Origin: a candidate division FCPU426 bacterium | GTDB taxonomy: Bacteria; Oederibacteriota; JAAXVQ01; JAUVAV01 | Assembly: GCA_040756875.1 (NCBI GenBank) | Contig: JBFLYH010000001.1 | Coordinates: 1 to 64,000 of the forward strand | Reading direction: 5' to 3' | Length of the DNA: 64,000 nt | In this document: positions 1 to 64,000 of the stretch, piece by piece | Position numbering within the stretch: position 1 is the first letter of the stretch | Layout: each line of letters starts with the position of its first letter | The notes under the pieces: generated by a model | What the model saw: only the letters and a program-made list of their open reading frames with translations | The model's database searches: none | Told to the model about the DNA's origin: nothing | Position numbers and translations under genes: made by a program

Positions 1-2
1 AA

Positions 3-263
3 CAACAGCAGCAGCAACAACAGCAGCAACAGCAGCAACAGCAGCAACAGCAGCAACAGCAACCGCCGCCGCAACAACAACCACAGGATCAACCGCCACC
101 GCAGCAGCAGCCTCCTCCTCCGTTGCCTCCGGAGATGCAGGACAAGCTGGACAATGCGGAGCAACAGGACCGCGACCAGCAGCGGCAAAAACAACAACGG
201 CAGGATAAACAGAACAAGGACAAGTTCAACCAGGCTTGGGGAAAGGAAGACAAGGATTGGTAA
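3..263 (+). CDS. 3' end of a Gln/Pro-rich protein ending ...KEDKDW, resembling the tail of BatC/TPR-type proteins (5'-truncated by window edge)
   Basis: Frame 3 reads a poly-Gln run, then PPPPQQQPQDQPPP...NQAWGKEDKDW, with TAA at 261-263. Not in the ORF track because the start lies outside the window. Confidence 0.6.
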   Translation, partial: QQQQQQQQQQQQQQQQQQQQPPPQQQPQDQPPPQQQPPPPLPPEMQDKLDNAEQQDRDQQRQKQQRQDKQNKDKFNQAWGKEDKDW

Positions 264-778
264 GCCAAACGCTACGGGTGATGGGCTTGGATCCGGGTTA
301 TGGACGGTGCGGTTGGGGCGTGATTCAAGCCGAAGGCCAGCGCCTGAACGCAGTGGCGTGCGGGGTGATCGAAACCTCGGCCAAGACCGCGTTCCCGGCC
401 AGACTATTGCGACTGCAGGATGAAATCCAAACGCTGATCAAGGCGCATGCGCCCGGGGAAGCGGCCATCGAACAATTGTATTTCTCCAAGAACGTCAAGA
501 CCGGCATTGATGTCGGCCAGGCCCGGGGGGTGGCCCTGGTCACCTGCGCCCGAGGCGGCCTGGCGATCAGCGAATACAAGCCCGTGGAAATCAAGCTGGC
601 GGTTACGGGGTTCGGCGCGGCGCCCAAGAGCCAGGTCCAGAGAATGGTCAAACTCCTGCTCAAGCTCGAACAGGAGCCGGAACTGGACGACGCGGCCGAT
701 GCACTGGCAGTGGCCATTTGCCACGTGCATTCCCGAGCCTTGAAACAGCACGCGGCAAACCGAACGCGGCCCGCGTAA
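257..778 (+). CDS. ruvC: Holliday junction resolvase RuvC
   Basis: GLDPG, AIEQLYF, VGQARGV, TGFGAAPKSQV and DDAADALAVAICH motifs. Start uncertain (TTG257, GTG278 or ATG281). Confidence 0.95.
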   Translation: MVSQTLRVMGLDPGYGRCGWGVIQAEGQRLNAVACGVIETSAKTAFPARLLRLQDEIQTLIKAHAPGEAAIEQLYFSKNVKTGIDVGQARGVALVTCARGGLAISEYKPVEIKLAVTGFGAAPKSQVQRMVKLLLKLEQEPELDDAADALAVAICHVHSRALKQHAANRTRPA

Positions 779-798
779 CGCGGACAGGGTGGGACAGC

Positions 799-1401
799 AT
801 GATTGCATTCCTTAAAGGGATCATGGAAGCGATTACGGATCATGGATGCCTCGTGGACGTCAATGGCGTTGGGTATGAAGTGCTCATGCCGGCCTCCCAG
901 ATCAGCCGTCTGCCCGCCCTGGGAGAACCGGTGACGCTCTATACCTGGCACATGCAGCGCGAGGACGGAGTGCAGCTTTTCGGTTTTCTGGCTCCCGAAG
1001 ACCGAGGGTTGTTCAAACTGCTGTTGGGTGTCACGGCCGTGGGTCCCAAATCCGCGCTGGCTGTCCTTTCCGCCCTGACCTTGGCCCAGCTCGAAGACGT
1101 GGTCGCCCGCCAGGATACGGCCGCGCTATCACGCATCCCGGGCATCGGCCGCAAGACGTCGGAGCGGCTGCTGCTGGAATTGAAGGACAAATTGAAGACG
1201 CCGGCGGCGGGAACTCCCGTCCTGCCCGCGGCTGAACAGGAGACTTTGGCCGAGGCTTTGGAAGCCTTGGCCGCCCTTGGCTATTCGCGCGTCCAGGCGC
1301 GGCAGGCGTTGCAGAAGGTTGCGGCCGAAGCCTTGCCCACAGGCCATAGCGTCGAGGCGAGGCTGGCCGAATGGGTAAGAAGGGCGTTGAGGTTTTTATA
1401 A
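799..1401 (+). CDS. ruvA: Holliday junction branch migration protein RuvA
   Basis: MIAFLKG, VNGVGYEV, HhH motifs VGPKSAL and IPGIGRKTSERLLLELK, C-terminal ALAALGY. Confidence 0.97.
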   Translation: MIAFLKGIMEAITDHGCLVDVNGVGYEVLMPASQISRLPALGEPVTLYTWHMQREDGVQLFGFLAPEDRGLFKLLLGVTAVGPKSALAVLSALTLAQLEDVVARQDTAALSRIPGIGRKTSERLLLELKDKLKTPAAGTPVLPAAEQETLAEALEALAALGYSRVQARQALQKVAAEALPTGHSVEARLAEWVRRALRFL

Positions 1402-1413
1402 TTTTTTGAGGTT

Positions 1414-1436
1414 TCCGACCTGTCAGACAGGTCGGA
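1414..1436. repeat. Perfect palindrome between ruvA and ruvB
   Basis: TCCGACCTGTC-A-GACAGGTCGGA; a partial extra copy TCGGACCTGTCTGA follows at 1441. Confidence 0.8.
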
Positions 1437-1478
1437 CGAGTCGGACCTGTCTGAAAAGCGCAAAACAGGAGAGTCAGC

Positions 1479-2525
1479 GTGAAGACACCTTCAACCGGCG
1501 AACCCGGAGAACCCCGGGTGCTGGCATCCCAACTGGCCGAGGACGAGCGGCAGGGCGAGTGGTCGCTGCGCCCCGAACGGCTGGATGATTTTGTGGGCCA
1601 GGCCAAGGTCATCGCGGCATTGAAAATTTTCATTCAGGCGGCGAAACAGCGCCAGGAACCCCTGGACCATGTGCTTTTTCTGGGTCCGCCGGGGTTGGGC
1701 AAAACCACCCTGGCCATGATCATGGCCAGGGAAATGGGCGTGCACATCAAGGTAACCTCAGGACCGGCCATTGAAAGGCCCGGCGATCTGGCCGCGATTC
1801 TTACCAACCTGCAGCCCAATGACATCCTGTTCATCGATGAAATCCACCGCCTGAACCGGTCGGTGGAGGAGATACTGTACCCGGCCCTGGAAGATTTCGC
1901 CCTGGATATCATCATCGGCAAAGGCCCCAGCGCGCGTTCCATCCGGCTGGATTTGCCTCGCTTCACCCTGATCGGCGCGACCACCCGCGCCGGTCTGATC
2001 ACCAGCCCCTTGCGGGACCGCTTCGGCGTCAGCCACCGACTGGATTTCTACCAACCCGAGGAATTGCAGGCCATCGTGCTGCGTTCCGCGAAGCTGTTTG
2101 GTTTTCAGCTGACCCGGGACGGCGGGCTGGAGATCGCGCGCCGGTCCCGGGGCACGCCCCGGATCGCCAATCGGCTGCTGAAGCGGGTCCGCGATTTTGC
2201 CCTGGTCCACAATGCGCAGGCCAGCGATGCGGGATTGGTGGGACGGGCCCTGGATTTCATGGAAATCGACGACCGCGGCCTGGACCAGATGGACCGGCGG
2301 CTGCTGGCCACGATCATCGACCATTTCGGCGGCGGCCCGGTGGGGATCGAAACCCTGGCCGTGGCTTTGGGCGAGGAGACTGGCACGCTGGAGGACGTTT
2401 ACGAACCCTTCCTGATCCAGATCGGTTTTCTGCAGCGGACTTCGTCGGGCAGGAAAATAACTCCGCAGGCGTATGCGCACCTCGGCCGGCCGCTGCCGGC
2501 CACGGAACAGGGTAAGCTGCTGTGA
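1479..2525 (+). CDS. ruvB: Holliday junction branch migration helicase RuvB
   Basis: SLRP, Walker [10 protein letters not shown], Walker [37 protein letters not shown]. Confidence 0.98.
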
Positions 2526-2965
2526 AGCGGCTGCCCCGCATCCGGGTAGCGGGCGTGGCGGTCAAAGGCGACTGCCTGCTGCTGGTCAGGCACCGCCGGG
2601 ACGGCCGCGAATATTATTTGCTGCCCGGCGGCGGATTGGAATGGGGCGAAACCTGCGCCGAGGGCCTGGCCCGCGAATTCATGGAGGAACTGTCGCTGCG
2701 CGTTTCAGTGGGCCGGCTCCTGTGCGTGAACGAATCGCTGGAACCGCGCGGACGCCGGCACATCCTGAACCTGACTTTTCACGTGCGCCTCCGGGGCGGA
2801 CGCCTGCGGGTGAACAGGGACCGCAGGCTGCAGGGAGCCTGCTGGGTGAAGCGGAAGGACCTGGGCCGCCTGACTTTCTATCCCGAGATACGCCGGACCC
2901 TGATCCAAGCCTGGAACCGCCGCTTTCAGGGCGGCGCCAGGCTGGTGGAGACACCCTGGACATGA
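2522..2965 (+). CDS. NUDIX hydrolase
   Basis: Nudix box [29 protein letters not shown] overlap with the ruvB stop. Confidence 0.9.
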
Positions 2966-3516
2966 CCCTGGCCAACTGGCTGACCGTACTGCGGATCGTT
3001 TTGATCCCGTTTTTCGTGTCCGCGCTGATATACCGCGAACCCGGCTGGGCGCTGGCTTTTTTTATTTCCGCCATTGTGACCGACGCGCTCGACGGTTTCG
3101 TGGCCCGCCGGACCCAAGTGACCTCTTTGGGACGTTTTTTAGATCCCCTGGCGGACAAACTGCTGCTGGCCACGGCCTTCGTGCTGCTGCCCATCCTGGA
3201 CGGGATTCCGGTCTGGGTGACCGTGGTGGTGGTGTCGCGCGATGTGATTATCGGGCTGGGGTATTTGCTGCTGTATCTCCACTGGGGCTCCACGCAGATC
3301 AAAGTCCGGCCTCTGGGAAAGATTACGACGTTTCTGCAATCCGTATGCGTGGGCGGCGCGCTGCTGAACATGCTGTTGGCCGGACCGGAGTGGATGTCCA
3401 TCTACCTGGCTTATCTGGCCGCCCTGGCGACCGCCGGCTCGGGCATTGATTATATCCTTCAGGGCGTGCTGCGCGCCAACCAGCTGGCAGGGTCCCGCAA
3501 GTCAGGCGCCGACTGA
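2962..3516 (+). CDS. CDP-alcohol phosphatidyltransferase (PgsA-like)
   Basis: [11 protein letters not shown] and TDALDGFVARR...LGRFLDPLADK signature; ATGA overlap with the NUDIX gene. Confidence 0.9.
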   Translation: MTLANWLTVLRIVLIPFFVSALIYREPGWALAFFISAIVTDALDGFVARRTQVTSLGRFLDPLADKLLLATAFVLLPILDGIPVWVTVVVVSRDVIIGLGYLLLYLHWGSTQIKVRPLGKITTFLQSVCVGGALLNMLLAGPEWMSIYLAYLAALATAGSGIDYILQGVLRANQLAGSRKSGAD

Positions 3517-3535
3517 AGCACACCGCCTAAGAAAT

Positions 3536-3574
3536 AAAAAAGCCCGGCCGGATTAACTCCGGCCGGGCTTTTTT
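3536..3574. terminator. Bidirectional intrinsic terminator
   Basis: A6-GCCCGGCCGGA-ttaac-TCCGGCCGGGC-T6 between convergent genes. Confidence 0.9.
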
Positions 3575-3592
3575 ATTGGCGATATTTATACT

Positions 3593-4147
3593 TTAGAAAC
3601 CAATACCAATGGCGAGTCCCAGCCCGAAAAGGAAACCGCTGAAACTTACGCTGTCAGAATCACCCAAACTGTTGGTCGCGCTGACCGAGCCCATGTTGTA
3701 GCCCAGGTTGATATAAGGCGAAAGCACGAATCCGACTTTTTGTCCGAAGATCCATTTGTATCCCAATTGTCCATAAATGGAATAGATCATCGAAGTGCCG
3801 GAACCGCCATCCTTGATGCTGGAGGTGACGCTTAAAATGTCTACTGAGGGGCCCACATACAGACCGCGGGGGGCCTTGAGGTCGTCGTTCAGGTAAAAGC
3901 GCCACGAGAGGCCGCCGCCGACAGAGGTTGTGGTCCAGTCGCCCAGAGTCCAACCGCCGAACTTGCCGCGGACAGCCAGGGCATTGGTATCGCCCATGGC
4001 GGTCTCAAACTCGATGTCCGGCCCCCAGCCGATAAAGCCCAGAGGATTCACGGTAATATTGCTGCTGATTTCAGCATGAGCGGCCGAAGCCATACCCGCG
4101 GCCATCAACAACAGGATTGCCAATACGCTTGCGCTTTTTCTTACCAT
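3593..4147 (-). CDS. Small outer-membrane beta-barrel protein (DUF3575-like)
   Basis: Signal peptide MVRKSASVLAILLLMAAGMASA, alternating beta-strand pattern, GYKWIF, C-terminal IGIGF; GGAGG RBS upstream of the ATG at 4147. Confidence 0.7.
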   Translation of the reverse strand: MVRKSASVLAILLLMAAGMASAAHAEISSNITVNPLGFIGWGPDIEFETAMGDTNALAVRGKFGGWTLGDWTTTSVGGGLSWRFYLNDDLKAPRGLYVGPSVDILSVTSSIKDGGSGTSMIYSIYGQLGYKWIFGQKVGFVLSPYINLGYNMGSVSATNSLGDSDSVSFSGFLFGLGLAIGIGF

Positions 4148-4187
4148 ACCACCCCTCCTTGAATTGAGATTGAAAGCTAGTGGTGCC

Positions 4188-4216
4188 ATTATATATAATC
4201 GGCTGAGGTTTGACAA
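4188..4216 (-). promoter_or_regulatory. Sigma70-type promoter for the beta-barrel gene
   Basis: Minus strand TTGTCA-17 nt-TATAAT. Confidence 0.55.
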
Positions 4217-4266
4217 TTCTTTATCCCGAATAGGGGCGGAACATCGGTCGGTGTAGAGGAGAGGAA

Positions 4267-5375
<1,109 letters not shown>

Positions 5376-5379
<4 letters not shown>

Positions 5380-5975
5380 CAACCGAGGGTGTCGTTAAAT
5401 TTTCCTGCCATTGGAACCGGCGGCCGCCTGAACCCGGGTGGCCCCCGCAGGAACTGAACCGCTGGCGTTCCCGTTTGCACGCCCTGGGCCTGGTCGGGGT
5501 TTATCCCAACCGGATCGGGTACGGCAATGTGAGCCAGCGGGCGGAATACCCGGGCCAATTCGTCATTTCCGGCACTCAGACCGGCGCCTGGGAGCAGCTC
5601 GGCCCCGAGCATTATACGCGCGTGGTGTCCGTGGATCTGGCCGGCAATGCCGTGACCTGCGAGGGGCCGATCCGGGCGTCATCCGAATCCCTCACCCACG
5701 CGGTCATCTACCAGTCCATACCCGCGGTCCAATGCGTGTTTCATGTCCATCATGCCGCGCTGTGGACCCGCCTGCTGCACCACCTTCCCACCACCTCGGA
5801 AGCAGCGGCCTACGGCACTCCGGAACTGGCCCGCGAGCTGCTGCGCCTGGGGCGGGAATTGGCCGGGCAGGCTTGCGGCCTGGTGGTGATGGGCGGCCAC
5901 CCCGAGGGGCTGCTGGCTTTTGCAGAGCAGCCCGAGCAGGCAGGCTCGCTGTTGTTGAAATACCTCGCTGAATAG
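5376..5975 (+). CDS. Class II aldolase/adducin family protein (MtnB- or Ald2-like)
   Basis: GYGNVSQR, SSESLTH and HVHH metal-binding motifs; ATGA overlap with mtnA. Confidence 0.8.
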
Positions 5976-6034
5976 ACGTCCTCAGGCATTTCCGGTCTTA
6001 AACGACTCCACTGACCCGGTCTGGACGATAGCCG

Positions 6035-6063
6035 TTGACAGGCCAGGGTATCTTTGCTACACT
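6035..6063 (+). promoter_or_regulatory. Sigma70-type promoter
   Basis: TTGACA-17 nt-TACACT upstream of the site-2 protease/trpS operon. Confidence 0.7.
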
Positions 6064-6222
6064 TGGTCCCGTTTCCGGAAAAAGGCTTGTAATTAATAGC
6101 TATTTCACCTTTTCGACCCATACCCGGATTACTGGCCCCAGAAACCCGAACCAGGCCTCTGCGCTGCGGAATGAACAAAGTCCCGCGGCAAGCAGAGGGA
6201 AGATTCACCATATGGAGCGCTA

Positions 6223-6876
6223 GTGCCTGCAGAAGCGATTATTAATATATTGGTCGTTATCCCGGGTTTGCTGCTGGGGATCGTTTTTCATGAAGTGGCG
6301 CACGGCTGGATGGCCGACCGCTTGGGCGATCAGACCGCGCGCATGGTGGGGCGGCTGTCCCTGAATCCGCTGCGGCATCTGGACCCCTGGGGTACGGTTC
6401 TGCTGCCGCTGTTTTTACTGCTGCTGTCGAAAGGCAGCATGGTGTTCGGGTACGCCAAGCCCGTGCCGATCAACCTGCGCAATCTGCGGAACCTGCGCCG
6501 GGACGTTCTGCTGATTTCCCTGGCCGGTCCGGCGGCGAACCTGCTGACCGCCATCGCCGTGATTCTGCTGGCCTGGGTGGCCCGTTTTTCCGGGTGGCTG
6601 GAAAACCCGGGCCTGCGCGAGGTGGCCTACGCGGCCATGTACATCAATATCCTGCTGGCCGCGTTCAACCTGCTGCCCCTGCCGCCGCTGGACGGCGCCG
6701 AGATCGTCGCTTCTCTGTTGCCTGAACCGTGGTCGCGCCGGTTTCAGCAGCTGGCGCCGTACTCGTTTTTAATCTTCATGGTGTTGTATTTCACCGGTTT
6801 GTTGGGCGTGCTGCTTATCCCCATTACGCAGGTCATCCGCATCCTGCTCATCCCCCTGGGCAATCCCTTCGCCTAG
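6223..6876 (+). CDS. Site-2 protease family (M50) membrane metalloprotease
   Basis: HEVAH, GRLSLNPLRHLD, AGPAAN, FNLLPLPPLDG. Confidence 0.93.
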   Translation: MPAEAIINILVVIPGLLLGIVFHEVAHGWMADRLGDQTARMVGRLSLNPLRHLDPWGTVLLPLFLLLLSKGSMVFGYAKPVPINLRNLRNLRRDVLLISLAGPAANLLTAIAVILLAWVARFSGWLENPGLREVAYAAMYINILLAAFNLLPLPPLDGAEIVASLLPEPWSRRFQQLAPYSFLIFMVLYFTGLLGVLLIPITQVIRILLIPLGNPFA

Positions 6877-6894
6877 AAATCGGAAAGGAAACAC

Positions 6895-7908
6895 ATGAGC
6901 GGTCAGAAACCCGTCATTCTAAGCGGCATGCGGCCCTCGGGCCGCCTGCATCTCGGCCATCTGGCCGGCGCGTTGAAAAATTACCTGCGCTACCAGGCCG
7001 AGGGCGCGGTCTGCCATTTCATGGTGGCGGACTGGCACGCCCTGACCAGTGAATACGCGGCGCCGGCCGCGATCCGCGAGAATTCGCGCGAGCTGCTGCT
7101 CGACTGGCTGGCCGTGGGCCTCGATCCCGAGCGGGCGGTCCTGTTCGCGCAGTCCGACATCCCCGAGCACGCGGAACTGCACCTGATTCTGTCCATGCTC
7201 ACGCCTCTGCCCTGGGCCGAACGCTGCCCGACCTTCAAGGAACAGCAGCAGGAGGTGACGGACCGCGACCTTAACACCTACGGGTTCCTCGGCTATCCCA
7301 TCCTGCAGGCCGCGGACATCCTCCTTTACCGCGCCACCCACGTTCCGGTCGGCGCGGACCAGCTGCCGCATGTGGAGATGACCCGGGAGATCGCCCGGCG
7401 TTTCAACTTTTTGTACGTTCCCGAAGGCGCGCCGGTGCTGCCCGAACCCGAGTCCGTCCTTACCGAGAGCCCGCGGGTGCCGGGCATTGACGGCCGCAAG
7501 ATGAGTAAAAGCTACAACAACGCCATTTTTCTGGCGGACGACGCGGCCGCGGTAGAGCGCAAGGTCATGCAGATGTATACCGACCCCCAGAAGCTGAGGG
7601 CGGACACGCCGGGGCAGCCGGACAACTGCGTAGTGCTGGCGTTGTTCAAACTGTACCTGCCCGACGCGGCCGCCGGCGTGGAAGGCGAGTGCCGGGCCGG
7701 CAAGCGCGGCTGCGTGGCCTGCAAGCGCCAGTTGCTGCCCGCGCTGCAGCAGGTGCTGGACCCGATCCGCAAGGAGCGCGAGCGCCTCGCGGCGGACCCG
7801 GGCCGCCTGGAGACCGTGTTCGCCGACGGCGCGCGACGCGCCCGGGCCGCGGCCGCGGACACGATGGTGGAGGTCCGCAAGGCCCTGAACTGGCGGCAGC
7901 GGCCATGA
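6895..7908 (+). CDS. trpS: Tryptophan--tRNA ligase
   Basis: SGMRPSGRLHLGH, YPILQAADILLY, VPVGADQ, KMSKS. Confidence 0.97.
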   Translation: MSGQKPVILSGMRPSGRLHLGHLAGALKNYLRYQAEGAVCHFMVADWHALTSEYAAPAAIRENSRELLLDWLAVGLDPERAVLFAQSDIPEHAELHLILSMLTPLPWAERCPTFKEQQQEVTDRDLNTYGFLGYPILQAADILLYRATHVPVGADQLPHVEMTREIARRFNFLYVPEGAPVLPEPESVLTESPRVPGIDGRKMSKSYNNAIFLADDAAAVERKVMQMYTDPQKLRADTPGQPDNCVVLALFKLYLPDAAAGVEGECRAGKRGCVACKRQLLPALQQVLDPIRKERERLAADPGRLETVFADGARRARAAAADTMVEVRKALNWRQRP

Positions 7909-8687
7909 CCTACCGTCTGCGGTTGGACGTGTTCGAGGGGCCGTTCGACCTGCTTTTGTACCTGATCAAAAAGAACGAGATCGACATCTACGACATTCCG
8001 ATCGCCAAGATCCTGGACGAATTCCTGGAATACGTGGAGCTGATCCGCGAACTGGATTTGGAAGTGGCCGGCGATTTCATCCTCATGGCCTCCACCCTCA
8101 TGCAGATCAAATCGCGTATGCTCCTGCCCAAGGAGTCGCTGGCCCTGGAGGCGGGGGAAGAGGTCGACCCCCGGGCGGACCTGGTCCGGCGGCTGCTGGA
8201 ATACAAGCGTTTCCGCGAGGTGGCCGGGGTGCTGGAACACGACGAGCAGGTCCAGCGCGGGCGGTACTGGCGGCCGGTGAGCGTGCCCACGGAAGAGGAA
8301 CTGGCCGAGGCCAAGGCGGCTGACCTGACCGGCCCGTTCCAGGAGGTCAACCTGTTCGACCTGCTGGCGGCCTTCAAGCGGGTGGTGGCTTACGCCGCGC
8401 CGGAGACATTCCGCGAAATCCGGCCCGAGGAAATCAAGACCAGCCAGAAGATCAACGAGATCCTGGACGCCCTGGAGGAAAACGATACCATGGATTTCAC
8501 GGCGCTCATGCTCAAACAGCAGAGCCGGCTGGGCATGGTCACCGTGTTCCTGGCGATTTTGGAACTGGCGCGCCTGAAGGCCATCGAGGTGTACCAGGAG
8601 AGCGCCTTTGGCGACATTAAAATCAGACGCGTAGATGAATTCACCGCGGCTGCCCGGCAGGCGACGGTGGACAAGGAGGCCGTGTAA
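7905..8687 (+). CDS. scpA: Segregation and condensation protein A
   Basis: FEGPFDLLLYLI, IDIYDIPI, LMQIKSRMLLP, FLAILEL. Confidence 0.96.
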   Translation: MTYRLRLDVFEGPFDLLLYLIKKNEIDIYDIPIAKILDEFLEYVELIRELDLEVAGDFILMASTLMQIKSRMLLPKESLALEAGEEVDPRADLVRRLLEYKRFREVAGVLEHDEQVQRGRYWRPVSVPTEEELAEAKAADLTGPFQEVNLFDLLAAFKRVVAYAAPETFREIRPEEIKTSQKINEILDALEENDTMDFTALMLKQQSRLGMVTVFLAILELARLKAIEVYQESAFGDIKIRRVDEFTAAARQATVDKEAV

Positions 8688-9649
8688 TGGAACCGCAGGA
8701 ACTGAAAGCCGTCATTGAGTGCCTGCTGTTCGTTTCGGACAAGCCGTTGTCCCTGGGCACGCTCCAGGGGCTCTTGGAGGACGTGGACCGGCGCACGCTG
8801 CTGGCGGCGCTGGACGAGCTTAAAGCCGATTACGATCAGGGCCACCGAGCCTTTCAACTGGTGGAAATCGCCGAGGGCTACCAGCTGGCGACCCGGGTGC
8901 AGTACGCTCCCTGGATCCGGAAGCTGTACAAAAGCCGCGCGAGCAGCAAGCTGTCCCGGGCAGCCCTGGAAACCCTGGCGATCGTGGCCTACCGCCAACC
9001 GATCACCAAGGCCGAGATCGAGGACATCCGCGGCGTGTCCGCGGACAGCGTGGTGAACATGCTCCTGGAACGCAAGCTGATCCGCATCGTGGGCCGCAAG
9101 GAGGTGGTGGGCCGTCCGATGCTCTATGGCACCACCAAGGAATTTCTCCATTACTTCGGCCTCAAGGATCTGAACGACATGCCCATGTTGAAGGACCTGG
9201 AGGACATTCTCAAGGAGGACGAGGCGTCCGAGGACTGGGAGCTGAATCCGTCCGGCGAGCTGGTGGCCAAGATCAAACCCGGCGCCGAGTCAGTGGCCGG
9301 GGAAGGGGAAAGCGCGGGGCCGACGGTTGAAACCGAGGGAGGGGCAATCCCGGCGGCTGAATCCGCGGAGCCCGCCCAGACCGCCGGAATCACGGAAAAC
9401 CTTGAACCTGCTGAACCCGTTGGGTCCGTTGCACCCTCCGGACCTGCCGACGTTGTGGCTGACGAGGAGATCGCGGCCGCGCCCGAGACCGATGCCCCCG
9501 GCGAAACGGAATCCGTGGACGATCAGGAACTCGAGGATGTGCTGGTCGAGATCCAGGAGGAGACCGGGGCGCTCGAAGACGAGGAACTGACCGCGGCCCT
9601 GGAGCCGTTGCTGCAGAGCGAACCGCCGGAAGACCCCTCGGTGAATTGA
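8687..9649 (+). CDS. scpB: Segregation and condensation protein B with a long acidic C-terminal tail
   Basis: IECLLF, LSRAALETLAIVAYRQPITK, IRGV, GRPMLYGTT. Confidence 0.95.
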   Translation: MEPQELKAVIECLLFVSDKPLSLGTLQGLLEDVDRRTLLAALDELKADYDQGHRAFQLVEIAEGYQLATRVQYAPWIRKLYKSRASSKLSRAALETLAIVAYRQPITKAEIEDIRGVSADSVVNMLLERKLIRIVGRKEVVGRPMLYGTTKEFLHYFGLKDLNDMPMLKDLEDILKEDEASEDWELNPSGELVAKIKPGAESVAGEGESAGPTVETEGGAIPAAESAEPAQTAGITENLEPAEPVGSVAPSGPADVVADEEIAAAPETDAPGETESVDDQELEDVLVEIQEETGALEDEELTAALEPLLQSEPPEDPSVN

Positions 9650-10447
9650 ATGAGCGGCCTGCAACCTGATTCCCATCGGCGGTTGACCCAGTTTCTGGCC
9701 GATGCGGGCGTTTGTTCCCGCCGGGACGCGGAGGAAATGATCCGCCGCGGCGCGGTGACCGTCAACGGCGCCGTGGTCGCCGATCCCACGGCCCGGATCG
9801 ATCCGGACCGGGACGCGGTCAAGGCCGCCGGGCGCCTGGTGCGGCCCGAAGCGCCCGTGTACGTGCTGCTGAACAAACCCGCGGGATTCATATCCACGCT
9901 CGACGACCCGGAAGGCCGGCCCACGGTGCGCGACCTGTTGCGCGGCGTCCGGGCCCGCGTGTATCCGGTGGGCCGGCTGGATTGGAACACCGAGGGCGTA
10001 CTGCTGCTGACGAACGACGGCGACTTGGCGCAGCGCCTGACCCACCCCCGCTACGGATTTCCCAAGACTTACCTGGCCAAGGTGCGCGGGTTTCCCGAAG
10101 CCGGCGCCTTGCGCAAGCTGGCGCAGGGCGTGCGCATTCCCGGCTGGAATGGGCGCTATGAAAAGACGCTGCCCGCCCAGGTGCGGGTGCGGCAGCGAGT
10201 GCGCGACGGCGCGCTGCTGGAAATCACGCTCCGCGAGGGGCGCCAGCACCAGGTGAAAAAAATGTGCGCCAGCATCGGCCATCCCGTGCTGGCTTTGGCG
10301 CGCATCCGGTTCGGTTTTTTGACTCCGGCCGGACTGGCGCCCGGCCGCTGGCGCCACCTGACTCCCGCGGAGGTCAACCGGTTGAAAGCATACTCTTTTT
10401 CCCCGACAGAGGAATCGCCCTCCCGCCGCAGGACGACGGGAGCATAA
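9650..10447 (+). CDS. rluB: rRNA pseudouridine synthase (RluB/RsuA family)
   Basis: S4 domain (GVCSRRDAE), LLNKPAG, PVGRLDWNTEGVLLLTNDG, EGRQHQVKKM. Confidence 0.88.
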   Translation: MSGLQPDSHRRLTQFLADAGVCSRRDAEEMIRRGAVTVNGAVVADPTARIDPDRDAVKAAGRLVRPEAPVYVLLNKPAGFISTLDDPEGRPTVRDLLRGVRARVYPVGRLDWNTEGVLLLTNDGDLAQRLTHPRYGFPKTYLAKVRGFPEAGALRKLAQGVRIPGWNGRYEKTLPAQVRVRQRVRDGALLEITLREGRQHQVKKMCASIGHPVLALARIRFGFLTPAGLAPGRWRHLTPAEVNRLKAYSFSPTEESPSRRRTTGA

Positions 10448-10472
10448 CCGAAAGCACGGAAAGGAAAACCGG

Positions 10473-10625
10473 ATGGGATTCACTGCCTGGCATGCCTTGG
10501 TCAAGAGCGACTGGTTTATATGGTTCCTGCTCCTGGTGGCGCTGGCCGTGGCGTGGGCTTACCCCATGGTCAGCCGGGTGCTCCAGGACCTGTATTTTGA
10601 CCCCCGGACGGACGCACCCAAATGA
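10473..10625 (+). CDS. Small (50 aa) single-pass membrane protein, not in the ORF track
   Basis: AAGGA RBS at 10461; MGFTAWHALVKSDWFIWFLLLVALAVAWAYPMVSRVLQDLYFDPRTDAPK; ATGA overlap with the next gene. Confidence 0.65.
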   Translation: MGFTAWHALVKSDWFIWFLLLVALAVAWAYPMVSRVLQDLYFDPRTDAPK

Positions 10626-11728
10626 CGAGCGCCGCCTCAAAGTGGGACAGCCTCAAAACCCGCTTCTCCAAACTGACGCCGCAACAAAAATGGTGGCTCA
10701 AGCTCGGACTGCTGGCGCTCTTCGTGCTCATATCGCCTTCGGGCGGCCGGCTGCTCGGTCCGCTGTTCCTCCTGCTGTTTTGGTCACTGGCCAGCGCGGA
10801 GAACCGGACCATATCCTGGCAGAGCATCGGCGTAGCCGCGGTGTGGGGATTGGTGGCCCTGGTGCCCGCCGCATCGATCGTGGAAACGCCGGTGCTGGCC
10901 CTGGCCGGCGAGGAAAATCTGTGGACCGCAGGCTGGTGCACGTTCGTGGAAGTGGCGCTGGTCGGCGGCAGTACGGCGGCGCTGCTGCTGTGGCCCAAGA
11001 GCCGCCTGCGGCTGACCGGGGGCATTTTGGATTACGCGATCCTGGGGCTGGCGGTGGGCGCCGGGTTTGAAGCCGGTTTGGGCGTCTTGTCGCCCACAGC
11101 CGCCGGCTTTCACGGCATTCCATTCAGCGTGCTGCCTCAACTGCCCGGCCTGCTCGGACACCCCACCCAGCCCTCGGCCACGGCCAGTCCGGCCAGCTGG
11201 GGCCTGGCTTTCGGACTGTGCGCGGGCCTGCTGCGGTATCTGTTTGGCCCGGATCTTCACGGTCTGAAAACCCGGCTCCTGGCCGGCGCGGCGGCCGGAT
11301 TGCTCTTGGCCTGGCTCGTGGGCGAGCGCCTGGCATACGCCGCGGGCGCGGATGCGGGCTGGTGGAGCGTTTGGTTTGCCGTGGATTTGAAAGGCCGGCT
11401 GCTGGCCTATCTGAGCGGCATCGGCACGGGCGTGATCATCCTGGTGGAGTGGCTGCTGCTTCAGGGCCGGCCTCATTCCGAGCCGCTGTGGCAGCCGCTG
11501 GCGGATTACAGCGCGGCCTGGACCCGGGCCGGCGCCGATGCGCACGCCACGCTCTACTCCCGGCTTCAGGCCCTCCTGGGTCTGGAGGAGTGGCGCAACG
11601 CGCTGCGCGAATACCTGCAAGCCGAGGAAATACGGCCGCTGCTGTCGGCGGCCGATCAGGCGCGGCTGGAACTGCGCCTGGAGCACCTGCGGCGGCGCCT
11701 GGCCGCCCGGGAGGGGGAAGGGGCATGA
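10622..11728 (+). CDS. Multi-pass membrane protein, distantly PrsW-like
   Basis: Many hydrophobic helices; LDYAILGLAVGAGFE resembles the PrsW second motif, but EExxK is absent. Confidence 0.55.
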   Translation: MTSAASKWDSLKTRFSKLTPQQKWWLKLGLLALFVLISPSGGRLLGPLFLLLFWSLASAENRTISWQSIGVAAVWGLVALVPAASIVETPVLALAGEENLWTAGWCTFVEVALVGGSTAALLLWPKSRLRLTGGILDYAILGLAVGAGFEAGLGVLSPTAAGFHGIPFSVLPQLPGLLGHPTQPSATASPASWGLAFGLCAGLLRYLFGPDLHGLKTRLLAGAAAGLLLAWLVGERLAYAAGADAGWWSVWFAVDLKGRLLAYLSGIGTGVIILVEWLLLQGRPHSEPLWQPLADYSAAWTRAGADAHATLYSRLQALLGLEEWRNALREYLQAEEIRPLLSAADQARLELRLEHLRRRLAAREGEGA

Positions 11729-12795
11729 AACTGAGCAACGTTCGCCTTGCGATCGACCGCCTGGACAGTCAAATCGTCCGCCTGCTCAACCAGCGGGCCA
11801 AACTGTCCGTGGAGGTGGCGGACCACAAGCGCCGCACCAACAGCCCGGTCTTCTCGCCGGAACGCGAGAGCCAGCTGTTCGCACGCCTTCAGCGCTTGGG
11901 CCAGGCCGGGCCCCTGCCGTCCGCGGCCTTGCAGGCCATCTACCGCGAAATCATCTCGGCCTCGATCGCCCTCCAGGCCGTGCAGACCATCACCTATATG
12001 GGCCCCGAAGGCTCGTTCACGCACGAGGCGACCAAGCTGCAGTTCGGCTCCTCGGTGCGCTATCAGCCGGTGCGCGGCATCGCCGACGTGTTCCGCGAGG
12101 TGGAGCGCGGCCGGGCGGATTACGGCGTGGTGCCCATCGAGAATTCCACCGAGGGGGTGGTCAACCACACCCTGGACATGTTCGTGGACAGCGAGGTCAA
12201 CATCGCCGCCGAAGTATCGCTGCGCGTGCGGCACAACCTCCTGGCGCGCAGCGGCAGGCTCGCGGACGTGCGCCGCGTCTACATCCATCCGCAGACCCTC
12301 GGCCAATGCCGCTTATGGCTGGACGGCAACCTGCCCGAGGTGGAACTGGTGGAGGTGTCTTCGAATTCCAAAGCCGCCCAGCTGGCGTCCCGCACGCCCA
12401 AAACCGCGGCCATCGCCTCGCTGCTTGCGGCCAAGCTCTACGGACTGCAGGTGCTGGCCAAAAGCATCGAGGACCATCCGGACAACATCACCCGCTTCCT
12501 GGTCCTGGGCCGGCAGCTGCCCGGGCCGAGCGGCCGGGACAAGACCTCGCTCATGCTCGCCATCAAGGACAGCGTGGGCGTGCTGCACCGGATTCTGCTG
12601 CCTTTTGCCAAGAACCGCGTGAACCTGACCAGCATCGAATCCCGCCCTTCGCACAAAGGGCTGTGGAACTACATTTTCTTCATCGACTGCCTGGGGCACG
12701 TCACGGAGCCGCGCATCAAGCGGGTCATGGCCCAGCTGCGGCCCCTGACCGTGAAGCTGAAGGTGCTGGGGTCCTACCCGCGGGGAGAGGAATAA
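11725..12795 (+). CDS. pheA: Chorismate mutase/prephenate dehydratase (P-protein)
   Basis: AroQ domain (IDRLDSQIVRLLNQRA), GPEGSF, PIENSTEG, TRF, ACT domain with IESRP. Confidence 0.96.
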   Translation: MKLSNVRLAIDRLDSQIVRLLNQRAKLSVEVADHKRRTNSPVFSPERESQLFARLQRLGQAGPLPSAALQAIYREIISASIALQAVQTITYMGPEGSFTHEATKLQFGSSVRYQPVRGIADVFREVERGRADYGVVPIENSTEGVVNHTLDMFVDSEVNIAAEVSLRVRHNLLARSGRLADVRRVYIHPQTLGQCRLWLDGNLPEVELVEVSSNSKAAQLASRTPKTAAIASLLAAKLYGLQVLAKSIEDHPDNITRFLVLGRQLPGPSGRDKTSLMLAIKDSVGVLHRILLPFAKNRVNLTSIESRPSHKGLWNYIFFIDCLGHVTEPRIKRVMAQLRPLTVKLKVLGSYPRGEE

Positions 12796-13886
12796 TGGAC
12801 CGCGGGATTTCATGGCGGCCGGGGCTCGAGCGCATCGCGCCCTACCAGCCGGGCAAGCCGATTGAGGAAGTGGAGCGCGAGCTCGGCATCTCGAACGCAG
12901 TGAAACTGGCCAGTAACGAAAACCCCCTGGGCCCCTCGCCCCGCGTGCGGGAAGCCTTGCGCCGCGCGGCCGGGGCTGTCCACCGCTATCCGGACGGCGC
13001 CTGCTTCGGCCTGCGCGCTGCGCTCAGCCGCCGCCTGGGCGTCAAGCCCGGGGAACTGCTGCTGGGCAACGGTTCCAACGAGCTGCTCGTGCTCCTGGGC
13101 CAGGCTTACCTGCGGCCGGGCGACGAGGTGCTGACCTCGCGCCAGACCTTCGTGGTGTACGAAATGGTGGCCCTGCTCGCGAACGCCAAGCTGGTCGCGG
13201 TGCCGCTGCGCAATTATGCCTACGACCTGGACGCGCTCCGGCGGGCCGTCACGCCCCGCACGCGCCTGATCTTCATCGCCAACCCCAACAACCCGACCGG
13301 CACGGCGGTGGAACCCCGCGAGCTGCGGGCTTTCGTCGACCGCGTGCCCGGGCGCTGCCTGGTGGTGCTGGACGAGGCTTATTTCGAATACATGGATCCG
13401 GCCTTTCAGGCGGACACGCTGTCTTGGGTGCGCAAACGGAGCAACCTGGTGGTCCTGCGCACCTTTTCCAAGGCCTATGCCCTGGCCGGGTTGCGCGTGG
13501 GCTACGGCGTGGCCCATGCCTCGGTGGCCCAAGCCATTGAACGCGTGCGCGAACCCTTCAACGTCAACCATCTGGCCCAAGCCGGGGCCGTGGCCGCATT
13601 GGCCGACCCTGCGCACATGCGACGGGCGGTTTCGCTGGCCAAACGCGAACGCAAGCGGGTCAGCAGGGCCCTGGCAGACCTGGGCTGCGAAGTGGCGCCG
13701 AGCCAGGCGAATTTCGTGTTCGCCAGAGTTCCGCGCGGCGACGGCCGGGCGTGCTACGGCCGCGTGCTGCGGCTGGGAGTGATCCTGCGCCCCATGCCCG
13801 GGCCGTACGTGCGAATTACCTTGGGGACCAAGGCGGAAAACGATAAAATGCTCTCGGCCATGAAGGCGGTTGTGGCTGTTTTATAA
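12795..13886 (+). CDS. hisC: Histidinol-phosphate/aromatic aminotransferase
   Basis: YQPGKP, KLASNENP, GNGSNE, NPNNPTG, DEAY, RTFSKAYALAGLRVGY. Confidence 0.93.
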   Translation: MDRGISWRPGLERIAPYQPGKPIEEVERELGISNAVKLASNENPLGPSPRVREALRRAAGAVHRYPDGACFGLRAALSRRLGVKPGELLLGNGSNELLVLLGQAYLRPGDEVLTSRQTFVVYEMVALLANAKLVAVPLRNYAYDLDALRRAVTPRTRLIFIANPNNPTGTAVEPRELRAFVDRVPGRCLVVLDEAYFEYMDPAFQADTLSWVRKRSNLVVLRTFSKAYALAGLRVGYGVAHASVAQAIERVREPFNVNHLAQAGAVAALADPAHMRRAVSLAKRERKRVSRALADLGCEVAPSQANFVFARVPRGDGRACYGRVLRLGVILRPMPGPYVRITLGTKAENDKMLSAMKAVVAVL

Positions 13887-13905
13887 AACGACTTTTCAAT
13901 TTTCA

Positions 13906-13994
13906 TCCCTCTCCCTAGAGGGAAGGGGATAAAGGGGAGGGTGTGGCCCGCATCACCCTCTCCCTCGCCCTCCCCCCTCAAGGGGGAGGGGAGA
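13906..13994. repeat. Pair of inverted REP-like GC-rich palindromic units
   Basis: CCCTCTCCCTAGAGGGAAGGGGATAAAGGGGAGGGTG ... CACCCTCTCCCTCGCCCTCCCCCCTCAAGGGGGAGGGG. Confidence 0.7.
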
Positions 13995-14031
13995 TCGCGG
14001 ATGCAAAGGACGATCAAGTTCGGAGGTTTTC

Positions 14032-15045
14032 ATGATCATCGTTTTGCGCAAGGACGCCACCGAGGCTCAGCTTCAGCACCTCCTCGACAAGCTCAAGGAC
14101 AAGGGCCTGACTCCGCACGTGTCGCGCGGCACGGAGCGCACCATCGTGGGCGCGATCGGCGACGAGCGCGTGCTCCAGACCGTGCCCCTGGAGGCTTTTC
14201 CCGGGGTGGAGCAGGTCATGCAGGTGCTGCAGCCTTTCAAGCTGGTGTCGCGCGATTTCCGGCCCGAATCCACGGTGGTGGACGTGGGCGGGGTCAAGAT
14301 CGGCGGCGGCCATTTCGCTGTCATTGCCGGGCCCTGCTCCGTGGAAAACTGGGAATTGCTTGCCACCACCGCTACGAAGGTCAAAGCAGCGGGCGCCCGC
14401 ATGCTCCGGGGCGGCGCCTTCAAGCCGCGGACCAGCCCGTACGTCTTCCAGGGGCTGGGAGAGGAAGGGTTGAAGCTTCTGGCCCGCGCCCGCCAGGAAA
14501 CCGGGCTGCCCGTGGTCACCGAAGTCATGAACGTCAACCAGGTGGAACTGGTGGCGCGCTACGCGGACATGCTGCAGATCGGCGCCCGCAACATGCAAAA
14601 CTTCGACCTGCTGCGGGCCGTGGGCGAGATCCGCAAGCCGGTCCTGCTCAAGCGCGGACTGTCGGCCACGATCAAGGAGTGGCTGATGTCCGCGGAATAC
14701 ATCCTGGCCGGGGGCAACTACCAGGTGGTGCTGTGCGAGCGGGGCATCCGCACTTTCGAAACCTACACCCGCAACACCCTGGATCTCGCGGCCGTGCCTG
14801 CGGTCAAGGAACTGTCGCATTTGCCCGTGGTGGTGGATCCCTCCCACGGCACGGGCCGCCGCAGCTTGATTCAGAGCATGTCCCTGGCCGCCCTGGCCGC
14901 GGGCGCGGACGGCCTGGCCATCGAAGTGCATCCCAAGCCCGAGGAAGCGCTGTCGGACGGTGACCAGTCGCTTCTGCCCGAGGAGTTTGACCGGCTGATG
15001 CAGGCCTTGAAGCCCCTACGGCCGGTCATGGGCCTGAAAGATTGA
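14032..15045 (+). CDS. aroF: DAHP synthase, type I-beta with N-terminal regulatory domain
   Basis: [50 protein letters not shown]. Confidence 0.95.
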
Positions 15046-15050
15046 AAAGA

Positions 15051-15166
15051 GGATCACGAAGAGCACGAAGGCAAACCAATAAGGCGGAAGGATGTAGAGG
15101 TTAAAGATTCCAACCCTGGCCTTGTTTTTTCGTGCTCTCATTATTCATTCGTGTCCTTGGTGATCC
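15051..15166. repeat. Imperfect inverted-repeat intergenic element
   Basis: GGATCACGAAGAGCACGAA at 15051 pairs with TTCGTGCTC (15129) and TTCGTGTCCTTGGTGATCC (15148-15166). Confidence 0.6.
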
Positions 15167-15187
15167 GCTTTGAAAGGGGAAAGGTCC

Positions 15188-16081
15188 TTGAAACGACCGC
15201 AGTGGCGAAAAGTGGTGATCGCAGGCGTGGGCCTGATGGGCGGCTCGCTGGGCCTGGCCATCAAGCGGGCCAAGCTGGCCCGCTTGGTCACGGGCCTGGC
15301 ACGCAGGCCCGCCACCCTCAGGCAGGCCAAACGCCTCGGCTGCCTTGACCAGGGCACGCTGGATCCCCGGCAGGCGGCGGGCGCGGATTTGGTGGTGCTG
15401 GCCGGGCCGGTCAGCAGCATGCCCGGTCTGCTCGCTAGCCTGGCTCCGCATTTGCCGGCCGGCTGCCTGGTCACGGACGTGGGCAGCACTAAAACCTGGT
15501 TGTGCTCGCAGGTCAAGGCCCTGCTTAAACGTCAAGGCCTGGTCTTCATCGGCTCCCATCCCATGGCCGGTTCGGAGAAAGCGGGCGTATCAGCCAGTCG
15601 GGCGGATTTGTACGATCAATCCCTGTGCCTGTTGGTTCCGCCGGCCGCCGGGGCGGTGCCGGCCGCCCGGCTGGGGCGGTTGCGGGCTTTTTGGCGGGCC
15701 GTGGGCTGCGGCCGCGTGTTGACCGTGTCGCCGGCCGTGCACGACCGGCTCACAGCCGCGGCGTCGCATGTGCCGCACGTGGCCGCGGTTTCGCTGGTCA
15801 ATGCCCTGGCCGAGGAGGCGGGGCGCGACCCGCGCGTGCTGGACGTGGCGGCTTCGGGATTCCGGGACACCACGCGCATTGCAGCCAGCCTGCCCGGCAT
15901 GTGGGCGGACATCCTGCTCACCAACCGGACGGAAGTGGGGGTCCGCCTGCAGCGGTTGGCCGGCCGCCTGCTGCGTTTCCGCCGGCTGCTCATCGCCGGA
16001 CAGCGCCCCGCGGTTCTGAAAGAATTGGAACGGGCGCGCGCCGCTCGACTGGACTTGGAGCCCCGTCATGGCAAACGCTAA
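15188..16081 (+). CDS. tyrA: Prephenate/arogenate dehydrogenase
   Basis: GVGLMGGSL Rossmann fold, DVGSTK, HPMAGSE, HD...SHVPH, FRDTTRIA. Start is TTG15188 or TTG15170. Confidence 0.93.
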   Translation: MKRPQWRKVVIAGVGLMGGSLGLAIKRAKLARLVTGLARRPATLRQAKRLGCLDQGTLDPRQAAGADLVVLAGPVSSMPGLLASLAPHLPAGCLVTDVGSTKTWLCSQVKALLKRQGLVFIGSHPMAGSEKAGVSASRADLYDQSLCLLVPPAAGAVPAARLGRLRAFWRAVGCGRVLTVSPAVHDRLTAAASHVPHVAAVSLVNALAEEAGRDPRVLDVAASGFRDTTRIAASLPGMWADILLTNRTEVGVRLQRLAGRLLRFRRLLIAGQRPAVLKELERARAARLDLEPRHGKR

Positions 16082-17396
16082 ATTCATCCAGCCGGTGCGG
16101 CGCCTGCGAGGCGAACCGCGCCTGCCGGGCGACAAGTCCGTCTCCCATCGGGCCGCGATCCTGGGGACCCTGGCCGAAGGCGAAACCCGCGTTAGCAATT
16201 TCCTCCTGGCCCAGGACTGCCTGAATACGGTGGCTGCCTGCCGGGAGCTGGGCGCCCGCATCGACCAAAAAGGCGCGGACCTGGTCATTCACGGTCGGGG
16301 CCCTGCCGGACTGGCCGCCCCCCAGCGCGTCATCGATTGCGGCAATTCCGGCACGGGCGTGCGCTTGCTGGCCGGCGTGCTGGCCGGCCAGCGGTTCGAA
16401 AGCGTGCTTACCGGCGACGAACAGGTGCGGCGCCGGCCCATGCGCCGGATCATCGAGCCCCTGACGCGCATGGGCGCTTCCATTGACAGCGAACCCGGGC
16501 AGCTGTGCCCCCTGCGCCTTCACGGCCGGCCGCTGGCGGGCATTGACTACCCCTCGCCCGTGGCCAGCGCCCAGGTCAAATCCTGCCTCCTGCTCGCCGG
16601 CCTGTTCGCTTCGGGCCAGACCACGGTCCGCCTGCCGGCCGCCTCCCGCGACCACACCGAACGCATGCTGCGGCATTTCGGGGCGCAGGTGGAGCAGGGG
16701 ACCCGGGAATCCAGCGGCGGCCACTGGAGCGCCTCGGAAGGGGAGTGGGTCACAATCCAAGGCGGTCGCTCCCTGCGCGGCTGCGACATCAGCGTGCCCG
16801 TCGACATTTCCTCGGCCGCTTTTTTCCTGGTGGCCGCGGCCCTGGTGCCTGATTCGGAACTGCTGCTGAAAAACGTGGGCGTCAATCCCACGCGCACCGG
16901 CGTGCTGGAGGTGCTGGAGCGCATGGGCGCGGGCATCCGGCTGGAGTCCGGGCGCGACGCGGGCGGCGAGCCCGTGGCCGACCTGGCCATCCGCAACACC
17001 GGCCGCCTCAGGGGCCGCAGCATCAGCGGCGCCGACCTGATCCCGCGCCTGATCGACGAGCTGCCGATCCTGGCCGTGGCCGCGGCCATGGCCGAGGGCG
17101 AAACCGTGATCGAGGACGCGGCCGAGCTGCGCGTCAAGGAAACGGACCGGATCAGCGTGCTGGCCGGCGAGCTGCGCAAGATCGGGGTGCGGGTGGAGGA
17201 ACGCAGCGACGGCCTGGCCATCCGCGGCGGCGAGATCCGCGGCGGCACTGCGGATTCGCACGGCGACCACCGCCTGGCCATGAGCCTGGCCGTGGCCGGA
17301 CTGGTGTCCGGCGAAGGCGTGCGGATCGAGCGCCCCGAATGCGTGGACACCTCGTTCCCCGGATTTTGGGAACTGCTCGCGGAGGTTTCGGCGTGA
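16068..17396 (+). CDS. aroA: EPSP synthase
   Basis: PGDKSVSHRA, GNSGT, RRPMRR, SAQVKS, RDHTE, IDE, LRVKETDR, DHR. Confidence 0.97.
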   Translation: MANAKFIQPVRRLRGEPRLPGDKSVSHRAAILGTLAEGETRVSNFLLAQDCLNTVAACRELGARIDQKGADLVIHGRGPAGLAAPQRVIDCGNSGTGVRLLAGVLAGQRFESVLTGDEQVRRRPMRRIIEPLTRMGASIDSEPGQLCPLRLHGRPLAGIDYPSPVASAQVKSCLLLAGLFASGQTTVRLPAASRDHTERMLRHFGAQVEQGTRESSGGHWSASEGEWVTIQGGRSLRGCDISVPVDISSAAFFLVAAALVPDSELLLKNVGVNPTRTGVLEVLERMGAGIRLESGRDAGGEPVADLAIRNTGRLRGRSISGADLIPRLIDELPILAVAAAMAEGETVIEDAAELRVKETDRISVLAGELRKIGVRVEERSDGLAIRGGEIRGGTADSHGDHRLAMSLAVAGLVSGEGVRIERPECVDTSFPGFWELLAEVSA

Positions 17397-18088
17397 GCCG
17401 CCGGACCCGGCCCATCATCGCCATCGACGGCCCGGCAGGCGCGGGCAAAAGCACGGTGGCCAAGCGCCTGGCCGCGAAACTCAATTACCTGTACATCGAC
17501 ACCGGGGCCATGTACCGGGCGGTCACCGTGGCCTGCATGCGGCGCCAGATCGCGCTGAACGACCAGGCGGCCGTGGAAGCCGTGGCCCAGGCGGTGCGGC
17601 TGGAATTCGTGGCCGGAAAGCCGGGGATCATCCTGCTGGACCGCGAAGACGTCTCTTCGGAAATCCGGCTGCCCGAAGTGTCCTTCAATGTCTCGGCCTA
17701 TGTGGCCAGTTACCCCGGGGTGCGGCGCGTGCTCGTGGCCAGCCAGCAACAACTGGGCGCCCGGGGCGGGGTGGTAATGGAAGGCCGGGACATCACGACC
17801 GTGGTGTTCCCGGACGCGGAACTCAAAGTTTACCTGGATGCCTCCCAGGAAGTGCGCGCCCGCCGGCGCTTCGACGAGCTGACCGCACAGGGCCGGCCGC
17901 AGGCGTACGAAGCCTTGCTGGCTGACCTCAAGCGCCGGGACGAGGAAGACCGCAACCGGCCGGGCGGCGCTCTCCGCCAGGCGCCCGGTGCGCTGGTGGT
18001 GGACACCACCCATCTCAGCATCGGACAAGTCGTGGAAACCCTGGCCGAAGCAGCCGGCCGCTTCTGCGCCGCAGGCGGTGCCGCGTGA
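17393..18088 (+). CDS. cmk: Cytidylate kinase
   Basis: IAIDGPAGAGKST, DTGAMYRA, EGRDI, VFPDA. Confidence 0.96.
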   Translation: MSRRTRPIIAIDGPAGAGKSTVAKRLAAKLNYLYIDTGAMYRAVTVACMRRQIALNDQAAVEAVAQAVRLEFVAGKPGIILLDREDVSSEIRLPEVSFNVSAYVASYPGVRRVLVASQQQLGARGGVVMEGRDITTVVFPDAELKVYLDASQEVRARRRFDELTAQGRPQAYEALLADLKRRDEEDRNRPGGALRQAPGALVVDTTHLSIGQVVETLAEAAGRFCAAGGAA

Positions 18089-18774
18089 ACCTGATGTACA
18101 GGGGTGGATTCCTGCTCTCCGCCGTCTGGATGTATCTCGGTCACCGGCTGCGGGTGCATCACCGCAAAAGGATCCCCAACCGCGGCGGCTTCATTCTGGC
18201 CAGCAACCACGCCAGCATGTTGGATCCCAACGCCCTGGGCGTGGCCATCTGCAAACGCGAGCTGCATTTTATGGCCCGGTCCACGCTGTTCAAGCCGGCC
18301 TGGTTCGGCTGGCTGCTCAGGAGCGTCAACTCCCATCCCATTGTGCGGGGCAACGGCCCGGACCAGGACTGGGATGCCTTTGTCCGCCTGGTGCAAAGCG
18401 GCCGCGTGCTGCTGATTTTTCCGGAGGGCACGCGCACCGAGGATGGAAACCTGCAGCGCGGCAAATCGGGCTTTGGCCGGCTGGTGCATCTGGCCCGGGT
18501 GCCGGTTTACACGGCTTATATCGAGGGAAGTTTCGCCGCCTGGCCCAAGGGCGGAAAGTTCAGGCTGCGGCCCGTGACCGTCACGTTCGGAAACGAAGTG
18601 CCGCTTCAGGACCTGTTGGACCTGCCCGGCGAAAAACGCGTCCTGCGCCAGATTTCGGACCGCGTCATGGAAGCCATCGGCCGTTTGCGGGAGGAAGCGC
18701 TCCGCGAAGCCGGAATCCAGGAACCGGCGTCCACGCCCGCCGCCGGACCCAGGCAGCTTGACCATGGAAATTAG
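18085..18774 (+). CDS. plsC: 1-acyl-sn-glycerol-3-phosphate acyltransferase
   Basis: NHASMLD and FPEGTR motifs. Confidence 0.9.
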   Translation: MNLMYRGGFLLSAVWMYLGHRLRVHHRKRIPNRGGFILASNHASMLDPNALGVAICKRELHFMARSTLFKPAWFGWLLRSVNSHPIVRGNGPDQDWDAFVRLVQSGRVLLIFPEGTRTEDGNLQRGKSGFGRLVHLARVPVYTAYIEGSFAAWPKGGKFRLRPVTVTFGNEVPLQDLLDLPGEKRVLRQISDRVMEAIGRLREEALREAGIQEPASTPAAGPRQLDHGN

Positions 18775-19615
18775 GCTGGCTAAGCACGCAGGCCATTGTT
18801 TCGGCGTTAAAGCAGCCATTCAAACGGCTTTTAAGACTGCGCGCCGCGAAAAGCAGCCTATTTATACGCTGGGGCCGATTATCCACAACCCCCAGGTGGT
18901 GGACAAATTGCGCTCCGAAGGCGTAGCGCCGGTTAATAACTTGAGCGAGATTGGGAAGGGTGTTATAATCATCCGTTCTCACGGGGTTGCGCCCCAGGTG
19001 CTGACCGAAGCTCGCGAGCGGGGGTTGAAGGTGGTGGATGCCACCTGTCCGTTCGTGAAAAGGGCTCAAAATCAAGCCCAGGAGCTGGTCAAGCAGGGGT
19101 ATGCCTTGGTGATCCTGGGGGACATGTCGCATCCGGAGGTGGAGGGCATTCTGGGCACGGTAAACGGCGAGGCTGCGGTCGTCTCCGACGGCCGATCCGC
19201 CGCCCAGCTTCCCATGAAAAGCCGCTACGGCCTGATCGCCCAAACCACCCAGAGCCTGGAAAATTTACAGGAAGTGGCCTGCAGCCTCCTGACCCGGGCT
19301 GTGGAGCTCAAGGTCATCAACACCATCTGCAACGCCACCACCCAGTTGCAGCAGGAAACCCGGGAACTGGCCGGGGAAGTGGATGTAATGCTGGTGGTGG
19401 GAGGTCGCAACAGCGCCAACACCTCGCGCCTGGCTTCGATCTGCCAGGAGACAGGCGTAAGGCATTACCATATCGAGACCGCCTCGGAGATTCAGCCCGG
19501 GTGGTTCGAGGGAGTAAGCCGCGTGGGGGTCACGGCCGGCACTTCGACTCCGGAATGGGTCATTGCCGACGTGATGGAGCGGCTGCATCAAGTGGAAGGA
19601 TCAGGAGGCAGTTGA
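18764..19615 (+). CDS. ispH: 4-hydroxy-3-methylbut-2-enyl diphosphate reductase
   Basis: AGHCFGV, IIHN, SHG, DATCPFV, HPEV, QTT, TICNAT, SANT, TAGTSTP. Confidence 0.96.
   Translation: MEIRLAKHAGHCFGVKAAIQTAFKTARREKQPIYTLGPIIHNPQVVDKLRSEGVAPVNNLSEIGKGVIIIRSHGVAPQVLTEARERGLKVVDATCPFVKRAQNQAQELVKQGYALVILGDMSHPEVEGILGTVNGEAAVVSDGRSAAQLPMKSRYGLIAQTTQSLENLQEVACSLLTRAVELKVINTICNATTQLQQETRELAGEVDVMLVVGGRNSANTSRLASICQETGVRHYHIETASEIQPGWFEGVSRVGVTAGTSTPEWVIADVMERLHQVEGSGGS
18941..18969 (+). promoter_or_regulatory. Candidate intragenic promoter inside ispH, pointing at rpsA
   Basis: TTGAGC-17 nt-TATAAT with an extended -10 TG at 18961-18962. Confidence 0.5.
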
Positions 19616-19620
19616 ACAGC

Positions 19621-21627
19621 ATGGAAACCAAACCGTCCAATCACACTCCGGCCACGGATGATCGGTATTTTTCCGTCGGCTCCGGAACGCCCTTGCACGA
19701 CAGCGACGACCGCGGGTCGGCGGTGTATGCACCGGCGGAGCACCTGAATCCCCTGGTGGGGATCGGTCCGGGAACGCCTTTGAACGATCCGGAACCCGAA
19801 GCGAGAGGAACCGCACCCAGCCCGAAACCGGAACCGATGCCGGCTCCGGCGCCCGCGCCGGTTTCCGCGCCGGCCGAAGAACCGGCCGCGTCGGTGGCAG
19901 AGCCCGAAGCCGAGGAAGAAGCGGAGGAGGAAGGCAGCTTCGCCCGGGAAATGGAGCAGGCTCTGGAAGCCGAGCCCGTGCTGGGCGACATCATCAAAGG
20001 CCGGGTCCTGCGGATCGACGAGGAAGGCGTGGTGGTGGACATCGGCTCCAAATCCGAGGGCATCATCCCCCGCGAGGAATTCCTGGATGCGCGCGGCGAA
20101 TTCGCCACCCGGGTGGGCGAGGAAATCGAAGTGCTGCTGGAGCGGCGTGAAAACCGCGAAGGCCTGCTGGTGCTGTCCAAGCGCAAGGTGGACCGGCGCC
20201 GGGTGTGGAACCAGGCCAAGGCCGCCCTGGCGAACAATGTCAGCGTTACAGGCGTAATCTATCAAACCTGCAAGGGCGGGTTCATGGTGGACCTGGGCGG
20301 CGCCCAGGCGTTTCTCCCCGCTTCCCAAGTGGACCTGGCCACGGCCAAGAATCCCGAAGCCTACCTGAACCAGCGGCACCAGTTCAAGATCATCAAGATG
20401 AACAAGGAGCGCGGCAACATCGTCGTCTCCCGGCGCAACCACCTGCTGGACGAGCGCCAGAAAAAGCGCGACGGCATCATCGCCGGCCTCACGCCCGGCC
20501 GGCTGGTCCACGGCGTGGTGAAAAACCTGACCAACTACGGCGCCTTCGTCGACATCGGCGGCATGGACGCCCTGCTGCACGTCAATGACATGTCCTGGTC
20601 GCGGGTGACCCACCCGCGGCAGATCGTTAACGTGGGCGACGAGATCGAGGCCCTGATCCTGTCCGTGGACCCGGCCTCGGGCAAGGTGGCCCTGGGGTTG
20701 AAGCAAAAAAGCGAGGACCCCTGGCAGAACCTCGCGGCCAAGTACCCCGTGGGCAGCCTGGTCGAAGGCGAAGTGGTGACCTTGACCGACTTCGGGGCTT
20801 TTCTGCGCCTGGAAGAGGGCGTGGAAGGCCTGTTGCCGATTTCCGAAATGTCCTGGACCCGTCGGATCAAGCATCCTAAAGAACTGCTCAAACTTCAGGA
20901 CCTGGTGCGCGTCAAGGTCCTGGCCCTGGATCCCCAGGCCAAGAAGATCACCCTGGGCCTGCGCCAGACCGAGCAAGAGCCCTTTTCCGCCTATACGGAC
21001 AGCCACCGCGCGGGCGAAACCGTGACCGGCGAGGTGAAGTCCCTGACCCGGTTCGGCGCCTTCGTCGAACTGGCAGAGGGTGTGACCGGCCTGGTGCACC
21101 TTTCCGACCTCTCGTGGGACGGCGCGCTCAAGGATCCGGGCGAAGTGCTGAAAACCGGGGACCGCATCCAGGTGAAAATACTCGATGTGCAGCGGGATAA
21201 AAAGAAGATCGCGCTGGGCATCAAACAGCTGACCCAGGATCCCTGGATCGAAGCCGCCAAGAAGTACCCCGCAGGCGCGGTGGTGAAGGCCACCGTGGTC
21301 CGCAACACCAAATTCGGCGTCTTCGTGCAGCTGGAGCCCGGCGTGGAGGGGCTCATCCATGTCTCCCAGCTCGACCGGCCCAAGGGCCAGGCCGATCCCG
21401 CCCCGATTCCCGAGGGCACGGTGGTCGATGCCAAGGTGGTTAAAGTGAATCTCGCGGAGCACAAACTCGGGCTTTCCATCCGGGAAGCCATGCAGGAGCA
21501 GGAGGCGGCTGAGGTCCAAAAATACCTCTCGCCCACCAATAAGCCGACCATCTCCCTGGCCGAAGCCTCGGGGGTGGATTGGGAGGCGTTGCGCAGACGC
21601 GTCAGCGGCGAAGCGCCGTCGGAGTGA
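19621..21627 (+). CDS. rpsA: 30S ribosomal protein S1 (six S1 domains) with an N-terminal extension
   Basis: VDIGSKSEG, AFLPASQVD, YGAFVDIGG, FGAF...EGVEGL repeats, LGLKQ. Confidence 0.95.
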   Translation: METKPSNHTPATDDRYFSVGSGTPLHDSDDRGSAVYAPAEHLNPLVGIGPGTPLNDPEPEARGTAPSPKPEPMPAPAPAPVSAPAEEPAASVAEPEAEEEAEEEGSFAREMEQALEAEPVLGDIIKGRVLRIDEEGVVVDIGSKSEGIIPREEFLDARGEFATRVGEEIEVLLERRENREGLLVLSKRKVDRRRVWNQAKAALANNVSVTGVIYQTCKGGFMVDLGGAQAFLPASQVDLATAKNPEAYLNQRHQFKIIKMNKERGNIVVSRRNHLLDERQKKRDGIIAGLTPGRLVHGVVKNLTNYGAFVDIGGMDALLHVNDMSWSRVTHPRQIVNVGDEIEALILSVDPASGKVALGLKQKSEDPWQNLAAKYPVGSLVEGEVVTLTDFGAFLRLEEGVEGLLPISEMSWTRRIKHPKELLKLQDLVRVKVLALDPQAKKITLGLRQTEQEPFSAYTDSHRAGETVTGEVKSLTRFGAFVELAEGVTGLVHLSDLSWDGALKDPGEVLKTGDRIQVKILDVQRDKKKIALGIKQLTQDPWIEAAKKYPAGAVVKATVVRNTKFGVFVQLEPGVEGLIHVSQLDRPKGQADPAPIPEGTVVDAKVVKVNLAEHKLGLSIREAMQEQEAAEVQKYLSPTNKPTISLAEASGVDWEALRRRVSGEAPSE

Positions 21628-21666
21628 ACGGGTAAGCCAGCAAGGACAACCGCCAGGGGGTAAATC

Positions 21667-22326
21667 ATGCCGACCTATCAGGAGATCTTCCAAAAATACG
21701 GGAAGTCCTACGCATCCGGTTCCGTGATTTTCCGGGAAGGGGACATCGGCGAAGAGATGTTCATCATCCAAACCGGCCAGGTGCGCATCAGCAAGTCCAC
21801 CAACGAAGGCGAAAAAACCCTCGTCATCCTCTCGGAAGGCGACTTTTTCGGCGAAATGGCGGTCATTGACAGCGGCCCGCGCTCGGCCACGGCCACGGCC
21901 ATGGCGGACACCAAGTGCATCGTGCTCAACCAAGCGGTGTTCGAGCAGACCATGCAGAACAACATCCACATCGTCCAAAAAATCCTCCGCAACATGAGCG
22001 CCCGCCTGCGCGAGGCGAACAAGCAGATCGAAAACCTGCTGGTCAAGGACCATAATCGCCGGGTGGCCAACACCCTGGCGCTGATCGCCCACAAGCACGG
22101 CCAGAAAAGCGACAAAGGGATTTCCTTCAGCATCCCGGTCAATGCCACGGAAGTGGCCAATGCCGCGGGCCTGACCGCCGAACTGGCCAAAGTAAAAGAC
22201 ATCCTGAACAAACTGGCCAAGGCCAAGGTCATCCGTTTCGAGGGCGATCAAATCGTCATCATGTCCCTGGAAAACCTGGAGAAATTCATTCGCTACCTGG
22301 AAATGAAAGAGGAATTCGGGGAATAG
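21667..22326 (+). CDS. Crp/Fnr family cyclic-nucleotide-binding regulator
   Basis: IFREGD, GDFFGEMA, PRSATA; C-terminal HTH-like region. Confidence 0.88.
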   Translation: MPTYQEIFQKYGKSYASGSVIFREGDIGEEMFIIQTGQVRISKSTNEGEKTLVILSEGDFFGEMAVIDSGPRSATATAMADTKCIVLNQAVFEQTMQNNIHIVQKILRNMSARLREANKQIENLLVKDHNRRVANTLALIAHKHGQKSDKGISFSIPVNATEVANAAGLTAELAKVKDILNKLAKAKVIRFEGDQIVIMSLENLEKFIRYLEMKEEFGE

Positions 22327-22373
22327 GCCGCCGGCCAGGCGGACCACTCATACCAGCGAAGGGGGACGACGAC

Positions 22374-22976
22374 ATGCGGCGGAGCAAGACGGTCATCGCG
22401 GGAATCGCACTCGGGTGCCTGCTGGGGTTGGGCTGCGGCGGGCAGGATCCGGACGTTCGCCGGGGCGATCTGTTCTATCAAAACGGCAAATACTACGAAG
22501 CTTTCCAGGCGTATGAGCGCGCTTATGCTCGCGACGCCAAGCTGTTCGAAGTCCCGGAACTGCGCGACCGCTTCAAGAACGCCTATTACTACCACGGCGG
22601 CCAGATGGAGCTGGCCGGAAGCTTGGAACCGGCCATCAAGTATTACGAGAAGGGCTTCGATCTGGTGCCTAATGATCCCGGCATGTGCGACAAGCTGGCT
22701 AAGTTTTTCTGGGCCGAGGAAGATTTCGAAAAATCCGCCAAATACTTCGGCCGCCTGGTGGAGCTCGACGCCCAGGCCCCGGACACCGAGAAAAAGTGGC
22801 AAGTGCTGGGCGACGATTACTACGCGCTGGGTTACTCGCTTTCGAAGGTTAAAAAATACGACGAGGCGATCGCGGCCCTGCAGCAGTCGTTGAAGGCCGC
22901 GCCGCGCGGGCAGTACGCGGCTAAAGCCAAAAGCGCGCTGGAAAGCGCCAAGTACGAGGCGAAAAAGCAGAAATGA
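22374..22976 (+). CDS. TPR-repeat lipoprotein
   Basis: Lipobox-like LGLGC after a hydrophobic signal; TPR-like helices (YYALGYSLSKVKKYDEAIAALQQSL). Confidence 0.75.
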   Translation: MRRSKTVIAGIALGCLLGLGCGGQDPDVRRGDLFYQNGKYYEAFQAYERAYARDAKLFEVPELRDRFKNAYYYHGGQMELAGSLEPAIKYYEKGFDLVPNDPGMCDKLAKFFWAEEDFEKSAKYFGRLVELDAQAPDTEKKWQVLGDDYYALGYSLSKVKKYDEAIAALQQSLKAAPRGQYAAKAKSALESAKYEAKKQK

Positions 22977-24190
22977 GCAAGTCCGCGGGCGACCGCCGGG
23001 TTTTCACGGTCACGGAGATCGTCGAACGCGCCCGGGCCCTGTTGGAAAACGAGTTCCCGCGGGTGTGGGTTGAAGGCGAGCTTTCGAACTTCAAGCAGCA
23101 CACCTCGGGTCACTTCTATTTCACCCTCAAAGACGCCCAAAGCCAATTGCGCGCGGCCATGTTCCGGGGCGCCAACCGCCTGGTCCGATTCCGGCCTGAG
23201 GACGGCCTCAAGGTCCTGGCCGGCGGCCGCCTGTCCCTGTATCCGGCCCGCGGCGATTTCCAGATGGTGGTGGAAGAACTGGAGCCGGCCGGGCTCGGCG
23301 CCCTGCAACTGGCCTTTGAGCAACTCAAGAAAAAGCTCGCCGCCGAAGGGCTGTTCGATCCCAAACGCAAGAAAAGCCTGCCCGCTTTTCCCCGCAAGAT
23401 CGCCGTGGTCACGTCGCCCACCGGCGCGGCGGTGCGCGACATTTTGAACGTCACGGGCCGCCGGTCGCCCCTGGCTGATATCGCCGTGTATCCGGTGCGG
23501 GTCCAGGGCGCGGGCGCGGCCGAAGAAATCGCGCACGCCCTGGAACGGTTGAACGCGGTGGGCGGGTGGGACGTCATCATTTGCGGCCGGGGCGGCGGCT
23601 CCCTGGAAGACTTGTGGGCTTTCAATGAGGAAGTGGTGGCGCGGGCCATCGCCGCGTCCGCCATTCCCGTGGTTTCGGCCGTGGGGCATGAGGTGGACTA
23701 CACCATCGCGGACTTCGTGGCCGACGTGCGGGCCGAAACGCCCACCGCGGCCGCGGAAATGGTCCTGCGGGACCGGCGCGAACTGCTGGAACAGCTCCGC
23801 AGCCGGGAACGCCTGCTGGCCGGCCGCATCCGGGAGCGCCTGCGCGAGGGCCGGCTGCGGCTTGAGCGCGTGCTGGCTTCGCGCCTGTTGCGCCGGCCGC
23901 GCGCCGTGCTGGAACCCCTGGCCCAGCGGCTGGACGACCTGGGCAGCCAGTTGAAAAACGGGCTCAAGAACCGCCTGCGCCTGGCGCGCGAGCGCTGGAG
24001 GAGCCTGGGCGCGCAGCTGGAAGCGCTTTCGCCCCTCAACGTGCTGCGGCGGGGGTATTCCCTGGTGTACCAGCTGCCCGGCGAAACCCTGGTGCGCGAC
24101 AGCCGAGAGCTGTCGGCCGGGGACGCCCTGCGCATCCGCTTCCACCGCGGCGAGGCGCGCGTGCGCGTGGAGAAAAAAGGACAGGATTGA
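22973..24190 (+). CDS. xseA: Exodeoxyribonuclease VII large subunit
   Basis: VWVEGELSN, SGHFYFTLKD, TSPTGAA, RGGGSLEDLWAFN, SAVGHEVD, LRRGY. Confidence 0.97.
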   Translation: MSKSAGDRRVFTVTEIVERARALLENEFPRVWVEGELSNFKQHTSGHFYFTLKDAQSQLRAAMFRGANRLVRFRPEDGLKVLAGGRLSLYPARGDFQMVVEELEPAGLGALQLAFEQLKKKLAAEGLFDPKRKKSLPAFPRKIAVVTSPTGAAVRDILNVTGRRSPLADIAVYPVRVQGAGAAEEIAHALERLNAVGGWDVIICGRGGGSLEDLWAFNEEVVARAIAASAIPVVSAVGHEVDYTIADFVADVRAETPTAAAEMVLRDRRELLEQLRSRERLLAGRIRERLREGRLRLERVLASRLLRRPRAVLEPLAQRLDDLGSQLKNGLKNRLRLARERWRSLGAQLEALSPLNVLRRGYSLVYQLPGETLVRDSRELSAGDALRIRFHRGEARVRVEKKGQD

Positions 24191-24274
24191 GGAAAATTTC
24201 TTTTCTGGCTGCGGAACTCGTCCCCTGCGAGGACTCAGGCAGTCCTCGCTGCGAAAAGTAATCTTCCTCAATCC
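24184..24274. mobile_element. MITE-like element with 22-bp terminal inverted repeats
   Basis: GGATTGAGGAAAATTTCTTTTC / GAAAAGTAATCTTCCTCAATCC (20/22 complementary) with an internal hairpin GCGAGGACT-caggc-AGTCCTCGC. Confidence 0.5.
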
Positions 24275-24368
24275 CCGCCAGAAGGAAGATTCCGGGAAAA
24301 TACCTGCTTGCCACCAGGCGGGTGAACAAGGATAATAGCTCGTTTTTGTTTTTAAAGGAGCCAAGGCC

Positions 24369-24731
24369 ATGAGGAAAAAATCCCAAACCGCGGCCGCCAA
24401 ACCGGCACCGCCCTCCTTTGAAAAAGCCCTGGCCCGGCTGGAGGAGATCGTGTCCCAGCTGGAAAGCGCCGAGGTCCCGCTGGAAAAGGCCCTGGCCTGG
24501 TACGAGGAGGGCGTGGGCCTGGCCCGCATGTGCGCGGAGCAGCTCAAGCACGCGGAACGCCGGGTGGAGCTGTTGGAAGACACGGGCCAGAAACTGGTCA
24601 GCCGGCCCTTTGCCGATCCGGAATCCGGGGACGGAACCGAAGAGGATGAGGATGAAGAAGACGAAGAGGACGAAACAGACGAGGAAGAGGATTCCAGCGA
24701 AGGCCAAGAAGACCAGGAAAGCCTCTTCTAA
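24369..24731 (+). CDS. xseB: Exodeoxyribonuclease VII small subunit with acidic tail
   Basis: SFEKALARLEEIVSQLE, LEKALAWYEEG, AERRVELL; AAGGAG RBS. Confidence 0.93.
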   Translation: MRKKSQTAAAKPAPPSFEKALARLEEIVSQLESAEVPLEKALAWYEEGVGLARMCAEQLKHAERRVELLEDTGQKLVSRPFADPESGDGTEEDEDEEDEEDETDEEEDSSEGQEDQESLF

Positions 24732-25620
24732 GGCGCCTGGCTTCCCGCTGGCCGCCTATTTGCGCCAGCGCGGGCAGCTGGTGGACGCGGCCCTGGACAA
24801 ATTCGTGCCGCGCCGCGATTATTTCCCGGCCAAACTGCATTCAGCCGTGCGTCACAGCCTTTTTTCCGGGGGCAAACGCCTCCGGCCGGTCCTGGTGCTA
24901 GCCGCGGCCGAAGCCTGCGGCGGTTCTGCCCGGGACGTGCTGCCTGCGGCCTGCGCCCTGGAATGCATCCACACGTATTCCTTGATCCACGATGACCTGC
25001 CGGCCATGGACGACGATGACCTGCGCCGGGGCCAGCCGACCTGCCACAAAGTGTTCGGCGAGGCGGCGGCCATACTGGCCGGGGACGGCCTGCTGACCCT
25101 GGCCTTTGAGCTTATGGCCCGCTGTCCGGTCCGCGACGACCGCCAACTCGCGGCGATCCGGCTGCTGGCCCAGGCCAGCGGCATGGCGGGCATGGTCGGC
25201 GGGCAAATGGCGGACATCGACGCAGAGGGCGAGGAGGTCAGCCTCCCCCTGCTGCAGTACATTCATACGCACAAAACCGGCCGGCTGATCCAGGCTTCGG
25301 TTTTGATCGGCGGCGCCCTGGCCGGCGGCACGCCCGCGCAGCTCAAGGCACTGGGCGTGTTCGGCGAAACCATGGGGTTGGCGTTCCAGATCGCCGACGA
25401 TATTTTAAACGTGGTCGGCACCCAGGAGCAGCTGGGAAAAAGCACGGGCACGGACAGCGCGCGGGGCAAGGCGACCTATCCGGCTTACTTCGGGCTGGAG
25501 GAATCCAGGCGCCAGGCCCAGGCCCTGCTGGAGCGCGGGCTGGCCGCGCTGGAACCTTTTGGACGCCGGGCCGCGCCTTTGCGGGCCCTGGCGAATTTCA
25601 CCGTGCAGCGCGAGGTGTAA
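24652..25620 (+). CDS. ispA: Farnesyl/geranylgeranyl diphosphate synthase
   Basis: GGKRLRP, SLIHDDLPAMDDDDLRRG, GQMAD, HKTG, FQIADDIL. Start uncertain (ATG24646/24652 or TTG24760). Confidence 0.92.
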   Translation: MKKTKRTKQTRKRIPAKAKKTRKASSKAPGFPLAAYLRQRGQLVDAALDKFVPRRDYFPAKLHSAVRHSLFSGGKRLRPVLVLAAAEACGGSARDVLPAACALECIHTYSLIHDDLPAMDDDDLRRGQPTCHKVFGEAAAILAGDGLLTLAFELMARCPVRDDRQLAAIRLLAQASGMAGMVGGQMADIDAEGEEVSLPLLQYIHTHKTGRLIQASVLIGGALAGGTPAQLKALGVFGETMGLAFQIADDILNVVGTQEQLGKSTGTDSARGKATYPAYFGLEESRRQAQALLERGLAALEPFGRRAAPLRALANFTVQREV

Positions 25621-25630
25621 GGTGGAACGC

Positions 25631-26098
25631 ATGCTTCAGTTCGGATTGGATTCCTGGGAGGCCCTCAGCACCATCCTGACGCACCGGATCTTTCTGGTTA
25701 CGCTGACCGCCTGGCTGGCGGCCTCGCTGATCAAGGTGCTCATCCATTTAGTGCAGCACAACCGGTTCGACTTCATGCTGCTGCTCGACACCGGCCGCAT
25801 GCCCAGTTCCCATTCCGCGTTCGTCGCGGCCCTGGCCACCTGCCTGGGCCTGGAAGCCGGCTGGGGCAGCCCGCTGTTCATGCTCGCCCTGGGGTTCGCG
25901 CTGCTGGTCATGAACGATGCGGCCGGCGTGCGGCGCGCGGCCGGGCACCAGGCCCACATCCTGAACCGGATTGTGGACGATATGTACGAAAAAAGGCCGT
26001 TTCGGCCGGAACGGCTGAAAGAGTTTCTGGGGCACACCCGGCTCGAGGTCATGACCGGCATGACCATCGGCCTGGTGTGGTCCCTGGTTTTTTATTGA
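25631..26098 (+). CDS. Divergent PAP2 family protein (DUF212)
   Basis: TGRMPSSHSA, MNDAAGVRRAAG, LKEFLGHT. Confidence 0.9.
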   Translation: MLQFGLDSWEALSTILTHRIFLVTLTAWLAASLIKVLIHLVQHNRFDFMLLLDTGRMPSSHSAFVAALATCLGLEAGWGSPLFMLALGFALLVMNDAAGVRRAAGHQAHILNRIVDDMYEKRPFRPERLKEFLGHTRLEVMTGMTIGLVWSLVFY

Positions 26099-26117
26099 TG
26101 CCATCCGCTGGTGAAGC

Positions 26118-28055
26118 ATGAGCGATCCATTGCTGCCTACGATTCATTCCCCCGCTGACCTGAAAAAACTGCCGCTGGCGAGCCTCAAGGCCCTGGCCCA
26201 GGAAGTGCGACAGGAGATCATCCAGACCGTGTCCCAAACCGGAGGGCACCTGGCCTCCTCCCTGGGCGCGGTGGAACTGACCCTGGCCCTCCACCGGGCA
26301 TACAACACACCCGAGGATCTGATCGTGTGGGATGTGGGGCACCAAACGTACGCCCACAAGCTCCTGACCGGCCGCCGGGAGCGGTTTGCCACCCTGCGCC
26401 AGGAGGGCGGCATTTCAGGTTTCCCCAAGCGCGAGGAGAGCCCGTACGACGCTTTCAACACCGGGCACTCCTCGACCTCGATTTCAGCCGCCCTGGGCAT
26501 GGCCCGGGCCCGCGACCTGGCCGAAAAAAAGCACAAGGTCGTGGCCGTGATCGGCGACGGTTCGATCTCCAACGGGCTGGCTTTCGAAGCGCTCAACGAC
26601 GCGGGCCACCAAAAAACCGACCTGCTGGTCATCCTTAACGACAACCGCATGTCCATCAGCAGCCCGGTCGGGGGGCTTTCCAATTACCTCAACCAAATTC
26701 TGACCGGCCGCATGTACAACCGTTTGAAAGGGCAGGTGGAAGGGCTGGTGGCGGCGATCCCGGCCGTGGGCAAAAGCGCGCTCAAGCTGACGTATTACCT
26801 CGAGGAGATCGCCAAGGGCCTGCTCGTGCCCGGCGTGTTGTTCGAGGAGCTGGGCTTCAGGTATTTTGGGCCGGTGGACGGCCACGACCTGGAGACCCTG
26901 CTGGCTACCCTGGAACGCGTCCGGTCGCTGTCCGGCCCGATCTTCCTGCACGTGCAAACCCAGAAGGGCAAAGGCTTCGAATTCGCCGAACAAGATCCGG
27001 TTGCGTTTCACGGCACGCCGCAATTCGACGCCGGCACGGGGAAGAGCAAGGTCTGCTCTGTGCCTACGTATTCCCAGGCGTTTTCGCAAACCTTGCTGCA
27101 CCTGGCCCGTCAGCATCCCTCGTTGGTGGCCATCGTGGCCGCCATGACGTCCGGCACAGCGCTGGAGGAGTTCGCGCAGACTTTTCCCAAGCGTTTTTTC
27201 GACGTGGGCATCGCCGAGGGCCATGCCGTGACCCTGGCCGCGGGCCTGGCGGCCGCGGGGTTCCGTCCCGTGGTGGCCATTTATTCGACTTTCCTGCAGC
27301 GCGCCTACGACCAGGTGCTGCACGACGTCTGCCTGCAGAACCTGCCGGTGATTTTCGCCCTGGACCGGGCGGGCGTGGTGGGCGAGGACGGCCCGACGCA
27401 TCACGGACTTTATGACCTGGCCTATCTCCGGCACCTGCCGAATCTGGCGGTTTTCGCGCCGGCCGACGAAAAAGATCTGGTGGCCATGCTCAAGGCGGCG
27501 GTGATGCATCCCGGGCCCGTGGCCATCCGCTACCCGCGCGGCAGCGTGGCCAGCGGCTGCATCGACCTGGATGAGCCTCAGGCAAAAATCGGCCAGGCCC
27601 GCGTGGTCAGGACCGGCACCGATGTGGCGCTCCTGGGCCTCGGCAACATGCTCGCCCCGGCCCTGGCTGCGGCCGAAAAACTGGCCCGCCGGGGGGTACA
27701 GGCTCTGGTCATGAATCCCGGCAGCGTGAAGCCGCTCGATAGCGCGGCGTTGCGCCGCGTGGCCGGCAGCGTCCGGGCGCTGGTAACCATCGAGGACCAC
27801 GTGGTCTGCGGCGGATTCGGCTCCGCGGTGCTGGAATGGCTGCAGGCCGAAGGAATGGCCCGCCTGCCCGTGCGTTGCCTGGGATTTCCGGACGAGATCA
27901 TCGGCCAGGCCACCCGCGACCAGCTGTTCTCGCGCTACGGCCTGACCGCGGATCATATCGCGGATGCGGCCTGGCGGCTGCTCCAGCCCGCGGCCAAAGC
28001 CCGGCGCGCCAAGAAAAGCGCGGCATCCGGCGGCCGGCGGGGCAAGCGTTCCTGA
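26118..28055 (+). CDS. dxs: 1-deoxy-D-xylulose-5-phosphate synthase
   Basis: GGHLASSLG, WDVGHQ, GHSSTSIS, GDG...NDN, GIAEGHA, YSTFLQRAYDQ, DRAG, DGPTH. Confidence 0.97.
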   Translation: MSDPLLPTIHSPADLKKLPLASLKALAQEVRQEIIQTVSQTGGHLASSLGAVELTLALHRAYNTPEDLIVWDVGHQTYAHKLLTGRRERFATLRQEGGISGFPKREESPYDAFNTGHSSTSISAALGMARARDLAEKKHKVVAVIGDGSISNGLAFEALNDAGHQKTDLLVILNDNRMSISSPVGGLSNYLNQILTGRMYNRLKGQVEGLVAAIPAVGKSALKLTYYLEEIAKGLLVPGVLFEELGFRYFGPVDGHDLETLLATLERVRSLSGPIFLHVQTQKGKGFEFAEQDPVAFHGTPQFDAGTGKSKVCSVPTYSQAFSQTLLHLARQHPSLVAIVAAMTSGTALEEFAQTFPKRFFDVGIAEGHAVTLAAGLAAAGFRPVVAIYSTFLQRAYDQVLHDVCLQNLPVIFALDRAGVVGEDGPTHHGLYDLAYLRHLPNLAVFAPADEKDLVAMLKAAVMHPGPVAIRYPRGSVASGCIDLDEPQAKIGQARVVRTGTDVALLGLGNMLAPALAAAEKLARRGVQALVMNPGSVKPLDSAALRRVAGSVRALVTIEDHVVCGGFGSAVLEWLQAEGMARLPVRCLGFPDEIIGQATRDQLFSRYGLTADHIADAAWRLLQPAAKARRAKKSAASGGRRGKRS

Positions 28056-28804
28056 TGCGCACTGCGAAAAAACTCCGCCTCGACCAGTTGCTGGTGGAAC
28101 GGGGGTTGTTCGCCAGCCGCACGCAGGCGCACGCCGCGGTCCTGGCGGGCGAGATTTTTTCGGGCGACCAGCTGCTGACCAAACCCGGCCATTTGGTGGA
28201 TCTCCACCTGCCGCTGTCCCGCCGGAGCCGGCGCGCGCGTTTCGTGGGCCGGGGCGGCTACAAGCTCGAAGGGGCGTTGCAGGACTTTCAACTCGACGTC
28301 CACGGCTGGAACTGCCTGGATGTCGGGGCGTCCACCGGCGGATTCACAGACTGCCTGCTGCAGCACGGCGCCGGGCACGTGTGGTGCGTGGATGTGGGCA
28401 AGGGCCAGCTGGATATTTCCCTGCGCACGGATCCGAGGGTGACTTTTCAGGAAGGAGTCAATGCCCGCCATCTGAAGCCCGAGGATTTTCCTGAAACCTT
28501 CGACCTGGCGGTCATCGACGTGGCGTTCATTTCCCTGACCAAGATTCTGCCTGCGACCGCGCGGACCGTGAAAGTCCGGGCGGGAAAGGTACTGGCCCTC
28601 ATCAAGCCGCAGTTTGAGGTCGGCCCGGCGGCCATCGGCAAGGGCGGAATTGTCAAGGACAAGCCGGCGCGCGACCGCGCCATCCAGCACGTGATCGAAA
28701 GCCTGGATGCCTGCGGACTGCGTAAACTCGGCCTCCGGCCCAGCGTCATCACAGGCGCGGATGGAAATCAGGAATTTTTTCTGCTGGCGGAGCGGACCTC
28801 ATGA
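28055..28804 (+). CDS. tlyA: TlyA family rRNA methyltransferase
   Basis: RLDQLLV, RGGYKL, DVGASTGGFTDCLLQ, IKPQFE, GADGNQEF. Confidence 0.94.
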   Translation: MRTAKKLRLDQLLVERGLFASRTQAHAAVLAGEIFSGDQLLTKPGHLVDLHLPLSRRSRRARFVGRGGYKLEGALQDFQLDVHGWNCLDVGASTGGFTDCLLQHGAGHVWCVDVGKGQLDISLRTDPRVTFQEGVNARHLKPEDFPETFDLAVIDVAFISLTKILPATARTVKVRAGKVLALIKPQFEVGPAAIGKGGIVKDKPARDRAIQHVIESLDACGLRKLGLRPSVITGADGNQEFFLLAERTS

Positions 28805-30507
28805 TGCTCGAATTGTCGGTGCGCAACATTTCCCTGATTCCGGCCCTGACCCTGGAGCCTGGAAAAGGTCTGGTCGTGCTGACCGGGGAAACCGGCGCGG
28901 GAAAATCCATCCTGCTCGGCGCCTTGTCCCTGCTCCTGGGCGAACGGGCTTCCAGCGACGTCATCCGCGCGGGCAGCGAGACTGCGACCGTGGAAGCCCT
29001 GTTCGCAGTCGAAGGCCTGCCACAGGTGGCGGAGATCCTCGAAGCCCAGGGCCTGCCGCCCTGCGAGGATCAGACCCTCATCCTCAAACGCGTGCTGGCG
29101 CGCAACGGTAAAAGCAAGTGCTATGTCAACGGCGGATTCACCACCCTGTCGGTTTTGGAACGGCTGGGCGCGGAACTGGTGGACCTCCATGGTCAGCACG
29201 AGCACCAATCCCTGCTGGAACGCAGCCGTCAGCGCGACCTGCTGGACGCCTGGGCGGGCCTAATGGAATTGCGCCGCGAACTCGGCACGGCCTATGCGGC
29301 GCTCAAGGCCAGCCGGGAAGCCCGGGAACGCCTGGCCCTGGACGAGGCGGAGCGGACCCGGCGGCTCGACCTGCTGAATTACCAGGTGCAGGAAATCGAC
29401 GCTGCGGCCGTCAAGCCCGGCGAAAACGCGGTTTTGCAGGAGGAGCGGGAGCGCCTGGCCCACGCCGAGCGCCTGCTCGGAACGGTTCACGAGGTTCTGG
29501 ACATTCTGCACCGCCGCGAGGAAAACGCCGCCCGCGACGGTCTGGCGCATTCGGCCAACGCGCTGGCCCAGGTGGCTGCCTATGACCCGCAACTGGGCGC
29601 CCTGGCCGACGAACTGCGCTCCGCCGAAGCCATTGCGGGCGAGGTGGTCAGCCAGCTTTCCAAATTCGCCGATTCGTTCGAGGCGGACCCCGAACGCCTC
29701 AACCAGGTGGAGGAACGCCTGGACTTGCTGCAGAAACTGGGGCGCAAATACGGCCCGGGCGAGGAAGCCATCCTGGCCTACCGCGACCAGGCGGCGCGCG
29801 AGCAAAACCAGCTGGCGCACCGGGACGAGGAACTGGCCCGCCTGGCGGAATCCGAAGCGGGCCTGGCGGCAAACCTCTCGCAACTGGCCCGGCGCTTGTC
29901 CGACCAGCGCCGCGCGGCTTCGGAAAAATACAGCCGGGAAGTGAAACGGGAGCTGGACGGCCTGGGCTTCATCCGGCCGGAATTTATAATCGCGGTCTCC
30001 CTGCGCGAGGATCCGGAAGGCTGGGTGCAATGGGAAGGCAAAACCTACGCCTGCGGCCCGGCGGGCGCGGATGAACTGGAATTCCTGATCGCGCCCAACC
30101 CGGGCGAGGAGCCCAAGCCCGTGGCCAAGATCGCCTCAGGCGGGGAGCTTTCGCGCCTGATGCTGGCCCTGAAAGTGGCGGCCGCGGCCGCGGCCCAGGT
30201 GCCCACCATGATTTTCGACGAAGTGGACGCCGGCATCGGCGGCGCCACGGCCGAGGCTGTGGGGCGCAAATTGGCTGCCCTGGCCAAAAACCGCCAGGTC
30301 GTGGTCATCACCCACCTGCCCCAAATCGCGCGCTTCGCGAACCGCCACTTTTTGGTCGCCAAACGCGTGGAGCAGGGAAGGACCGTTTCCAGCGTCGAGG
30401 CGCTGTCCGGCGAGACGCGGATCCGCGAGGTCGCCCGGCTCATGGCCGGCGAGCAGATCACCGAGACCGCCCTGCAGCATGCCCGGGAGCTGATCGAAAA
30501 GCCTTGA
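28801..30507 (+). CDS. recN: DNA repair protein RecN
   Basis: TGETGAGKS, HGQHE, ASGGELSR, FDEVDAG, ITHLPQIA. Confidence 0.97.
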   Translation: MMLELSVRNISLIPALTLEPGKGLVVLTGETGAGKSILLGALSLLLGERASSDVIRAGSETATVEALFAVEGLPQVAEILEAQGLPPCEDQTLILKRVLARNGKSKCYVNGGFTTLSVLERLGAELVDLHGQHEHQSLLERSRQRDLLDAWAGLMELRRELGTAYAALKASREARERLALDEAERTRRLDLLNYQVQEIDAAAVKPGENAVLQEERERLAHAERLLGTVHEVLDILHRREENAARDGLAHSANALAQVAAYDPQLGALADELRSAEAIAGEVVSQLSKFADSFEADPERLNQVEERLDLLQKLGRKYGPGEEAILAYRDQAAREQNQLAHRDEELARLAESEAGLAANLSQLARRLSDQRRAASEKYSREVKRELDGLGFIRPEFIIAVSLREDPEGWVQWEGKTYACGPAGADELEFLIAPNPGEEPKPVAKIASGGELSRLMLALKVAAAAAAQVPTMIFDEVDAGIGGATAEAVGRKLAALAKNRQVVVITHLPQIARFANRHFLVAKRVEQGRTVSSVEALSGETRIREVARLMAGEQITETALQHARELIEKP

Positions 30508-30558
30508 AATTCAATCCCTTTCGCGAAAGAACTACTCGGCAGGCTGTTTCCAACGGGG

Positions 30559-30587
30559 TTGACAGCCCTGGTTCCGAGTGCTACAGT
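30559..30587 (+). promoter_or_regulatory. Sigma70-type promoter of the oxidoreductase operon
   Basis: TTGACA-17 nt-TACAGT with an extended -10 TG. Confidence 0.65.
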
Positions 30588-30631
30588 GAAACGATTTTGC
30601 CGCGTTCTTGCGGCTTTCAGGAGCTATCAGC

Positions 30632-30844
30632 ATGTTTCGCGTAAAAGTAGACCCCAGACGCTGCAAGAGTTGTGAGTTGTGCCTGGCGGTCTGCCCGAAA
30701 AAGATCATGGTCATCACCCACGAGCGGAACGAGCACGGATTTCACGTGGCCGCCTGCCGGGACGAGCGGGAATGCACGGGCTGCCTGGCCTGCGCCCTGG
30801 TTTGCCCGGACGTGGCTATCGAGATTTTCGAGGACAAGGACTAA
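30632..30844 (+). CDS. 2-oxoacid:ferredoxin oxidoreductase delta subunit (2x[4Fe-4S])
   Basis: CKSCELCLAVCP and CTGCLACALVCP. Confidence 0.9.
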   Translation: MFRVKVDPRRCKSCELCLAVCPKKIMVITHERNEHGFHVAACRDERECTGCLACALVCPDVAIEIFEDKD

Positions 30845-31938
30845 TGAGCGCGCCGATGTTCATGAAAGGGAATGAAGCCATGGCCGAGGCGGCCATCCGG
30901 GCGGACTGCCGGTTTTATTTCGGCTATCCCATCACGCCGCAGAACGAGGTGCCGGCCTACATGTCCCGGCGCATGCCCGAAGCGGGCGGAACGTTTCTGC
31001 AGGCCGAGTCCGAACTGGCGGCCATTAACATGGTCTTCGGCGCGGCGGTCGCCGGCGCCCGGGCCATGACCTCTTCCTCCTCACCGGGCATTTCGCTGAA
31101 GCAGGAGGGCATCTCCTACATGGCCGCTTGCGAGCTGCCGGGCGTGATCGCCAACATCATGCGTGGCGGCCCGGGCCTGGGCAACATCTCGCCCTCGCAG
31201 TCGGATTACTTCCAAGCCACGCGCGGCGGCGGACACGGCGATTACCGCCTGATCGTGCTCGCGCCCCACACGGTCACCGAACTGGCCGAATTGACCATGG
31301 ACGCCTTCGACCTGGCGGATTACTATCGGAATCCGGTCATGATATTAGGAGACGGCCTGCTCGGCCAGATGATGGAAAAAGTTGAGTTTCCGGAACCCGA
31401 AGCGCGCCGGCGCACGGGGCTGCTGCGCGGGCGCCCGCTGCCCCCCAAGGACTGGGCCCTGACCGGCGCCCAAGGCCGGCCGCCGCGCTTGATCCGCTCC
31501 CTGCTCATGCAGCCGGGCGTGCTGGAACAGCACAATTTCCATCTGGCGGAGAAGTACGCGCGCATCGAACGGGACGAGCCCCTGGCTGAGGTGATCGGCT
31601 GTGAGGATGCGGACGTGGTGCTGGCGGGATTCGGCACCAGCGCGCGCGTGGCCAAGCAAGCCAGGGAGATGCTGCGGGCGCGGGGAATCAAGGCCGGGTT
31701 GTTCCGCCCCATCACGCTCTGGCCTTTCCCCTATGCCCAGCTGGCCGCGATCGCCCGGACGACGCGCCGTTTTCTGGTGGTGGAAATGAACCTGGGCCAG
31801 ATGATCGAGGACGTCCAACTGGCCGTGGCCCGCGAACGGAGCCTGAAGGACGCGACCATCGCCCTTTTGCCCCGGCCGGGCGGCGGCGTGCCGGTTCCGG
31901 AGGAAATCGTGGACAAAACCCTGGAGGTGCTGCGGTGA
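30844..31938 (+). CDS. vorB: 2-oxoacid (ketoisovalerate-type) ferredoxin oxidoreductase alpha subunit, VorB-like
   Basis: MKGNEA, FGYPITPQ, QAESE, TSSSSPG, RGGPGLG, GGGHGDY. Confidence 0.85.
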   Translation: MSAPMFMKGNEAMAEAAIRADCRFYFGYPITPQNEVPAYMSRRMPEAGGTFLQAESELAAINMVFGAAVAGARAMTSSSSPGISLKQEGISYMAACELPGVIANIMRGGPGLGNISPSQSDYFQATRGGGHGDYRLIVLAPHTVTELAELTMDAFDLADYYRNPVMILGDGLLGQMMEKVEFPEPEARRRTGLLRGRPLPPKDWALTGAQGRPPRLIRSLLMQPGVLEQHNFHLAEKYARIERDEPLAEVIGCEDADVVLAGFGTSARVAKQAREMLRARGIKAGLFRPITLWPFPYAQLAAIARTTRRFLVVEMNLGQMIEDVQLAVARERSLKDATIALLPRPGGGVPVPEEIVDKTLEVLR

Positions 31939-32690
31939 GCCGCCAGCTGTTTGCCCGCACGCCGGGCCTGAAGGATACGGTCACGACCTATTGCTCGGGT
32001 TGCGGACACGGAGTGGCGCACCGCCTCCTGGCCGAAGCCATCGAGGAGTCAGGCGCCCGCGAGCGCACGGTGGCCGTGGCGCCGGTGGGCTGCGCGGTCT
32101 ACGGCTATGATTACTGGAATTTCGACACCACCGAAGCCGCGCACGGCCGCACGCCGGCCGTGGCCGCGGCCATCAAGCGCGTACTGCCGGACCGCCTGGT
32201 GATCAGCTACCAGGGCGACGGCGACCTGGCTTCCATCGGGCTGGCTGAGATCATGCATGCGGCCAACCGGGGGGACCGGATCACGGTCATCTTCATCAAC
32301 AACACCAACTACGGCATGACCGGCGGCCAGATGGCGCCCACCACGCTGGCCGGGCAGGTTACCACGACCACCCCCCTGGGGCGGGACAGCGCCACGACCG
32401 GGCAGCCGCTGAAAGTGGCCGAACTCCTGGCGACCCTGCCCGGCGTCAAATACGCCGCGCGCGGGGCCCTGCACAAGCCCGGTTTGGTGCGCAAGGCCAA
32501 ATCCCTGATCCAGAAAGCGCTGGCCGTGCAGGAAGCGGGCCTGGGTTTTTCGGTGGTCGAACTGGTGTCGCTGTGCCCCACCAACTGGGGCCTGACCACC
32601 CTGCAGTCCGTGGAACTGGTGGAAAAACAGATCGTGCCGGTGTTTCCTCTGGGCGTTTTCAAGGACGAATCCGGCGCCAAGGCGGAATGA
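31935..32690 (+). CDS. 2-oxoacid:ferredoxin oxidoreductase beta (TPP-binding) subunit
   Basis: YCSGCGH, HGR, YQGDGD, NNTNYGMTGGQMAPTT, CPTNW. Confidence 0.92.
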   Translation: MSRQLFARTPGLKDTVTTYCSGCGHGVAHRLLAEAIEESGARERTVAVAPVGCAVYGYDYWNFDTTEAAHGRTPAVAAAIKRVLPDRLVISYQGDGDLASIGLAEIMHAANRGDRITVIFINNTNYGMTGGQMAPTTLAGQVTTTTPLGRDSATTGQPLKVAELLATLPGVKYAARGALHKPGLVRKAKSLIQKALAVQEAGLGFSVVELVSLCPTNWGLTTLQSVELVEKQIVPVFPLGVFKDESGAKAE

Positions 32691-33241
32691 GTATGCTGGA
32701 ACAAATCATTATCGCGGGGTCCGGCGGCCAGGGGATCCAGTTCTGCGGACAACTGCTGGCCCGGGCCGCGGTCCGGCAGGGCCTGGAAGCCACCTACGTT
32801 CCTTCGTACGGAGCCGAGCGCCGGGGCGGCCCCTCATTCTGCTCCGTGGTCGCGGCGGACCGTTCGATCTACGCCTCGCTGTTCAAGCATCCTGACATAT
32901 TCCTGGCGCTGGACCAGCGGGCGCGCAACCAGTACGCTTCCAGCCTGCTGAACGCCGGCATCATGCTGGTGAACACGGATCTGGCCGGACAGCCCGCAAC
33001 CGGCGAACAGGCCCGGGTTATTGGCCTTTCGGCCTCGCGTCTGGCGGAAAAAATCAATTTCGAGCAGCCGCCCCTGAACCTGGTCATGCTCGGCGCCTAT
33101 CTGGGCCTGGACCGGGGCGTGAGCATTGAGGCGGTGCGGGCCGAATTGGAAGCCCGCTTTGCCGGCAAACCGGACGTGAAGCAACGCAACCTCCAAGCCC
33201 TTGACCTGGGCTGGGAAGAAGGCAGGAGCCAAAGCCGATGA
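32687..33241 (+). CDS. 2-oxoacid:ferredoxin oxidoreductase gamma subunit
   Basis: AGSGGQG, PSYGAERRGG, NLVMLGA. Confidence 0.9.
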   Translation: MSMLEQIIIAGSGGQGIQFCGQLLARAAVRQGLEATYVPSYGAERRGGPSFCSVVAADRSIYASLFKHPDIFLALDQRARNQYASSLLNAGIMLVNTDLAGQPATGEQARVIGLSASRLAEKINFEQPPLNLVMLGAYLGLDRGVSIEAVRAELEARFAGKPDVKQRNLQALDLGWEEGRSQSR

Positions 33242-33693
33242 TCAGGAAAGCCACGCTTCAGGACGTACCGGCGATCCACCGGTTGATCAACAGCCGGGCC
33301 AAACAGGGCCAAATGCTGGCGCGCTCCTTGTCCGAAATATACGAGAATATCCGCGACTATTTCGTGGCCATCGAGCGCAAAGCCGTGGTGGGCGTGGCCG
33401 GCCTGCACGTCAACTGGGCGGATTTGGCCGAGATCAAATCCGTGGCTGTCAATCCGGCTTATCAGGGAAAGGGAGTGGGCCAGGCTCTGGTCCAGGCCTG
33501 CCTGGAGGAAAGCCGGGTTATGGCCATTCCCAAGGTGTTCGTGCTGACTTACGTGCCGGGTTTTTTCCGGAAACAGGGGTTTAAAAAGATCAAACGCGAA
33601 GCCTTGCCGCACAAGATTTGGAGCGATTGCATCAAGTGCCCGCATTTCCCCAATTGCAACGAAGAGGCCATGATCATCGGCTTGCGCCGCTAG
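33238..33693 (+). CDS. argA: Short GNAT N-acetylglutamate synthase-like protein
   Basis: MLARSLSEIYENIRD, LAEIKSVAV, LPHKIWSDCIKC, CNEEAM. Confidence 0.8.
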   Translation: MIRKATLQDVPAIHRLINSRAKQGQMLARSLSEIYENIRDYFVAIERKAVVGVAGLHVNWADLAEIKSVAVNPAYQGKGVGQALVQACLEESRVMAIPKVFVLTYVPGFFRKQGFKKIKREALPHKIWSDCIKCPHFPNCNEEAMIIGLRR

Positions 33694-33726
33694 CCCATCC
33701 GCCGCGTTCCGAGGAATCTGCCACCC

Positions 33727-34740
33727 ATGCCCGATGAAACGAATGCTGCTTTCACGCGGATAGCCGACCGGAGGGAAATCGGCCTTCAGCAGGTTGTCGA
33801 TACCCTTAAAATCGAAGATTGCCTGAAATCCCTGCAGGACGCGCATCAGTTGTCACCGCAGAAAACCGAGGAAATGAAGCTGATCGCCGGCGAGTTGGGC
33901 AAGAACGTCGTCAAGCACGGCGGCCAGGGCAAAATCATCATCACGCATTACGCCGCTGTCTTTCCCTGGGTGGAAATCATCACTGAAAACGTGGGCGCCC
34001 TGCCCGCGGACGCGATGAAAGACGGCGTTTCGACGCGGAACACCCTGGGCCTCGGCTTGGGCATGGTGTCACGGCTCTCCGACGCCTTTATCCGCGAGCA
34101 GGACGGGTATATTCTGCGCATGCGGGCGGTCAAGTACTGCCTGGATTTTCCCAACCGATCCGAAGTGGCGGTCCTCTCCTATCCCGTCATGATGCATGAA
34201 AACTGCAACGGCGACGCCTATTTTATCCACAAGGGGCGCGAGGACACGTTTTGCGTCATCGATGCCCTGGGCCACGGCGAGGAGGCGCACAAAAGCGCAG
34301 CCGCTGTTCTGGCGCACCTGAATTCCAACCCCGGGAAACCCGTTGATCACCTGGTGTACGGCGCGCACGAACTGTTAAAAGCGAAACACTTGCGCGGGGC
34401 GGCCATGGTGGTCGTACGGTTGGATTACGAGGCCCAAACGGTTCTGTTTGCGGGTTTGGGCGACGCGTTGGTGAAAATATTCCCTCCGAACGAAAGCGGC
34501 AGCCTAAGCCTGCTGCCGCAGGAGGGAATTGTCGGCGACGTCTGCCGGACGTTGGAAATTCAAAAGCAGGCGTTAGTGCCGGGCACGCTGATCGCCGTTT
34601 ATTCGGACGGCATTTCCAGCCGCCTGGCCATTCCCTGGGAACATCGCACCCAGCCTCCATTGCAATTGGTGAACGAACTGATGGCTAAATATGGCAAACT
34701 CCACGATGACCGGACTCTCTTGCTGGCTAAAATCCTCTAA
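33727..34740 (+). CDS. RsbT-like HATPase fused to an RsbX/SpoIIE-type PP2C phosphatase
   Basis: ELGKNVVKHG and DGVST..TLGLGL (GHKL boxes); NGD, IDALGHG, YSDGI and DDRT (PP2C). Confidence 0.85.
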   Translation: MPDETNAAFTRIADRREIGLQQVVDTLKIEDCLKSLQDAHQLSPQKTEEMKLIAGELGKNVVKHGGQGKIIITHYAAVFPWVEIITENVGALPADAMKDGVSTRNTLGLGLGMVSRLSDAFIREQDGYILRMRAVKYCLDFPNRSEVAVLSYPVMMHENCNGDAYFIHKGREDTFCVIDALGHGEEAHKSAAAVLAHLNSNPGKPVDHLVYGAHELLKAKHLRGAAMVVVRLDYEAQTVLFAGLGDALVKIFPPNESGSLSLLPQEGIVGDVCRTLEIQKQALVPGTLIAVYSDGISSRLAIPWEHRTQPPLQLVNELMAKYGKLHDDRTLLLAKIL

Positions 34741-34894
34741 CCCTGTTTCAGTCTCGCTAAAAAAGCCTTGAATCTAAAGCAAACTAGTAAAATCACCGAA
34801 CCTAAAGTATAATGAAAACCACTCTTAATACGGCCTTTAGCAGGGGCTAACCCGCGGACAAGGCCGAAATCTTTTTATGGCCGCAGGAGGAACT

Positions 34895-35119
34895 ATGGCA
34901 ACTGTCCAAATGAACCTGACCAAGCTTCGCTGTCCACAGCCGATTTTGAAAATCACGGCCAAATCCATTGAAATGAAGCCGGGCGATGTTTTGGAAGCAA
35001 CCGCCGACTGCCCGACGTTTGAAAATGATGTCCGCACGTGGTGCGAAAAGGTCGGCAAGGCGCTTATTTTCCTGCAAAAGAACGCGGACGGCGTTTTTCA
35101 CTGCAAAATCCAGTTCTGA
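34895..35119 (+). CDS. TusA/SirA family sulfur carrier
   Basis: LRCPQPIL (CPxP), PGDVLE, DVRTWC; AGGAGG RBS at 34885. Confidence 0.88.
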   Translation: MATVQMNLTKLRCPQPILKITAKSIEMKPGDVLEATADCPTFENDVRTWCEKVGKALIFLQKNADGVFHCKIQF

Positions 35120-35206
35120 CCCCCTGGCGCACTCACGGCGCGGACCGCTTTAGGCGGCGCCCGGCGGGCGTGGATAAAAACGCACCGAAACCAAAGGAGA
35201 TAAACG

Positions 35207-35944
35207 ATGACCGCTCACCCGATTTCCCCGGAGCTGTTGAAAGAATTGGAAGCCCACTTCAATGCGCTGCAGAAACTGGAACGCGGTGACGCTCAAATCC
35301 AGGCCCGCGAAGATTCCTCCGTGGAGATTGTTTCGCGCATGGGCGGCATGATCAATCAGCTGGCGAACATGTCCCGGGAATCGATCAAGCTGTCCATGGA
35401 GATGTCCCTGGCCATCGCCCAATTTCTGGACGTGCTCAACCAAATGGCGGCCGGCAACCTGAAGGCCCGTGCGCCGATTGATTTTGAAACCGAGGTCCTG
35501 GCGGCCTTGGGCAAAGGCATCAACACGGCCATTGCCAAGGTCCAGGAACGGACTCTGCTTGAGGAGCTCTTGAAGGAATTGTCCACGCCGGTTCTCTATG
35601 CGTGGGAAGGCGTGATCGTTATGCCCCTGATCGGCACCCTGACCAGCGACCGCGCGCAGGAAGCCATGGAAAAGCTGCTGAAAAGCATCACCCAGCATCA
35701 TGCCCGCGTCGCCCTGATCGACATCACCGGCGTGCCGGTCATCGATTCCATGGTCGCCCAGCACCTGATCCGGACGATCAAGGCCGTCAAGATTCTGGGG
35801 AGCGATGCCATCATCACCGGAATTTCAGCCGAAGTGGCCTCCATTTTGGTGAAGATCGGCATTGAAGTGGAGCAATTCATGACCCGCAGCAGCCTGCATG
35901 AGGGGTTGAAGCAGGCGATTAAAATGGTCGGAGCGAGCCAATAA
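35207..35944 (+). CDS. rsbR: Stressosome RsbR-like protein (helical/HAMP-like N-terminus plus STAS)
   Basis: ELSTPV, PLIGTLTSDRA, IDITGVPVIDSMVAQHL, ITGISAEVA. Confidence 0.88.
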   Translation: MTAHPISPELLKELEAHFNALQKLERGDAQIQAREDSSVEIVSRMGGMINQLANMSRESIKLSMEMSLAIAQFLDVLNQMAAGNLKARAPIDFETEVLAALGKGINTAIAKVQERTLLEELLKELSTPVLYAWEGVIVMPLIGTLTSDRAQEAMEKLLKSITQHHARVALIDITGVPVIDSMVAQHLIRTIKAVKILGSDAIITGISAEVASILVKIGIEVEQFMTRSSLHEGLKQAIKMVGASQ

Positions 35945-36301
35945 ATGAAGGTCCCGGTTCCCCTCATCAAAATCGGCCAAGTCGTGCTGGCGCCCATTGA
36001 GATCGAGCTGACGGACGAGATGGCCGAAGAACTCCACTTGGCGATACTCAAGAAAATCGAACTGACCCACGCCAGGGGATTGGTCATCGACGTCTCCCTC
36101 GTCGAAGTCATTGATTCCTACTTTGCCCGGATCCTGATCAACATCGGCCGGGCGGCGCATTGTTTGAATTGCATGACCGTGGTGGTCGGCATCACGCCGG
36201 AGGTGGCCTTCACCCTCACTCAGATGGGATTGACGTGGCGGGGCGTGCGCACTGCGCTGACGGTGGAGGAGGCTATTTCCATGGTTCAAGCCCATGGATG
36301 A
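35945..36301 (+). CDS. rsbS: Stressosome RsbS-like STAS protein
   Basis: VPLIKI, GLVIDVS, IDS (equivalent of B. subtilis Ser59), VVGITPEVAFTL. Confidence 0.88.
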   Translation: MKVPVPLIKIGQVVLAPIEIELTDEMAEELHLAILKKIELTHARGLVIDVSLVEVIDSYFARILINIGRAAHCLNCMTVVVGITPEVAFTLTQMGLTWRGVRTALTVEEAISMVQAHG

Positions 36302-36713
36302 CAGCTTTGTCATGCACATCGCCAGTGAGCAGCATATTCTGGCGGTGCGCCATGCGATCCGCGAACTGGTGAACCAGCGGCTGCAGTTCAATTCCCTGGA
36401 GCGGATGCACGTCATCACCGCCGTATCGGAACTGGTCCGCAACATCTACAACTATGCCAAGGAAGGCGACGTCGAAGCCAAGATCGTCCTGTCGCCTGCG
36501 GGAAAAAAGGGGATCCGGATCAAATTTGCCGATCACGGCCCGGGCATTCTGGATATCGAGAAAGCCATGCAGCCAAAAAGCATCCGGGAATTCGGCAAGG
36601 GCATGGGCATCGGCCTGAGCGGCAGCAAAAAACTGGCGGATGAGTTTTCGATCGAATCCCAGCCCGGGCTGGGAACGACCATCATCTGGACCCGCTGGGA
36701 GCGGTACGGCTGA
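36294..36713 (+). CDS. rsbT: Stressosome Ser/Thr kinase RsbT
   Basis: TAVSELVRNIYNYA, DHGPGI, GMGIGLSGSKKLADEF, GTTI. Confidence 0.9.
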   Translation: MDDSFVMHIASEQHILAVRHAIRELVNQRLQFNSLERMHVITAVSELVRNIYNYAKEGDVEAKIVLSPAGKKGIRIKFADHGPGILDIEKAMQPKSIREFGKGMGIGLSGSKKLADEFSIESQPGLGTTIIWTRWERYG

Positions 36714-36768
36714 AGGGCGGGGAAGGGGTGGCGGGCCTGTCCCGACGACATTTCTCTGGGAGTCATGA

Positions 36769-38718
36769 ATGCCCGGTGATGCACTCAAGATGGGCTTGAT
36801 GCTCTGCAAATGCGGGAACACGATTTTTCAGGCCGTCGATTTCGACGCTGTCGTGGCCTGGGCCCGGAAACGCCACGATTTGCAATTCGTTCTTTTTCAT
36901 GACCTGCTTTGTTCCGCGGAAGGCCGAAGCTACACGCTGGAAGTCCTCCAACAGGAAAAACCCGACCGCTTGATCATCGCCGCCTGCTCGCCCAGGGCCC
37001 ACGAAGCCACCTTCCGGGCAGTGGCGGAAAAGGCCGGCTTGAATCTGGCCGCCATCCACATGGCCAACATCCGCGAGCACTGCGCCTGGGTGACCACGGA
37101 CAAAGCCGAGGCCACTCGCAAAGCCATCGCCCTGATCCGGGCGGCGGTCGAACGCGCCCGGCGGCACGAGCCCCTGCAGCGCCGGAGCGTGGAATGCAAC
37201 ACAGACCTGGTCGTAATCGGGGGCGGCATTGCCGGCATGGAAGCCGCCTTGCTGGCCTCCCAGGCCGGAAGGAAAGTGACCCTCGTCGAGCGGGACATCT
37301 CCCTGGGCGGCCGGCTGATGCAAACCGAGGAATTGGCCCCGAACATGGAATGCGCCCCCTGCCTGCTGTCGCCGCGGCTCTTTAAAATCAAGGATGATCC
37401 GAACATCACCATTCTGACCCATTCCGAGGTCACCGGAGTTCTGGGGTTTCACGGCAATTTCACGGTCAAAATCCGCAAGCGCGCCCGGTACGTGAACCAG
37501 AACTGCGTGGGTTGTGAAGCCTGCTTTCCGGTTTGCCCGGTGGAGGTGAAAAGCGGGTTCCACCTGGGCTTGGGCACCCGCAAGGCTGTTTATACGCTCT
37601 TCCCAGGCTCGGTTCCCGCCGCGGCGGCCATTGACAGGCAAGCCTGTCTGCATTTCAAGGACGGCTCGTGCCGGGCCTGCGCCGAAGCCTGTTCCTTCGG
37701 GGCCGTGGATTTTGAGGATAAAGACGAGGAAAGGGCGATATCCGCCGGCGCCGTAATTCTGGCCACGGGTTTTACGCCCTTCGATCCTTCGCCGCTCGCC
37801 CGCCTGGGCTATGGGAAGATACCGGAAGTTTACAGCCTGCCCGAATTCGAACGGATCTCAAATTCCAACGGCCCCTCTCAGGGCACGATCCGGCGCCGGG
37901 ACGGAAAAATCCCGGCTTCGGTGGCTGTGATCCACTGCGTTGGATCGCTGCAGGATACGGCCTTGCCCTACTGCTCGGGCATTTGCTGCCTGCTGGCCGC
38001 CAAGGTCGGGGAAGTCGTGCGCAAGCAGAACCCGAAGGCCAAGGTGTTCAATATCCACGACCGCCTGGTGTTTGCCGGCCAGGCGGCGCAGGAATTTTAC
38101 ACCGAGCAGGTCAAGGCCGGCACCCAATTCCTGGCGACCAGGGATTTGGCCAAGGTAACGCTGGTTCGGAAAAAAGGCGCCGTGGAAATACGAATGCCCG
38201 GCCAAAAACCCTTTGGCGTCGACATGGTGGTATTGGCCACTGGCGCCGGCCCGGCCGGTGATGCGGAAACCCTGGGGACATTGCTTCAGATCGAAAGCGG
38301 GCCCGCCGGTTTCTTCAAACCCGACAGTCACTTCCTGCATTCCATCGGCACCAGCCTGGACGGCATCTACCAGGCCGGCGGATGCGCAGGCCCGTGCCTG
38401 GCTGACCAAGCCGTGGTGCAGGCTCAGGCTGCGGCCGGAGAAGCTGTCAGCCAGTTGGTGCCTGGCAAAAAGATCGAGTTGGAGATTCAGACTTCGATCA
38501 TCGATCCCGATTTGTGCAAAGGCTGCCGGCTGTGCGAAGCGTTGTGCCCTTTTTCGGCCATCGCCTACCGCCCGGAACTCAGGGTGTGCGAAATCAACGA
38601 GGCCGTTTGCCGCGGTTGCGGCACTTGTGTGGCAGGCTGCCCCAACCTGGCCATCGGCGCCAGGCATTTTCAAGACGCGCAATTGCAGGCGGAATTGGAA
38701 GGGCTGCTCAATGACTGA
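36769..38718 (+). CDS. hdrA: Heterodisulfide reductase subunit A family flavo-iron-sulfur protein
   Basis: CKCG, CS, ACSP, NIREHC (N-terminal cluster); GGGIAG FAD site; inserted ferredoxin; EFER; CVGS...YCSGICC....K; C-terminal 2x[4Fe-4S]. Confidence 0.92.
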   Translation: MPGDALKMGLMLCKCGNTIFQAVDFDAVVAWARKRHDLQFVLFHDLLCSAEGRSYTLEVLQQEKPDRLIIAACSPRAHEATFRAVAEKAGLNLAAIHMANIREHCAWVTTDKAEATRKAIALIRAAVERARRHEPLQRRSVECNTDLVVIGGGIAGMEAALLASQAGRKVTLVERDISLGGRLMQTEELAPNMECAPCLLSPRLFKIKDDPNITILTHSEVTGVLGFHGNFTVKIRKRARYVNQNCVGCEACFPVCPVEVKSGFHLGLGTRKAVYTLFPGSVPAAAAIDRQACLHFKDGSCRACAEACSFGAVDFEDKDEERAISAGAVILATGFTPFDPSPLARLGYGKIPEVYSLPEFERISNSNGPSQGTIRRRDGKIPASVAVIHCVGSLQDTALPYCSGICCLLAAKVGEVVRKQNPKAKVFNIHDRLVFAGQAAQEFYTEQVKAGTQFLATRDLAKVTLVRKKGAVEIRMPGQKPFGVDMVVLATGAGPAGDAETLGTLLQIESGPAGFFKPDSHFLHSIGTSLDGIYQAGGCAGPCLADQAVVQAQAAAGEAVSQLVPGKKIELEIQTSIIDPDLCKGCRLCEALCPFSAIAYRPELRVCEINEAVCRGCGTCVAGCPNLAIGARHFQDAQLQAELEGLLND

Positions 38719-39145
38719 TTTCGAACCGCGAATTGTGGCTTTTGTCTGCAACTGGTGCGCCTATGGGGGCGCAGACCAGGCTGGCGGACAAAAACTCGCG
38801 TATCCCGCCAATGTCCAACTGGTGCGCGTGATGTGCAGCGGCCGGGTGTCTCCCCGGTTGGTCCTGGAAGCTTTTCGGATGGGAGCAGACGGGGTGATGG
38901 TGCTGGGCTGTCATCCTGGAGACTGCCATTACCGAAATGGGAACCTTAAAGCCGAGAAGCGCTTTAAAACCTTTAAAAAAGTGCTGGCCCAGCTGGGCAT
39001 TGAAGAAGCGCGCTGTCTGCGGGATTGGGTGGCGGCCTCGGAGGGGAAGAAGTTCCAGGAACTGGCTGTCGCCATGACGCGAACGATAAAGCGCCTGGGC
39101 CCCTTGCGCTTAACGGCGAAACCCGGTCCGGGAGGCGGGACATGA
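38711..39145 (+). CDS. mvhD: MvhD/FlpD-type [2Fe-2S] subunit
   Basis: FVCNWCAYGGAD, RVMCSGRV, GADGV, GCHPGDCHY..GN. Confidence 0.93.
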   Translation: MTDFEPRIVAFVCNWCAYGGADQAGGQKLAYPANVQLVRVMCSGRVSPRLVLEAFRMGADGVMVLGCHPGDCHYRNGNLKAEKRFKTFKKVLAQLGIEEARCLRDWVAASEGKKFQELAVAMTRTIKRLGPLRLTAKPGPGGGT

Positions 39146-41040
39146 AGAAAAAGGCCGCTCCCGGCATTATCCTAAAACAAAGCAGACCCGCCAAGCAATC
39201 CGCAGGCAGCGATTATTCCGCGGGTACAGGGCCGGAAGTGTCCTTGCTGCTCAATGGCGAGGAAATATCCGTGGCCCGCGATACGACGATATACGATGCG
39301 GCTGTACAAAACGGCGCGTGTTTCGCCCGCCCGGAGGACGTGGCCGAAACCTCTTGGATTCACAACGGCGATTGCTATCTGCTTAGCATTGCGGAAGTCA
39401 ACCAGGTTTTGATGCCGGTGGCGGCGATGAAAAAGAGGCCAGTGGCACAGGGCATGCGCATCAACACCGAATCCCCTAAAATAAAGGCCAGCCTGCGCGA
39501 CCGGGTCAAGCAATTGCATGAACGGCAGGAATGCGCCGTTGTCAGGCAAATCCAGGAATTGTGCGCAGCCGAGGCGGAATCCGCCGGATTTGTCTCGGCG
39601 CCGGAAAGGGAAAAGTGGGGTTTCGCAGACCGCCTGACCGGGCCGTCCATTTTGCATGAGCCGAACAAATGCCTGCGCTGCGAAGCGTGCGTCAACGCCT
39701 GCAAAGACCTCCAGGGAGTGGACGCCCTGCGCAAGGATCCTGCGTTGGGGATCGTGGTGGACGAAACCAAATGCGTGCGTTGCGGGCAGTGCATTCTGGC
39801 TTGCCCCATGGGCTCGCCGGAGAACCTGGCCGCCTATCTTGACCTGATGGGATGCCATATGTGCCCGTTTTCACGGCCCTTGGGCGCAATGAGGGAGCAG
39901 GACGATACGGCCAGGGTGTTGCAAGCGCTGAATGATCCGGATCAATACGTGGTCGTGCAATTTGCCCCCTCGGTCAGGGCCACCCTGGGCGAGGCCTTCG
40001 GCATCGCGCCGGGCGCTTTAGTCACCAACCAATTGTACGCCGCTTTGCGCCGGGCCGGTTTTGACCGGATCTGGGACACCAACTTCGCCGCTGACCTCAC
40101 GATCATGGAGGAAGGCTCCGAACTGATCGCGCGCCTTCAGCGGCAAGGGCCTCTGCCGCAACTGACCTCCTGCTCGCCGGGCTGGGTCAATTACATCGAA
40201 ACCTTCTATCCGGAGTTGCTGCCGCTGGTTTCCTCCGCCAAATCACCCCAGCAAATGTTCGGCGTGGCGGCAAAAACCTATGCCGCGGAAAAATTGCGCG
40301 TCGCTCCGGGGAAAATGACCGTGGTATCCATTATGCCGTGCACGGCTAAAAAATACGAAGCGGCCCGCAAAGAAATGAACGCAGCCTGGGAATACTGGCG
40401 CCGGAAGGGGCTGAACCAAGACCCCTTTCAGGACGTGGACGTTGTACTGACGACACGCGAGGCGGCCAAGCTTTTAAAAATACTGAACATCGATGTGTCA
40501 AAAATGCCAGAGGAAGGCCCTGATCCGCTTTTAGGCGCGTATTCCGGCGCAGCACCCATTTTCGGACGGACCGGAGGTGTCATGGAGGCTGCCTTGCGGA
40601 CGGCCTACGAGCTGCTGACCAATACCCCTCTGGGTGAGCTGGAGTTCTCAGAGCTGGGAACCGTGGAAGGCATAAAAAGGGGCCGGGTCCTGATCAACGG
40701 GTCGGAAATCAAAGTCGCTGTGGCCCACGGGCTGGCCAATGCCCGGCAGGTGCTGGAATCCATCAAGCAGAAGGGCGAATTTTCCCGCTACCATTTCATC
40801 GAGATCATGTGCTGCCCTGGCGGGTGCGTGGGAGGGGGAGGTCAGATTGTTTCCACCAACCTGCCCCGGATCGTCAAACGAACCCTTGGCATCAATCAGG
40901 ATGACCGCCAGCGTGAAATAAGAAAATCCCATCAAAACAAGGAAATCCAGGCGCTATACCGGGATTTCCTCGGACAGCCTTTAAGCCGGCTGGCGCATGA
41001 ACTGCTGCATACCAAGTATTCCGCCCGTCCACCCAAGTAA
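39142..41040 (+). CDS. hydA: [FeFe]-hydrogenase catalytic subunit (group A-like)
   Basis: H-cluster motifs TSCSPGW, MPCTAKKYE, EIMCCPGGCVGGGGQ; ADLTIMEE, GGVMEAA; 2x[4Fe-4S]; fused small-subunit tail (RKSH...HELLHTKY). Confidence 0.93.
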   Translation: MKKKAAPGIILKQSRPAKQSAGSDYSAGTGPEVSLLLNGEEISVARDTTIYDAAVQNGACFARPEDVAETSWIHNGDCYLLSIAEVNQVLMPVAAMKKRPVAQGMRINTESPKIKASLRDRVKQLHERQECAVVRQIQELCAAEAESAGFVSAPEREKWGFADRLTGPSILHEPNKCLRCEACVNACKDLQGVDALRKDPALGIVVDETKCVRCGQCILACPMGSPENLAAYLDLMGCHMCPFSRPLGAMREQDDTARVLQALNDPDQYVVVQFAPSVRATLGEAFGIAPGALVTNQLYAALRRAGFDRIWDTNFAADLTIMEEGSELIARLQRQGPLPQLTSCSPGWVNYIETFYPELLPLVSSAKSPQQMFGVAAKTYAAEKLRVAPGKMTVVSIMPCTAKKYEAARKEMNAAWEYWRRKGLNQDPFQDVDVVLTTREAAKLLKILNIDVSKMPEEGPDPLLGAYSGAAPIFGRTGGVMEAALRTAYELLTNTPLGELEFSELGTVEGIKRGRVLINGSEIKVAVAHGLANARQVLESIKQKGEFSRYHFIEIMCCPGGCVGGGGQIVSTNLPRIVKRTLGINQDDRQREIRKSHQNKEIQALYRDFLGQPLSRLAHELLHTKYSARPPK

Positions 41041-41044
41041 GTGC

Positions 41045-41072
41045 TTGACTCGACCGGAAAAATCCGTATATT
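41045..41072 (+). promoter_or_regulatory. Candidate promoter for the tRNA pair
   Basis: TTGACT-16 nt-TATATT. Confidence 0.5.
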
Positions 41073-41154
41073 AAATGGACTTTGATCAGCAGTGGCGGTG
41101 AATTTAACGATCATCCCTGCTTTTCAGAACGTTTTTTAAGTGCATGCAAGTCAT

Positions 41155-41231
41155 GGGCGGATAGCTCAGTTGGTTAGAGCGCCTGCCTTACAAGCAGGAG
41201 GTCACAGGTTCGAACCCTGTTTCGCCCACCA
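41155..41231 (+). tRNA. tRNA-Val(TAC)
   Basis: GGGCGGA acceptor stem, TAGCTCAG D arm, CCTGC-ctTACaa-GCAGG anticodon arm, GGTTCGAA T loop, encoded CCA. Confidence 0.97.
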
Positions 41232-41412
41232 GCGTTTCGCCCTGGCGGGCGAAACGCAGAGCAGGCGAGCAGTTGAACAGTTGAACAGGAGATTAAAGCG
41301 AGCCTGCGGTCACCTGCTCTGCTGTTCCACTGGTCGATTTTTCACATGATCGTTTTAATGAATTTAAGCAGTTGAACAGCTGGACAGGTGAGCTGATTCG
41401 CTGCGTTTATAT

Positions 41413-41490
41413 GGGGTCGTAGCTCAGCTGGTTTAGAGCGCCTGCCTGTCACGCAGGAGGCCGCGGGTTCGAGCCCCGTCGACCCCGCCA
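41413..41490 (+). tRNA. tRNA-Asp(GTC)
   Basis: GGGGTCG/CGACCCC acceptor stem, CCTGC-ctGTCac-GCAGG anticodon arm, GGTTCGAG T loop, encoded CCA. Confidence 0.97.
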
Positions 41491-41496
41491 GTAAAT

Positions 41497-41528
41497 AAAA
41501 AGCCCGGTCCAAAAGGACCGGGCTTTTT
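41497..41528 (+). terminator. Intrinsic terminator after tRNA-Asp
   Basis: AAAAAGCCCGGTCC-aaaa-GGACCGGGCTTTTT. Confidence 0.88.
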
Positions 41529-41691
41529 ATTTACTGATAGGAGATTGATGGGAGATTCGAACTCAAGGGGGTCTGGGGGAGAAGCTCCCCCAGGCACTCG
41601 GGGTGACAGCGACGAGCTTGCGAGGAGCGCCAGAGGGGCAGAGCCCCTATGGAGAGCGCCGGGAGGCGCGAGGGTTCTAGGCCAAAGGCCG

Positions 41692-41712
41692 GAGCCCCGT
41701 CGACCCCGCCAG
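41692..41712 (+). repeat. Exact direct repeat of the tRNA-Asp 3' end (att-like)
   Basis: GAGCCCCGTCGACCCCGCCAG is identical to 41471-41491. Confidence 0.9.
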
Positions 41713-41829
41713 AAAATAAAACACCCAGCCCTTTCAGGCTGGGTACTTAATTTTCTGCAGGTGTTCGGAAGACGAGGCGAGAACTCAGGGAGTATGGGAA
41801 AGATATCCCCCTGCTCGAAGCGTCGGCAT

Positions 41830-42198
41830 TTAATCCGGCGTTTCGACGCGCAGACGATGGACGTCCGGGTCCAGACCCATAAAATGGGTGCTGCCAAAAT
41901 ACATTTTCTGGGGCGGTATGATGATGCGAATCCCCTTTTGGACCCATGGTTGATGCAGCTCGTTTAACGCGGCCGTACCCGTGACCGTGAAGCTCAGCTC
42001 TGCCGAGGCGCTCATGGCAGGGGCAGGAGGTTGCAGCTTGTTGCGGTCATAGATGGAGAATTCGAAACCATGATCGAGCTTGAACATCGCATAGAAGGGG
42101 GACGCTAAAGTGGGTTTTTGATTGAATAAATCCGAATAGAACGCCGAGCTTTTGACGATATCGATGACATAAAATAACACTGCGTTTGGTTGGGGCAT
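41830..42198 (-). CDS. VOC/glyoxalase family protein
   Basis: FYVIDIVKSSAFYSDLF, ELSF, FG..F...DPD.H.LRV; GGGGAGG RBS. Confidence 0.85.
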   Translation of the reverse strand: MPQPNAVLFYVIDIVKSSAFYSDLFNQKPTLASPFYAMFKLDHGFEFSIYDRNKLQPPAPAMSASAELSFTVTGTAALNELHQPWVQKGIRIIIPPQKMYFGSTHFMGLDPDVHRLRVETPD

Positions 42199-42535
42199 AC
42201 CGACCTCCCCTATTATCAAATCGTTCGTTTTGCCGCTAAAAACATTTTCTGTCAGCAACGCGACCTAAGCATTGGACCCCTGAATAATTGGATCTGTGGA
42301 ATCGGAATGGAACCGTTGTATCCCTATTAATGGATGGAGTATACCCGCGGGCGCAGAGAAAAAACTAGCAATTTCAATGTTTTTATGGGATTTTGTTAAA
42401 CGCGGCCACTAAAGACTGCGGGCTGTCCAGGCACCTGTTCCATTTTTAACTAAAAGTGGCCGCTTTCATGATAACGGGTGGCCGTTTGGGCCCGGCGCAT
42501 GCAGGTGACGAGAAACCGAAGTCCCGAGGGGAAGC

Positions 42536-45500
42536 ATGAATTTATTTATACGGAAATGGTATTTAACCGGACTTACTATCCTGCTGTCCGGCGGATTGAT
42601 GATTGGGGGCGCTGCCGGGTTGGGATTCAAGGCACAAGGGCAGGACTGGCGGCAGGCTAAACGGTTGTTCGCGTGGCAGGCAAGCAAAGCATCGGTGAAA
42701 ACGAACATCGCCATAAACTCCCAGGCGGCTAAAGCAGGGGCAAATGAAAATTGGCTCAGCCAAGTTATAAGGCGGATCGAAACCCAGGAATATACGGCGT
42801 TGAAAAACGCGGAAGGCCAATGGCAGGCGCCGAATAGGAAACAGCGGTTGCGGACGGTTTTTGCGAGCGACGGCATTGAAGTGGCGCCGCAGTTCATTTC
42901 CCGGGGAACCGCCGGACAACTGTTGCCGGGCAAAGGACCTAAGACCGTTCAGGTTGCTCAGACACAAAGCGCTCAATGGACATGGCGATGGCAGACCCAG
43001 GCAATCGGGAGGACGGGCGCTATGCGCTCTGTGCCGGACATCGCGCCAAAAGCCGAAGGCAACCGGGTGGAGTATGCGCGTGAGGATTTCGTCGAATGGT
43101 ATGAGAACAAACCCGAAGGCGTGGAACAGGGATTTGTCATTCATCGGAAACCGGAAATCAATCGGGGCGCTCAACCGGACACCGATACAGTGGGCATCCA
43201 ATCCCAGCCCATCCTGGGCTTGATCCCCCGTTTATCCCCGGACCAACAGCGCATCGAATTTCTAGATCAACATCAGGCCAAAGTTCTGGAATACGGCAAA
43301 CTGCTGGTTCGGGATGCGCGCGGAAAGGTTCTGCGCTCCGAACTTCGGCTGGAAAACAACCGAATCATGCTGGCTTATGATGATCACGCTGCTGCCTATC
43401 CTGTGCATATTGATCCCTTGCTGACAACCCCGGCCTGGACTGCTGACGGGGACCAGAACGGCGCCTATTTCGCCTGGTCGGTGGCGAGCGCCGGGGATGT
43501 GAACAACGACGGGTATGGCGATGTGATCGTAGGTGCGTCCCATTACAGCAATGGCGAGACGTATGAAGGCCGCGCGTTTGTGTATCATGGGAGCGCCTCG
43601 GGACTGGCCGCAACCCCGGCGTGGACCACTGAGGGCAACCTGCTTGGTGCCTATTTCGGCCATTCGGTGGCGAGTGCGGGTGATGTCAATGGCGACGGAT
43701 ACAGTGATGTGGTTGTAGGCGCTTTTAATTATAATAACGGGGAAGTGGGCGAAGGCCGCGTGTTTGTTTATCACGGAAGCGCCTCGGGACTGGCCGCAAC
43801 TCCGGCCTGGACCGCCGAGAGCAACCAGGCCGGTGCGCATTTCGGCTATTCAGTAGCGAGTGCCGGGGATGTGAACGGCGATGGGTACGCGGATGTGATC
43901 GTGGGCGCCCGCTATTATACCAATGGCGAGTCGCGGGAAGGCCGCGCCTATGTGTATCATGGGAGCGCCTCGGGACTGGCCGCAACCCCGGCGTGGACCG
44001 GCGAGAGCAATCAAGTCGATGGGTATTTCGGCTATTCGGTGGCGAGCGCCGGAGATGTGAACGGCGACGGATACAGCGATGTGATTGTGGGCGCTTACAA
44101 CTGCTATAGCGGCGAGGCGGGGGAAGGCCGCGCATTTGTCTATCATGGGAGCGCTTCCGGCTTGGCCGCAACCCCGGCCTGGACTGCGGAGAGCAATCAG
44201 GTTAATGCTTGTTTTGGCTATTCCGTGGCGGGCGCGGGGGATGTGGATGGCGACGGATACAGCGATGTGATTGTGGGCGCCATCGCGTATGACAATGTAG
44301 AGGCGAATGAGGGCTGCGCGTTCGTGTATCACGGGAGCGCCTCGGGTCTGGGCGCAACCCCGGCGTGGACCGCCGAAAGCAATCAAAACAGTGCGGAGTT
44401 CGGCTATTCCGTGGCGGGCGCAGGTGATGTGAATGGCGACGGATACGCTGATGTGATCGTGGGCGCTTGTTTATATGACAACGGCGACATGGACGAAGGC
44501 CGCGCCTATGTGTATCTTGGCGGCGCTTCAGGTTTGGCTGCAACTCCAACTTGGACTGATGAGGGAAATCAATACAACGCCCGGTTCGGCTATTCGGCGT
44601 CAAGCGCCGGGGATGTGAACGGCGACGGGTACTCGGACGTGATGGTGGGCGCTTATTTATATGACAATGGCGTGCCTGATTTGGGCCGCGTATTTGTCTA
44701 TCACGGGGGCGCTTCAGGGCTCGCGGCTGCCCCGGCCTGGACAGCAGAGAGCGATCAGGCAAACGCCAACTTTGGCTGGATGGTGTCAAGCGCCGGGGAC
44801 GTGAACGGCGACGGTTACAATGACGTGATCGTAGGCGCGCGCGGATACGATGCCATGGGCAGAGTTTATGTTTATCATGGCAGCGCCAGCGGACCCTCCC
44901 TGGCACCGGACTGGACGGCCGCCGGGGATCAGGCAGGCGCTTATTTCGGCAATGCGGCGGCGGCGGCCGGGGATGTGAACGGCGACGGGTACGGTGATGT
45001 GATTATCAGCGCCCATTGGTACACCCACGGCGAGACCAATGAGGGCATGGTTTATGTGTATCACGGGAGCGCAACCGGACTCTCGGCCACGCCCGACTGG
45101 ACCGCGGAAGGCGACCAGGCGAGCGCTTATTTCGGCACCAGCCTGGCGGGCGCAGGGGATGTGAATGGCGACGGGTATGCCGACGTGATTATCGGAGCAC
45201 CCAACTATGACCATGGCGAAGCGGATGAAGGCCAGGTGTTTGTCTATTGCGGAAGCGCAAGCGGACTTGGCAGCACTCCGGCCTGGACTGCTGAAAGCGA
45301 CCAAGCCATTGCCCAGATGGGCTCGTGCGTGGCTTCGGCTGGAGACGTGAACGGTGATGGGTTCAGCGATGTAATTGCAGGCGCGCCTTTTTACAGCAAT
45401 GGCGAGTCGCGGGAAGGCCGCGCGTTTGTTTATCATGGGTACGCGGGTGGACTTTACGTCACCCCGGCTTGGACCACGGAGAGCAACCAGGTGAATGCCT

Positions 45501-47176
45501 ATTTGGGGGCCTGTGCCAGTGCCGGAGATGTGAACGGCGACGGGTACGGCGATGTGGTGGTGGGCGCTTATTTTTATGATAATGGCGAGGTGAACGAAGG
45601 CAGCGCCTACGTGTTTCACGGCAGCGCCTCGGGGCTGGGAAGCACCCCGGTTTGGACCGCGGAGAGCAATCAGGCGGATGCCCGTTTCGGCCAATCCGTA
45701 GCCAGCGCCGGTGACGTGAATGGCGATAGGTATGACGACGTGATGATAGGTGCACCGAATTTTAGCGACGGTGAGACGAATGAAGGCCGCGCGTTTATAT
45801 ATTATGGCGGCGCGACCGGGCTTGCGGGGGCATCGGCCTGGATGACCGGGGGCAACCAGGCGAATGCTCGTTTTGGTTGGGTGGCGACTGGCGCCGGAGA
45901 TGTCAATGGTGACGGCTACGGCGACACTATTGTGGGCGCGCCTTATTTTTCCAACAGTGAAAGCAATGAAGGCCGGGCGTTTGTGTATCTCGGCAATAGT
46001 GGTACAGCGCAAGCAGTCAGGCTTCGCCAGGCAAGCGCTGATGGATTACGGTTGATCGGACCCGCTGGAATGGCTTCGACAGATGCCGGCAACACATCCT
46101 TCCGGGTGCGTATTTTCAGCCGAGCGAGCCAGGGCCGGAGCAGGGCGAAGCTGCAACTGCAAACTGGGGAACCAGGACAGCCATTAATGTCCGGGACCTT
46201 GACCGCCCAGGCAGGATACACGGATCTGGGAGTGGCGGGTACGGATCTGGAATTCCCGTTAAGTGGCCTTGATTCTCTGCAGGCTTATCATTGGCAGGCC
46301 AGGCTGTTGTATGATCCTGCCCAAGCTTCCAATGGAAATCTGCACGGCCCGTGGCACAACCTGTCGTGGGGCGGATTATGCGGCAATTCGGACATGCGCA
46401 CCGGACCTGTTCCTGCGCCAACCGCCACACCGACCATCACTTGCACGGCGACCCAAACCTGGACTGTGACACCGACTGGGACGCAAACACCGACGGTGAC
46501 GATGACTCCGACCGGGACAGAAACCGGAACCGCGACACCGACATTGACGGCCACGCCGACCGTGACTTTGACTGCGACGCACACGTTGACGGCAACGGGA
46601 AGTGAAACCTCAACTGCGACACCAACGCCGACTGCCACGCCGACAGTCACATTGACCCGGACCGGAACAGAGACTTTAACCGCGACGCCAACCGCCAGCG
46701 CGACGTCCAGCATTACCCCGACGGGCACACTGTCGACCACACTAACGGTCACGCCGACAACAACCACGACGGCAAATGAAACACCCGTGCTTTCGAGAAC
46801 GCCGACTTCGACGGCAACAAACAGTCCGGTCATTGTTGCCACGCCCACAATTACCGCCGGCATGACGGGCACAAGTTCGCCTACCCTGACGGCAAGTCCG
46901 GTGCTGGCTGGCCCAGGCAATAAAAAAGTATTGGTTTATCCCAGTCCGGCCAGTGATAAGATGCGATTTGTAATGAATGTGGAGGAGGCCGGTCGGGTTA
47001 TGATAATGATTTACAATTTAAATGGCGAGAGGGTAGCTGCCCTAAACACTGATTTATACTCCGGCCGGGAAACCATCACATGGGACTGTTCCGGATTGGC
47101 GCCGGGCATTTACCTGGCGCGGTTGCTGCTGGAAGGAAAGGAAATCGGAAAAGCCAAAGTGGCGGTGGTGCGCTAA
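42536..47176 (+). CDS. Large secreted FG-GAP/integrin-alpha repeat protein with Thr/Pro linker and C-terminal sorting-like domain
   Basis: Signal sequence, 14 AGDV(N/D)xDG(Y/F)xD-type repeats of ~60 aa, TPTxT linker, terminal YPSPA...GIYL...KVAVVR. Confidence 0.88.
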   Translation: MNLFIRKWYLTGLTILLSGGLMIGGAAGLGFKAQGQDWRQAKRLFAWQASKASVKTNIAINSQAAKAGANENWLSQVIRRIETQEYTALKNAEGQWQAPNRKQRLRTVFASDGIEVAPQFISRGTAGQLLPGKGPKTVQVAQTQSAQWTWRWQTQAIGRTGAMRSVPDIAPKAEGNRVEYAREDFVEWYENKPEGVEQGFVIHRKPEINRGAQPDTDTVGIQSQPILGLIPRLSPDQQRIEFLDQHQAKVLEYGKLLVRDARGKVLRSELRLENNRIMLAYDDHAAAYPVHIDPLLTTPAWTADGDQNGAYFAWSVASAGDVNNDGYGDVIVGASHYSNGETYEGRAFVYHGSASGLAATPAWTTEGNLLGAYFGHSVASAGDVNGDGYSDVVVGAFNYNNGEVGEGRVFVYHGSASGLAATPAWTAESNQAGAHFGYSVASAGDVNGDGYADVIVGARYYTNGESREGRAYVYHGSASGLAATPAWTGESNQVDGYFGYSVASAGDVNGDGYSDVIVGAYNCYSGEAGEGRAFVYHGSASGLAATPAWTAESNQVNACFGYSVAGAGDVDGDGYSDVIVGAIAYDNVEANEGCAFVYHGSASGLGATPAWTAESNQNSAEFGYSVAGAGDVNGDGYADVIVGACLYDNGDMDEGRAYVYLGGASGLAATPTWTDEGNQYNARFGYSASSAGDVNGDGYSDVMVGAYLYDNGVPDLGRVFVYHGGASGLAAAPAWTAESDQANANFGWMVSSAGDVNGDGYNDVIVGARGYDAMGRVYVYHGSASGPSLAPDWTAAGDQAGAYFGNAAAAAGDVNGDGYGDVIISAHWYTHGETNEGMVYVYHGSATGLSATPDWTAEGDQASAYFGTSLAGAGDVNGDGYADVIIGAPNYDHGEADEGQVFVYCGSASGLGSTPAWTAESDQAIAQMGSCVASAGDVNGDGFSDVIAGAPFYSNGESREGRAFVYHGYAGGLYVTPAWTTESNQVNAYLGACASAGDVNGDGYGDVVVGAYFYDNGEVNEGSAYVFHGSASGLGSTPVWTAESNQADARFGQSVASAGDVNGDRYDDVMIGAPNFSDGETNEGRAFIYYGGATGLAGASAWMTGGNQANARFGWVATGAGDVNGDGYGDTIVGAPYFSNSESNEGRAFVYLGNSGTAQAVRLRQASADGLRLIGPAGMASTDAGNTSFRVRIFSRASQGRSRAKLQLQTGEPGQPLMSGTLTAQAGYTDLGVAGTDLEFPLSGLDSLQAYHWQARLLYDPAQASNGNLHGPWHNLSWGGLCGNSDMRTGPVPAPTATPTITCTATQTWTVTPTGTQTPTVTMTPTGTETGTATPTLTATPTVTLTATHTLTATGSETSTATPTPTATPTVTLTRTGTETLTATPTASATSSITPTGTLSTTLTVTPTTTTTANETPVLSRTPTSTATNSPVIVATPTITAGMTGTSSPTLTASPVLAGPGNKKVLVYPSPASDKMRFVMNVEEAGRVMIMIYNLNGERVAALNTDLYSGRETITWDCSGLAPGIYLARLLLEGKEIGKAKVAVVR

Positions 47177-47220
47177 GCGTCCGCCAATTCCATCCGGTAC
47201 CAGGTTCGAAATTCGTTCGC

Positions 47221-47277
47221 TCGCCCCCGCCCGTAAATAATAAAACCACCCACTGAAGGTGGCTTTGTTTTTACTGG
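47221..47277 (+). repeat. Degenerate third copy of the tRNA-Asp 3' end plus terminator
   Basis: TCGCCCCCGCCCGTAAATAA matches 41479-41498 at 18/20; preceded by GGTTCGA (47203) and followed by a hairpin and TTTACTG. Confidence 0.65.
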
Positions 47278-47523
47278 AGCATTTGAGATTAAAAAGTAGA
47301 AATTAGGCAATAAAATCTCAAGTGCGGTCTACTCTCGACTTTCTACTCTCCGAACTTTTATTTTAACGACAAGGATGCGCGATCCGCGATCGCCTTTCGA
47401 TATTCCTTTTTAATGCATTTACTTCATCATTCAAATCCAACATAATATCCCCGTGGTGGAAGTTGCCCCTGGATATCGAAAAGTAATTGATTAAACATCA
47501 GTTAAAAAGGAGACCTCGGAGCC

Positions 47524-48477
47524 ATGAAACAAGTCAATCTCGGATCGCAAGGCCTGCGGGTGCCGGCCATCGGCTTGGGTTGCATGGGAATGCCGGATTT
47601 TTACGGCTCTTCTTCGGAGGCGCAAAACATCCGCGTGCTCGAACGGGCGGCGGAAATGGGGTGCACGTTCTGGGATACCTCGGATATGTACGGCCCGTTT
47701 ACGAACGAAATACTATTGTCAAAAGCGCTCAAGGGGCGCCGCGGGCAAATCACCTTGGCAACCAAATTTGGCGTTTCCCGCGGCGAAGACGGCAGCTGGC
47801 AGGGTATCAAAGGAAATGCGGGTTATGTTAAGTCGTGTTGCGATGCCTCGCTGAAGCGGCTCGGGACAGATTACATCGATCTCTACTACCAGCATCGCGT
47901 GGACCCCGAAACACCGATCGAAGAAACGGTCGGCGCCATGGCAGAACTCGTGAAGGCGGGGAAAGTGCGCTACATCGGCCTGTCTGAGGCGGATCCGGAG
48001 ACCATTACCCGCGCCCACCAGGTTCATCCTATCACGGCGCTCCAGACCGAGTATTCCTTGTGGTCGCGGGACGTTGAAGCTGACATTCTGCCGACCATAA
48101 AACGGCTGGACATCGGATTTGTGGCTTACAGTCCCCTGGGCCGGGGATTTTTATCCGGGGCCATCCGTTCCCGAAGCGATCTGAAGCCCGGAGACTGGCG
48201 GTTGGAGAATCCGCGATTTACCGAGGAAGCCATCGCCAAGAACAGCCGGTTGGCCGATCTCGTTGCAGAAGTCGCGAATGAAATGAAAGCCACAGCAGCT
48301 CAAGTCGCATTGGCGTGGGTTCTGTCGCGCAATGTCCCCCTCGCCGCCATACCAGGGACGCGGAAAATTGAACGCCTGGAAGAAAACTGGGCGTCACAAG
48401 ATGTCACTCTGCAAAAGGAACACCTGGACCGTCTTGACTCCCTCATTAAGCAGGGTGTGGTGGGCGACCGGTATTGA
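47524..48477 (+). CDS. Aldo/keto reductase
   Basis: GLGCMGM, DTSDMYG, ATKFG, DLYYQHR, GLSE, YSPLGRG, IPGT. Confidence 0.95.
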   Translation: MKQVNLGSQGLRVPAIGLGCMGMPDFYGSSSEAQNIRVLERAAEMGCTFWDTSDMYGPFTNEILLSKALKGRRGQITLATKFGVSRGEDGSWQGIKGNAGYVKSCCDASLKRLGTDYIDLYYQHRVDPETPIEETVGAMAELVKAGKVRYIGLSEADPETITRAHQVHPITALQTEYSLWSRDVEADILPTIKRLDIGFVAYSPLGRGFLSGAIRSRSDLKPGDWRLENPRFTEEAIAKNSRLADLVAEVANEMKATAAQVALAWVLSRNVPLAAIPGTRKIERLEENWASQDVTLQKEHLDRLDSLIKQGVVGDRY

Positions 48478-48711
48478 TCCTGACCTCACCCCGTCAACCG
48501 AAGTGGCCGGCAGGTCCGCGAGGACAGAGACGGGGAAGCAGGGAACGTTGATAAGTATATGAACGAAAAAGCACGTGCAATAAAAATATCTATTTATCAA
48601 TGGTCTCTTGTATTCGACGATACTATATATTTATATTGAAGAAAGTGTCTATTTACATCGTAAACAAGTAGAATACTGTTAAGCGCAATCTATGCCGGAG
48701 GAGACATTACC

Positions 48712-50679
48712 ATGCAAAGAAGCTTGTTCAGGGTTGTCTTTAAGTTTGTCCTTTGCGCGAGCTTATTGTATATCCCATCCGTGGGTTTGGCCGAAGAACC
48801 GGCAGCAACAGGTGAATTGGCTGCCCCGATAACTGAACTGATGCTTTTCGAAATGCCGTCCGTTGTCACGGCTTCCAAAAAAGCGGAGTCCATTGACAAG
48901 GCGCCGGGAGTCATTACGGTCATCACCGCCGAAGAAATAAAGAAATTCGGCGGCCTCACCTTGTACGACGTGCTGCAAAGGGCGCCCAGCATCCAACCTG
49001 TTGGCTCCCATTTGTTCCGGAACAACGCCATGATTGTCCGCGGGGACCTGGTGTCGCATTATGACAACCATATCCTGGTTCTCATCAACGGCAGGCCTTT
49101 CAGAGACGATATCGCCGGCGGGCAAAATGCGACGCTCTACGAGATCTTTCCCGTCGAGGTCATCGAACGCATTGAGATCATCCGCGGGCCCGGGTCGGTT
49201 CTTTACGGGACCAACGCCATGGACGGGGTCATCAATATTATCACCCGGCAGCCTGCGAAGGAACTCGAGGCGGACCTCACAGCCGGGGCCGGTTCTTACG
49301 GGGCCATGATCGGCAGGGGAACCATCGGATATAAAACCCAAGACTTCAACCTGCTTGCCACTGCCAACTATTTTAAAAATGACGGCTGGGATTTTCAGGC
49401 GAGCACGGTTTTGCCGAGAACCACCAACACCGAAGGGTCTATGAAATATTACAACCGCGATGCCAGCGGTTCATTGTTTCTTGGATATAAGAACTTCACC
49501 TTCAATGTCTATCATGCCGTTCTGAAGGACGGGAACTTGGGGATTAATCCCGCTTTTCAATATTCCGGCGGAGAAGGCCAAAGCTGGCTGGATTTAAGCC
49601 GCCTTTTTGCCGATGCCGGATACTCTCAACAAATCTTTGGCGAGTATACGGTCAACGCCAACGTCACTTTGAACCACGTCAGATTTGCAGCCCACACCAA
49701 GCAGGTACCGGCGGGCGAAGCAACCTCCGATCTTCTAGGGGAAATATCGGTTGGCGGCCCCATTATTGACAAAATCAACATGGTTGTCGGCGGGTTGTTA
49801 TCGAATAGCCAGAGGGCCTTTTCAGAAAATCCGCACTTCGCTGAATTCAATAAAAACAATCTATCCGGTTATGCGCAAGTCGATTACACTCCCTGGGACG
49901 AGTTCAAACTGATTGCCGGGGCCCAATATAACAAGCCCTCGAATGTCGACGGAGTCACGGTTCCCCGGCTGGGAGCCATCTATCAATGGACTGACAAACT
50001 GGGAACCAAGGTTTCCTACGCGGAAGCGTTCAGGGCGCCCTGGGCCATGGAAACCGCGATATCGTTCCCGGGGGTCATCATTGGAAATCCCGACTTGAAA
50101 CCCGAGATCTGCAAAACAGCCGATATTCATGTTTTTTATAATGAAAAAACGGTTCAATCGGCGGTGACCTTTTTCAGGACTCGATACGAGAACCTGATTG
50201 CGCGCATCATGAGTCCTTCGATACCCAGCACCAGCACGTATGACAATGTAAGCTCCATGGATATTTCAGGCGTTGAGTTTGAAACCAAGATCCCTTTGAC
50301 GCCGGATATTTTGATTGAAGGTTCTGCGTGTTATCAGGAGGAACAAAGCGACCTGCTTCTTACGCCTAATACTATGGTGAAAGTTGGGGTGAGTTATAGC
50401 ACCCCTTTTGGATTAAGCCTGGCTGTTTTTGATAATCATTTTGGGGACCCCAAGAAAAATGCCGGTCAAGCTCTTAATCCCGAGGCCAAGGCCATCGATT
50501 TAATCAGCCTCAATATAACCTACAACCCTCCTATGCTGAAGTCAGCGAAGCTGAATCTTTTCATTCAAAATGTATTGAATCAGGCTTACTTTTTTCCGGA
50601 ATTTGATAAAAATTGGGTCAACACGCTGCCTCTGGAGCCGGGCAGGGCCATTTTTGGCACAATCTCGTATGAGTTTTAA
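48712..50679 (+). CDS. TonB-dependent receptor
   Basis: Signal peptide, plug VTASKK..APGVITVIT, IERIEIIRGPGSVLYG, GNPDLKPE, C-terminal SYEF. Confidence 0.9.
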   Translation: MQRSLFRVVFKFVLCASLLYIPSVGLAEEPAATGELAAPITELMLFEMPSVVTASKKAESIDKAPGVITVITAEEIKKFGGLTLYDVLQRAPSIQPVGSHLFRNNAMIVRGDLVSHYDNHILVLINGRPFRDDIAGGQNATLYEIFPVEVIERIEIIRGPGSVLYGTNAMDGVINIITRQPAKELEADLTAGAGSYGAMIGRGTIGYKTQDFNLLATANYFKNDGWDFQASTVLPRTTNTEGSMKYYNRDASGSLFLGYKNFTFNVYHAVLKDGNLGINPAFQYSGGEGQSWLDLSRLFADAGYSQQIFGEYTVNANVTLNHVRFAAHTKQVPAGEATSDLLGEISVGGPIIDKINMVVGGLLSNSQRAFSENPHFAEFNKNNLSGYAQVDYTPWDEFKLIAGAQYNKPSNVDGVTVPRLGAIYQWTDKLGTKVSYAEAFRAPWAMETAISFPGVIIGNPDLKPEICKTADIHVFYNEKTVQSAVTFFRTRYENLIARIMSPSIPSTSTYDNVSSMDISGVEFETKIPLTPDILIEGSACYQEEQSDLLLTPNTMVKVGVSYSTPFGLSLAVFDNHFGDPKKNAGQALNPEAKAIDLISLNITYNPPMLKSAKLNLFIQNVLNQAYFFPEFDKNWVNTLPLEPGRAIFGTISYEF

Positions 50680-50827
50680 TATGCAAATGCAACCAGGGAA
50701 GTCATGATAAACAAATAGTGACGAAAACCTTCGGGAGGAACAGGGGGCGATGATAAAGCTATTAGCAGAAGCACTGGGGTGTTAGTCCTTTGTAGTTGTT
50801 TTTTAAGGTTTCCTATTACATTCCGTC

Positions 50828-51448
50828 TCAATCCAAGTTTCGAACTTTATCTAAAATGGGCCGCTTGCGAGGGCCAGTACTCGAACGCGAAGGGTAACCC
50901 ATGGGGATGACGGCCATGAACTCACCCCGGGGTTCTTCGAGCCACGCCAAGACATCCTCTTTGATCAGATAGAGTATCCCAAGCCAAACCGAGGCCAACC
51001 CCAAAGAAGTCGCGGCGATGAGCAGATTCTCGACCGCGGCGGCCGAGCTTTGAATCTCCATAATGCGGAAAAAATCGCGCGCACATTCCAGGTCGGCCGG
51101 AAAAAAACGGGCGCCCTGATCGACCAGTTCGCCGGTGTTTATCACTGCAATTGAAATGGGAGCGCAGGCGATCGTCCGCGAGGCCATGCGCAGCAACGCT
51201 GAAACTTCACGCGGAAAACCGGATGACTTGCGGTTGATCAGTTCCGCCAATTCTGCTTTTTTGCGGCCGCGAATAATGATAAATCGCCAGGACTGCTGGT
51301 TGTGGGCTGAAGGCGCATTGTTTGCAGCTTCTAGCAGCGCCATCAGTTCTGCTTCCGGCACCGCTTGCCCGGTAAACCGGCGGATGCTATGCCTGGCTTT
51401 AATGGTTTCTAAAACGTATTTGGACGAAATGGGGTCGTGTGCCAACAT
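50828..51448 (-). CDS. Nitroreductase family protein
   Basis: RHSIRRF, APSAHNQQSWRF, ENLLIAATSLGLASVW, MGYP. Confidence 0.92.
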   Translation of the reverse strand: MLAHDPISSKYVLETIKARHSIRRFTGQAVPEAELMALLEAANNAPSAHNQQSWRFIIIRGRKKAELAELINRKSSGFPREVSALLRMASRTIACAPISIAVINTGELVDQGARFFPADLECARDFFRIMEIQSSAAAVENLLIAATSLGLASVWLGILYLIKEDVLAWLEEPRGEFMAVIPMGYPSRSSTGPRKRPILDKVRNLD

Positions 51449-51474
51449 GGTTGTAAGCCTCCATGGACTGGACT

Positions 51475-52920
51475 TTATCGAAAAATGGACGAAGTAAGCA
51501 GTCCGTATCGGATGTAATTTATTAAGGTGCGGGGGCTTCCCAACGCGGAAAGCATTTTGCGAACAACATAGCCGGGCCGGGTATAAAATGACCGCAGAGT
51601 ATCACGCCGGAAGTCCCGGAGCACCTGACTGGAAAGGAACCGTGTGCCGCGGGTCGGGGTGCTGAAATAATCCTTTCCCAACGCGGTAAGGTCAAGCAGT
51701 CCCTCCGTTTTGACCATCTGATAGAGTGGCGTCCCATAAAAAGGCATGGCAATGTGCAACTCGATAAAGTCAGGAGCCAGTTGAAACAGGTGAGTCCGCG
51801 TGGCGTCAAGATGACCCTGGTTTTCCCAAGGCAGCCCGATCATGAAGAAACCGAAAGTTTGCAACCCCGCTTGTCTGCTCAGACGGGCGGCCCGGTGATT
51901 GTCTTCGAGGGTGGTGGACTTTTTGATTTTGTCCAATGTCTCTTGGCTCCCGGATTCGAAGCCGAAAGCCACCAGCCAACACCCGGCCGCCTTCATCTGC
52001 TGCAAAACCGGCAAAGACAAGGGTTTGACCCGGGAATTAGCCACCCAATGGATGTTGCCCCCCAGGGGCGAGGATGAAATCCTGCCGCATAATTCCTGGA
52101 CCCACGCCGGATCAAAAGTAAAGGTGTCAGCTTTGAAAAAGAAATTGCGCAGCCCGTATTTTTGATGGCACTCCATGAGTTCGGCGAGGACATTTTGCGG
52201 TGACCGGTAGCGGAGCCGCTTACCGGAGATAAGGGGCGTCAGGCAATATATGCACGAAGCGGGACACCCTCGCGCGATGGTAATGGTAGCGAGGGGTTCC
52301 TCGGTATCCGGACGAGTATATAAGCGGTTATTCATACGGGCCCGGTCGGGAAAAGGACAGGAATCCAGGTCCGTTTCCCATGAGGAAAAAGAGGTCCGGT
52401 GCCATTTCCCCTTTTTCCGATACAAGATGCCAGCGATCGATGCCAGAGGCGGTTGCTGCCGGAAATGTGCATTAACGAGCCGGTCCACGATAAAATCGCT
52501 TTCGCCCCCTATCAAGTAATCGGCAGAGGAAAGATCCAGTTGCGAAAGGAATTGGTCTTCCGGATCGAAAAAGATCGCTCCTTTGAGCATCACCATCAGG
52601 TGGGATGATTCCGCCTTCAGTTGGGCCACCAGTTGAAGATCCTGAAAAACCGTGGCATTTGTCGTGCTGATAAAAAGCGCGTCGGGTCGATAAGCCCTGA
52701 AATCCGTTAAAAGATCATGCCATACTTTTCTTTCAGTTTGATAATCACGCAGGAAAACCTGGTAGCCGGCGTTCACCAGTCGGGAAGAGGCATAGCCTAG
52801 ATCATTGCATGCGCGTACGGTCGTGGCTGATGATTTCCCGACATTCGCCTGACAGCGATCCTCGCCACGTTGGTAGAGGTTGCCCGGCGGATAAATCAGC
52901 ATGATTTTTATCATGGCCAT
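51475..52920 (-). CDS. B12-binding-domain radical SAM protein
   Basis: N-terminal LIYPP/cobalamin-binding-like region, RGCPASCIYC, GFESGS, FMIGLPWE. Start uncertain (52914-52932). Confidence 0.88.
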   Translation of the reverse strand: MAMIKIMLIYPPGNLYQRGEDRCQANVGKSSATTVRACNDLGYASSRLVNAGYQVFLRDYQTERKVWHDLLTDFRAYRPDALFISTTNATVFQDLQLVAQLKAESSHLMVMLKGAIFFDPEDQFLSQLDLSSADYLIGGESDFIVDRLVNAHFRQQPPLASIAGILYRKKGKWHRTSFSSWETDLDSCPFPDRARMNNRLYTRPDTEEPLATITIARGCPASCIYCLTPLISGKRLRYRSPQNVLAELMECHQKYGLRNFFFKADTFTFDPAWVQELCGRISSSPLGGNIHWVANSRVKPLSLPVLQQMKAAGCWLVAFGFESGSQETLDKIKKSTTLEDNHRAARLSRQAGLQTFGFFMIGLPWENQGHLDATRTHLFQLAPDFIELHIAMPFYGTPLYQMVKTEGLLDLTALGKDYFSTPTRGTRFLSSQVLRDFRRDTLRSFYTRPGYVVRKMLSALGSPRTLINYIRYGLLTSSIFR

Positions 52921-52986
52921 GTTAGCGAACAAGGTCCATTCCGGCCCGCGGCTTCGAAAAAACCGTGGGCACTAGTGTTCAATAAG

Positions 52987-53002
52987 TTCAGAAAAAACTG
53001 AA
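52987..53002. promoter_or_regulatory. Palindromic operator candidate upstream of the radical SAM gene
   Basis: TTCAG-AAAAAA-CTGAA. Confidence 0.6.
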
Positions 53003-53048
53003 ACAAACATTCACCAATAATCGAATAGTGGGCTTCATGATTTCTTTC

Positions 53049-53552
53049 TTATTTCGGGGTGAAGTTCTTAAGAAAATCCAGCATTTTACGGCTTTTGACG
53101 GTGTCGCTCAAGAGGCGGTTCATGATGCTGTTGGCCGTGGAAAGGATTTCTTCCATCTGTTCCAGGCGGGCCTGGATTTTTTTATCCTTTTCCAAATCCG
53201 CTTCTGCCAATAGATAACGGAGGGAATGCAACGCCGGGTCAAACTCTCTCTTTTTCCTTTCCACCACGATACGGAAAAACATGTTCCAAACATCCGGTTC
53301 AATCACATAAAAATCGCGGCGGTCTCCTGGTTGGTTGATGCGACGAATCAGTCCCCAGTTGCGCAGTTCCTTGAGACACATGCTGGCATTGCCGCGGCTG
53401 ATATGCAACCGGTTCGCCACTTGGTCCAGGTCAATGGGGGAGCTTTGCGCCAGAAGGAAAGCGTGAACCCGGGCCATGGAGCGGTTGATGCCCCATAACA
53501 CTCCCATGGCGCCCCAGGCTTCTATGAATTGGTTTATGTTGTTAATGTCCAT
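53049..53552 (-). CDS. GbsR/MarR family transcriptional regulator
   Basis: FIEAWGAMG..WGINRSMARVH, ISRGNASMCLKEL, GDRRDFY. Confidence 0.88.
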   Translation of the reverse strand: MDINNINQFIEAWGAMGVLWGINRSMARVHAFLLAQSSPIDLDQVANRLHISRGNASMCLKELRNWGLIRRINQPGDRRDFYVIEPDVWNMFFRIVVERKKREFDPALHSLRYLLAEADLEKDKKIQARLEQMEEILSTANSIMNRLLSDTVKSRKMLDFLKNFTPK

Positions 53553-53569
53553 AAGTAATATTTAGAACA

Positions 53570-53613
53570 TTCAGAATTAATTGAATATTAGTACCAATTA
53601 ATCATATTGTCAA
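53570..53613 (-). promoter_or_regulatory. Promoter with overlapping operator for the GbsR/MarR gene
   Basis: Minus strand TTGACA (53613-53608)-17 nt-TAATAT (53590-53585), with TTCA-N8-TGAA at 53570-53585. Confidence 0.65.
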
Positions 53614-53730
53614 GCAGCATTTTGTTTATACCTGTGTCAGTTCTGTCGTTAATGATCATAGTGGACAACCTATTGATAAAAATGGCATGATGATGTTTGC
53701 CTTGCAATTCCAATAAAATCGGGAGGGTCC

Positions 53731-55743
53731 ATGCGTAAACAAGCAGCTGGGGGATTGCTTTGTCTCATGCTGATGTTGAGTGCGGGAGCGGCTTTCGGGG
53801 ACGAGGTGATAGCCGAAGGAAACGGCGCCGGGATCACCGAGTTGTACCTGTTTACGGAGATCCCGAAAGTGAGCGTGGCTTCAAAGCGCCTGGAATCAGT
53901 GGAACAGGCCGCAGGCGTGGTCACGGTCATCACCGAAAAGGAAATCGCCCAGTTTGGCGGCAACAACCTGCTCGACCTGATCGAACGGATTGCAGGCGTA
54001 TACACTTTGGGTTCCTACATGTTTCCCAACAACAAAGTCTCCATCCGGGGCGACTTTCTGACCCATACGGATGACTCGGTTTTGATCCTGCTGAACGGCC
54101 GGCCCTTGCGCGAATCCATATCCGGCGGCTGGAACTACCCCGTATACGGGGCGTTTCCCCTGGAGGCCATTTCCAGCATCGAGGTCATCCGCGGACCCGG
54201 TTCGGTGCTATACGGATCCAATGCCTTCGTGGGGGTCATCAATATCATTACGAAAAGCGGTGACGAGGACTTCTCCGGAAAGGTAACTGCGGGCGGCGGT
54301 TCCTTCGGAACCAAGCTCGGATCGCTCAGCGCCGGCGGCAAGACGGGGGATTTGAAGGTCTACGGCGCGTTTAAATACTTCAACCGCGAAGGGTGGACGT
54401 ATAAAGCCGTGGATGAATACGGCCGGTCTGATGAGGCCAACCGGCAGGAAATCTATCAGGGGGCGTTTGTCAATCTGCAATACCAGGATTTCACCCTGAA
54501 CTGTTTCCAGACCAAATCCCGGCAATGGCACATCGGCTCTTCGCCGGACTGGAGGCAATCAGGCACGCTGGACCCCGAACGGTTTTTCGCGGACTTGGGT
54601 TATAAACTAAATTTTGATGAAGCCTGGTATGCCACCGTCAATGTGACGTTCAATTACCTCAACAGCGTGTTCAACCCGGACCCCCAGCCCCTGTCAAAGG
54701 CCAGCGATATTTTAGGCGAGGTCACGCTTTTTGGAACGATCAGCAAGGAACTGGATTTCATCGCCGGGGCAGTGGTGGATGACCGTTTTTGTTCGGAAAA
54801 TGGGGACCTGATCGATATGCCCGGCAGGCCTTGGGATGGCCTGAGGACCAATTACATCGATCCGTTTGATCAGAAAAATTATACCGCCTACCTGGAAGCG
54901 ACTTACCGACCGTTGGATATTTTGAAACTGATTGCCGGTCTCCAGTACAATTATCCCTATAATGGCAATGCGGACGTCGTTCCGCGAGCTGGGGCGGTCA
55001 TCAATTTTATGAATGATTTTGGGGCGAAAATACTCTACGGGCAGGCTTTCCGGTCTCCTTGGCCCATCGAGACCAACATTCATCACTATGTTCTGGGCGG
55101 CAACTCCGAATTGAAATCGGAAAAAATCGACACCTCCAGCGCCCAGTTGTTTTATAAAACCGCCCAGTTGTCTTTCGCGTTGACCGGGTTTTACAGCTAT
55201 TACACGGATTTCATTACTCGCAAAGCGACCGGCCTGACCCAGCCTCAATTCACCTATATCAACAAAGGCAGCATGGTCTCCAAAGGCGCGGAATTGGAAA
55301 GTCAGGCGCAGATTCTTTCCAACCTCACGGTGTCCGGCTCCTATTCCTATCAAACCAACACCAATTCTGACGGCCAAGTGAACGTGACTGAAATTCCCAA
55401 TCACATGATTAAAGTGGGGCTGGCTTACAATCCGCTGGAAGGGATAAATCTGGGGCTGTTCAATTCCTATATTGGACAGGCCAATCCGGTGAAAAATATA
55501 AATCCCGCGGTCAGGGAAGTGAATCCCGATGCCGAGCCCTACAACTGGATGACGGCCAAAGTGGCGTTTGATCTGTCCAAATTATTGGATTTTTGGAAGG
55601 AACATCCGGTGGGCATCGAATTCTACGGCGAGAATTTGCTGGATGAATCGGTTTATTACCCGGAAAACGGCCGGCGCCGGATCAATACCTTGCCCGGCCG
55701 CTCGGGCCGGGCGATCTACGCGGATGTGACCGTGCAATATTGA
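53731..55743 (+). CDS. TonB-dependent receptor (homologous to 48712-50679)
   Basis: Signal peptide, VASKR..AAGVVTVIT, IEVIRGPGSVLYG, C-terminal TVQY. Confidence 0.9.
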   Translation: MRKQAAGGLLCLMLMLSAGAAFGDEVIAEGNGAGITELYLFTEIPKVSVASKRLESVEQAAGVVTVITEKEIAQFGGNNLLDLIERIAGVYTLGSYMFPNNKVSIRGDFLTHTDDSVLILLNGRPLRESISGGWNYPVYGAFPLEAISSIEVIRGPGSVLYGSNAFVGVINIITKSGDEDFSGKVTAGGGSFGTKLGSLSAGGKTGDLKVYGAFKYFNREGWTYKAVDEYGRSDEANRQEIYQGAFVNLQYQDFTLNCFQTKSRQWHIGSSPDWRQSGTLDPERFFADLGYKLNFDEAWYATVNVTFNYLNSVFNPDPQPLSKASDILGEVTLFGTISKELDFIAGAVVDDRFCSENGDLIDMPGRPWDGLRTNYIDPFDQKNYTAYLEATYRPLDILKLIAGLQYNYPYNGNADVVPRAGAVINFMNDFGAKILYGQAFRSPWPIETNIHHYVLGGNSELKSEKIDTSSAQLFYKTAQLSFALTGFYSYYTDFITRKATGLTQPQFTYINKGSMVSKGAELESQAQILSNLTVSGSYSYQTNTNSDGQVNVTEIPNHMIKVGLAYNPLEGINLGLFNSYIGQANPVKNINPAVREVNPDAEPYNWMTAKVAFDLSKLLDFWKEHPVGIEFYGENLLDESVYYPENGRRRINTLPGRSGRAIYADVTVQY

Positions 55744-55972
55744 CAAGGTATTTAAAAGCCAAATAACCAAGCGTGTCTTTCTGTTCGCTCTTCATTTCCC
55801 GTGGAGGCTTTTGCACGCTCCTGTCAATCCCTCCGCAGGACCTTTGGCCAGGGAGAGGATTTGCGGGATTGAATTGCGGAGGGAGTCCGCTGGGATAGAA
55901 CGGCCATGGTATACCCCTGCCTGCAAGCTGAAATGACAGGAAAACACTCTGACCCCTATTGTCGCGAGGAAC

Positions 55973-56632
55973 ATGAATCCGTTTCTATTGGTGTCCCAGT
56001 TACTCCCGCTGATCGTTTTTATTGTCGTTGATTCCCTGGTCAAAGACGTCCGTGTATCCATTCTGGCCGCCGTGCTTTTTGCCGCAGGCCAGTTGGTCTA
56101 TACCTACCTGAAGGTCCAGCAATTCGACTGGTTTGTCGTGCTCGATGTCGGCCTGATCGTCGCGCTGGGCGCGGTCTCGATCATTTTCAAGAACGACCTG
56201 TTCTTTAAGATCAAACCTGCGATCATCGAAGGCGTGACGATTATCTTCATGCTGGCCCTGATTCTGGCCAAGGATGGGTTTCTCGCGGGATACTTCGGGC
56301 GCATGCTGCCCGGGGGCATGGCGTTGAGGCCGGAGGCGATCGGCCTGATGAAAACCATGCTGGGCTGGATGTGCGTTTATGTCCTCCTTCACATCGGCGC
56401 CGTGCTCTATACGGCGTTCTATTCAAGCCGCAAGGTCTGGGCGTTGGTTTCAGGGCCTGGTTTTTATTTGATCTTTATTCCCATCATGGCCATCGTAGTG
56501 GCAAGAGCGATCAAAGCGAGGGCAAGAACCGGATCCAAACAAACGCCCAGCCAACCGACTCCCGGTGAAAAACAGGCTGTTGGTGACAAGGACTTGTTGC
56601 TTTCGGCAAACAGAACTGCGGGCAAAAATTAA
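55973..56632 (+). CDS. IspZ/YciB-like inner-membrane protein
   Basis: LPLIVF, NDLFFKIKPAI motif and multiple TM helices. Confidence 0.75.
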   Translation: MNPFLLVSQLLPLIVFIVVDSLVKDVRVSILAAVLFAAGQLVYTYLKVQQFDWFVVLDVGLIVALGAVSIIFKNDLFFKIKPAIIEGVTIIFMLALILAKDGFLAGYFGRMLPGGMALRPEAIGLMKTMLGWMCVYVLLHIGAVLYTAFYSSRKVWALVSGPGFYLIFIPIMAIVVARAIKARARTGSKQTPSQPTPGEKQAVGDKDLLLSANRTAGKN

Positions 56633-56679
56633 TCCCCCTCTGCACCTGAGCGAGCTTCATTCGGGAGAGCGGGGGGATT
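56631..56679. terminator. Hairpin between convergent genes
   Basis: AATCCCCCTC...GCGGGGGGATT. Confidence 0.45.
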
Positions 56680-56693
56680 TGATGAAGCCGACC

Positions 56694-58967
56694 TCAACGC
56701 ATGATGGCGACCTTTAAAACCTCGTAAACCTCATTATCCAGTGTAATGACAACCAGATACAGGCCGCTGGCCACGTCGCCGCAATTCCAGACGATTGTTT
56801 GACCGGCTCCGGCGGGCAGCGACTGCCGGAGCAACGCCACTTTTTCCCCGCCGAAATTGAGAATGGAAATCTGAACGGCTGACGGCTGACTCAGATGCAA
56901 CAGGAAGCTCATGCGATCTTTGGCTGGATTGGGATAAGCCAGGACGCGTTTGTGGTTAAGGGCGACCTGTTCCAACCCGCCCCCGGTTGCAGTTACGGTC
57001 AGCGTGACAGTGGCTGTCGGCGTAGCCGAGAGCGCCGGGGGATATCCGATTGGAGTGGGAGTGAAAGTCGGCGTATCCGGGGCGATCGGCGTCATGGTCG
57101 GCGTGGGCGTATCAGTCTGCGTAGCGTTCAGCGTGGGCGAGGCGGTAGATGAGGCCGTGCCGGTGGCTGTAACTGTGGCCGTGGCTGTGCGCGTAGCCGT
57201 GGCGGTGGCCGTAACCGTTGCGGTCCCTGAAGGCGTAGCGGTCCGGGTGTCAGCCTGAGTGGCCGTGAGCGTAGCGGTGGCCGTGGCGGTAACCGTCGCG
57301 GTCCCTGAAGGCGTGGCGGTCCGGGTGTCGGCCTGAGTAACCGTGGCCGTGAAGCTTGGCGTCACCGTGGGCGTGGAGGTGACGGTTCGTGTGGCGGTGA
57401 AGCTCGACGTGGCCGTGAAGGTCGGGGTGATGGTACACGTGGTGCTGGGTGTGACCGTCGCGGTGGAAGTGAACGTCGCCGTGGGCGGAGTGAGCGTGGT
57501 CGCGGAAATCGTGTTGGAATAATAACTTTCATGCATTCCGTTGTAGGCCCGAATGCGGTAGAAATAAGTGGTGCCCGGGGACAGTCCGGTCACGGGATAG
57601 GAGACCACGTTGCCCACATCTTGGTTGGCATAACCTGGGACCAAATCCGTGCATTCCGCGTTCGTGGCCACTTCCAGCAGATAGCCGGCGGCGCCGGTCG
57701 CGGCGTTCCAGTTGGCCGTGTAACCAGACAATCCCACTCCGGTGGCTGCCGTGGCCGTCGGCAAGGAACCGTTGTATTCGCAGGCGCCTTTGTCCGCGGT
57801 ACCTGAGCGCAGATATCCCCGGCTGTCCACGAAAGGCGCGCTGTTGCCACTGGCCGGATCGATGACCTGGCTGCCGAGGTTGGGAAGGTGCGTGGAGACA
57901 TAACCGCCGTTGGTACTCAGGGCCGCCAGGTTGGCGTTTTGCTTGGCTGCTTCCGTGCCCACGATGTCTCCCGTGGTCCAGGTGTAGGTTTGCGAGCCGG
58001 TCGAACCGATCAAGTTGTAGCCGGAGGAGCTAAAGGAGACCGAGTCCCCACCGTAGAGGCCGGCGGTATCCAGAAAAATGTCCGTGTCGCCCATGCCATT
58101 TGAGGGCAGATTGCCGGCGATGACCGTATTGCGCAGGTTCACGCTGCCGGCGTCCGCAAAGAGCCCGGCTTCATATTGGGCGGATACGTTGGACGTAACC
58201 GTGCAGTTGATCAGGCTCAAGCTGCCAGTGGAATTGTGGACAATGGCCGAATCGGCGTACGAGTTATTGCCGCTGATCGTACAGTTGCTCAGGGTGGCGG
58301 TTTTTCCGGAAGTGCCCCAATTGCAGAGCGCCGACCCGAAGTAGGCGGTATTGTTGTAGAGGACGCAATAGGCCAAGGTGAGGTTGCCGGCGGTGTAAAC
58401 CGCCCCGCCTTCGCATCCGGCTGTCATGGGGACCGAGTTCATGTAAACAGAGGAGCGAAGCAGCGTCAGCGAGGCGCCGGAAGGAACGTAAAAACCAGCT
58501 CCGTGGTTGCTGCCGCCAATGAGAGTATTGTTGACCAGGCAGCACTCGTCCATGGTGACCACGGCCGTGCCGCTCAGGCGGACCCCGGCGCCGTTTTCGC
58601 CGCTGCCGCTGACCCGGCCGTTGGCCAATGTCAGCCGGGAAATGGAAACCGTGCCTGAAGTAATATCGAAAACACGCCCGACATTGTTGCCCGAGACGAT
58701 CAAGTAAGCGGCGCCTGGGCCACGGATGGATAGGTTTTTATTCACTGTCAAGGCGGAGGCTAAAGTAATCGTAGCCGGATAAGTCAGGGAGAAAACGATG
58801 CTGTCGCCGGGCGAGGCGTCGGTAATAGCCTGACGCAAGGTGTTGGCCCCGCTGTCCGCCGTGCTGGTGACGGTAATAAATGCGGCCTTGGCCTCCGTAT
58901 AAAAAACCGCGAAAATAAAAAGTGAAAATGCCAGTGTACGTATAATGGATGCGGCACTTCGTTTCAT
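56694..58967 (-). CDS. Secreted beta-helix (choice-of-anchor Q-like) plus FN3 protein with Thr/Pro linker and C-terminal sorting-like domain
   Basis: Signal peptide, VTSTADSG..TLRQAI, GG/N-rich helix repeats, ADKGACE, FN3 (GLSPGTTYFYRIRA), terminal YPNPA...GLYL...KVAIMR. Confidence 0.82.
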   Translation of the reverse strand: MKRSAASIIRTLAFSLFIFAVFYTEAKAAFITVTSTADSGANTLRQAITDASPGDSIVFSLTYPATITLASALTVNKNLSIRGPGAAYLIVSGNNVGRVFDITSGTVSISRLTLANGRVSGSGENGAGVRLSGTAVVTMDECCLVNNTLIGGSNHGAGFYVPSGASLTLLRSSVYMNSVPMTAGCEGGAVYTAGNLTLAYCVLYNNTAYFGSALCNWGTSGKTATLSNCTISGNNSYADSAIVHNSTGSLSLINCTVTSNVSAQYEAGLFADAGSVNLRNTVIAGNLPSNGMGDTDIFLDTAGLYGGDSVSFSSSGYNLIGSTGSQTYTWTTGDIVGTEAAKQNANLAALSTNGGYVSTHLPNLGSQVIDPASGNSAPFVDSRGYLRSGTADKGACEYNGSLPTATAATGVGLSGYTANWNAATGAAGYLLEVATNAECTDLVPGYANQDVGNVVSYPVTGLSPGTTYFYRIRAYNGMHESYYSNTISATTLTPPTATFTSTATVTPSTTCTITPTFTATSSFTATRTVTSTPTVTPSFTATVTQADTRTATPSGTATVTATATATLTATQADTRTATPSGTATVTATATATRTATATVTATGTASSTASPTLNATQTDTPTPTMTPIAPDTPTFTPTPIGYPPALSATPTATVTLTVTATGGGLEQVALNHKRVLAYPNPAKDRMSFLLHLSQPSAVQISILNFGGEKVALLRQSLPAGAGQTIVWNCGDVASGLYLVVITLDNEVYEVLKVAIMR

Positions 58968-59222
58968 GAGAAGGCCTCTTTTCTTTTTTAAAAACTTGCA
59001 TTTTATTCAAGCGCTGTTTCAAGACTACATGGCGTCTCAACGCGAATATTCATTGCCTATCTACTATTTTCGTCATTACGGGGTATGAATTTATAGGGAA
59101 GTGCAACAAATATGAAGGTGGATCTATTATGAGATCCGCAAAGAAAGCTTGTTGATTTATTTAGAATCTGTGATATATATTAGTAAATAACTAAATTAGT
59201 AAATAAGTAAACAGGAGAAAAA

Positions 59223-59702
59223 ATGAATATTCCGACCACATTAAAACACAAGCCGGTCATTGTCTGTGAAAACTATGAAAATATCGACGGAAGATACGCT
59301 TATCGAACGGATACGAAAGGCCTTTCCTTGGGCCTGGCGCAATGGAATGACCGGGGTAAAGTGGAAATATCAGCCAAAGTCTGGCGGTATACGGGCGAGA
59401 AATGGTCGCGCCAATCCGAAGAACTGCCATTGCATCGTGTCTTGGATTTGGCCATCCTGGTTTGCAGGACGCGCCAGTATTTCAACCAAGCCTACCGCTA
59501 CGAAAAGTTGTACGATTCGGCAAAAACCGTTATTGACCGGGTGGGGCTGCAAGGGGATGCCATGACCGTCGCGATTTGCACTGCCAATGACAAGATCGAT
59601 GAGGATATCAAATTGTTCCAGCAGGCGCTCAGTCAGGACGACGAATTAATCAGCGAACGGTTGCACACGCTGGCGAGAATTTTAAAAGAATTGGAGATTT
59701 GA
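59223..59702 (+). CDS. Conserved hypothetical protein (DUF6530-like)
   Basis: IPTTLKHKPV, LSLGLAQWN, SAKVWR, KWSRQSEELPLHRVLDL; family recognised from memory only. Confidence 0.7.
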   Translation: MNIPTTLKHKPVIVCENYENIDGRYAYRTDTKGLSLGLAQWNDRGKVEISAKVWRYTGEKWSRQSEELPLHRVLDLAILVCRTRQYFNQAYRYEKLYDSAKTVIDRVGLQGDAMTVAICTANDKIDEDIKLFQQALSQDDELISERLHTLARILKELEI

Positions 59703-59767
59703 CTTCACCAAGTCTGTTTTTACAGATACACTGAATGTGAAACCTCGCTCTCTTTCAAGGAAACCAA

Positions 59768-60604
59768 ATGAGCAAATTATTTAAAAATTATCCCTTGCCG
59801 GCTTTTTTTCTTCTGGCGTTTTTCTTTTCTTGGGCGTCATGGTCGCTGCTGATCGCCACCACGCCGCCGGGGAAGATGATGGAAACCGGCCCCAGCCCCG
59901 CTTTTCTGGCCATCGCCCTGTTGGGCGGAATGGGGCCCAGCCTGGCCGGAATGGCCATGGCCGGCCTCCTGGAAGGGAAAGCCGGCCTCCGCGGCCTGTT
60001 ATCCGGATTAACCAGACCGCAGGGCGGCTTGCGCTGGTACTTGGTGTCCCTTTTTACCGTTCCGCTTTTGAGCCTGGCGGTCCTGGGGTTGTTTTATTTG
60101 CTTCATCATTCGCTGCCTTTGGGCGACCTGCGCAGTCGGTTGGGCTTGGGGTTGACGTGGCCGTTGTTTTCCAGCTTGGGAGAAGAATTAGGCTGGCGAG
60201 GCTTTGCTTTGCCCAGGCTGCAGCAGCGTTTCAAGCCGGCAGGCTCTGCACTCGCCATCGGTTTGCTGTGGGGCGTGTGGCACTTGCCGGCAGACTACCT
60301 GGGGATCGGCAATCAGGGGTTATTGTTTATTTTGAATTTCGTCATTCTGGGACCGGTGATGCTTACGGGTTTTTCAGTATTGATGACCTGGGTGTACAAC
60401 CGGACCAAGGGAGATTTGTTGGCCATGGTTCTTTTTCATTACAGCATTACCTTCAGCGCCATTGTGCTGACTGTGCCCGGCCTGGCGGGAACCGAGGGCG
60501 TGCAATTCAATCTTCTCTCCGCGGCCGCGGTCTGGGTGGCGGCCGGGTGGGCTTTAGTCCGCATGGCCAAGGCAAGCCAAGACCGGAAAGAGGCAGGAAC
60601 ATGA
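59768..60604 (+). CDS. CPBP (Abi/CAAX) family intramembrane protease
   Basis: GEELGWRG, WGVWH and H motif (MVLFH). Confidence 0.9.
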   Translation: MSKLFKNYPLPAFFLLAFFFSWASWSLLIATTPPGKMMETGPSPAFLAIALLGGMGPSLAGMAMAGLLEGKAGLRGLLSGLTRPQGGLRWYLVSLFTVPLLSLAVLGLFYLLHHSLPLGDLRSRLGLGLTWPLFSSLGEELGWRGFALPRLQQRFKPAGSALAIGLLWGVWHLPADYLGIGNQGLLFILNFVILGPVMLTGFSVLMTWVYNRTKGDLLAMVLFHYSITFSAIVLTVPGLAGTEGVQFNLLSAAAVWVAAGWALVRMAKASQDRKEAGT

Positions 60605-61446
60605 GCAAACCAGACTATGTGCACGGTTATTCGGAGCTGGAGGCCGAGAGGTTGTTTGACCAGGCCAATACGCTCGCCGAATTATTGCATCACGACACCC
60701 GCTTTCCGGCCGGGCACACCGTGCTGGAGGCAGGGTGCGGGGTGGGCGCTCAAACGGCCATCGTGGCCGGAAAGAATACCGGGGTGAAGTTCGTCTCCGT
60801 GGACGTTTCCGAACCGTCCCTGGAAACCAACCGTAAGCAATTGGCTGCTAAAGGGATAAACAATGTCGATTTGCGGCAGGCGGATATTTTCAACCTGCCG
60901 TTTCCCGAGCGAAGTTTCGACCATGTGTTTGTGTGTTTTGTCCTGGAACATCTGGCTGAACCTGTGAAGGCCCTGGAAAAACTGAAGCGGGTGCTCAAAC
61001 CCGGCGGCAGCATTACTGTGATCGAAGGCGACCACGGCTCGAGTCTGTTTTCGCCGTTCAGTAATAAAGCCTGGGCAACCGTCCAATGCCTGATCGACGT
61101 GCAAAAGCGGTTGGGCGGGGATTCGCTGATCGGAAGAACGCTTTTTCCGCTCCTGCGCCGCGCGGGATTCGAAAAAGTCGCGGTCTCGCCACGCTTTGTT
61201 TATGCCGATGACAGCCGGCCGGAATGGGTGGAGGGTTTTACCCGCCGGACTTACATTGCCATGGTCAAGGGAGTCAGAGAACAGGCGCTGGAAATGAACC
61301 TGATCAGCGAAACGGACTGGGATGAAGGAATCAGGGATTTGGAGCGAACAGCCGGACCGGACGGGGTTTTTTGCTACACCTTTTTTAAAGCCACGGCCCA
61401 CCAGGCCGGGGTGTTGTCCCCGGAGAAGGAAGAGACGCATGCCTGA
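60601..61446 (+). CDS. Class I SAM-dependent methyltransferase
   Basis: YVHGYS, VLEAGCGVG, FDHVFVCFVLEH, LKPGG. Confidence 0.92.
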   Translation: MSKPDYVHGYSELEAERLFDQANTLAELLHHDTRFPAGHTVLEAGCGVGAQTAIVAGKNTGVKFVSVDVSEPSLETNRKQLAAKGINNVDLRQADIFNLPFPERSFDHVFVCFVLEHLAEPVKALEKLKRVLKPGGSITVIEGDHGSSLFSPFSNKAWATVQCLIDVQKRLGGDSLIGRTLFPLLRRAGFEKVAVSPRFVYADDSRPEWVEGFTRRTYIAMVKGVREQALEMNLISETDWDEGIRDLERTAGPDGVFCYTFFKATAHQAGVLSPEKEETHA

Positions 61447-62536
61447 CTTTCAGGCGCCGACAGCCCTTGGGTGGAGCCCTTTTTTTGAAAAGCAAATTGC
61501 CCCGGAGGAACGGCATTTACTGGCTGCCCGCGTTGCGGCCGTGCACAAGCATCGTTTTGCGCTGGTGGGCGAGTCAGGCGCGCTTTCGGCCGTGGTGGCG
61601 GGAAAAACCCTGCACATGGCCGCGGCCGAAGCTGATTTGCCGGTGGTCGGTGATTGGGTGCTGGCCAAACCGCCGGTCGGCGGCACCACGGTCATCGTGC
61701 GGCGCCTCGAACGCCGCTCTGAGTTGTCGCGCCGCCGTCCGCTTGACCGCAATGCCAGCACGGCTTCTTCCGAACGCCAGGTCATGGCCAGCAATCTGGA
61801 TTTTGTTTTCATTGTCATGAGCCTGAACCAGGATCTGAATCCGGCGCGCCTGGAGCGGGCGCTGACCGTGGTCTGGAACAGCGGCGCCGTGCCGGTCGTG
61901 CTGTTGAGCAAAGCGGACATTTGCCCGGAGGCGGATTTCAAGGCCGGGGAAATCCAAGCCGTTGCCATGGGAGCCGACGTCCATTTTTTCAGCGGCCTGC
62001 AGGGTCAGGGGCTGGAACGCATCACAGCCTATTTCAAAACCGGCACGACCGCCTGCCTGATCGGGTCGTCCGGCGTCGGAAAGACCACCTTGATCAACGC
62101 GTTGTGCGGGACCCGGCAAAAAACCCTGGCGATCCGGGAAGACGACAGCAAAGGCCGTCACGCCACCACCGGCCGCGCCTTGTTTTTCCTGCCGGGGGGC
62201 GGGATGATCATCGACACGCCGGGCTTGCGCGAAATCGGCTTGATGGATGACGCCGATTTACGGGCTTCGTTCGCGGATATCGCCGGATGGGCGGGAAACT
62301 GCAAATACTCCGACTGCACCCATCAGGTCGAACCGGGGTGCGCGGTGCTGGCGGCCGTGGCCGACGGCCGGATCAAGCGCGAACGGTATGACAGCTACCT
62401 GAAACTGTGCCGGGAATTGGCCTTTCAGGCGGGCAGGCAATCCGTGGCCGGCCGCCTGGAGGCCAAAAAGAAGCAGAAACAGCTGGGGAAGGTGATCAAG
62501 CAATACCAGCAAGAAAACTTCAAACGCAGAGATTAA
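61439..62536 (+). CDS. rsgA: Ribosome small-subunit-dependent GTPase A
   Basis: VVGDWV, SKAD, GSSGVGKTT, GRHATT, DTPG, zinc finger CKYSDCTH...GC. Confidence 0.92.
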   Translation: MPDFQAPTALGWSPFFEKQIAPEERHLLAARVAAVHKHRFALVGESGALSAVVAGKTLHMAAAEADLPVVGDWVLAKPPVGGTTVIVRRLERRSELSRRRPLDRNASTASSERQVMASNLDFVFIVMSLNQDLNPARLERALTVVWNSGAVPVVLLSKADICPEADFKAGEIQAVAMGADVHFFSGLQGQGLERITAYFKTGTTACLIGSSGVGKTTLINALCGTRQKTLAIREDDSKGRHATTGRALFFLPGGGMIIDTPGLREIGLMDDADLRASFADIAGWAGNCKYSDCTHQVEPGCAVLAAVADGRIKRERYDSYLKLCRELAFQAGRQSVAGRLEAKKKQKQLGKVIKQYQQENFKRRD

Positions 62537-62607
62537 TTCCGGGCAGCCGCCGGGCGAAATTGCGTTTATCCATTCAACCTCTGATGTCTCCTTGAAACAT
62601 CCTGGTC

Positions 62608-62648
62608 TTGACAAACACTTGAGGAACCATATAATGCATATATATGCA
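62608..62648 (+). promoter_or_regulatory. Consensus promoter with adjoining palindromic operator
   Basis: TTGACA-16 nt-TATAAT (62608-62635) followed by the perfect palindrome TGCATATATATGCA (62635-62648). Confidence 0.75.
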
Positions 62649-62665
62649 AAAAGGCGGCATGGCCT

Positions 62666-62971
62666 ATGAGACCTAAGAAAACCCGCTGGATTACCTGCGA
62701 GCCGGGCGAACGTTGTTTCAGGCCCCATTGCAAATCCCTGGATGAATTGCAGGGCGTGATTTTGACTTTGGACGAATTTGAAGCGCTGAGGTTGACCCAT
62801 TTGACGGGTTATGACCAGACCCGGATTGCCAAAGAGATGAAGCTTCACCAGTCAACCATTTCACGAATACTGGATTCTGCGCACCGGAAAGTGACGGACG
62901 CGCTGGTGAACATCAAGGCCATCAGGATCGAAACCGGATGCTGCCAGATCAAGGGAAAGAAACGACAATGA
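62666..62971 (+). CDS. DUF134 (UPF0251) HTH protein
   Basis: MRPKKTR, LTLDEFEALRL, STISRIL.SA.RKV.DALV. Confidence 0.88.
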   Translation: MRPKKTRWITCEPGERCFRPHCKSLDELQGVILTLDEFEALRLTHLTGYDQTRIAKEMKLHQSTISRILDSAHRKVTDALVNIKAIRIETGCCQIKGKKRQ

Positions 62972-63999
62972 AAATGTGGAAAAACATTTTATGGATGACG
63001 GGGATATTTCTTGGCGTCTATTTTCTGCCGCTGGATAGCGTGCGGTTCAATGCCGCCCTTTACGAGGCTTTGGCGCTGACCAAATGGTATGCGCGCGAAC
63101 ATGTGCTTTTGTGCCTGGTTCCGGCTTTTTTTATCGCCGGTGCCATCACCGTGTTCGTCAGCCAAGCGTCGGTGCTGAAGTATTTTGGGGCCAAGGCCAA
63201 CAAAATGCTGTCATACGGCGTCGCTTCGGTTTCCGGAACCATTCTGGCGGTGTGTTCCTGCACCGTGCTGCCTATTTTCACGGGTATTTACAAGCGCGGC
63301 GCGGGCTTGGGCCCGGCCATCGCGTTTCTTTATTCCGGCCCGGCCATCAATGTTTTGGCAATCATATTGACCGCCAGGATATTGGGGTGGGAACTGGGTT
63401 TGGCCAGGGTGATAGGCGCGGTGGCCTTCAGCGTGGTCATTGGATTGTTGATGCATTTTATTTTCCTTAAGGAAGAGCGCGAACGCCACGCCGGAGAAGG
63501 TTTCGCGCTGCCCCAGGAGGAACAGGCGGGCAGGTCCCTGTTCCGGACGGCCCTTCATTTTGCCTCCATGATCGCAGTGCTCATTTTTGCCAACTGGGCC
63601 AAGCCGCAAACAGGGGATCAGGGGTTGTGGGTGGTCATCTACAACCTTAAATGGTGGCTGACCGCGATTTCCCTGGCCAGTCTGATCGTCATGACGGCCT
63701 TTTGGTTCAAAAGGGGCGAAGTGAAGGCCTGGGGAAGTTCGGCCTGGGATTTTGCGTTGCAGATTCTGCCTTTGCTTCTGGGCGGGGTATTGGTCTCCGG
63801 CTTCCTTTTGGGGCGCGCGGGGCATGAAGGCATTATTCCGTCCCAATGGATCACGCACCTGGTGGGCGGTAATTCATTCTTTGCCAATTTCTTTGCGTCT
63901 GTGGTTGCTGCGTTCATGTACTTTGCCACACTGACCGAGGTGCCGATTTTGCAAGGGCTTATCGGCGCGGGTATGGGAAAGGGCCCGGCTTTGGCGCTG
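62968..63999 (+). CDS. DUF318/ArsP-like permease (3'-truncated by window edge)
   Basis: Open frame from ATG62968: EHVLLCLVPAFFIAGAI, LAVCSCTVLP, FLYSGPAIN, FMYFATLTEVPI. Confidence 0.85.
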   Translation, partial: MKMWKNILWMTGIFLGVYFLPLDSVRFNAALYEALALTKWYAREHVLLCLVPAFFIAGAITVFVSQASVLKYFGAKANKMLSYGVASVSGTILAVCSCTVLPIFTGIYKRGAGLGPAIAFLYSGPAINVLAIILTARILGWELGLARVIGAVAFSVVIGLLMHFIFLKEERERHAGEGFALPQEEQAGRSLFRTALHFASMIAVLIFANWAKPQTGDQGLWVVIYNLKWWLTAISLASLIVMTAFWFKRGEVKAWGSSAWDFALQILPLLLGGVLVSGFLLGRAGHEGIIPSQWITHLVGGNSFFANFFASVVAAFMYFATLTEVPILQGLIGAGMGKGPALAL

Positions 64000-64000
64000 C

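Follow-up and report, generated by a model that had tools for sequence, protein, structure and literature searches.

In methanogen HdrA, the Glu of the EFER motif and the Lys after CSxxCC flank the bifurcating FAD. In the solved complexes, the low-potential branch uses the N-terminal cluster ligands together with the inserted ferredoxin domain. To our knowledge, HdrA has so far been shown to bifurcate with partners of the HdrBC type, and we know of no disulfide- or persulfide-reducing site in HdrA itself. The sulfur-oxidizing Hdr-like (sHdr) systems are accompanied by TusA/DsrE and lipoate-protein accessory genes; we know of no role of TusA as an electron acceptor of HdrA. According to two reports, MvhD plugs varied electron-input modules into HdrA, as in FdhAB-MvhD-HdrABC and MetFV-HdrABC-MvhD (PMC6085437, PMC7325909).

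Gene organization

The window analysed is a 64,000-nt stretch of the genome of a candidate division FCPU426 bacterium. It contains hdrA (36769–38718, 649 aa), mvhD (38711–39145, 144 aa) and hydA (39142–41040, 632 aa), all on the + strand. The mvhD start ATG lies within the stop region of hdrA (ATGACTGA), with an overlap of 8 nt, and hydA overlaps mvhD by 4 nt in an ATGA. A GGAGG located 6 nt upstream of the hydA start is a good ribosome-binding site. The overlaps noticed in an earlier sequence-only reading are thus borne out with every coordinate correct, and so is the three-gene unit of HdrA, MvhD and [FeFe] HydA with no adjacent HdrBC. All three genes appear intact, and the overlaps and the hydA ribosome-binding site indicate that they are tightly coupled. 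Positions 32500–42500 are spanned without differences by one contig from an independent assembly of run X1 (possibly the source sample); the arrangement is therefore no assembly artefact. None of the RNA runs contains the locus.

A 7.5 kb block (33673–41154) that includes the operon is missing from the syntenic site of G032, a genome of the same genus. There, at most about 80 nt separate a 2-oxoacid:ferredoxin oxidoreductase/GNAT block (window 30647–33672, 82% identity) from the tRNA region (from window 41155 on), and G032 has no match to the sequence in between. The block is therefore accessory. The GC3 of its genes is 0.65–0.77, and the genome median is 0.71. The right-hand boundary is formed by tRNA-Val(TAC) (41155–41231, + strand), where the homology to G032 restarts, and tRNA-Asp(GTC) is located at 41413–41490 on the same strand (both by ARAGORN). 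Apart from the operon, the block encodes on the + strand a HATPase_c_2 + SpoIIE (PP2C) fusion resembling partner-switching phosphatase/kinase regulators (33727–34740; Pfam 30.9 and 28.2 bits), a TusA-like protein (34895–35119), a 245-aa protein with a C-terminal STAS domain (Pfam 48.4 bits) and an N-terminal part matching no family (35207–35944), an anti-anti-sigma-like STAS-domain protein (35945–36301; Pfam 36 bits) and an RsbW/SpoIIAB-like serine kinase (36294–36713; HATPase_c by Pfam; NCBIfam spIIAB 50.4 bits, below the cut-off of 135).

HdrA, MvhD and HydA

HdrA is a full-length flavoprotein with N-terminal, thioredoxin-reductase-like, inserted ferredoxin and C-terminal ferredoxin domains. 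The solved methanogen HdrA (8rvu_a) aligns with it end to end (E 2e-133, residues 7–649), and according to the printed alignment each Cys group aligned to Cys of that chain is retained. The EFER Glu and the Lys after CSxxCC, on which the earlier reading had laid weight, are indeed present ('LPEFERIS' and 'YCSGICCLLAAKVG'), both aligned with identical residues of 8rvu_a. The top NCBIfam match is HdrA2 (552.9 bits, below the cut-off of 1100). MvhD is a [2Fe-2S] adaptor subunit (Pfam FlpD 167.7 bits), matched by 8rvu_F over residues 3–135 (E 7.6e-47). It also retains all Cys groups aligned to the solved chains, and Cys13, 16, 42, 67 and 72 are invariant in 10/10 aligned relatives.

The operon HydA (HydA3) is an [FeFe]-hydrogenase catalytic subunit with the Pfam domains Fe_hyd_lg_C (295 bits), Fe_hyd_SSU and 2x[4Fe-4S]. 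It passes the TIGR02512 model '[FeFe] hydrogenase, group A' (452.7 bits, cut-off 405.95) and fails the NADH-dependent A6 model (585, cut-off 765), which the other two HydAs of the genome pass. It shares 37–39% identity with these two HydABC-type proteins and is no copy of them. The best other HydA among 98 genomes of the phylum scores 472 bits (45% identity), and HydAs of its own clade from outside the phylum reach 690–870 bits (50–60%); by these scores, the operon HydA is foreign to its phylum. This clade is a distinct, MvhD-associated one within group A; a quick tree (32 vs 17 rows) separates it with an SH-aLRT of 100. HydA3 itself has a long branch (0.57 in this tree), an N-terminal extension of 30 residues, and Leu at the position of Cys538, which is present in 32/33 clade members.

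At the [2Fe-2S] and His-[4Fe-4S] sites of M3-type HydAs, one Cys each is left in the operon HydA, and a 25-residue insert brings an extra CxxC. Cys131, Cys238 and Cys241 are present in 33/33 clade members, and Cys78 in 32/33. The clade has lost both N-terminal ligand sets and gained these four Cys residues, which probably bind a clade-specific cluster, as their conservation and the model contacts described below suggest. In a complex model of HydA and MvhD, the median ipSAE is 0.79 (runs 0.79, 0.84 and 0.79), and the best of three controls is 0.00. The runs have at least 71% of contacts in common, with a partner pLDDT of at least 75. Of 80 solved complexes, 58 also attain the mark of this pair, as do 2 of 110 mismatched pairs; these counts are a rough guide since own alignments were used. 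The predicted HydA interface (residues 79, 89–102, 132–147 and 228–236) is the clade-specific part, and the neighbours of Cys78, Cys131 and Cys238 all contact MvhD residues 94–95. The model, whose score expresses model confidence, suggests that MvhD docks on the clade-specific surface of HydA.

Distribution of the operon and of the HydA clade

An MvhD homologue was found in 28 of the 99 genomes of the phylum. HdrA is encoded directly upstream of MvhD in 24 of 28 other loci, and three of the remaining four have too little flank. MvhG and MvhA follow MvhD in 11/28 loci, including all five closest relatives, where the order is hdrA-mvhD-mvhG-mvhA of the [NiFe] group 3c type (identity 65–76% for MvhD and 53–60% for HdrA). 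HydA follows mvhD in 1/29 loci, only in this genome (1/99 of the phylum), in which neither MvhG nor MvhA is detectable. The operon MvhD falls among the MvhDs of its own order and family, where its sister in the grouping is the MvhD of G019, a [NiFe]-linked one (support 93/82). In the operon of this genome, the [NiFe] pair MvhA/MvhG has been replaced by the single [FeFe] HydA.

The HydA clade is recurrently linked to MvhD: fused, adjacent or behind hdrA. Three protein clusters of the clade (P0078, P0084 and P0108) are MvhD::HydA fusions. The metagenome locus L142 has the order tusA-hdrA-mvhD-hydA, and in L145 hdrA is followed by an mvhD::hydA fusion. In G180 and G214, a ferredoxin::MvhD fusion is encoded directly upstream of hydA with no HdrA, and L143 has a solitary clade HydA with no mvhD within 6 kb upstream. 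MvhD is adjacent or fused in 5/7 clade loci with context, and HdrA is present in 3/7. As clade members occur alone or with ferredoxin::MvhD, the hydrogenase does not need HdrA as such.

The maturase genes hydE, hydF and hydG, which the sequence-only reading had proposed to look for, are all found in the genome above the NCBIfam cut-offs. That reading had also considered HydBC encoded elsewhere as partners; both HydB/HydC sets of the genome adjoin their own M3-type HydA, and therefore HydA3 need not borrow them.

Candidate acceptors

The high-potential partner had been left unnamed in the earlier reading. This holds insofar as hdrB and hdrC are found neither in the window nor adjoining the operon, and canonical hdrBC is not found in the genome. 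However, two candidates exist: a protein with a CCG domain encoded in trans and the operon-associated TusA-like protein. The former, HdrB/D-like and the only such ORF (G000:C1:337999-339186, 395 aa, 33 bits), is clustered with a DsrE2-like protein, a second MvhD (MvhD2) and two HdrA-like proteins. The latter is a small sulfur-carrier protein of 74 aa (Pfam TusA 54.9 bits, cut-off 28.6) with Cys13 in a CPxP motif, Cys39, Cys50 and Cys70. Its gene adjoins the operon in 7/8 loci examined (this genome, where three regulator genes lie between tusA and hdrA, 5/5 close [NiFe]-type relatives and L142). The remaining locus, L145, reaches only some 180 nt upstream. In G023, two of three conserved Cys are lost. 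Since the gene accompanies the operon in this way, this co-inherited thiol/persulfide protein is the best candidate for the acceptor or its carrier.

Proposed mechanism and alternatives

We think it rather probable that HdrA, MvhD and HydA form one cytoplasmic complex, a counterpart of MvhAGD-HdrA with [FeFe] HydA in place of MvhA/MvhG. H2 would be split or made at the H-cluster, and electrons would pass through two [4Fe-4S] F-clusters to the clade-specific cluster, probably bound by Cys78, Cys131, Cys238 and Cys241, and then to the [2Fe-2S] cluster of MvhD docked at that surface. From MvhD they would reach the FAD through the C-terminal ferredoxin domain of HdrA. By analogy with the solved Mvh-Hdr complexes, the FAD would split the electron pair, and one electron would go to a higher-potential acceptor other than HdrBC. 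The complex could also run in reverse and produce H2; we infer both the bifurcation and the direction of electron flow.

The same complex could form and not bifurcate, acting as a plain H2:acceptor (or acceptor:H+) oxidoreductase in which the FAD of HdrA only converts one- and two-electron steps, or links H2 with ferredoxin or TusA-bound sulfur. We regard this as possible, though on the unlikely side. The block encodes neither HdrB, HdrC nor another obvious second-acceptor subunit, G019 (100% complete) has the [NiFe] version and no CCG-domain protein, clade HydAs also pair with simple ferredoxin::MvhD, and two bifurcating hydrogenases of the HydABC type are already encoded elsewhere in the genome. 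Against this, HdrA has its full cofactor architecture: neither the inserted ferredoxin domain nor the N-terminal cluster ligands are missing. The flavin-adjacent Glu and Lys are retained as well, and a flavoprotein with six clusters would be a costly wire. Pairing of HdrA with the CCG protein in trans, which would bring back a disulfide reductase of the classical Hdr type, is quite improbable. Such an ORF exists in the cluster described above, but it has HdrA-like and MvhD partners of its own and scores below every NCBIfam cut-off. G032 encodes a homologue of it and has no hdrA-mvhD, and no homologue is found in G019, G024 and G025 (completeness 100, 92 and 87%), all with hdrA-mvhD-mvhGA; the domain occurs in 5/15 genomes of the order. 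The CCG protein belongs to another locus.

The partner-switching genes directly upstream, in the same indel block, raise the idea of a regulatory hydrogenase that senses H2, or is acted on by such a sensor, in the manner of the phosphatase-linked sensory [FeFe] hydrogenases. No sigma-factor gene lies 3' of the RsbW-like kinase gene, and chemotaxis genes (MCP, or CheB/CheR) are located upstream of hdrA in G019, G022 and L142. We nevertheless give this idea very little weight, as Pfam shows neither a PAS nor any other signalling domain in HydA, the protein ends in the small-subunit domain, its L2 and L3 motifs are standard with L1 a TSCSP variant, and it scores as group A. Moreover, the upstream regulators differ between relatives, and their role may simply be to regulate how the operon is expressed. 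That HydA is a stand-alone ferredoxin-dependent hydrogenase, placed behind mvhD by chance and not interacting with MvhD or HdrA, would fit solitary clade members such as L143. The ATGA overlap, the natural MvhD::HydA fusions, the three-gene order repeated in two unrelated metagenome contigs and the predicted HydA–MvhD complex make it highly improbable.

Comparison with known systems

The favoured complex resembles MvhAGD-HdrABC of methanogens ([NiFe] group 3c; solved structures include 5odc and 8rvu) in the alignable full-length HdrA and MvhD, and the order hdrA-mvhD-hydrogenase is common to this operon and the bacterial MvhAGD-HdrA-type relatives. It differs in the single HydA instead of MvhA and MvhG, in having no HdrB/HdrC, and in the TusA-like gene alongside. 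Among HydABC enzymes, HydA1 (7q4v_A) is the closest solved catalytic domain (E 1.7e-117), and the TSCSPGW L1 variant is common to both. In contrast to HydABC, the operon HydA has no adjacent HydB/HydC, no longer possesses the ligand sets of the N-terminal [2Fe-2S] and His-ligated [4Fe-4S] clusters, has the new CxxC insert, and falls below the A6 cut-off in a separate clade; the flavin module here would be HdrA (FAD), not HydB (FMN). The TusA-like gene adjoining the Hdr module here, in five relatives and in L142, and a lipoate-protein ligase-like gene 3' of the L145 operon recall sHdr systems, but this operon has a hydrogenase and no HdrB1/B2/C1/C2 genes, and the resemblance is a lead only. FdhAB-MvhD-HdrABC and MetFV-HdrABC-MvhD follow the same principle of an exchangeable adaptor (PMC6085437, PMC7325909), with an [FeFe]-hydrogenase as the input here. 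No published description of an [FeFe]-hydrogenase as input module of MvhD-HdrA was found in the literature searched. The operon points to an undescribed wiring of hydrogen into energy-saving electron splitting, through a HydA whose type is little known and which seems made for docking to the adaptor MvhD.

Operon structure and subunits

The genes hdrA (36769–38718, 649 aa), mvhD (38711–39145) and hydA (39142–41040) are located on the forward strand. The mvhD ATG lies within the end of hdrA (ATGACTGA), resulting in an 8-nt overlap, and the hydA ATG overlaps the mvhD stop codon (ATGA), with GGAGG 6 nt upstream. The overlap of the three genes had been described in the sequence-only reading, and the window sequence bears this out. 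As tRNA-Val and tRNA-Asp come next, hydA is the last gene of the unit. The stretch 32500–42500 shows 0 differences from one contig that was assembled independently from run X1, which may be the source sample. Neither the promoter scan (3 versus 2.6 in shuffled sequence) nor the terminator scan (15 versus 11.3) exceeded the shuffled sequence.

HdrA residues 7–649 are aligned to the solved methanogen HdrA chain 8rvu_a (E = 2e-133). According to the alignment, Cys is retained at every Cys group of 8rvu_a: the N-terminal domain, the flavin-domain CxxC, both halves of the inserted ferredoxin domain, the C...CSxxCC group and the C-terminal 2x[4Fe-4S] domain. The Glu of EFER and the Lys after CSGICC, both pointed out in the sequence-only reading, are found and are aligned with identical residues of 8rvu_a; we take them to be residues with a role at the flavin. 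The HdrA score is under the NCBIfam equivalog cut-offs (552.9 versus 1100). MvhD is canonical (FlpD, 167.7 bits; solved methanogen MvhD chain 8rvu_F, E = 7.6e-47), and its five Cys residues are invariant in 10 of 10 relatives aligned.

The product of hydA is called HydA3 here, as the genome encodes two further HydAs. It matches Fe_hyd_lg_C (295 bits), Fe_hyd_SSU (72.8 bits) and a 2x[4Fe-4S] domain, and it scores above the cut-off of TIGR02512, the NCBIfam model of group-A [FeFe]-hydrogenases (452.7 versus 405.95). The translated motifs are TSCSPGW (L1), MPCTAKKYE (L2) and EIMCCPGGCVGGGGQ (L3). By the H-cluster domain, the three motifs and the family-model score, HydA3 qualifies as a catalytic group-A [FeFe]-hydrogenase. 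Residue 345 (window about 40174–40176) is Ser at the second Cys position of L1, where the Cys is a [4Fe-4S]H ligand in CpI numbering. In the clade to which HydA3 belongs, the L1 motif is TSCSP in 27 of 33 members and TSCCP in the other 6. As the same Ser is carried by those 27 members and by chain 7q4v_A, HydA1 of the solved HydABC complex, it is no mark of decay. HydA3 fails the NCBIfam A6 (NADH-dependent) model, with 585.3 against a cut-off of 765, whereas the other two HydAs pass with 818.8 and 851.4. None of the neighbours that define the HydDB groups A1–A4 (HydB, GltD-like, Fdh) adjoins hydA; judged by gene context alone, HydA3 matches none of A2–A4.

A separate clade associated with MvhD

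A recent paralogue was considered as the origin of HydA3 and was ruled out; HydA3 shows 37–39% identity to the two HydABC-type (M3-type) HydAs of the genome and falls in a different clade. The best other HydA among 98 other genomes of the phylum gave 472 bits (45% identity), while relatives with 50–60% identity (690–870 bits) were found in a collection of 5.8 billion proteins. Their source names include Thermogutta and other Planctomycetes, Omnitrophica, Zixibacteria, Sumerlaeota, Verrucomicrobia, Anaerolineales, Bathyarchaeota, Thermodesulfatator and Desulfonauticus. In a quick maximum-likelihood tree of 49 rows, 32 rows of the HydA3 clade were split from 17 conventional M3 enzymes, which include the genome's own two, with an SH-aLRT value of 100. 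HydA3 itself forms the longest branch within its subclade; it has a 30-residue N-terminal extension, and its residue 538 is Leu, a position occupied by Cys in 32 of 33 clade members. No true orthologue was present among the 80 genome-contig loci listed (39–47% identity over the full length, with three partial matches at 54–57%), and samples of other phyla contained members in 0 of 401, 0 of 351, 0 of 301 and, in one sample, 2 of 401 genomes.

Compared with the M3 enzymes, the clade retains one of the four [2Fe-2S] ligands (C78) and one of the four ligands of the His-[4Fe-4S] cluster (C131). The linker inside the F-domain is shorter, and an insert of 25 residues past the second CP contains a CxxC (C238 and C241). 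All 33 aligned members have C131, C238 and C241, and 32 of them have C78. From this pattern we infer that C78, C131, C238 and C241 may bind one cluster, substituting for the two lost ones.

The clade is linked to MvhD in several ways. Three protein clusters (768–773 aa) are MvhD::HydA fusions. Among the 80 metagenome loci kept, four contain a clade HydA: L142 has the order cheB-cheR-tusA-hdrA-mvhD-hydA, and L145 has hdrA, an mvhD::hydA fusion and an lplA-like gene. In L143 the clade HydA is solitary, and in L144 it has an N-terminal extension other than MvhD. In the two sampled genomes of another phylum, a ferredoxin::MvhD fusion directly precedes each clade HydA. These fusions (L242, 8094–10548; L243, 8049–10511) are 2x[4Fe-4S] ferredoxin::MvhD proteins of 214–217 aa, and in the genome with L243 a second HydA, a TM1266-like regulator gene and hydF lie downstream. 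Thus MvhD is fused or adjacent in 5 of 7 clade loci with readable context, and HdrA is present in 3 of 7. A search for an HdrA-MvhD-HydA triple fusion among longer proteins gave nine matches, all of other architectures, which is weak evidence of absence. Two Bacillota loci from genome contigs (L071, 5021–9848; L089, 3782–9054) encode an MvhD::NuoF-C-terminal-4Fe-4S fusion of 274–275 aa, followed by two tandem ordinary M3-type HydAs. Such fusions beside ordinary HydAs occur in 3 of the 80 genome-contig loci listed, and they tie MvhD to [FeFe]-hydrogenases in yet another way.

The complex model of HydA3 and MvhD gave a median ipSAE of 0.79, which expresses the confidence of the model, and the best of three controls gave 0.00. 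The runs share at least 71% of contacts, and the partner pLDDT is at least 75. Of 80 solved complexes 58 attain this mark, as do 2 of 110 mismatched pairs; both counts apply only approximately, because own alignments were used. The predicted HydA face for MvhD is the clade-specific part of HydA, and the neighbours of C78, C131 and C238 all contact MvhD residues 94–95. The contacts predicted beside these three Cys residues fit a cluster at the docking face. We know of no similar HydA–MvhD complex.

Replacement of the hydrogenase

MvhD homologues were found in 28 of 99 genomes of the phylum. Besides the window's locus, HdrA is encoded directly 5' of mvhD in 24 of 28 loci (in three of the other four the flank is too short), and MvhG and MvhA follow mvhD in 11 of 28. 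An [FeFe]-type HydA after mvhD occurs in 1 of 29 loci, that of the genome studied here. The five closest loci, from genomes of the same order (G019, G022) and the same family (G023, G024, G025), are all hdrA-mvhD-mvhG-mvhA, and their identities to the window are 65–76% for MvhD and 53–60% for HdrA. The hyp genes come next after mvhA in G022 and G023. In the MvhD tree, the window protein and its G019 counterpart are sisters (support 93/82) within the clade of close relatives. These loci and the MvhD tree indicate that HdrA and MvhD belong to the lineage, and that the hydrogenase alone differs.

The genome (3.22 Mb, 7 contigs) is 100% complete. Using MvhA and MvhG of G023 as tblastn queries, no match was detected in it at E <= 1e-6. 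The sole NiFeSe_Hases match is a membrane-bound, complex-I-like group-4-type [NiFe] hydrogenase; hypA, hypB, hypE and hypF are also there. The sequence-only reading would have failed if no complex formed, without the maturases, or with HydBC partners of HydA3 encoded elsewhere; none of these three outcomes was encountered. HydE (311.9 bits; cut-off 254.6), HydG (505.2; 312.15) and HydF (538; 325.55) are all encoded, and the only two Complex1_51K genes, near 281k and 1362k of the same contig, each lie beside the other HydAs. These two M3-type HydAs each adjoin their own NuoF/NuoE-like HydB/HydC.

The 7.5 kb block and the TusA-like gene

The operon is part of a 7.5 kb block (33673–41154) of regulators, tusA, hdrA, mvhD and hydA, bounded by the 3' end of a GNAT gene and tRNA-Val. 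At the syntenic site of G032, a genome of the same genus, the 2-oxoacid:ferredoxin oxidoreductase and GNAT genes (82% identical) run directly into the tRNA-Val region. As G032 is without the entire stretch there, 33673–41154 is an indel. The GC3 of the block is inside the range of the genome, and the operons of the close relatives have other surroundings. Just left of the block, 30679–33241 (+) encodes a three-subunit 2-oxoacid:ferredoxin oxidoreductase, which is likely a source or sink of the ferredoxin used by the hydrogenases. To the right, 42536–47176 (+) encodes a protein of 1546 aa with FG-GAP repeats and, at its C-terminus, a sorting domain of type IX secretion.

The block contains a partner-switching set (33727–36713, +) of a HATPase_c_2::SpoIIE protein, a 245-aa STAS protein whose N-terminal half is unassigned, another STAS protein and an RsbW-like kinase. 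The set is immediately followed by hdrA, and the kinase gene has no sigma-factor gene after it. Chemotaxis genes (MCP, or CheB and CheR) lie just 5' of hdrA in G019 (L130, 4236–5765), G022 (L131, 5054–6166) and L142 (2–1802).

A TusA-like ORF of 74 aa with four Cys residues (34895–35119, +; TusA family, 54.9 bits), which the sequence-only reading had not listed, lies after the gene of the PP2C-type regulator and ahead of the first of the STAS genes. Homologues lie directly 3' of mvhA in G019, G022, G023 and G025, convergent to mvhA in G024, and 5' of hdrA in L142. Cys13 (in CPxP) and Cys39 are each conserved in 6 of 7 sequences, and Cys50 in 7 of 7. As no other redox gene is common to these loci, the TusA-like protein is the best candidate for the missing partner; we know of no precedent for such a role. 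In L145 a lipoate-protein ligase-like gene (4122–4913) directly follows hdrA and mvhD::hydA. TusA and lipoate-protein ligase-like genes resemble accessory genes of sulfur-oxidising Hdr-like systems.

Proposed function and alternatives

The best-supported reading is one complex of HdrA, MvhD and HydA, with MvhAG replaced by an [FeFe]-hydrogenase that docks on MvhD. The hydA gene might be merely adjacent to mvhD, with no functional link, as the solitary HydA of L143 might suggest; considering the fusions and the predicted interface, this is less likely. It is also less likely that HdrA uses a CCG protein in trans. The genome contains one CCG (HdrB/D-like) ORF (337999–339186 of the contig, 395 aa). 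This single CCG-domain ORF belongs to a second Hdr-like cluster (331950–339190; locus L009, 7953–15186), together with genes for a DsrE2-like protein, an MvhD-like protein of 159 aa, a GltD/NfnB::HdrA fusion of 922 aa and an HdrA-like protein of 578 aa. Of 15 genomes of the order, 5 encode a CCG protein, independently of hdrA-mvhD: G032 has a CCG homologue and is without hdrA-mvhD, and G019 (100% complete) has hdrA-mvhD-mvhGA and is without a CCG protein. There is at most a slight chance that HdrBC acts in trans.

A sensory role of HydA3, linked to the neighbouring partner-switching genes, is less likely as well; unlike the sensory group C (HydS-like) enzymes, HydA3 has no C-terminal PAS or other signalling domain, and Fe_hyd_SSU at residues 577–629 of 632 reaches the end of the protein. 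The main rival is a non-bifurcating H2:acceptor enzyme. The grounds for bifurcation are solely the complete HdrA architecture and analogy, from which the HdrA-MvhD-HydA complex would bifurcate electrons. A joint reading would combine these points. The HydA3 clade would be an undescribed [FeFe] clade specialised for electron delivery via MvhD, with a single rewired four-Cys cluster, located where MvhD docks, in place of the two N-terminal clusters of M3 enzymes. In the lineage studied here it would have displaced the [NiFe] MvhAG in an HdrBC-less HdrA-MvhD-TusA system, hence an H2-driven flavin-based bifurcating enzyme reducing ferredoxin and a TusA-bound sulfur or disulfide species. Taken as a whole, this joint reading is possible but rather doubtful.

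HdrA-based bifurcation receives electrons from [NiFe] hydrogenase, formate dehydrogenase, F420H2 or NADH modules, and to our knowledge [FeFe]-hydrogenases bifurcate through HydBC only. If the joint reading is true, HdrA would have a new high-potential branch in the TusA-bound sulfur or disulfide. A natural exchange of [NiFe] for [FeFe] on one HdrA-MvhD chassis would show that MvhD is a general plug for both hydrogenase superfamilies, and that a group-A clade with a distinctive cluster arrangement lies outside the current A1–A4 labels. The three subunits and the small TusA-like protein would be a compact setting for HdrA function without HdrBC, a question for many bacterial group 3c loci too. 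The complex would also be a candidate engineering part for H2-linked reduction of low-potential ferredoxin. The literature searched, main texts of full-text articles from outside the subscription journals, includes reviews that treat bifurcating enzymes as well as multimeric and archaeal [FeFe]-hydrogenases; in the texts searched we found neither an HdrA-MvhD-[FeFe]HydA unit nor an [FeFe]-hydrogenase fused to MvhD described. All parts of the operon are known modules. The HydA3 clade and the TusA-linked mode without HdrBC have a real chance of being new biology.

Comparison with known systems

Like MvhADG-HdrABC, the operon encodes the [2Fe-2S] subunit MvhD and an HdrA of full length, in which the FAD domain and every cluster-binding Cys group are present. 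Unlike that system, the genome is without the [NiFe] large and small subunits MvhA and MvhG and without an HdrB belonging to the operon, its lone CCG match being located in another Hdr-like cluster. In contrast to the bifurcating HydABC (Bfu, group A3), no NuoF-like HydB or NuoE-like HydC is encoded in the block. HydA3 also differs from M3-type HydA in that neither Fer2_4 nor NADH-G_4Fe-4S_3 is matched, with one of four ligands left at each site.
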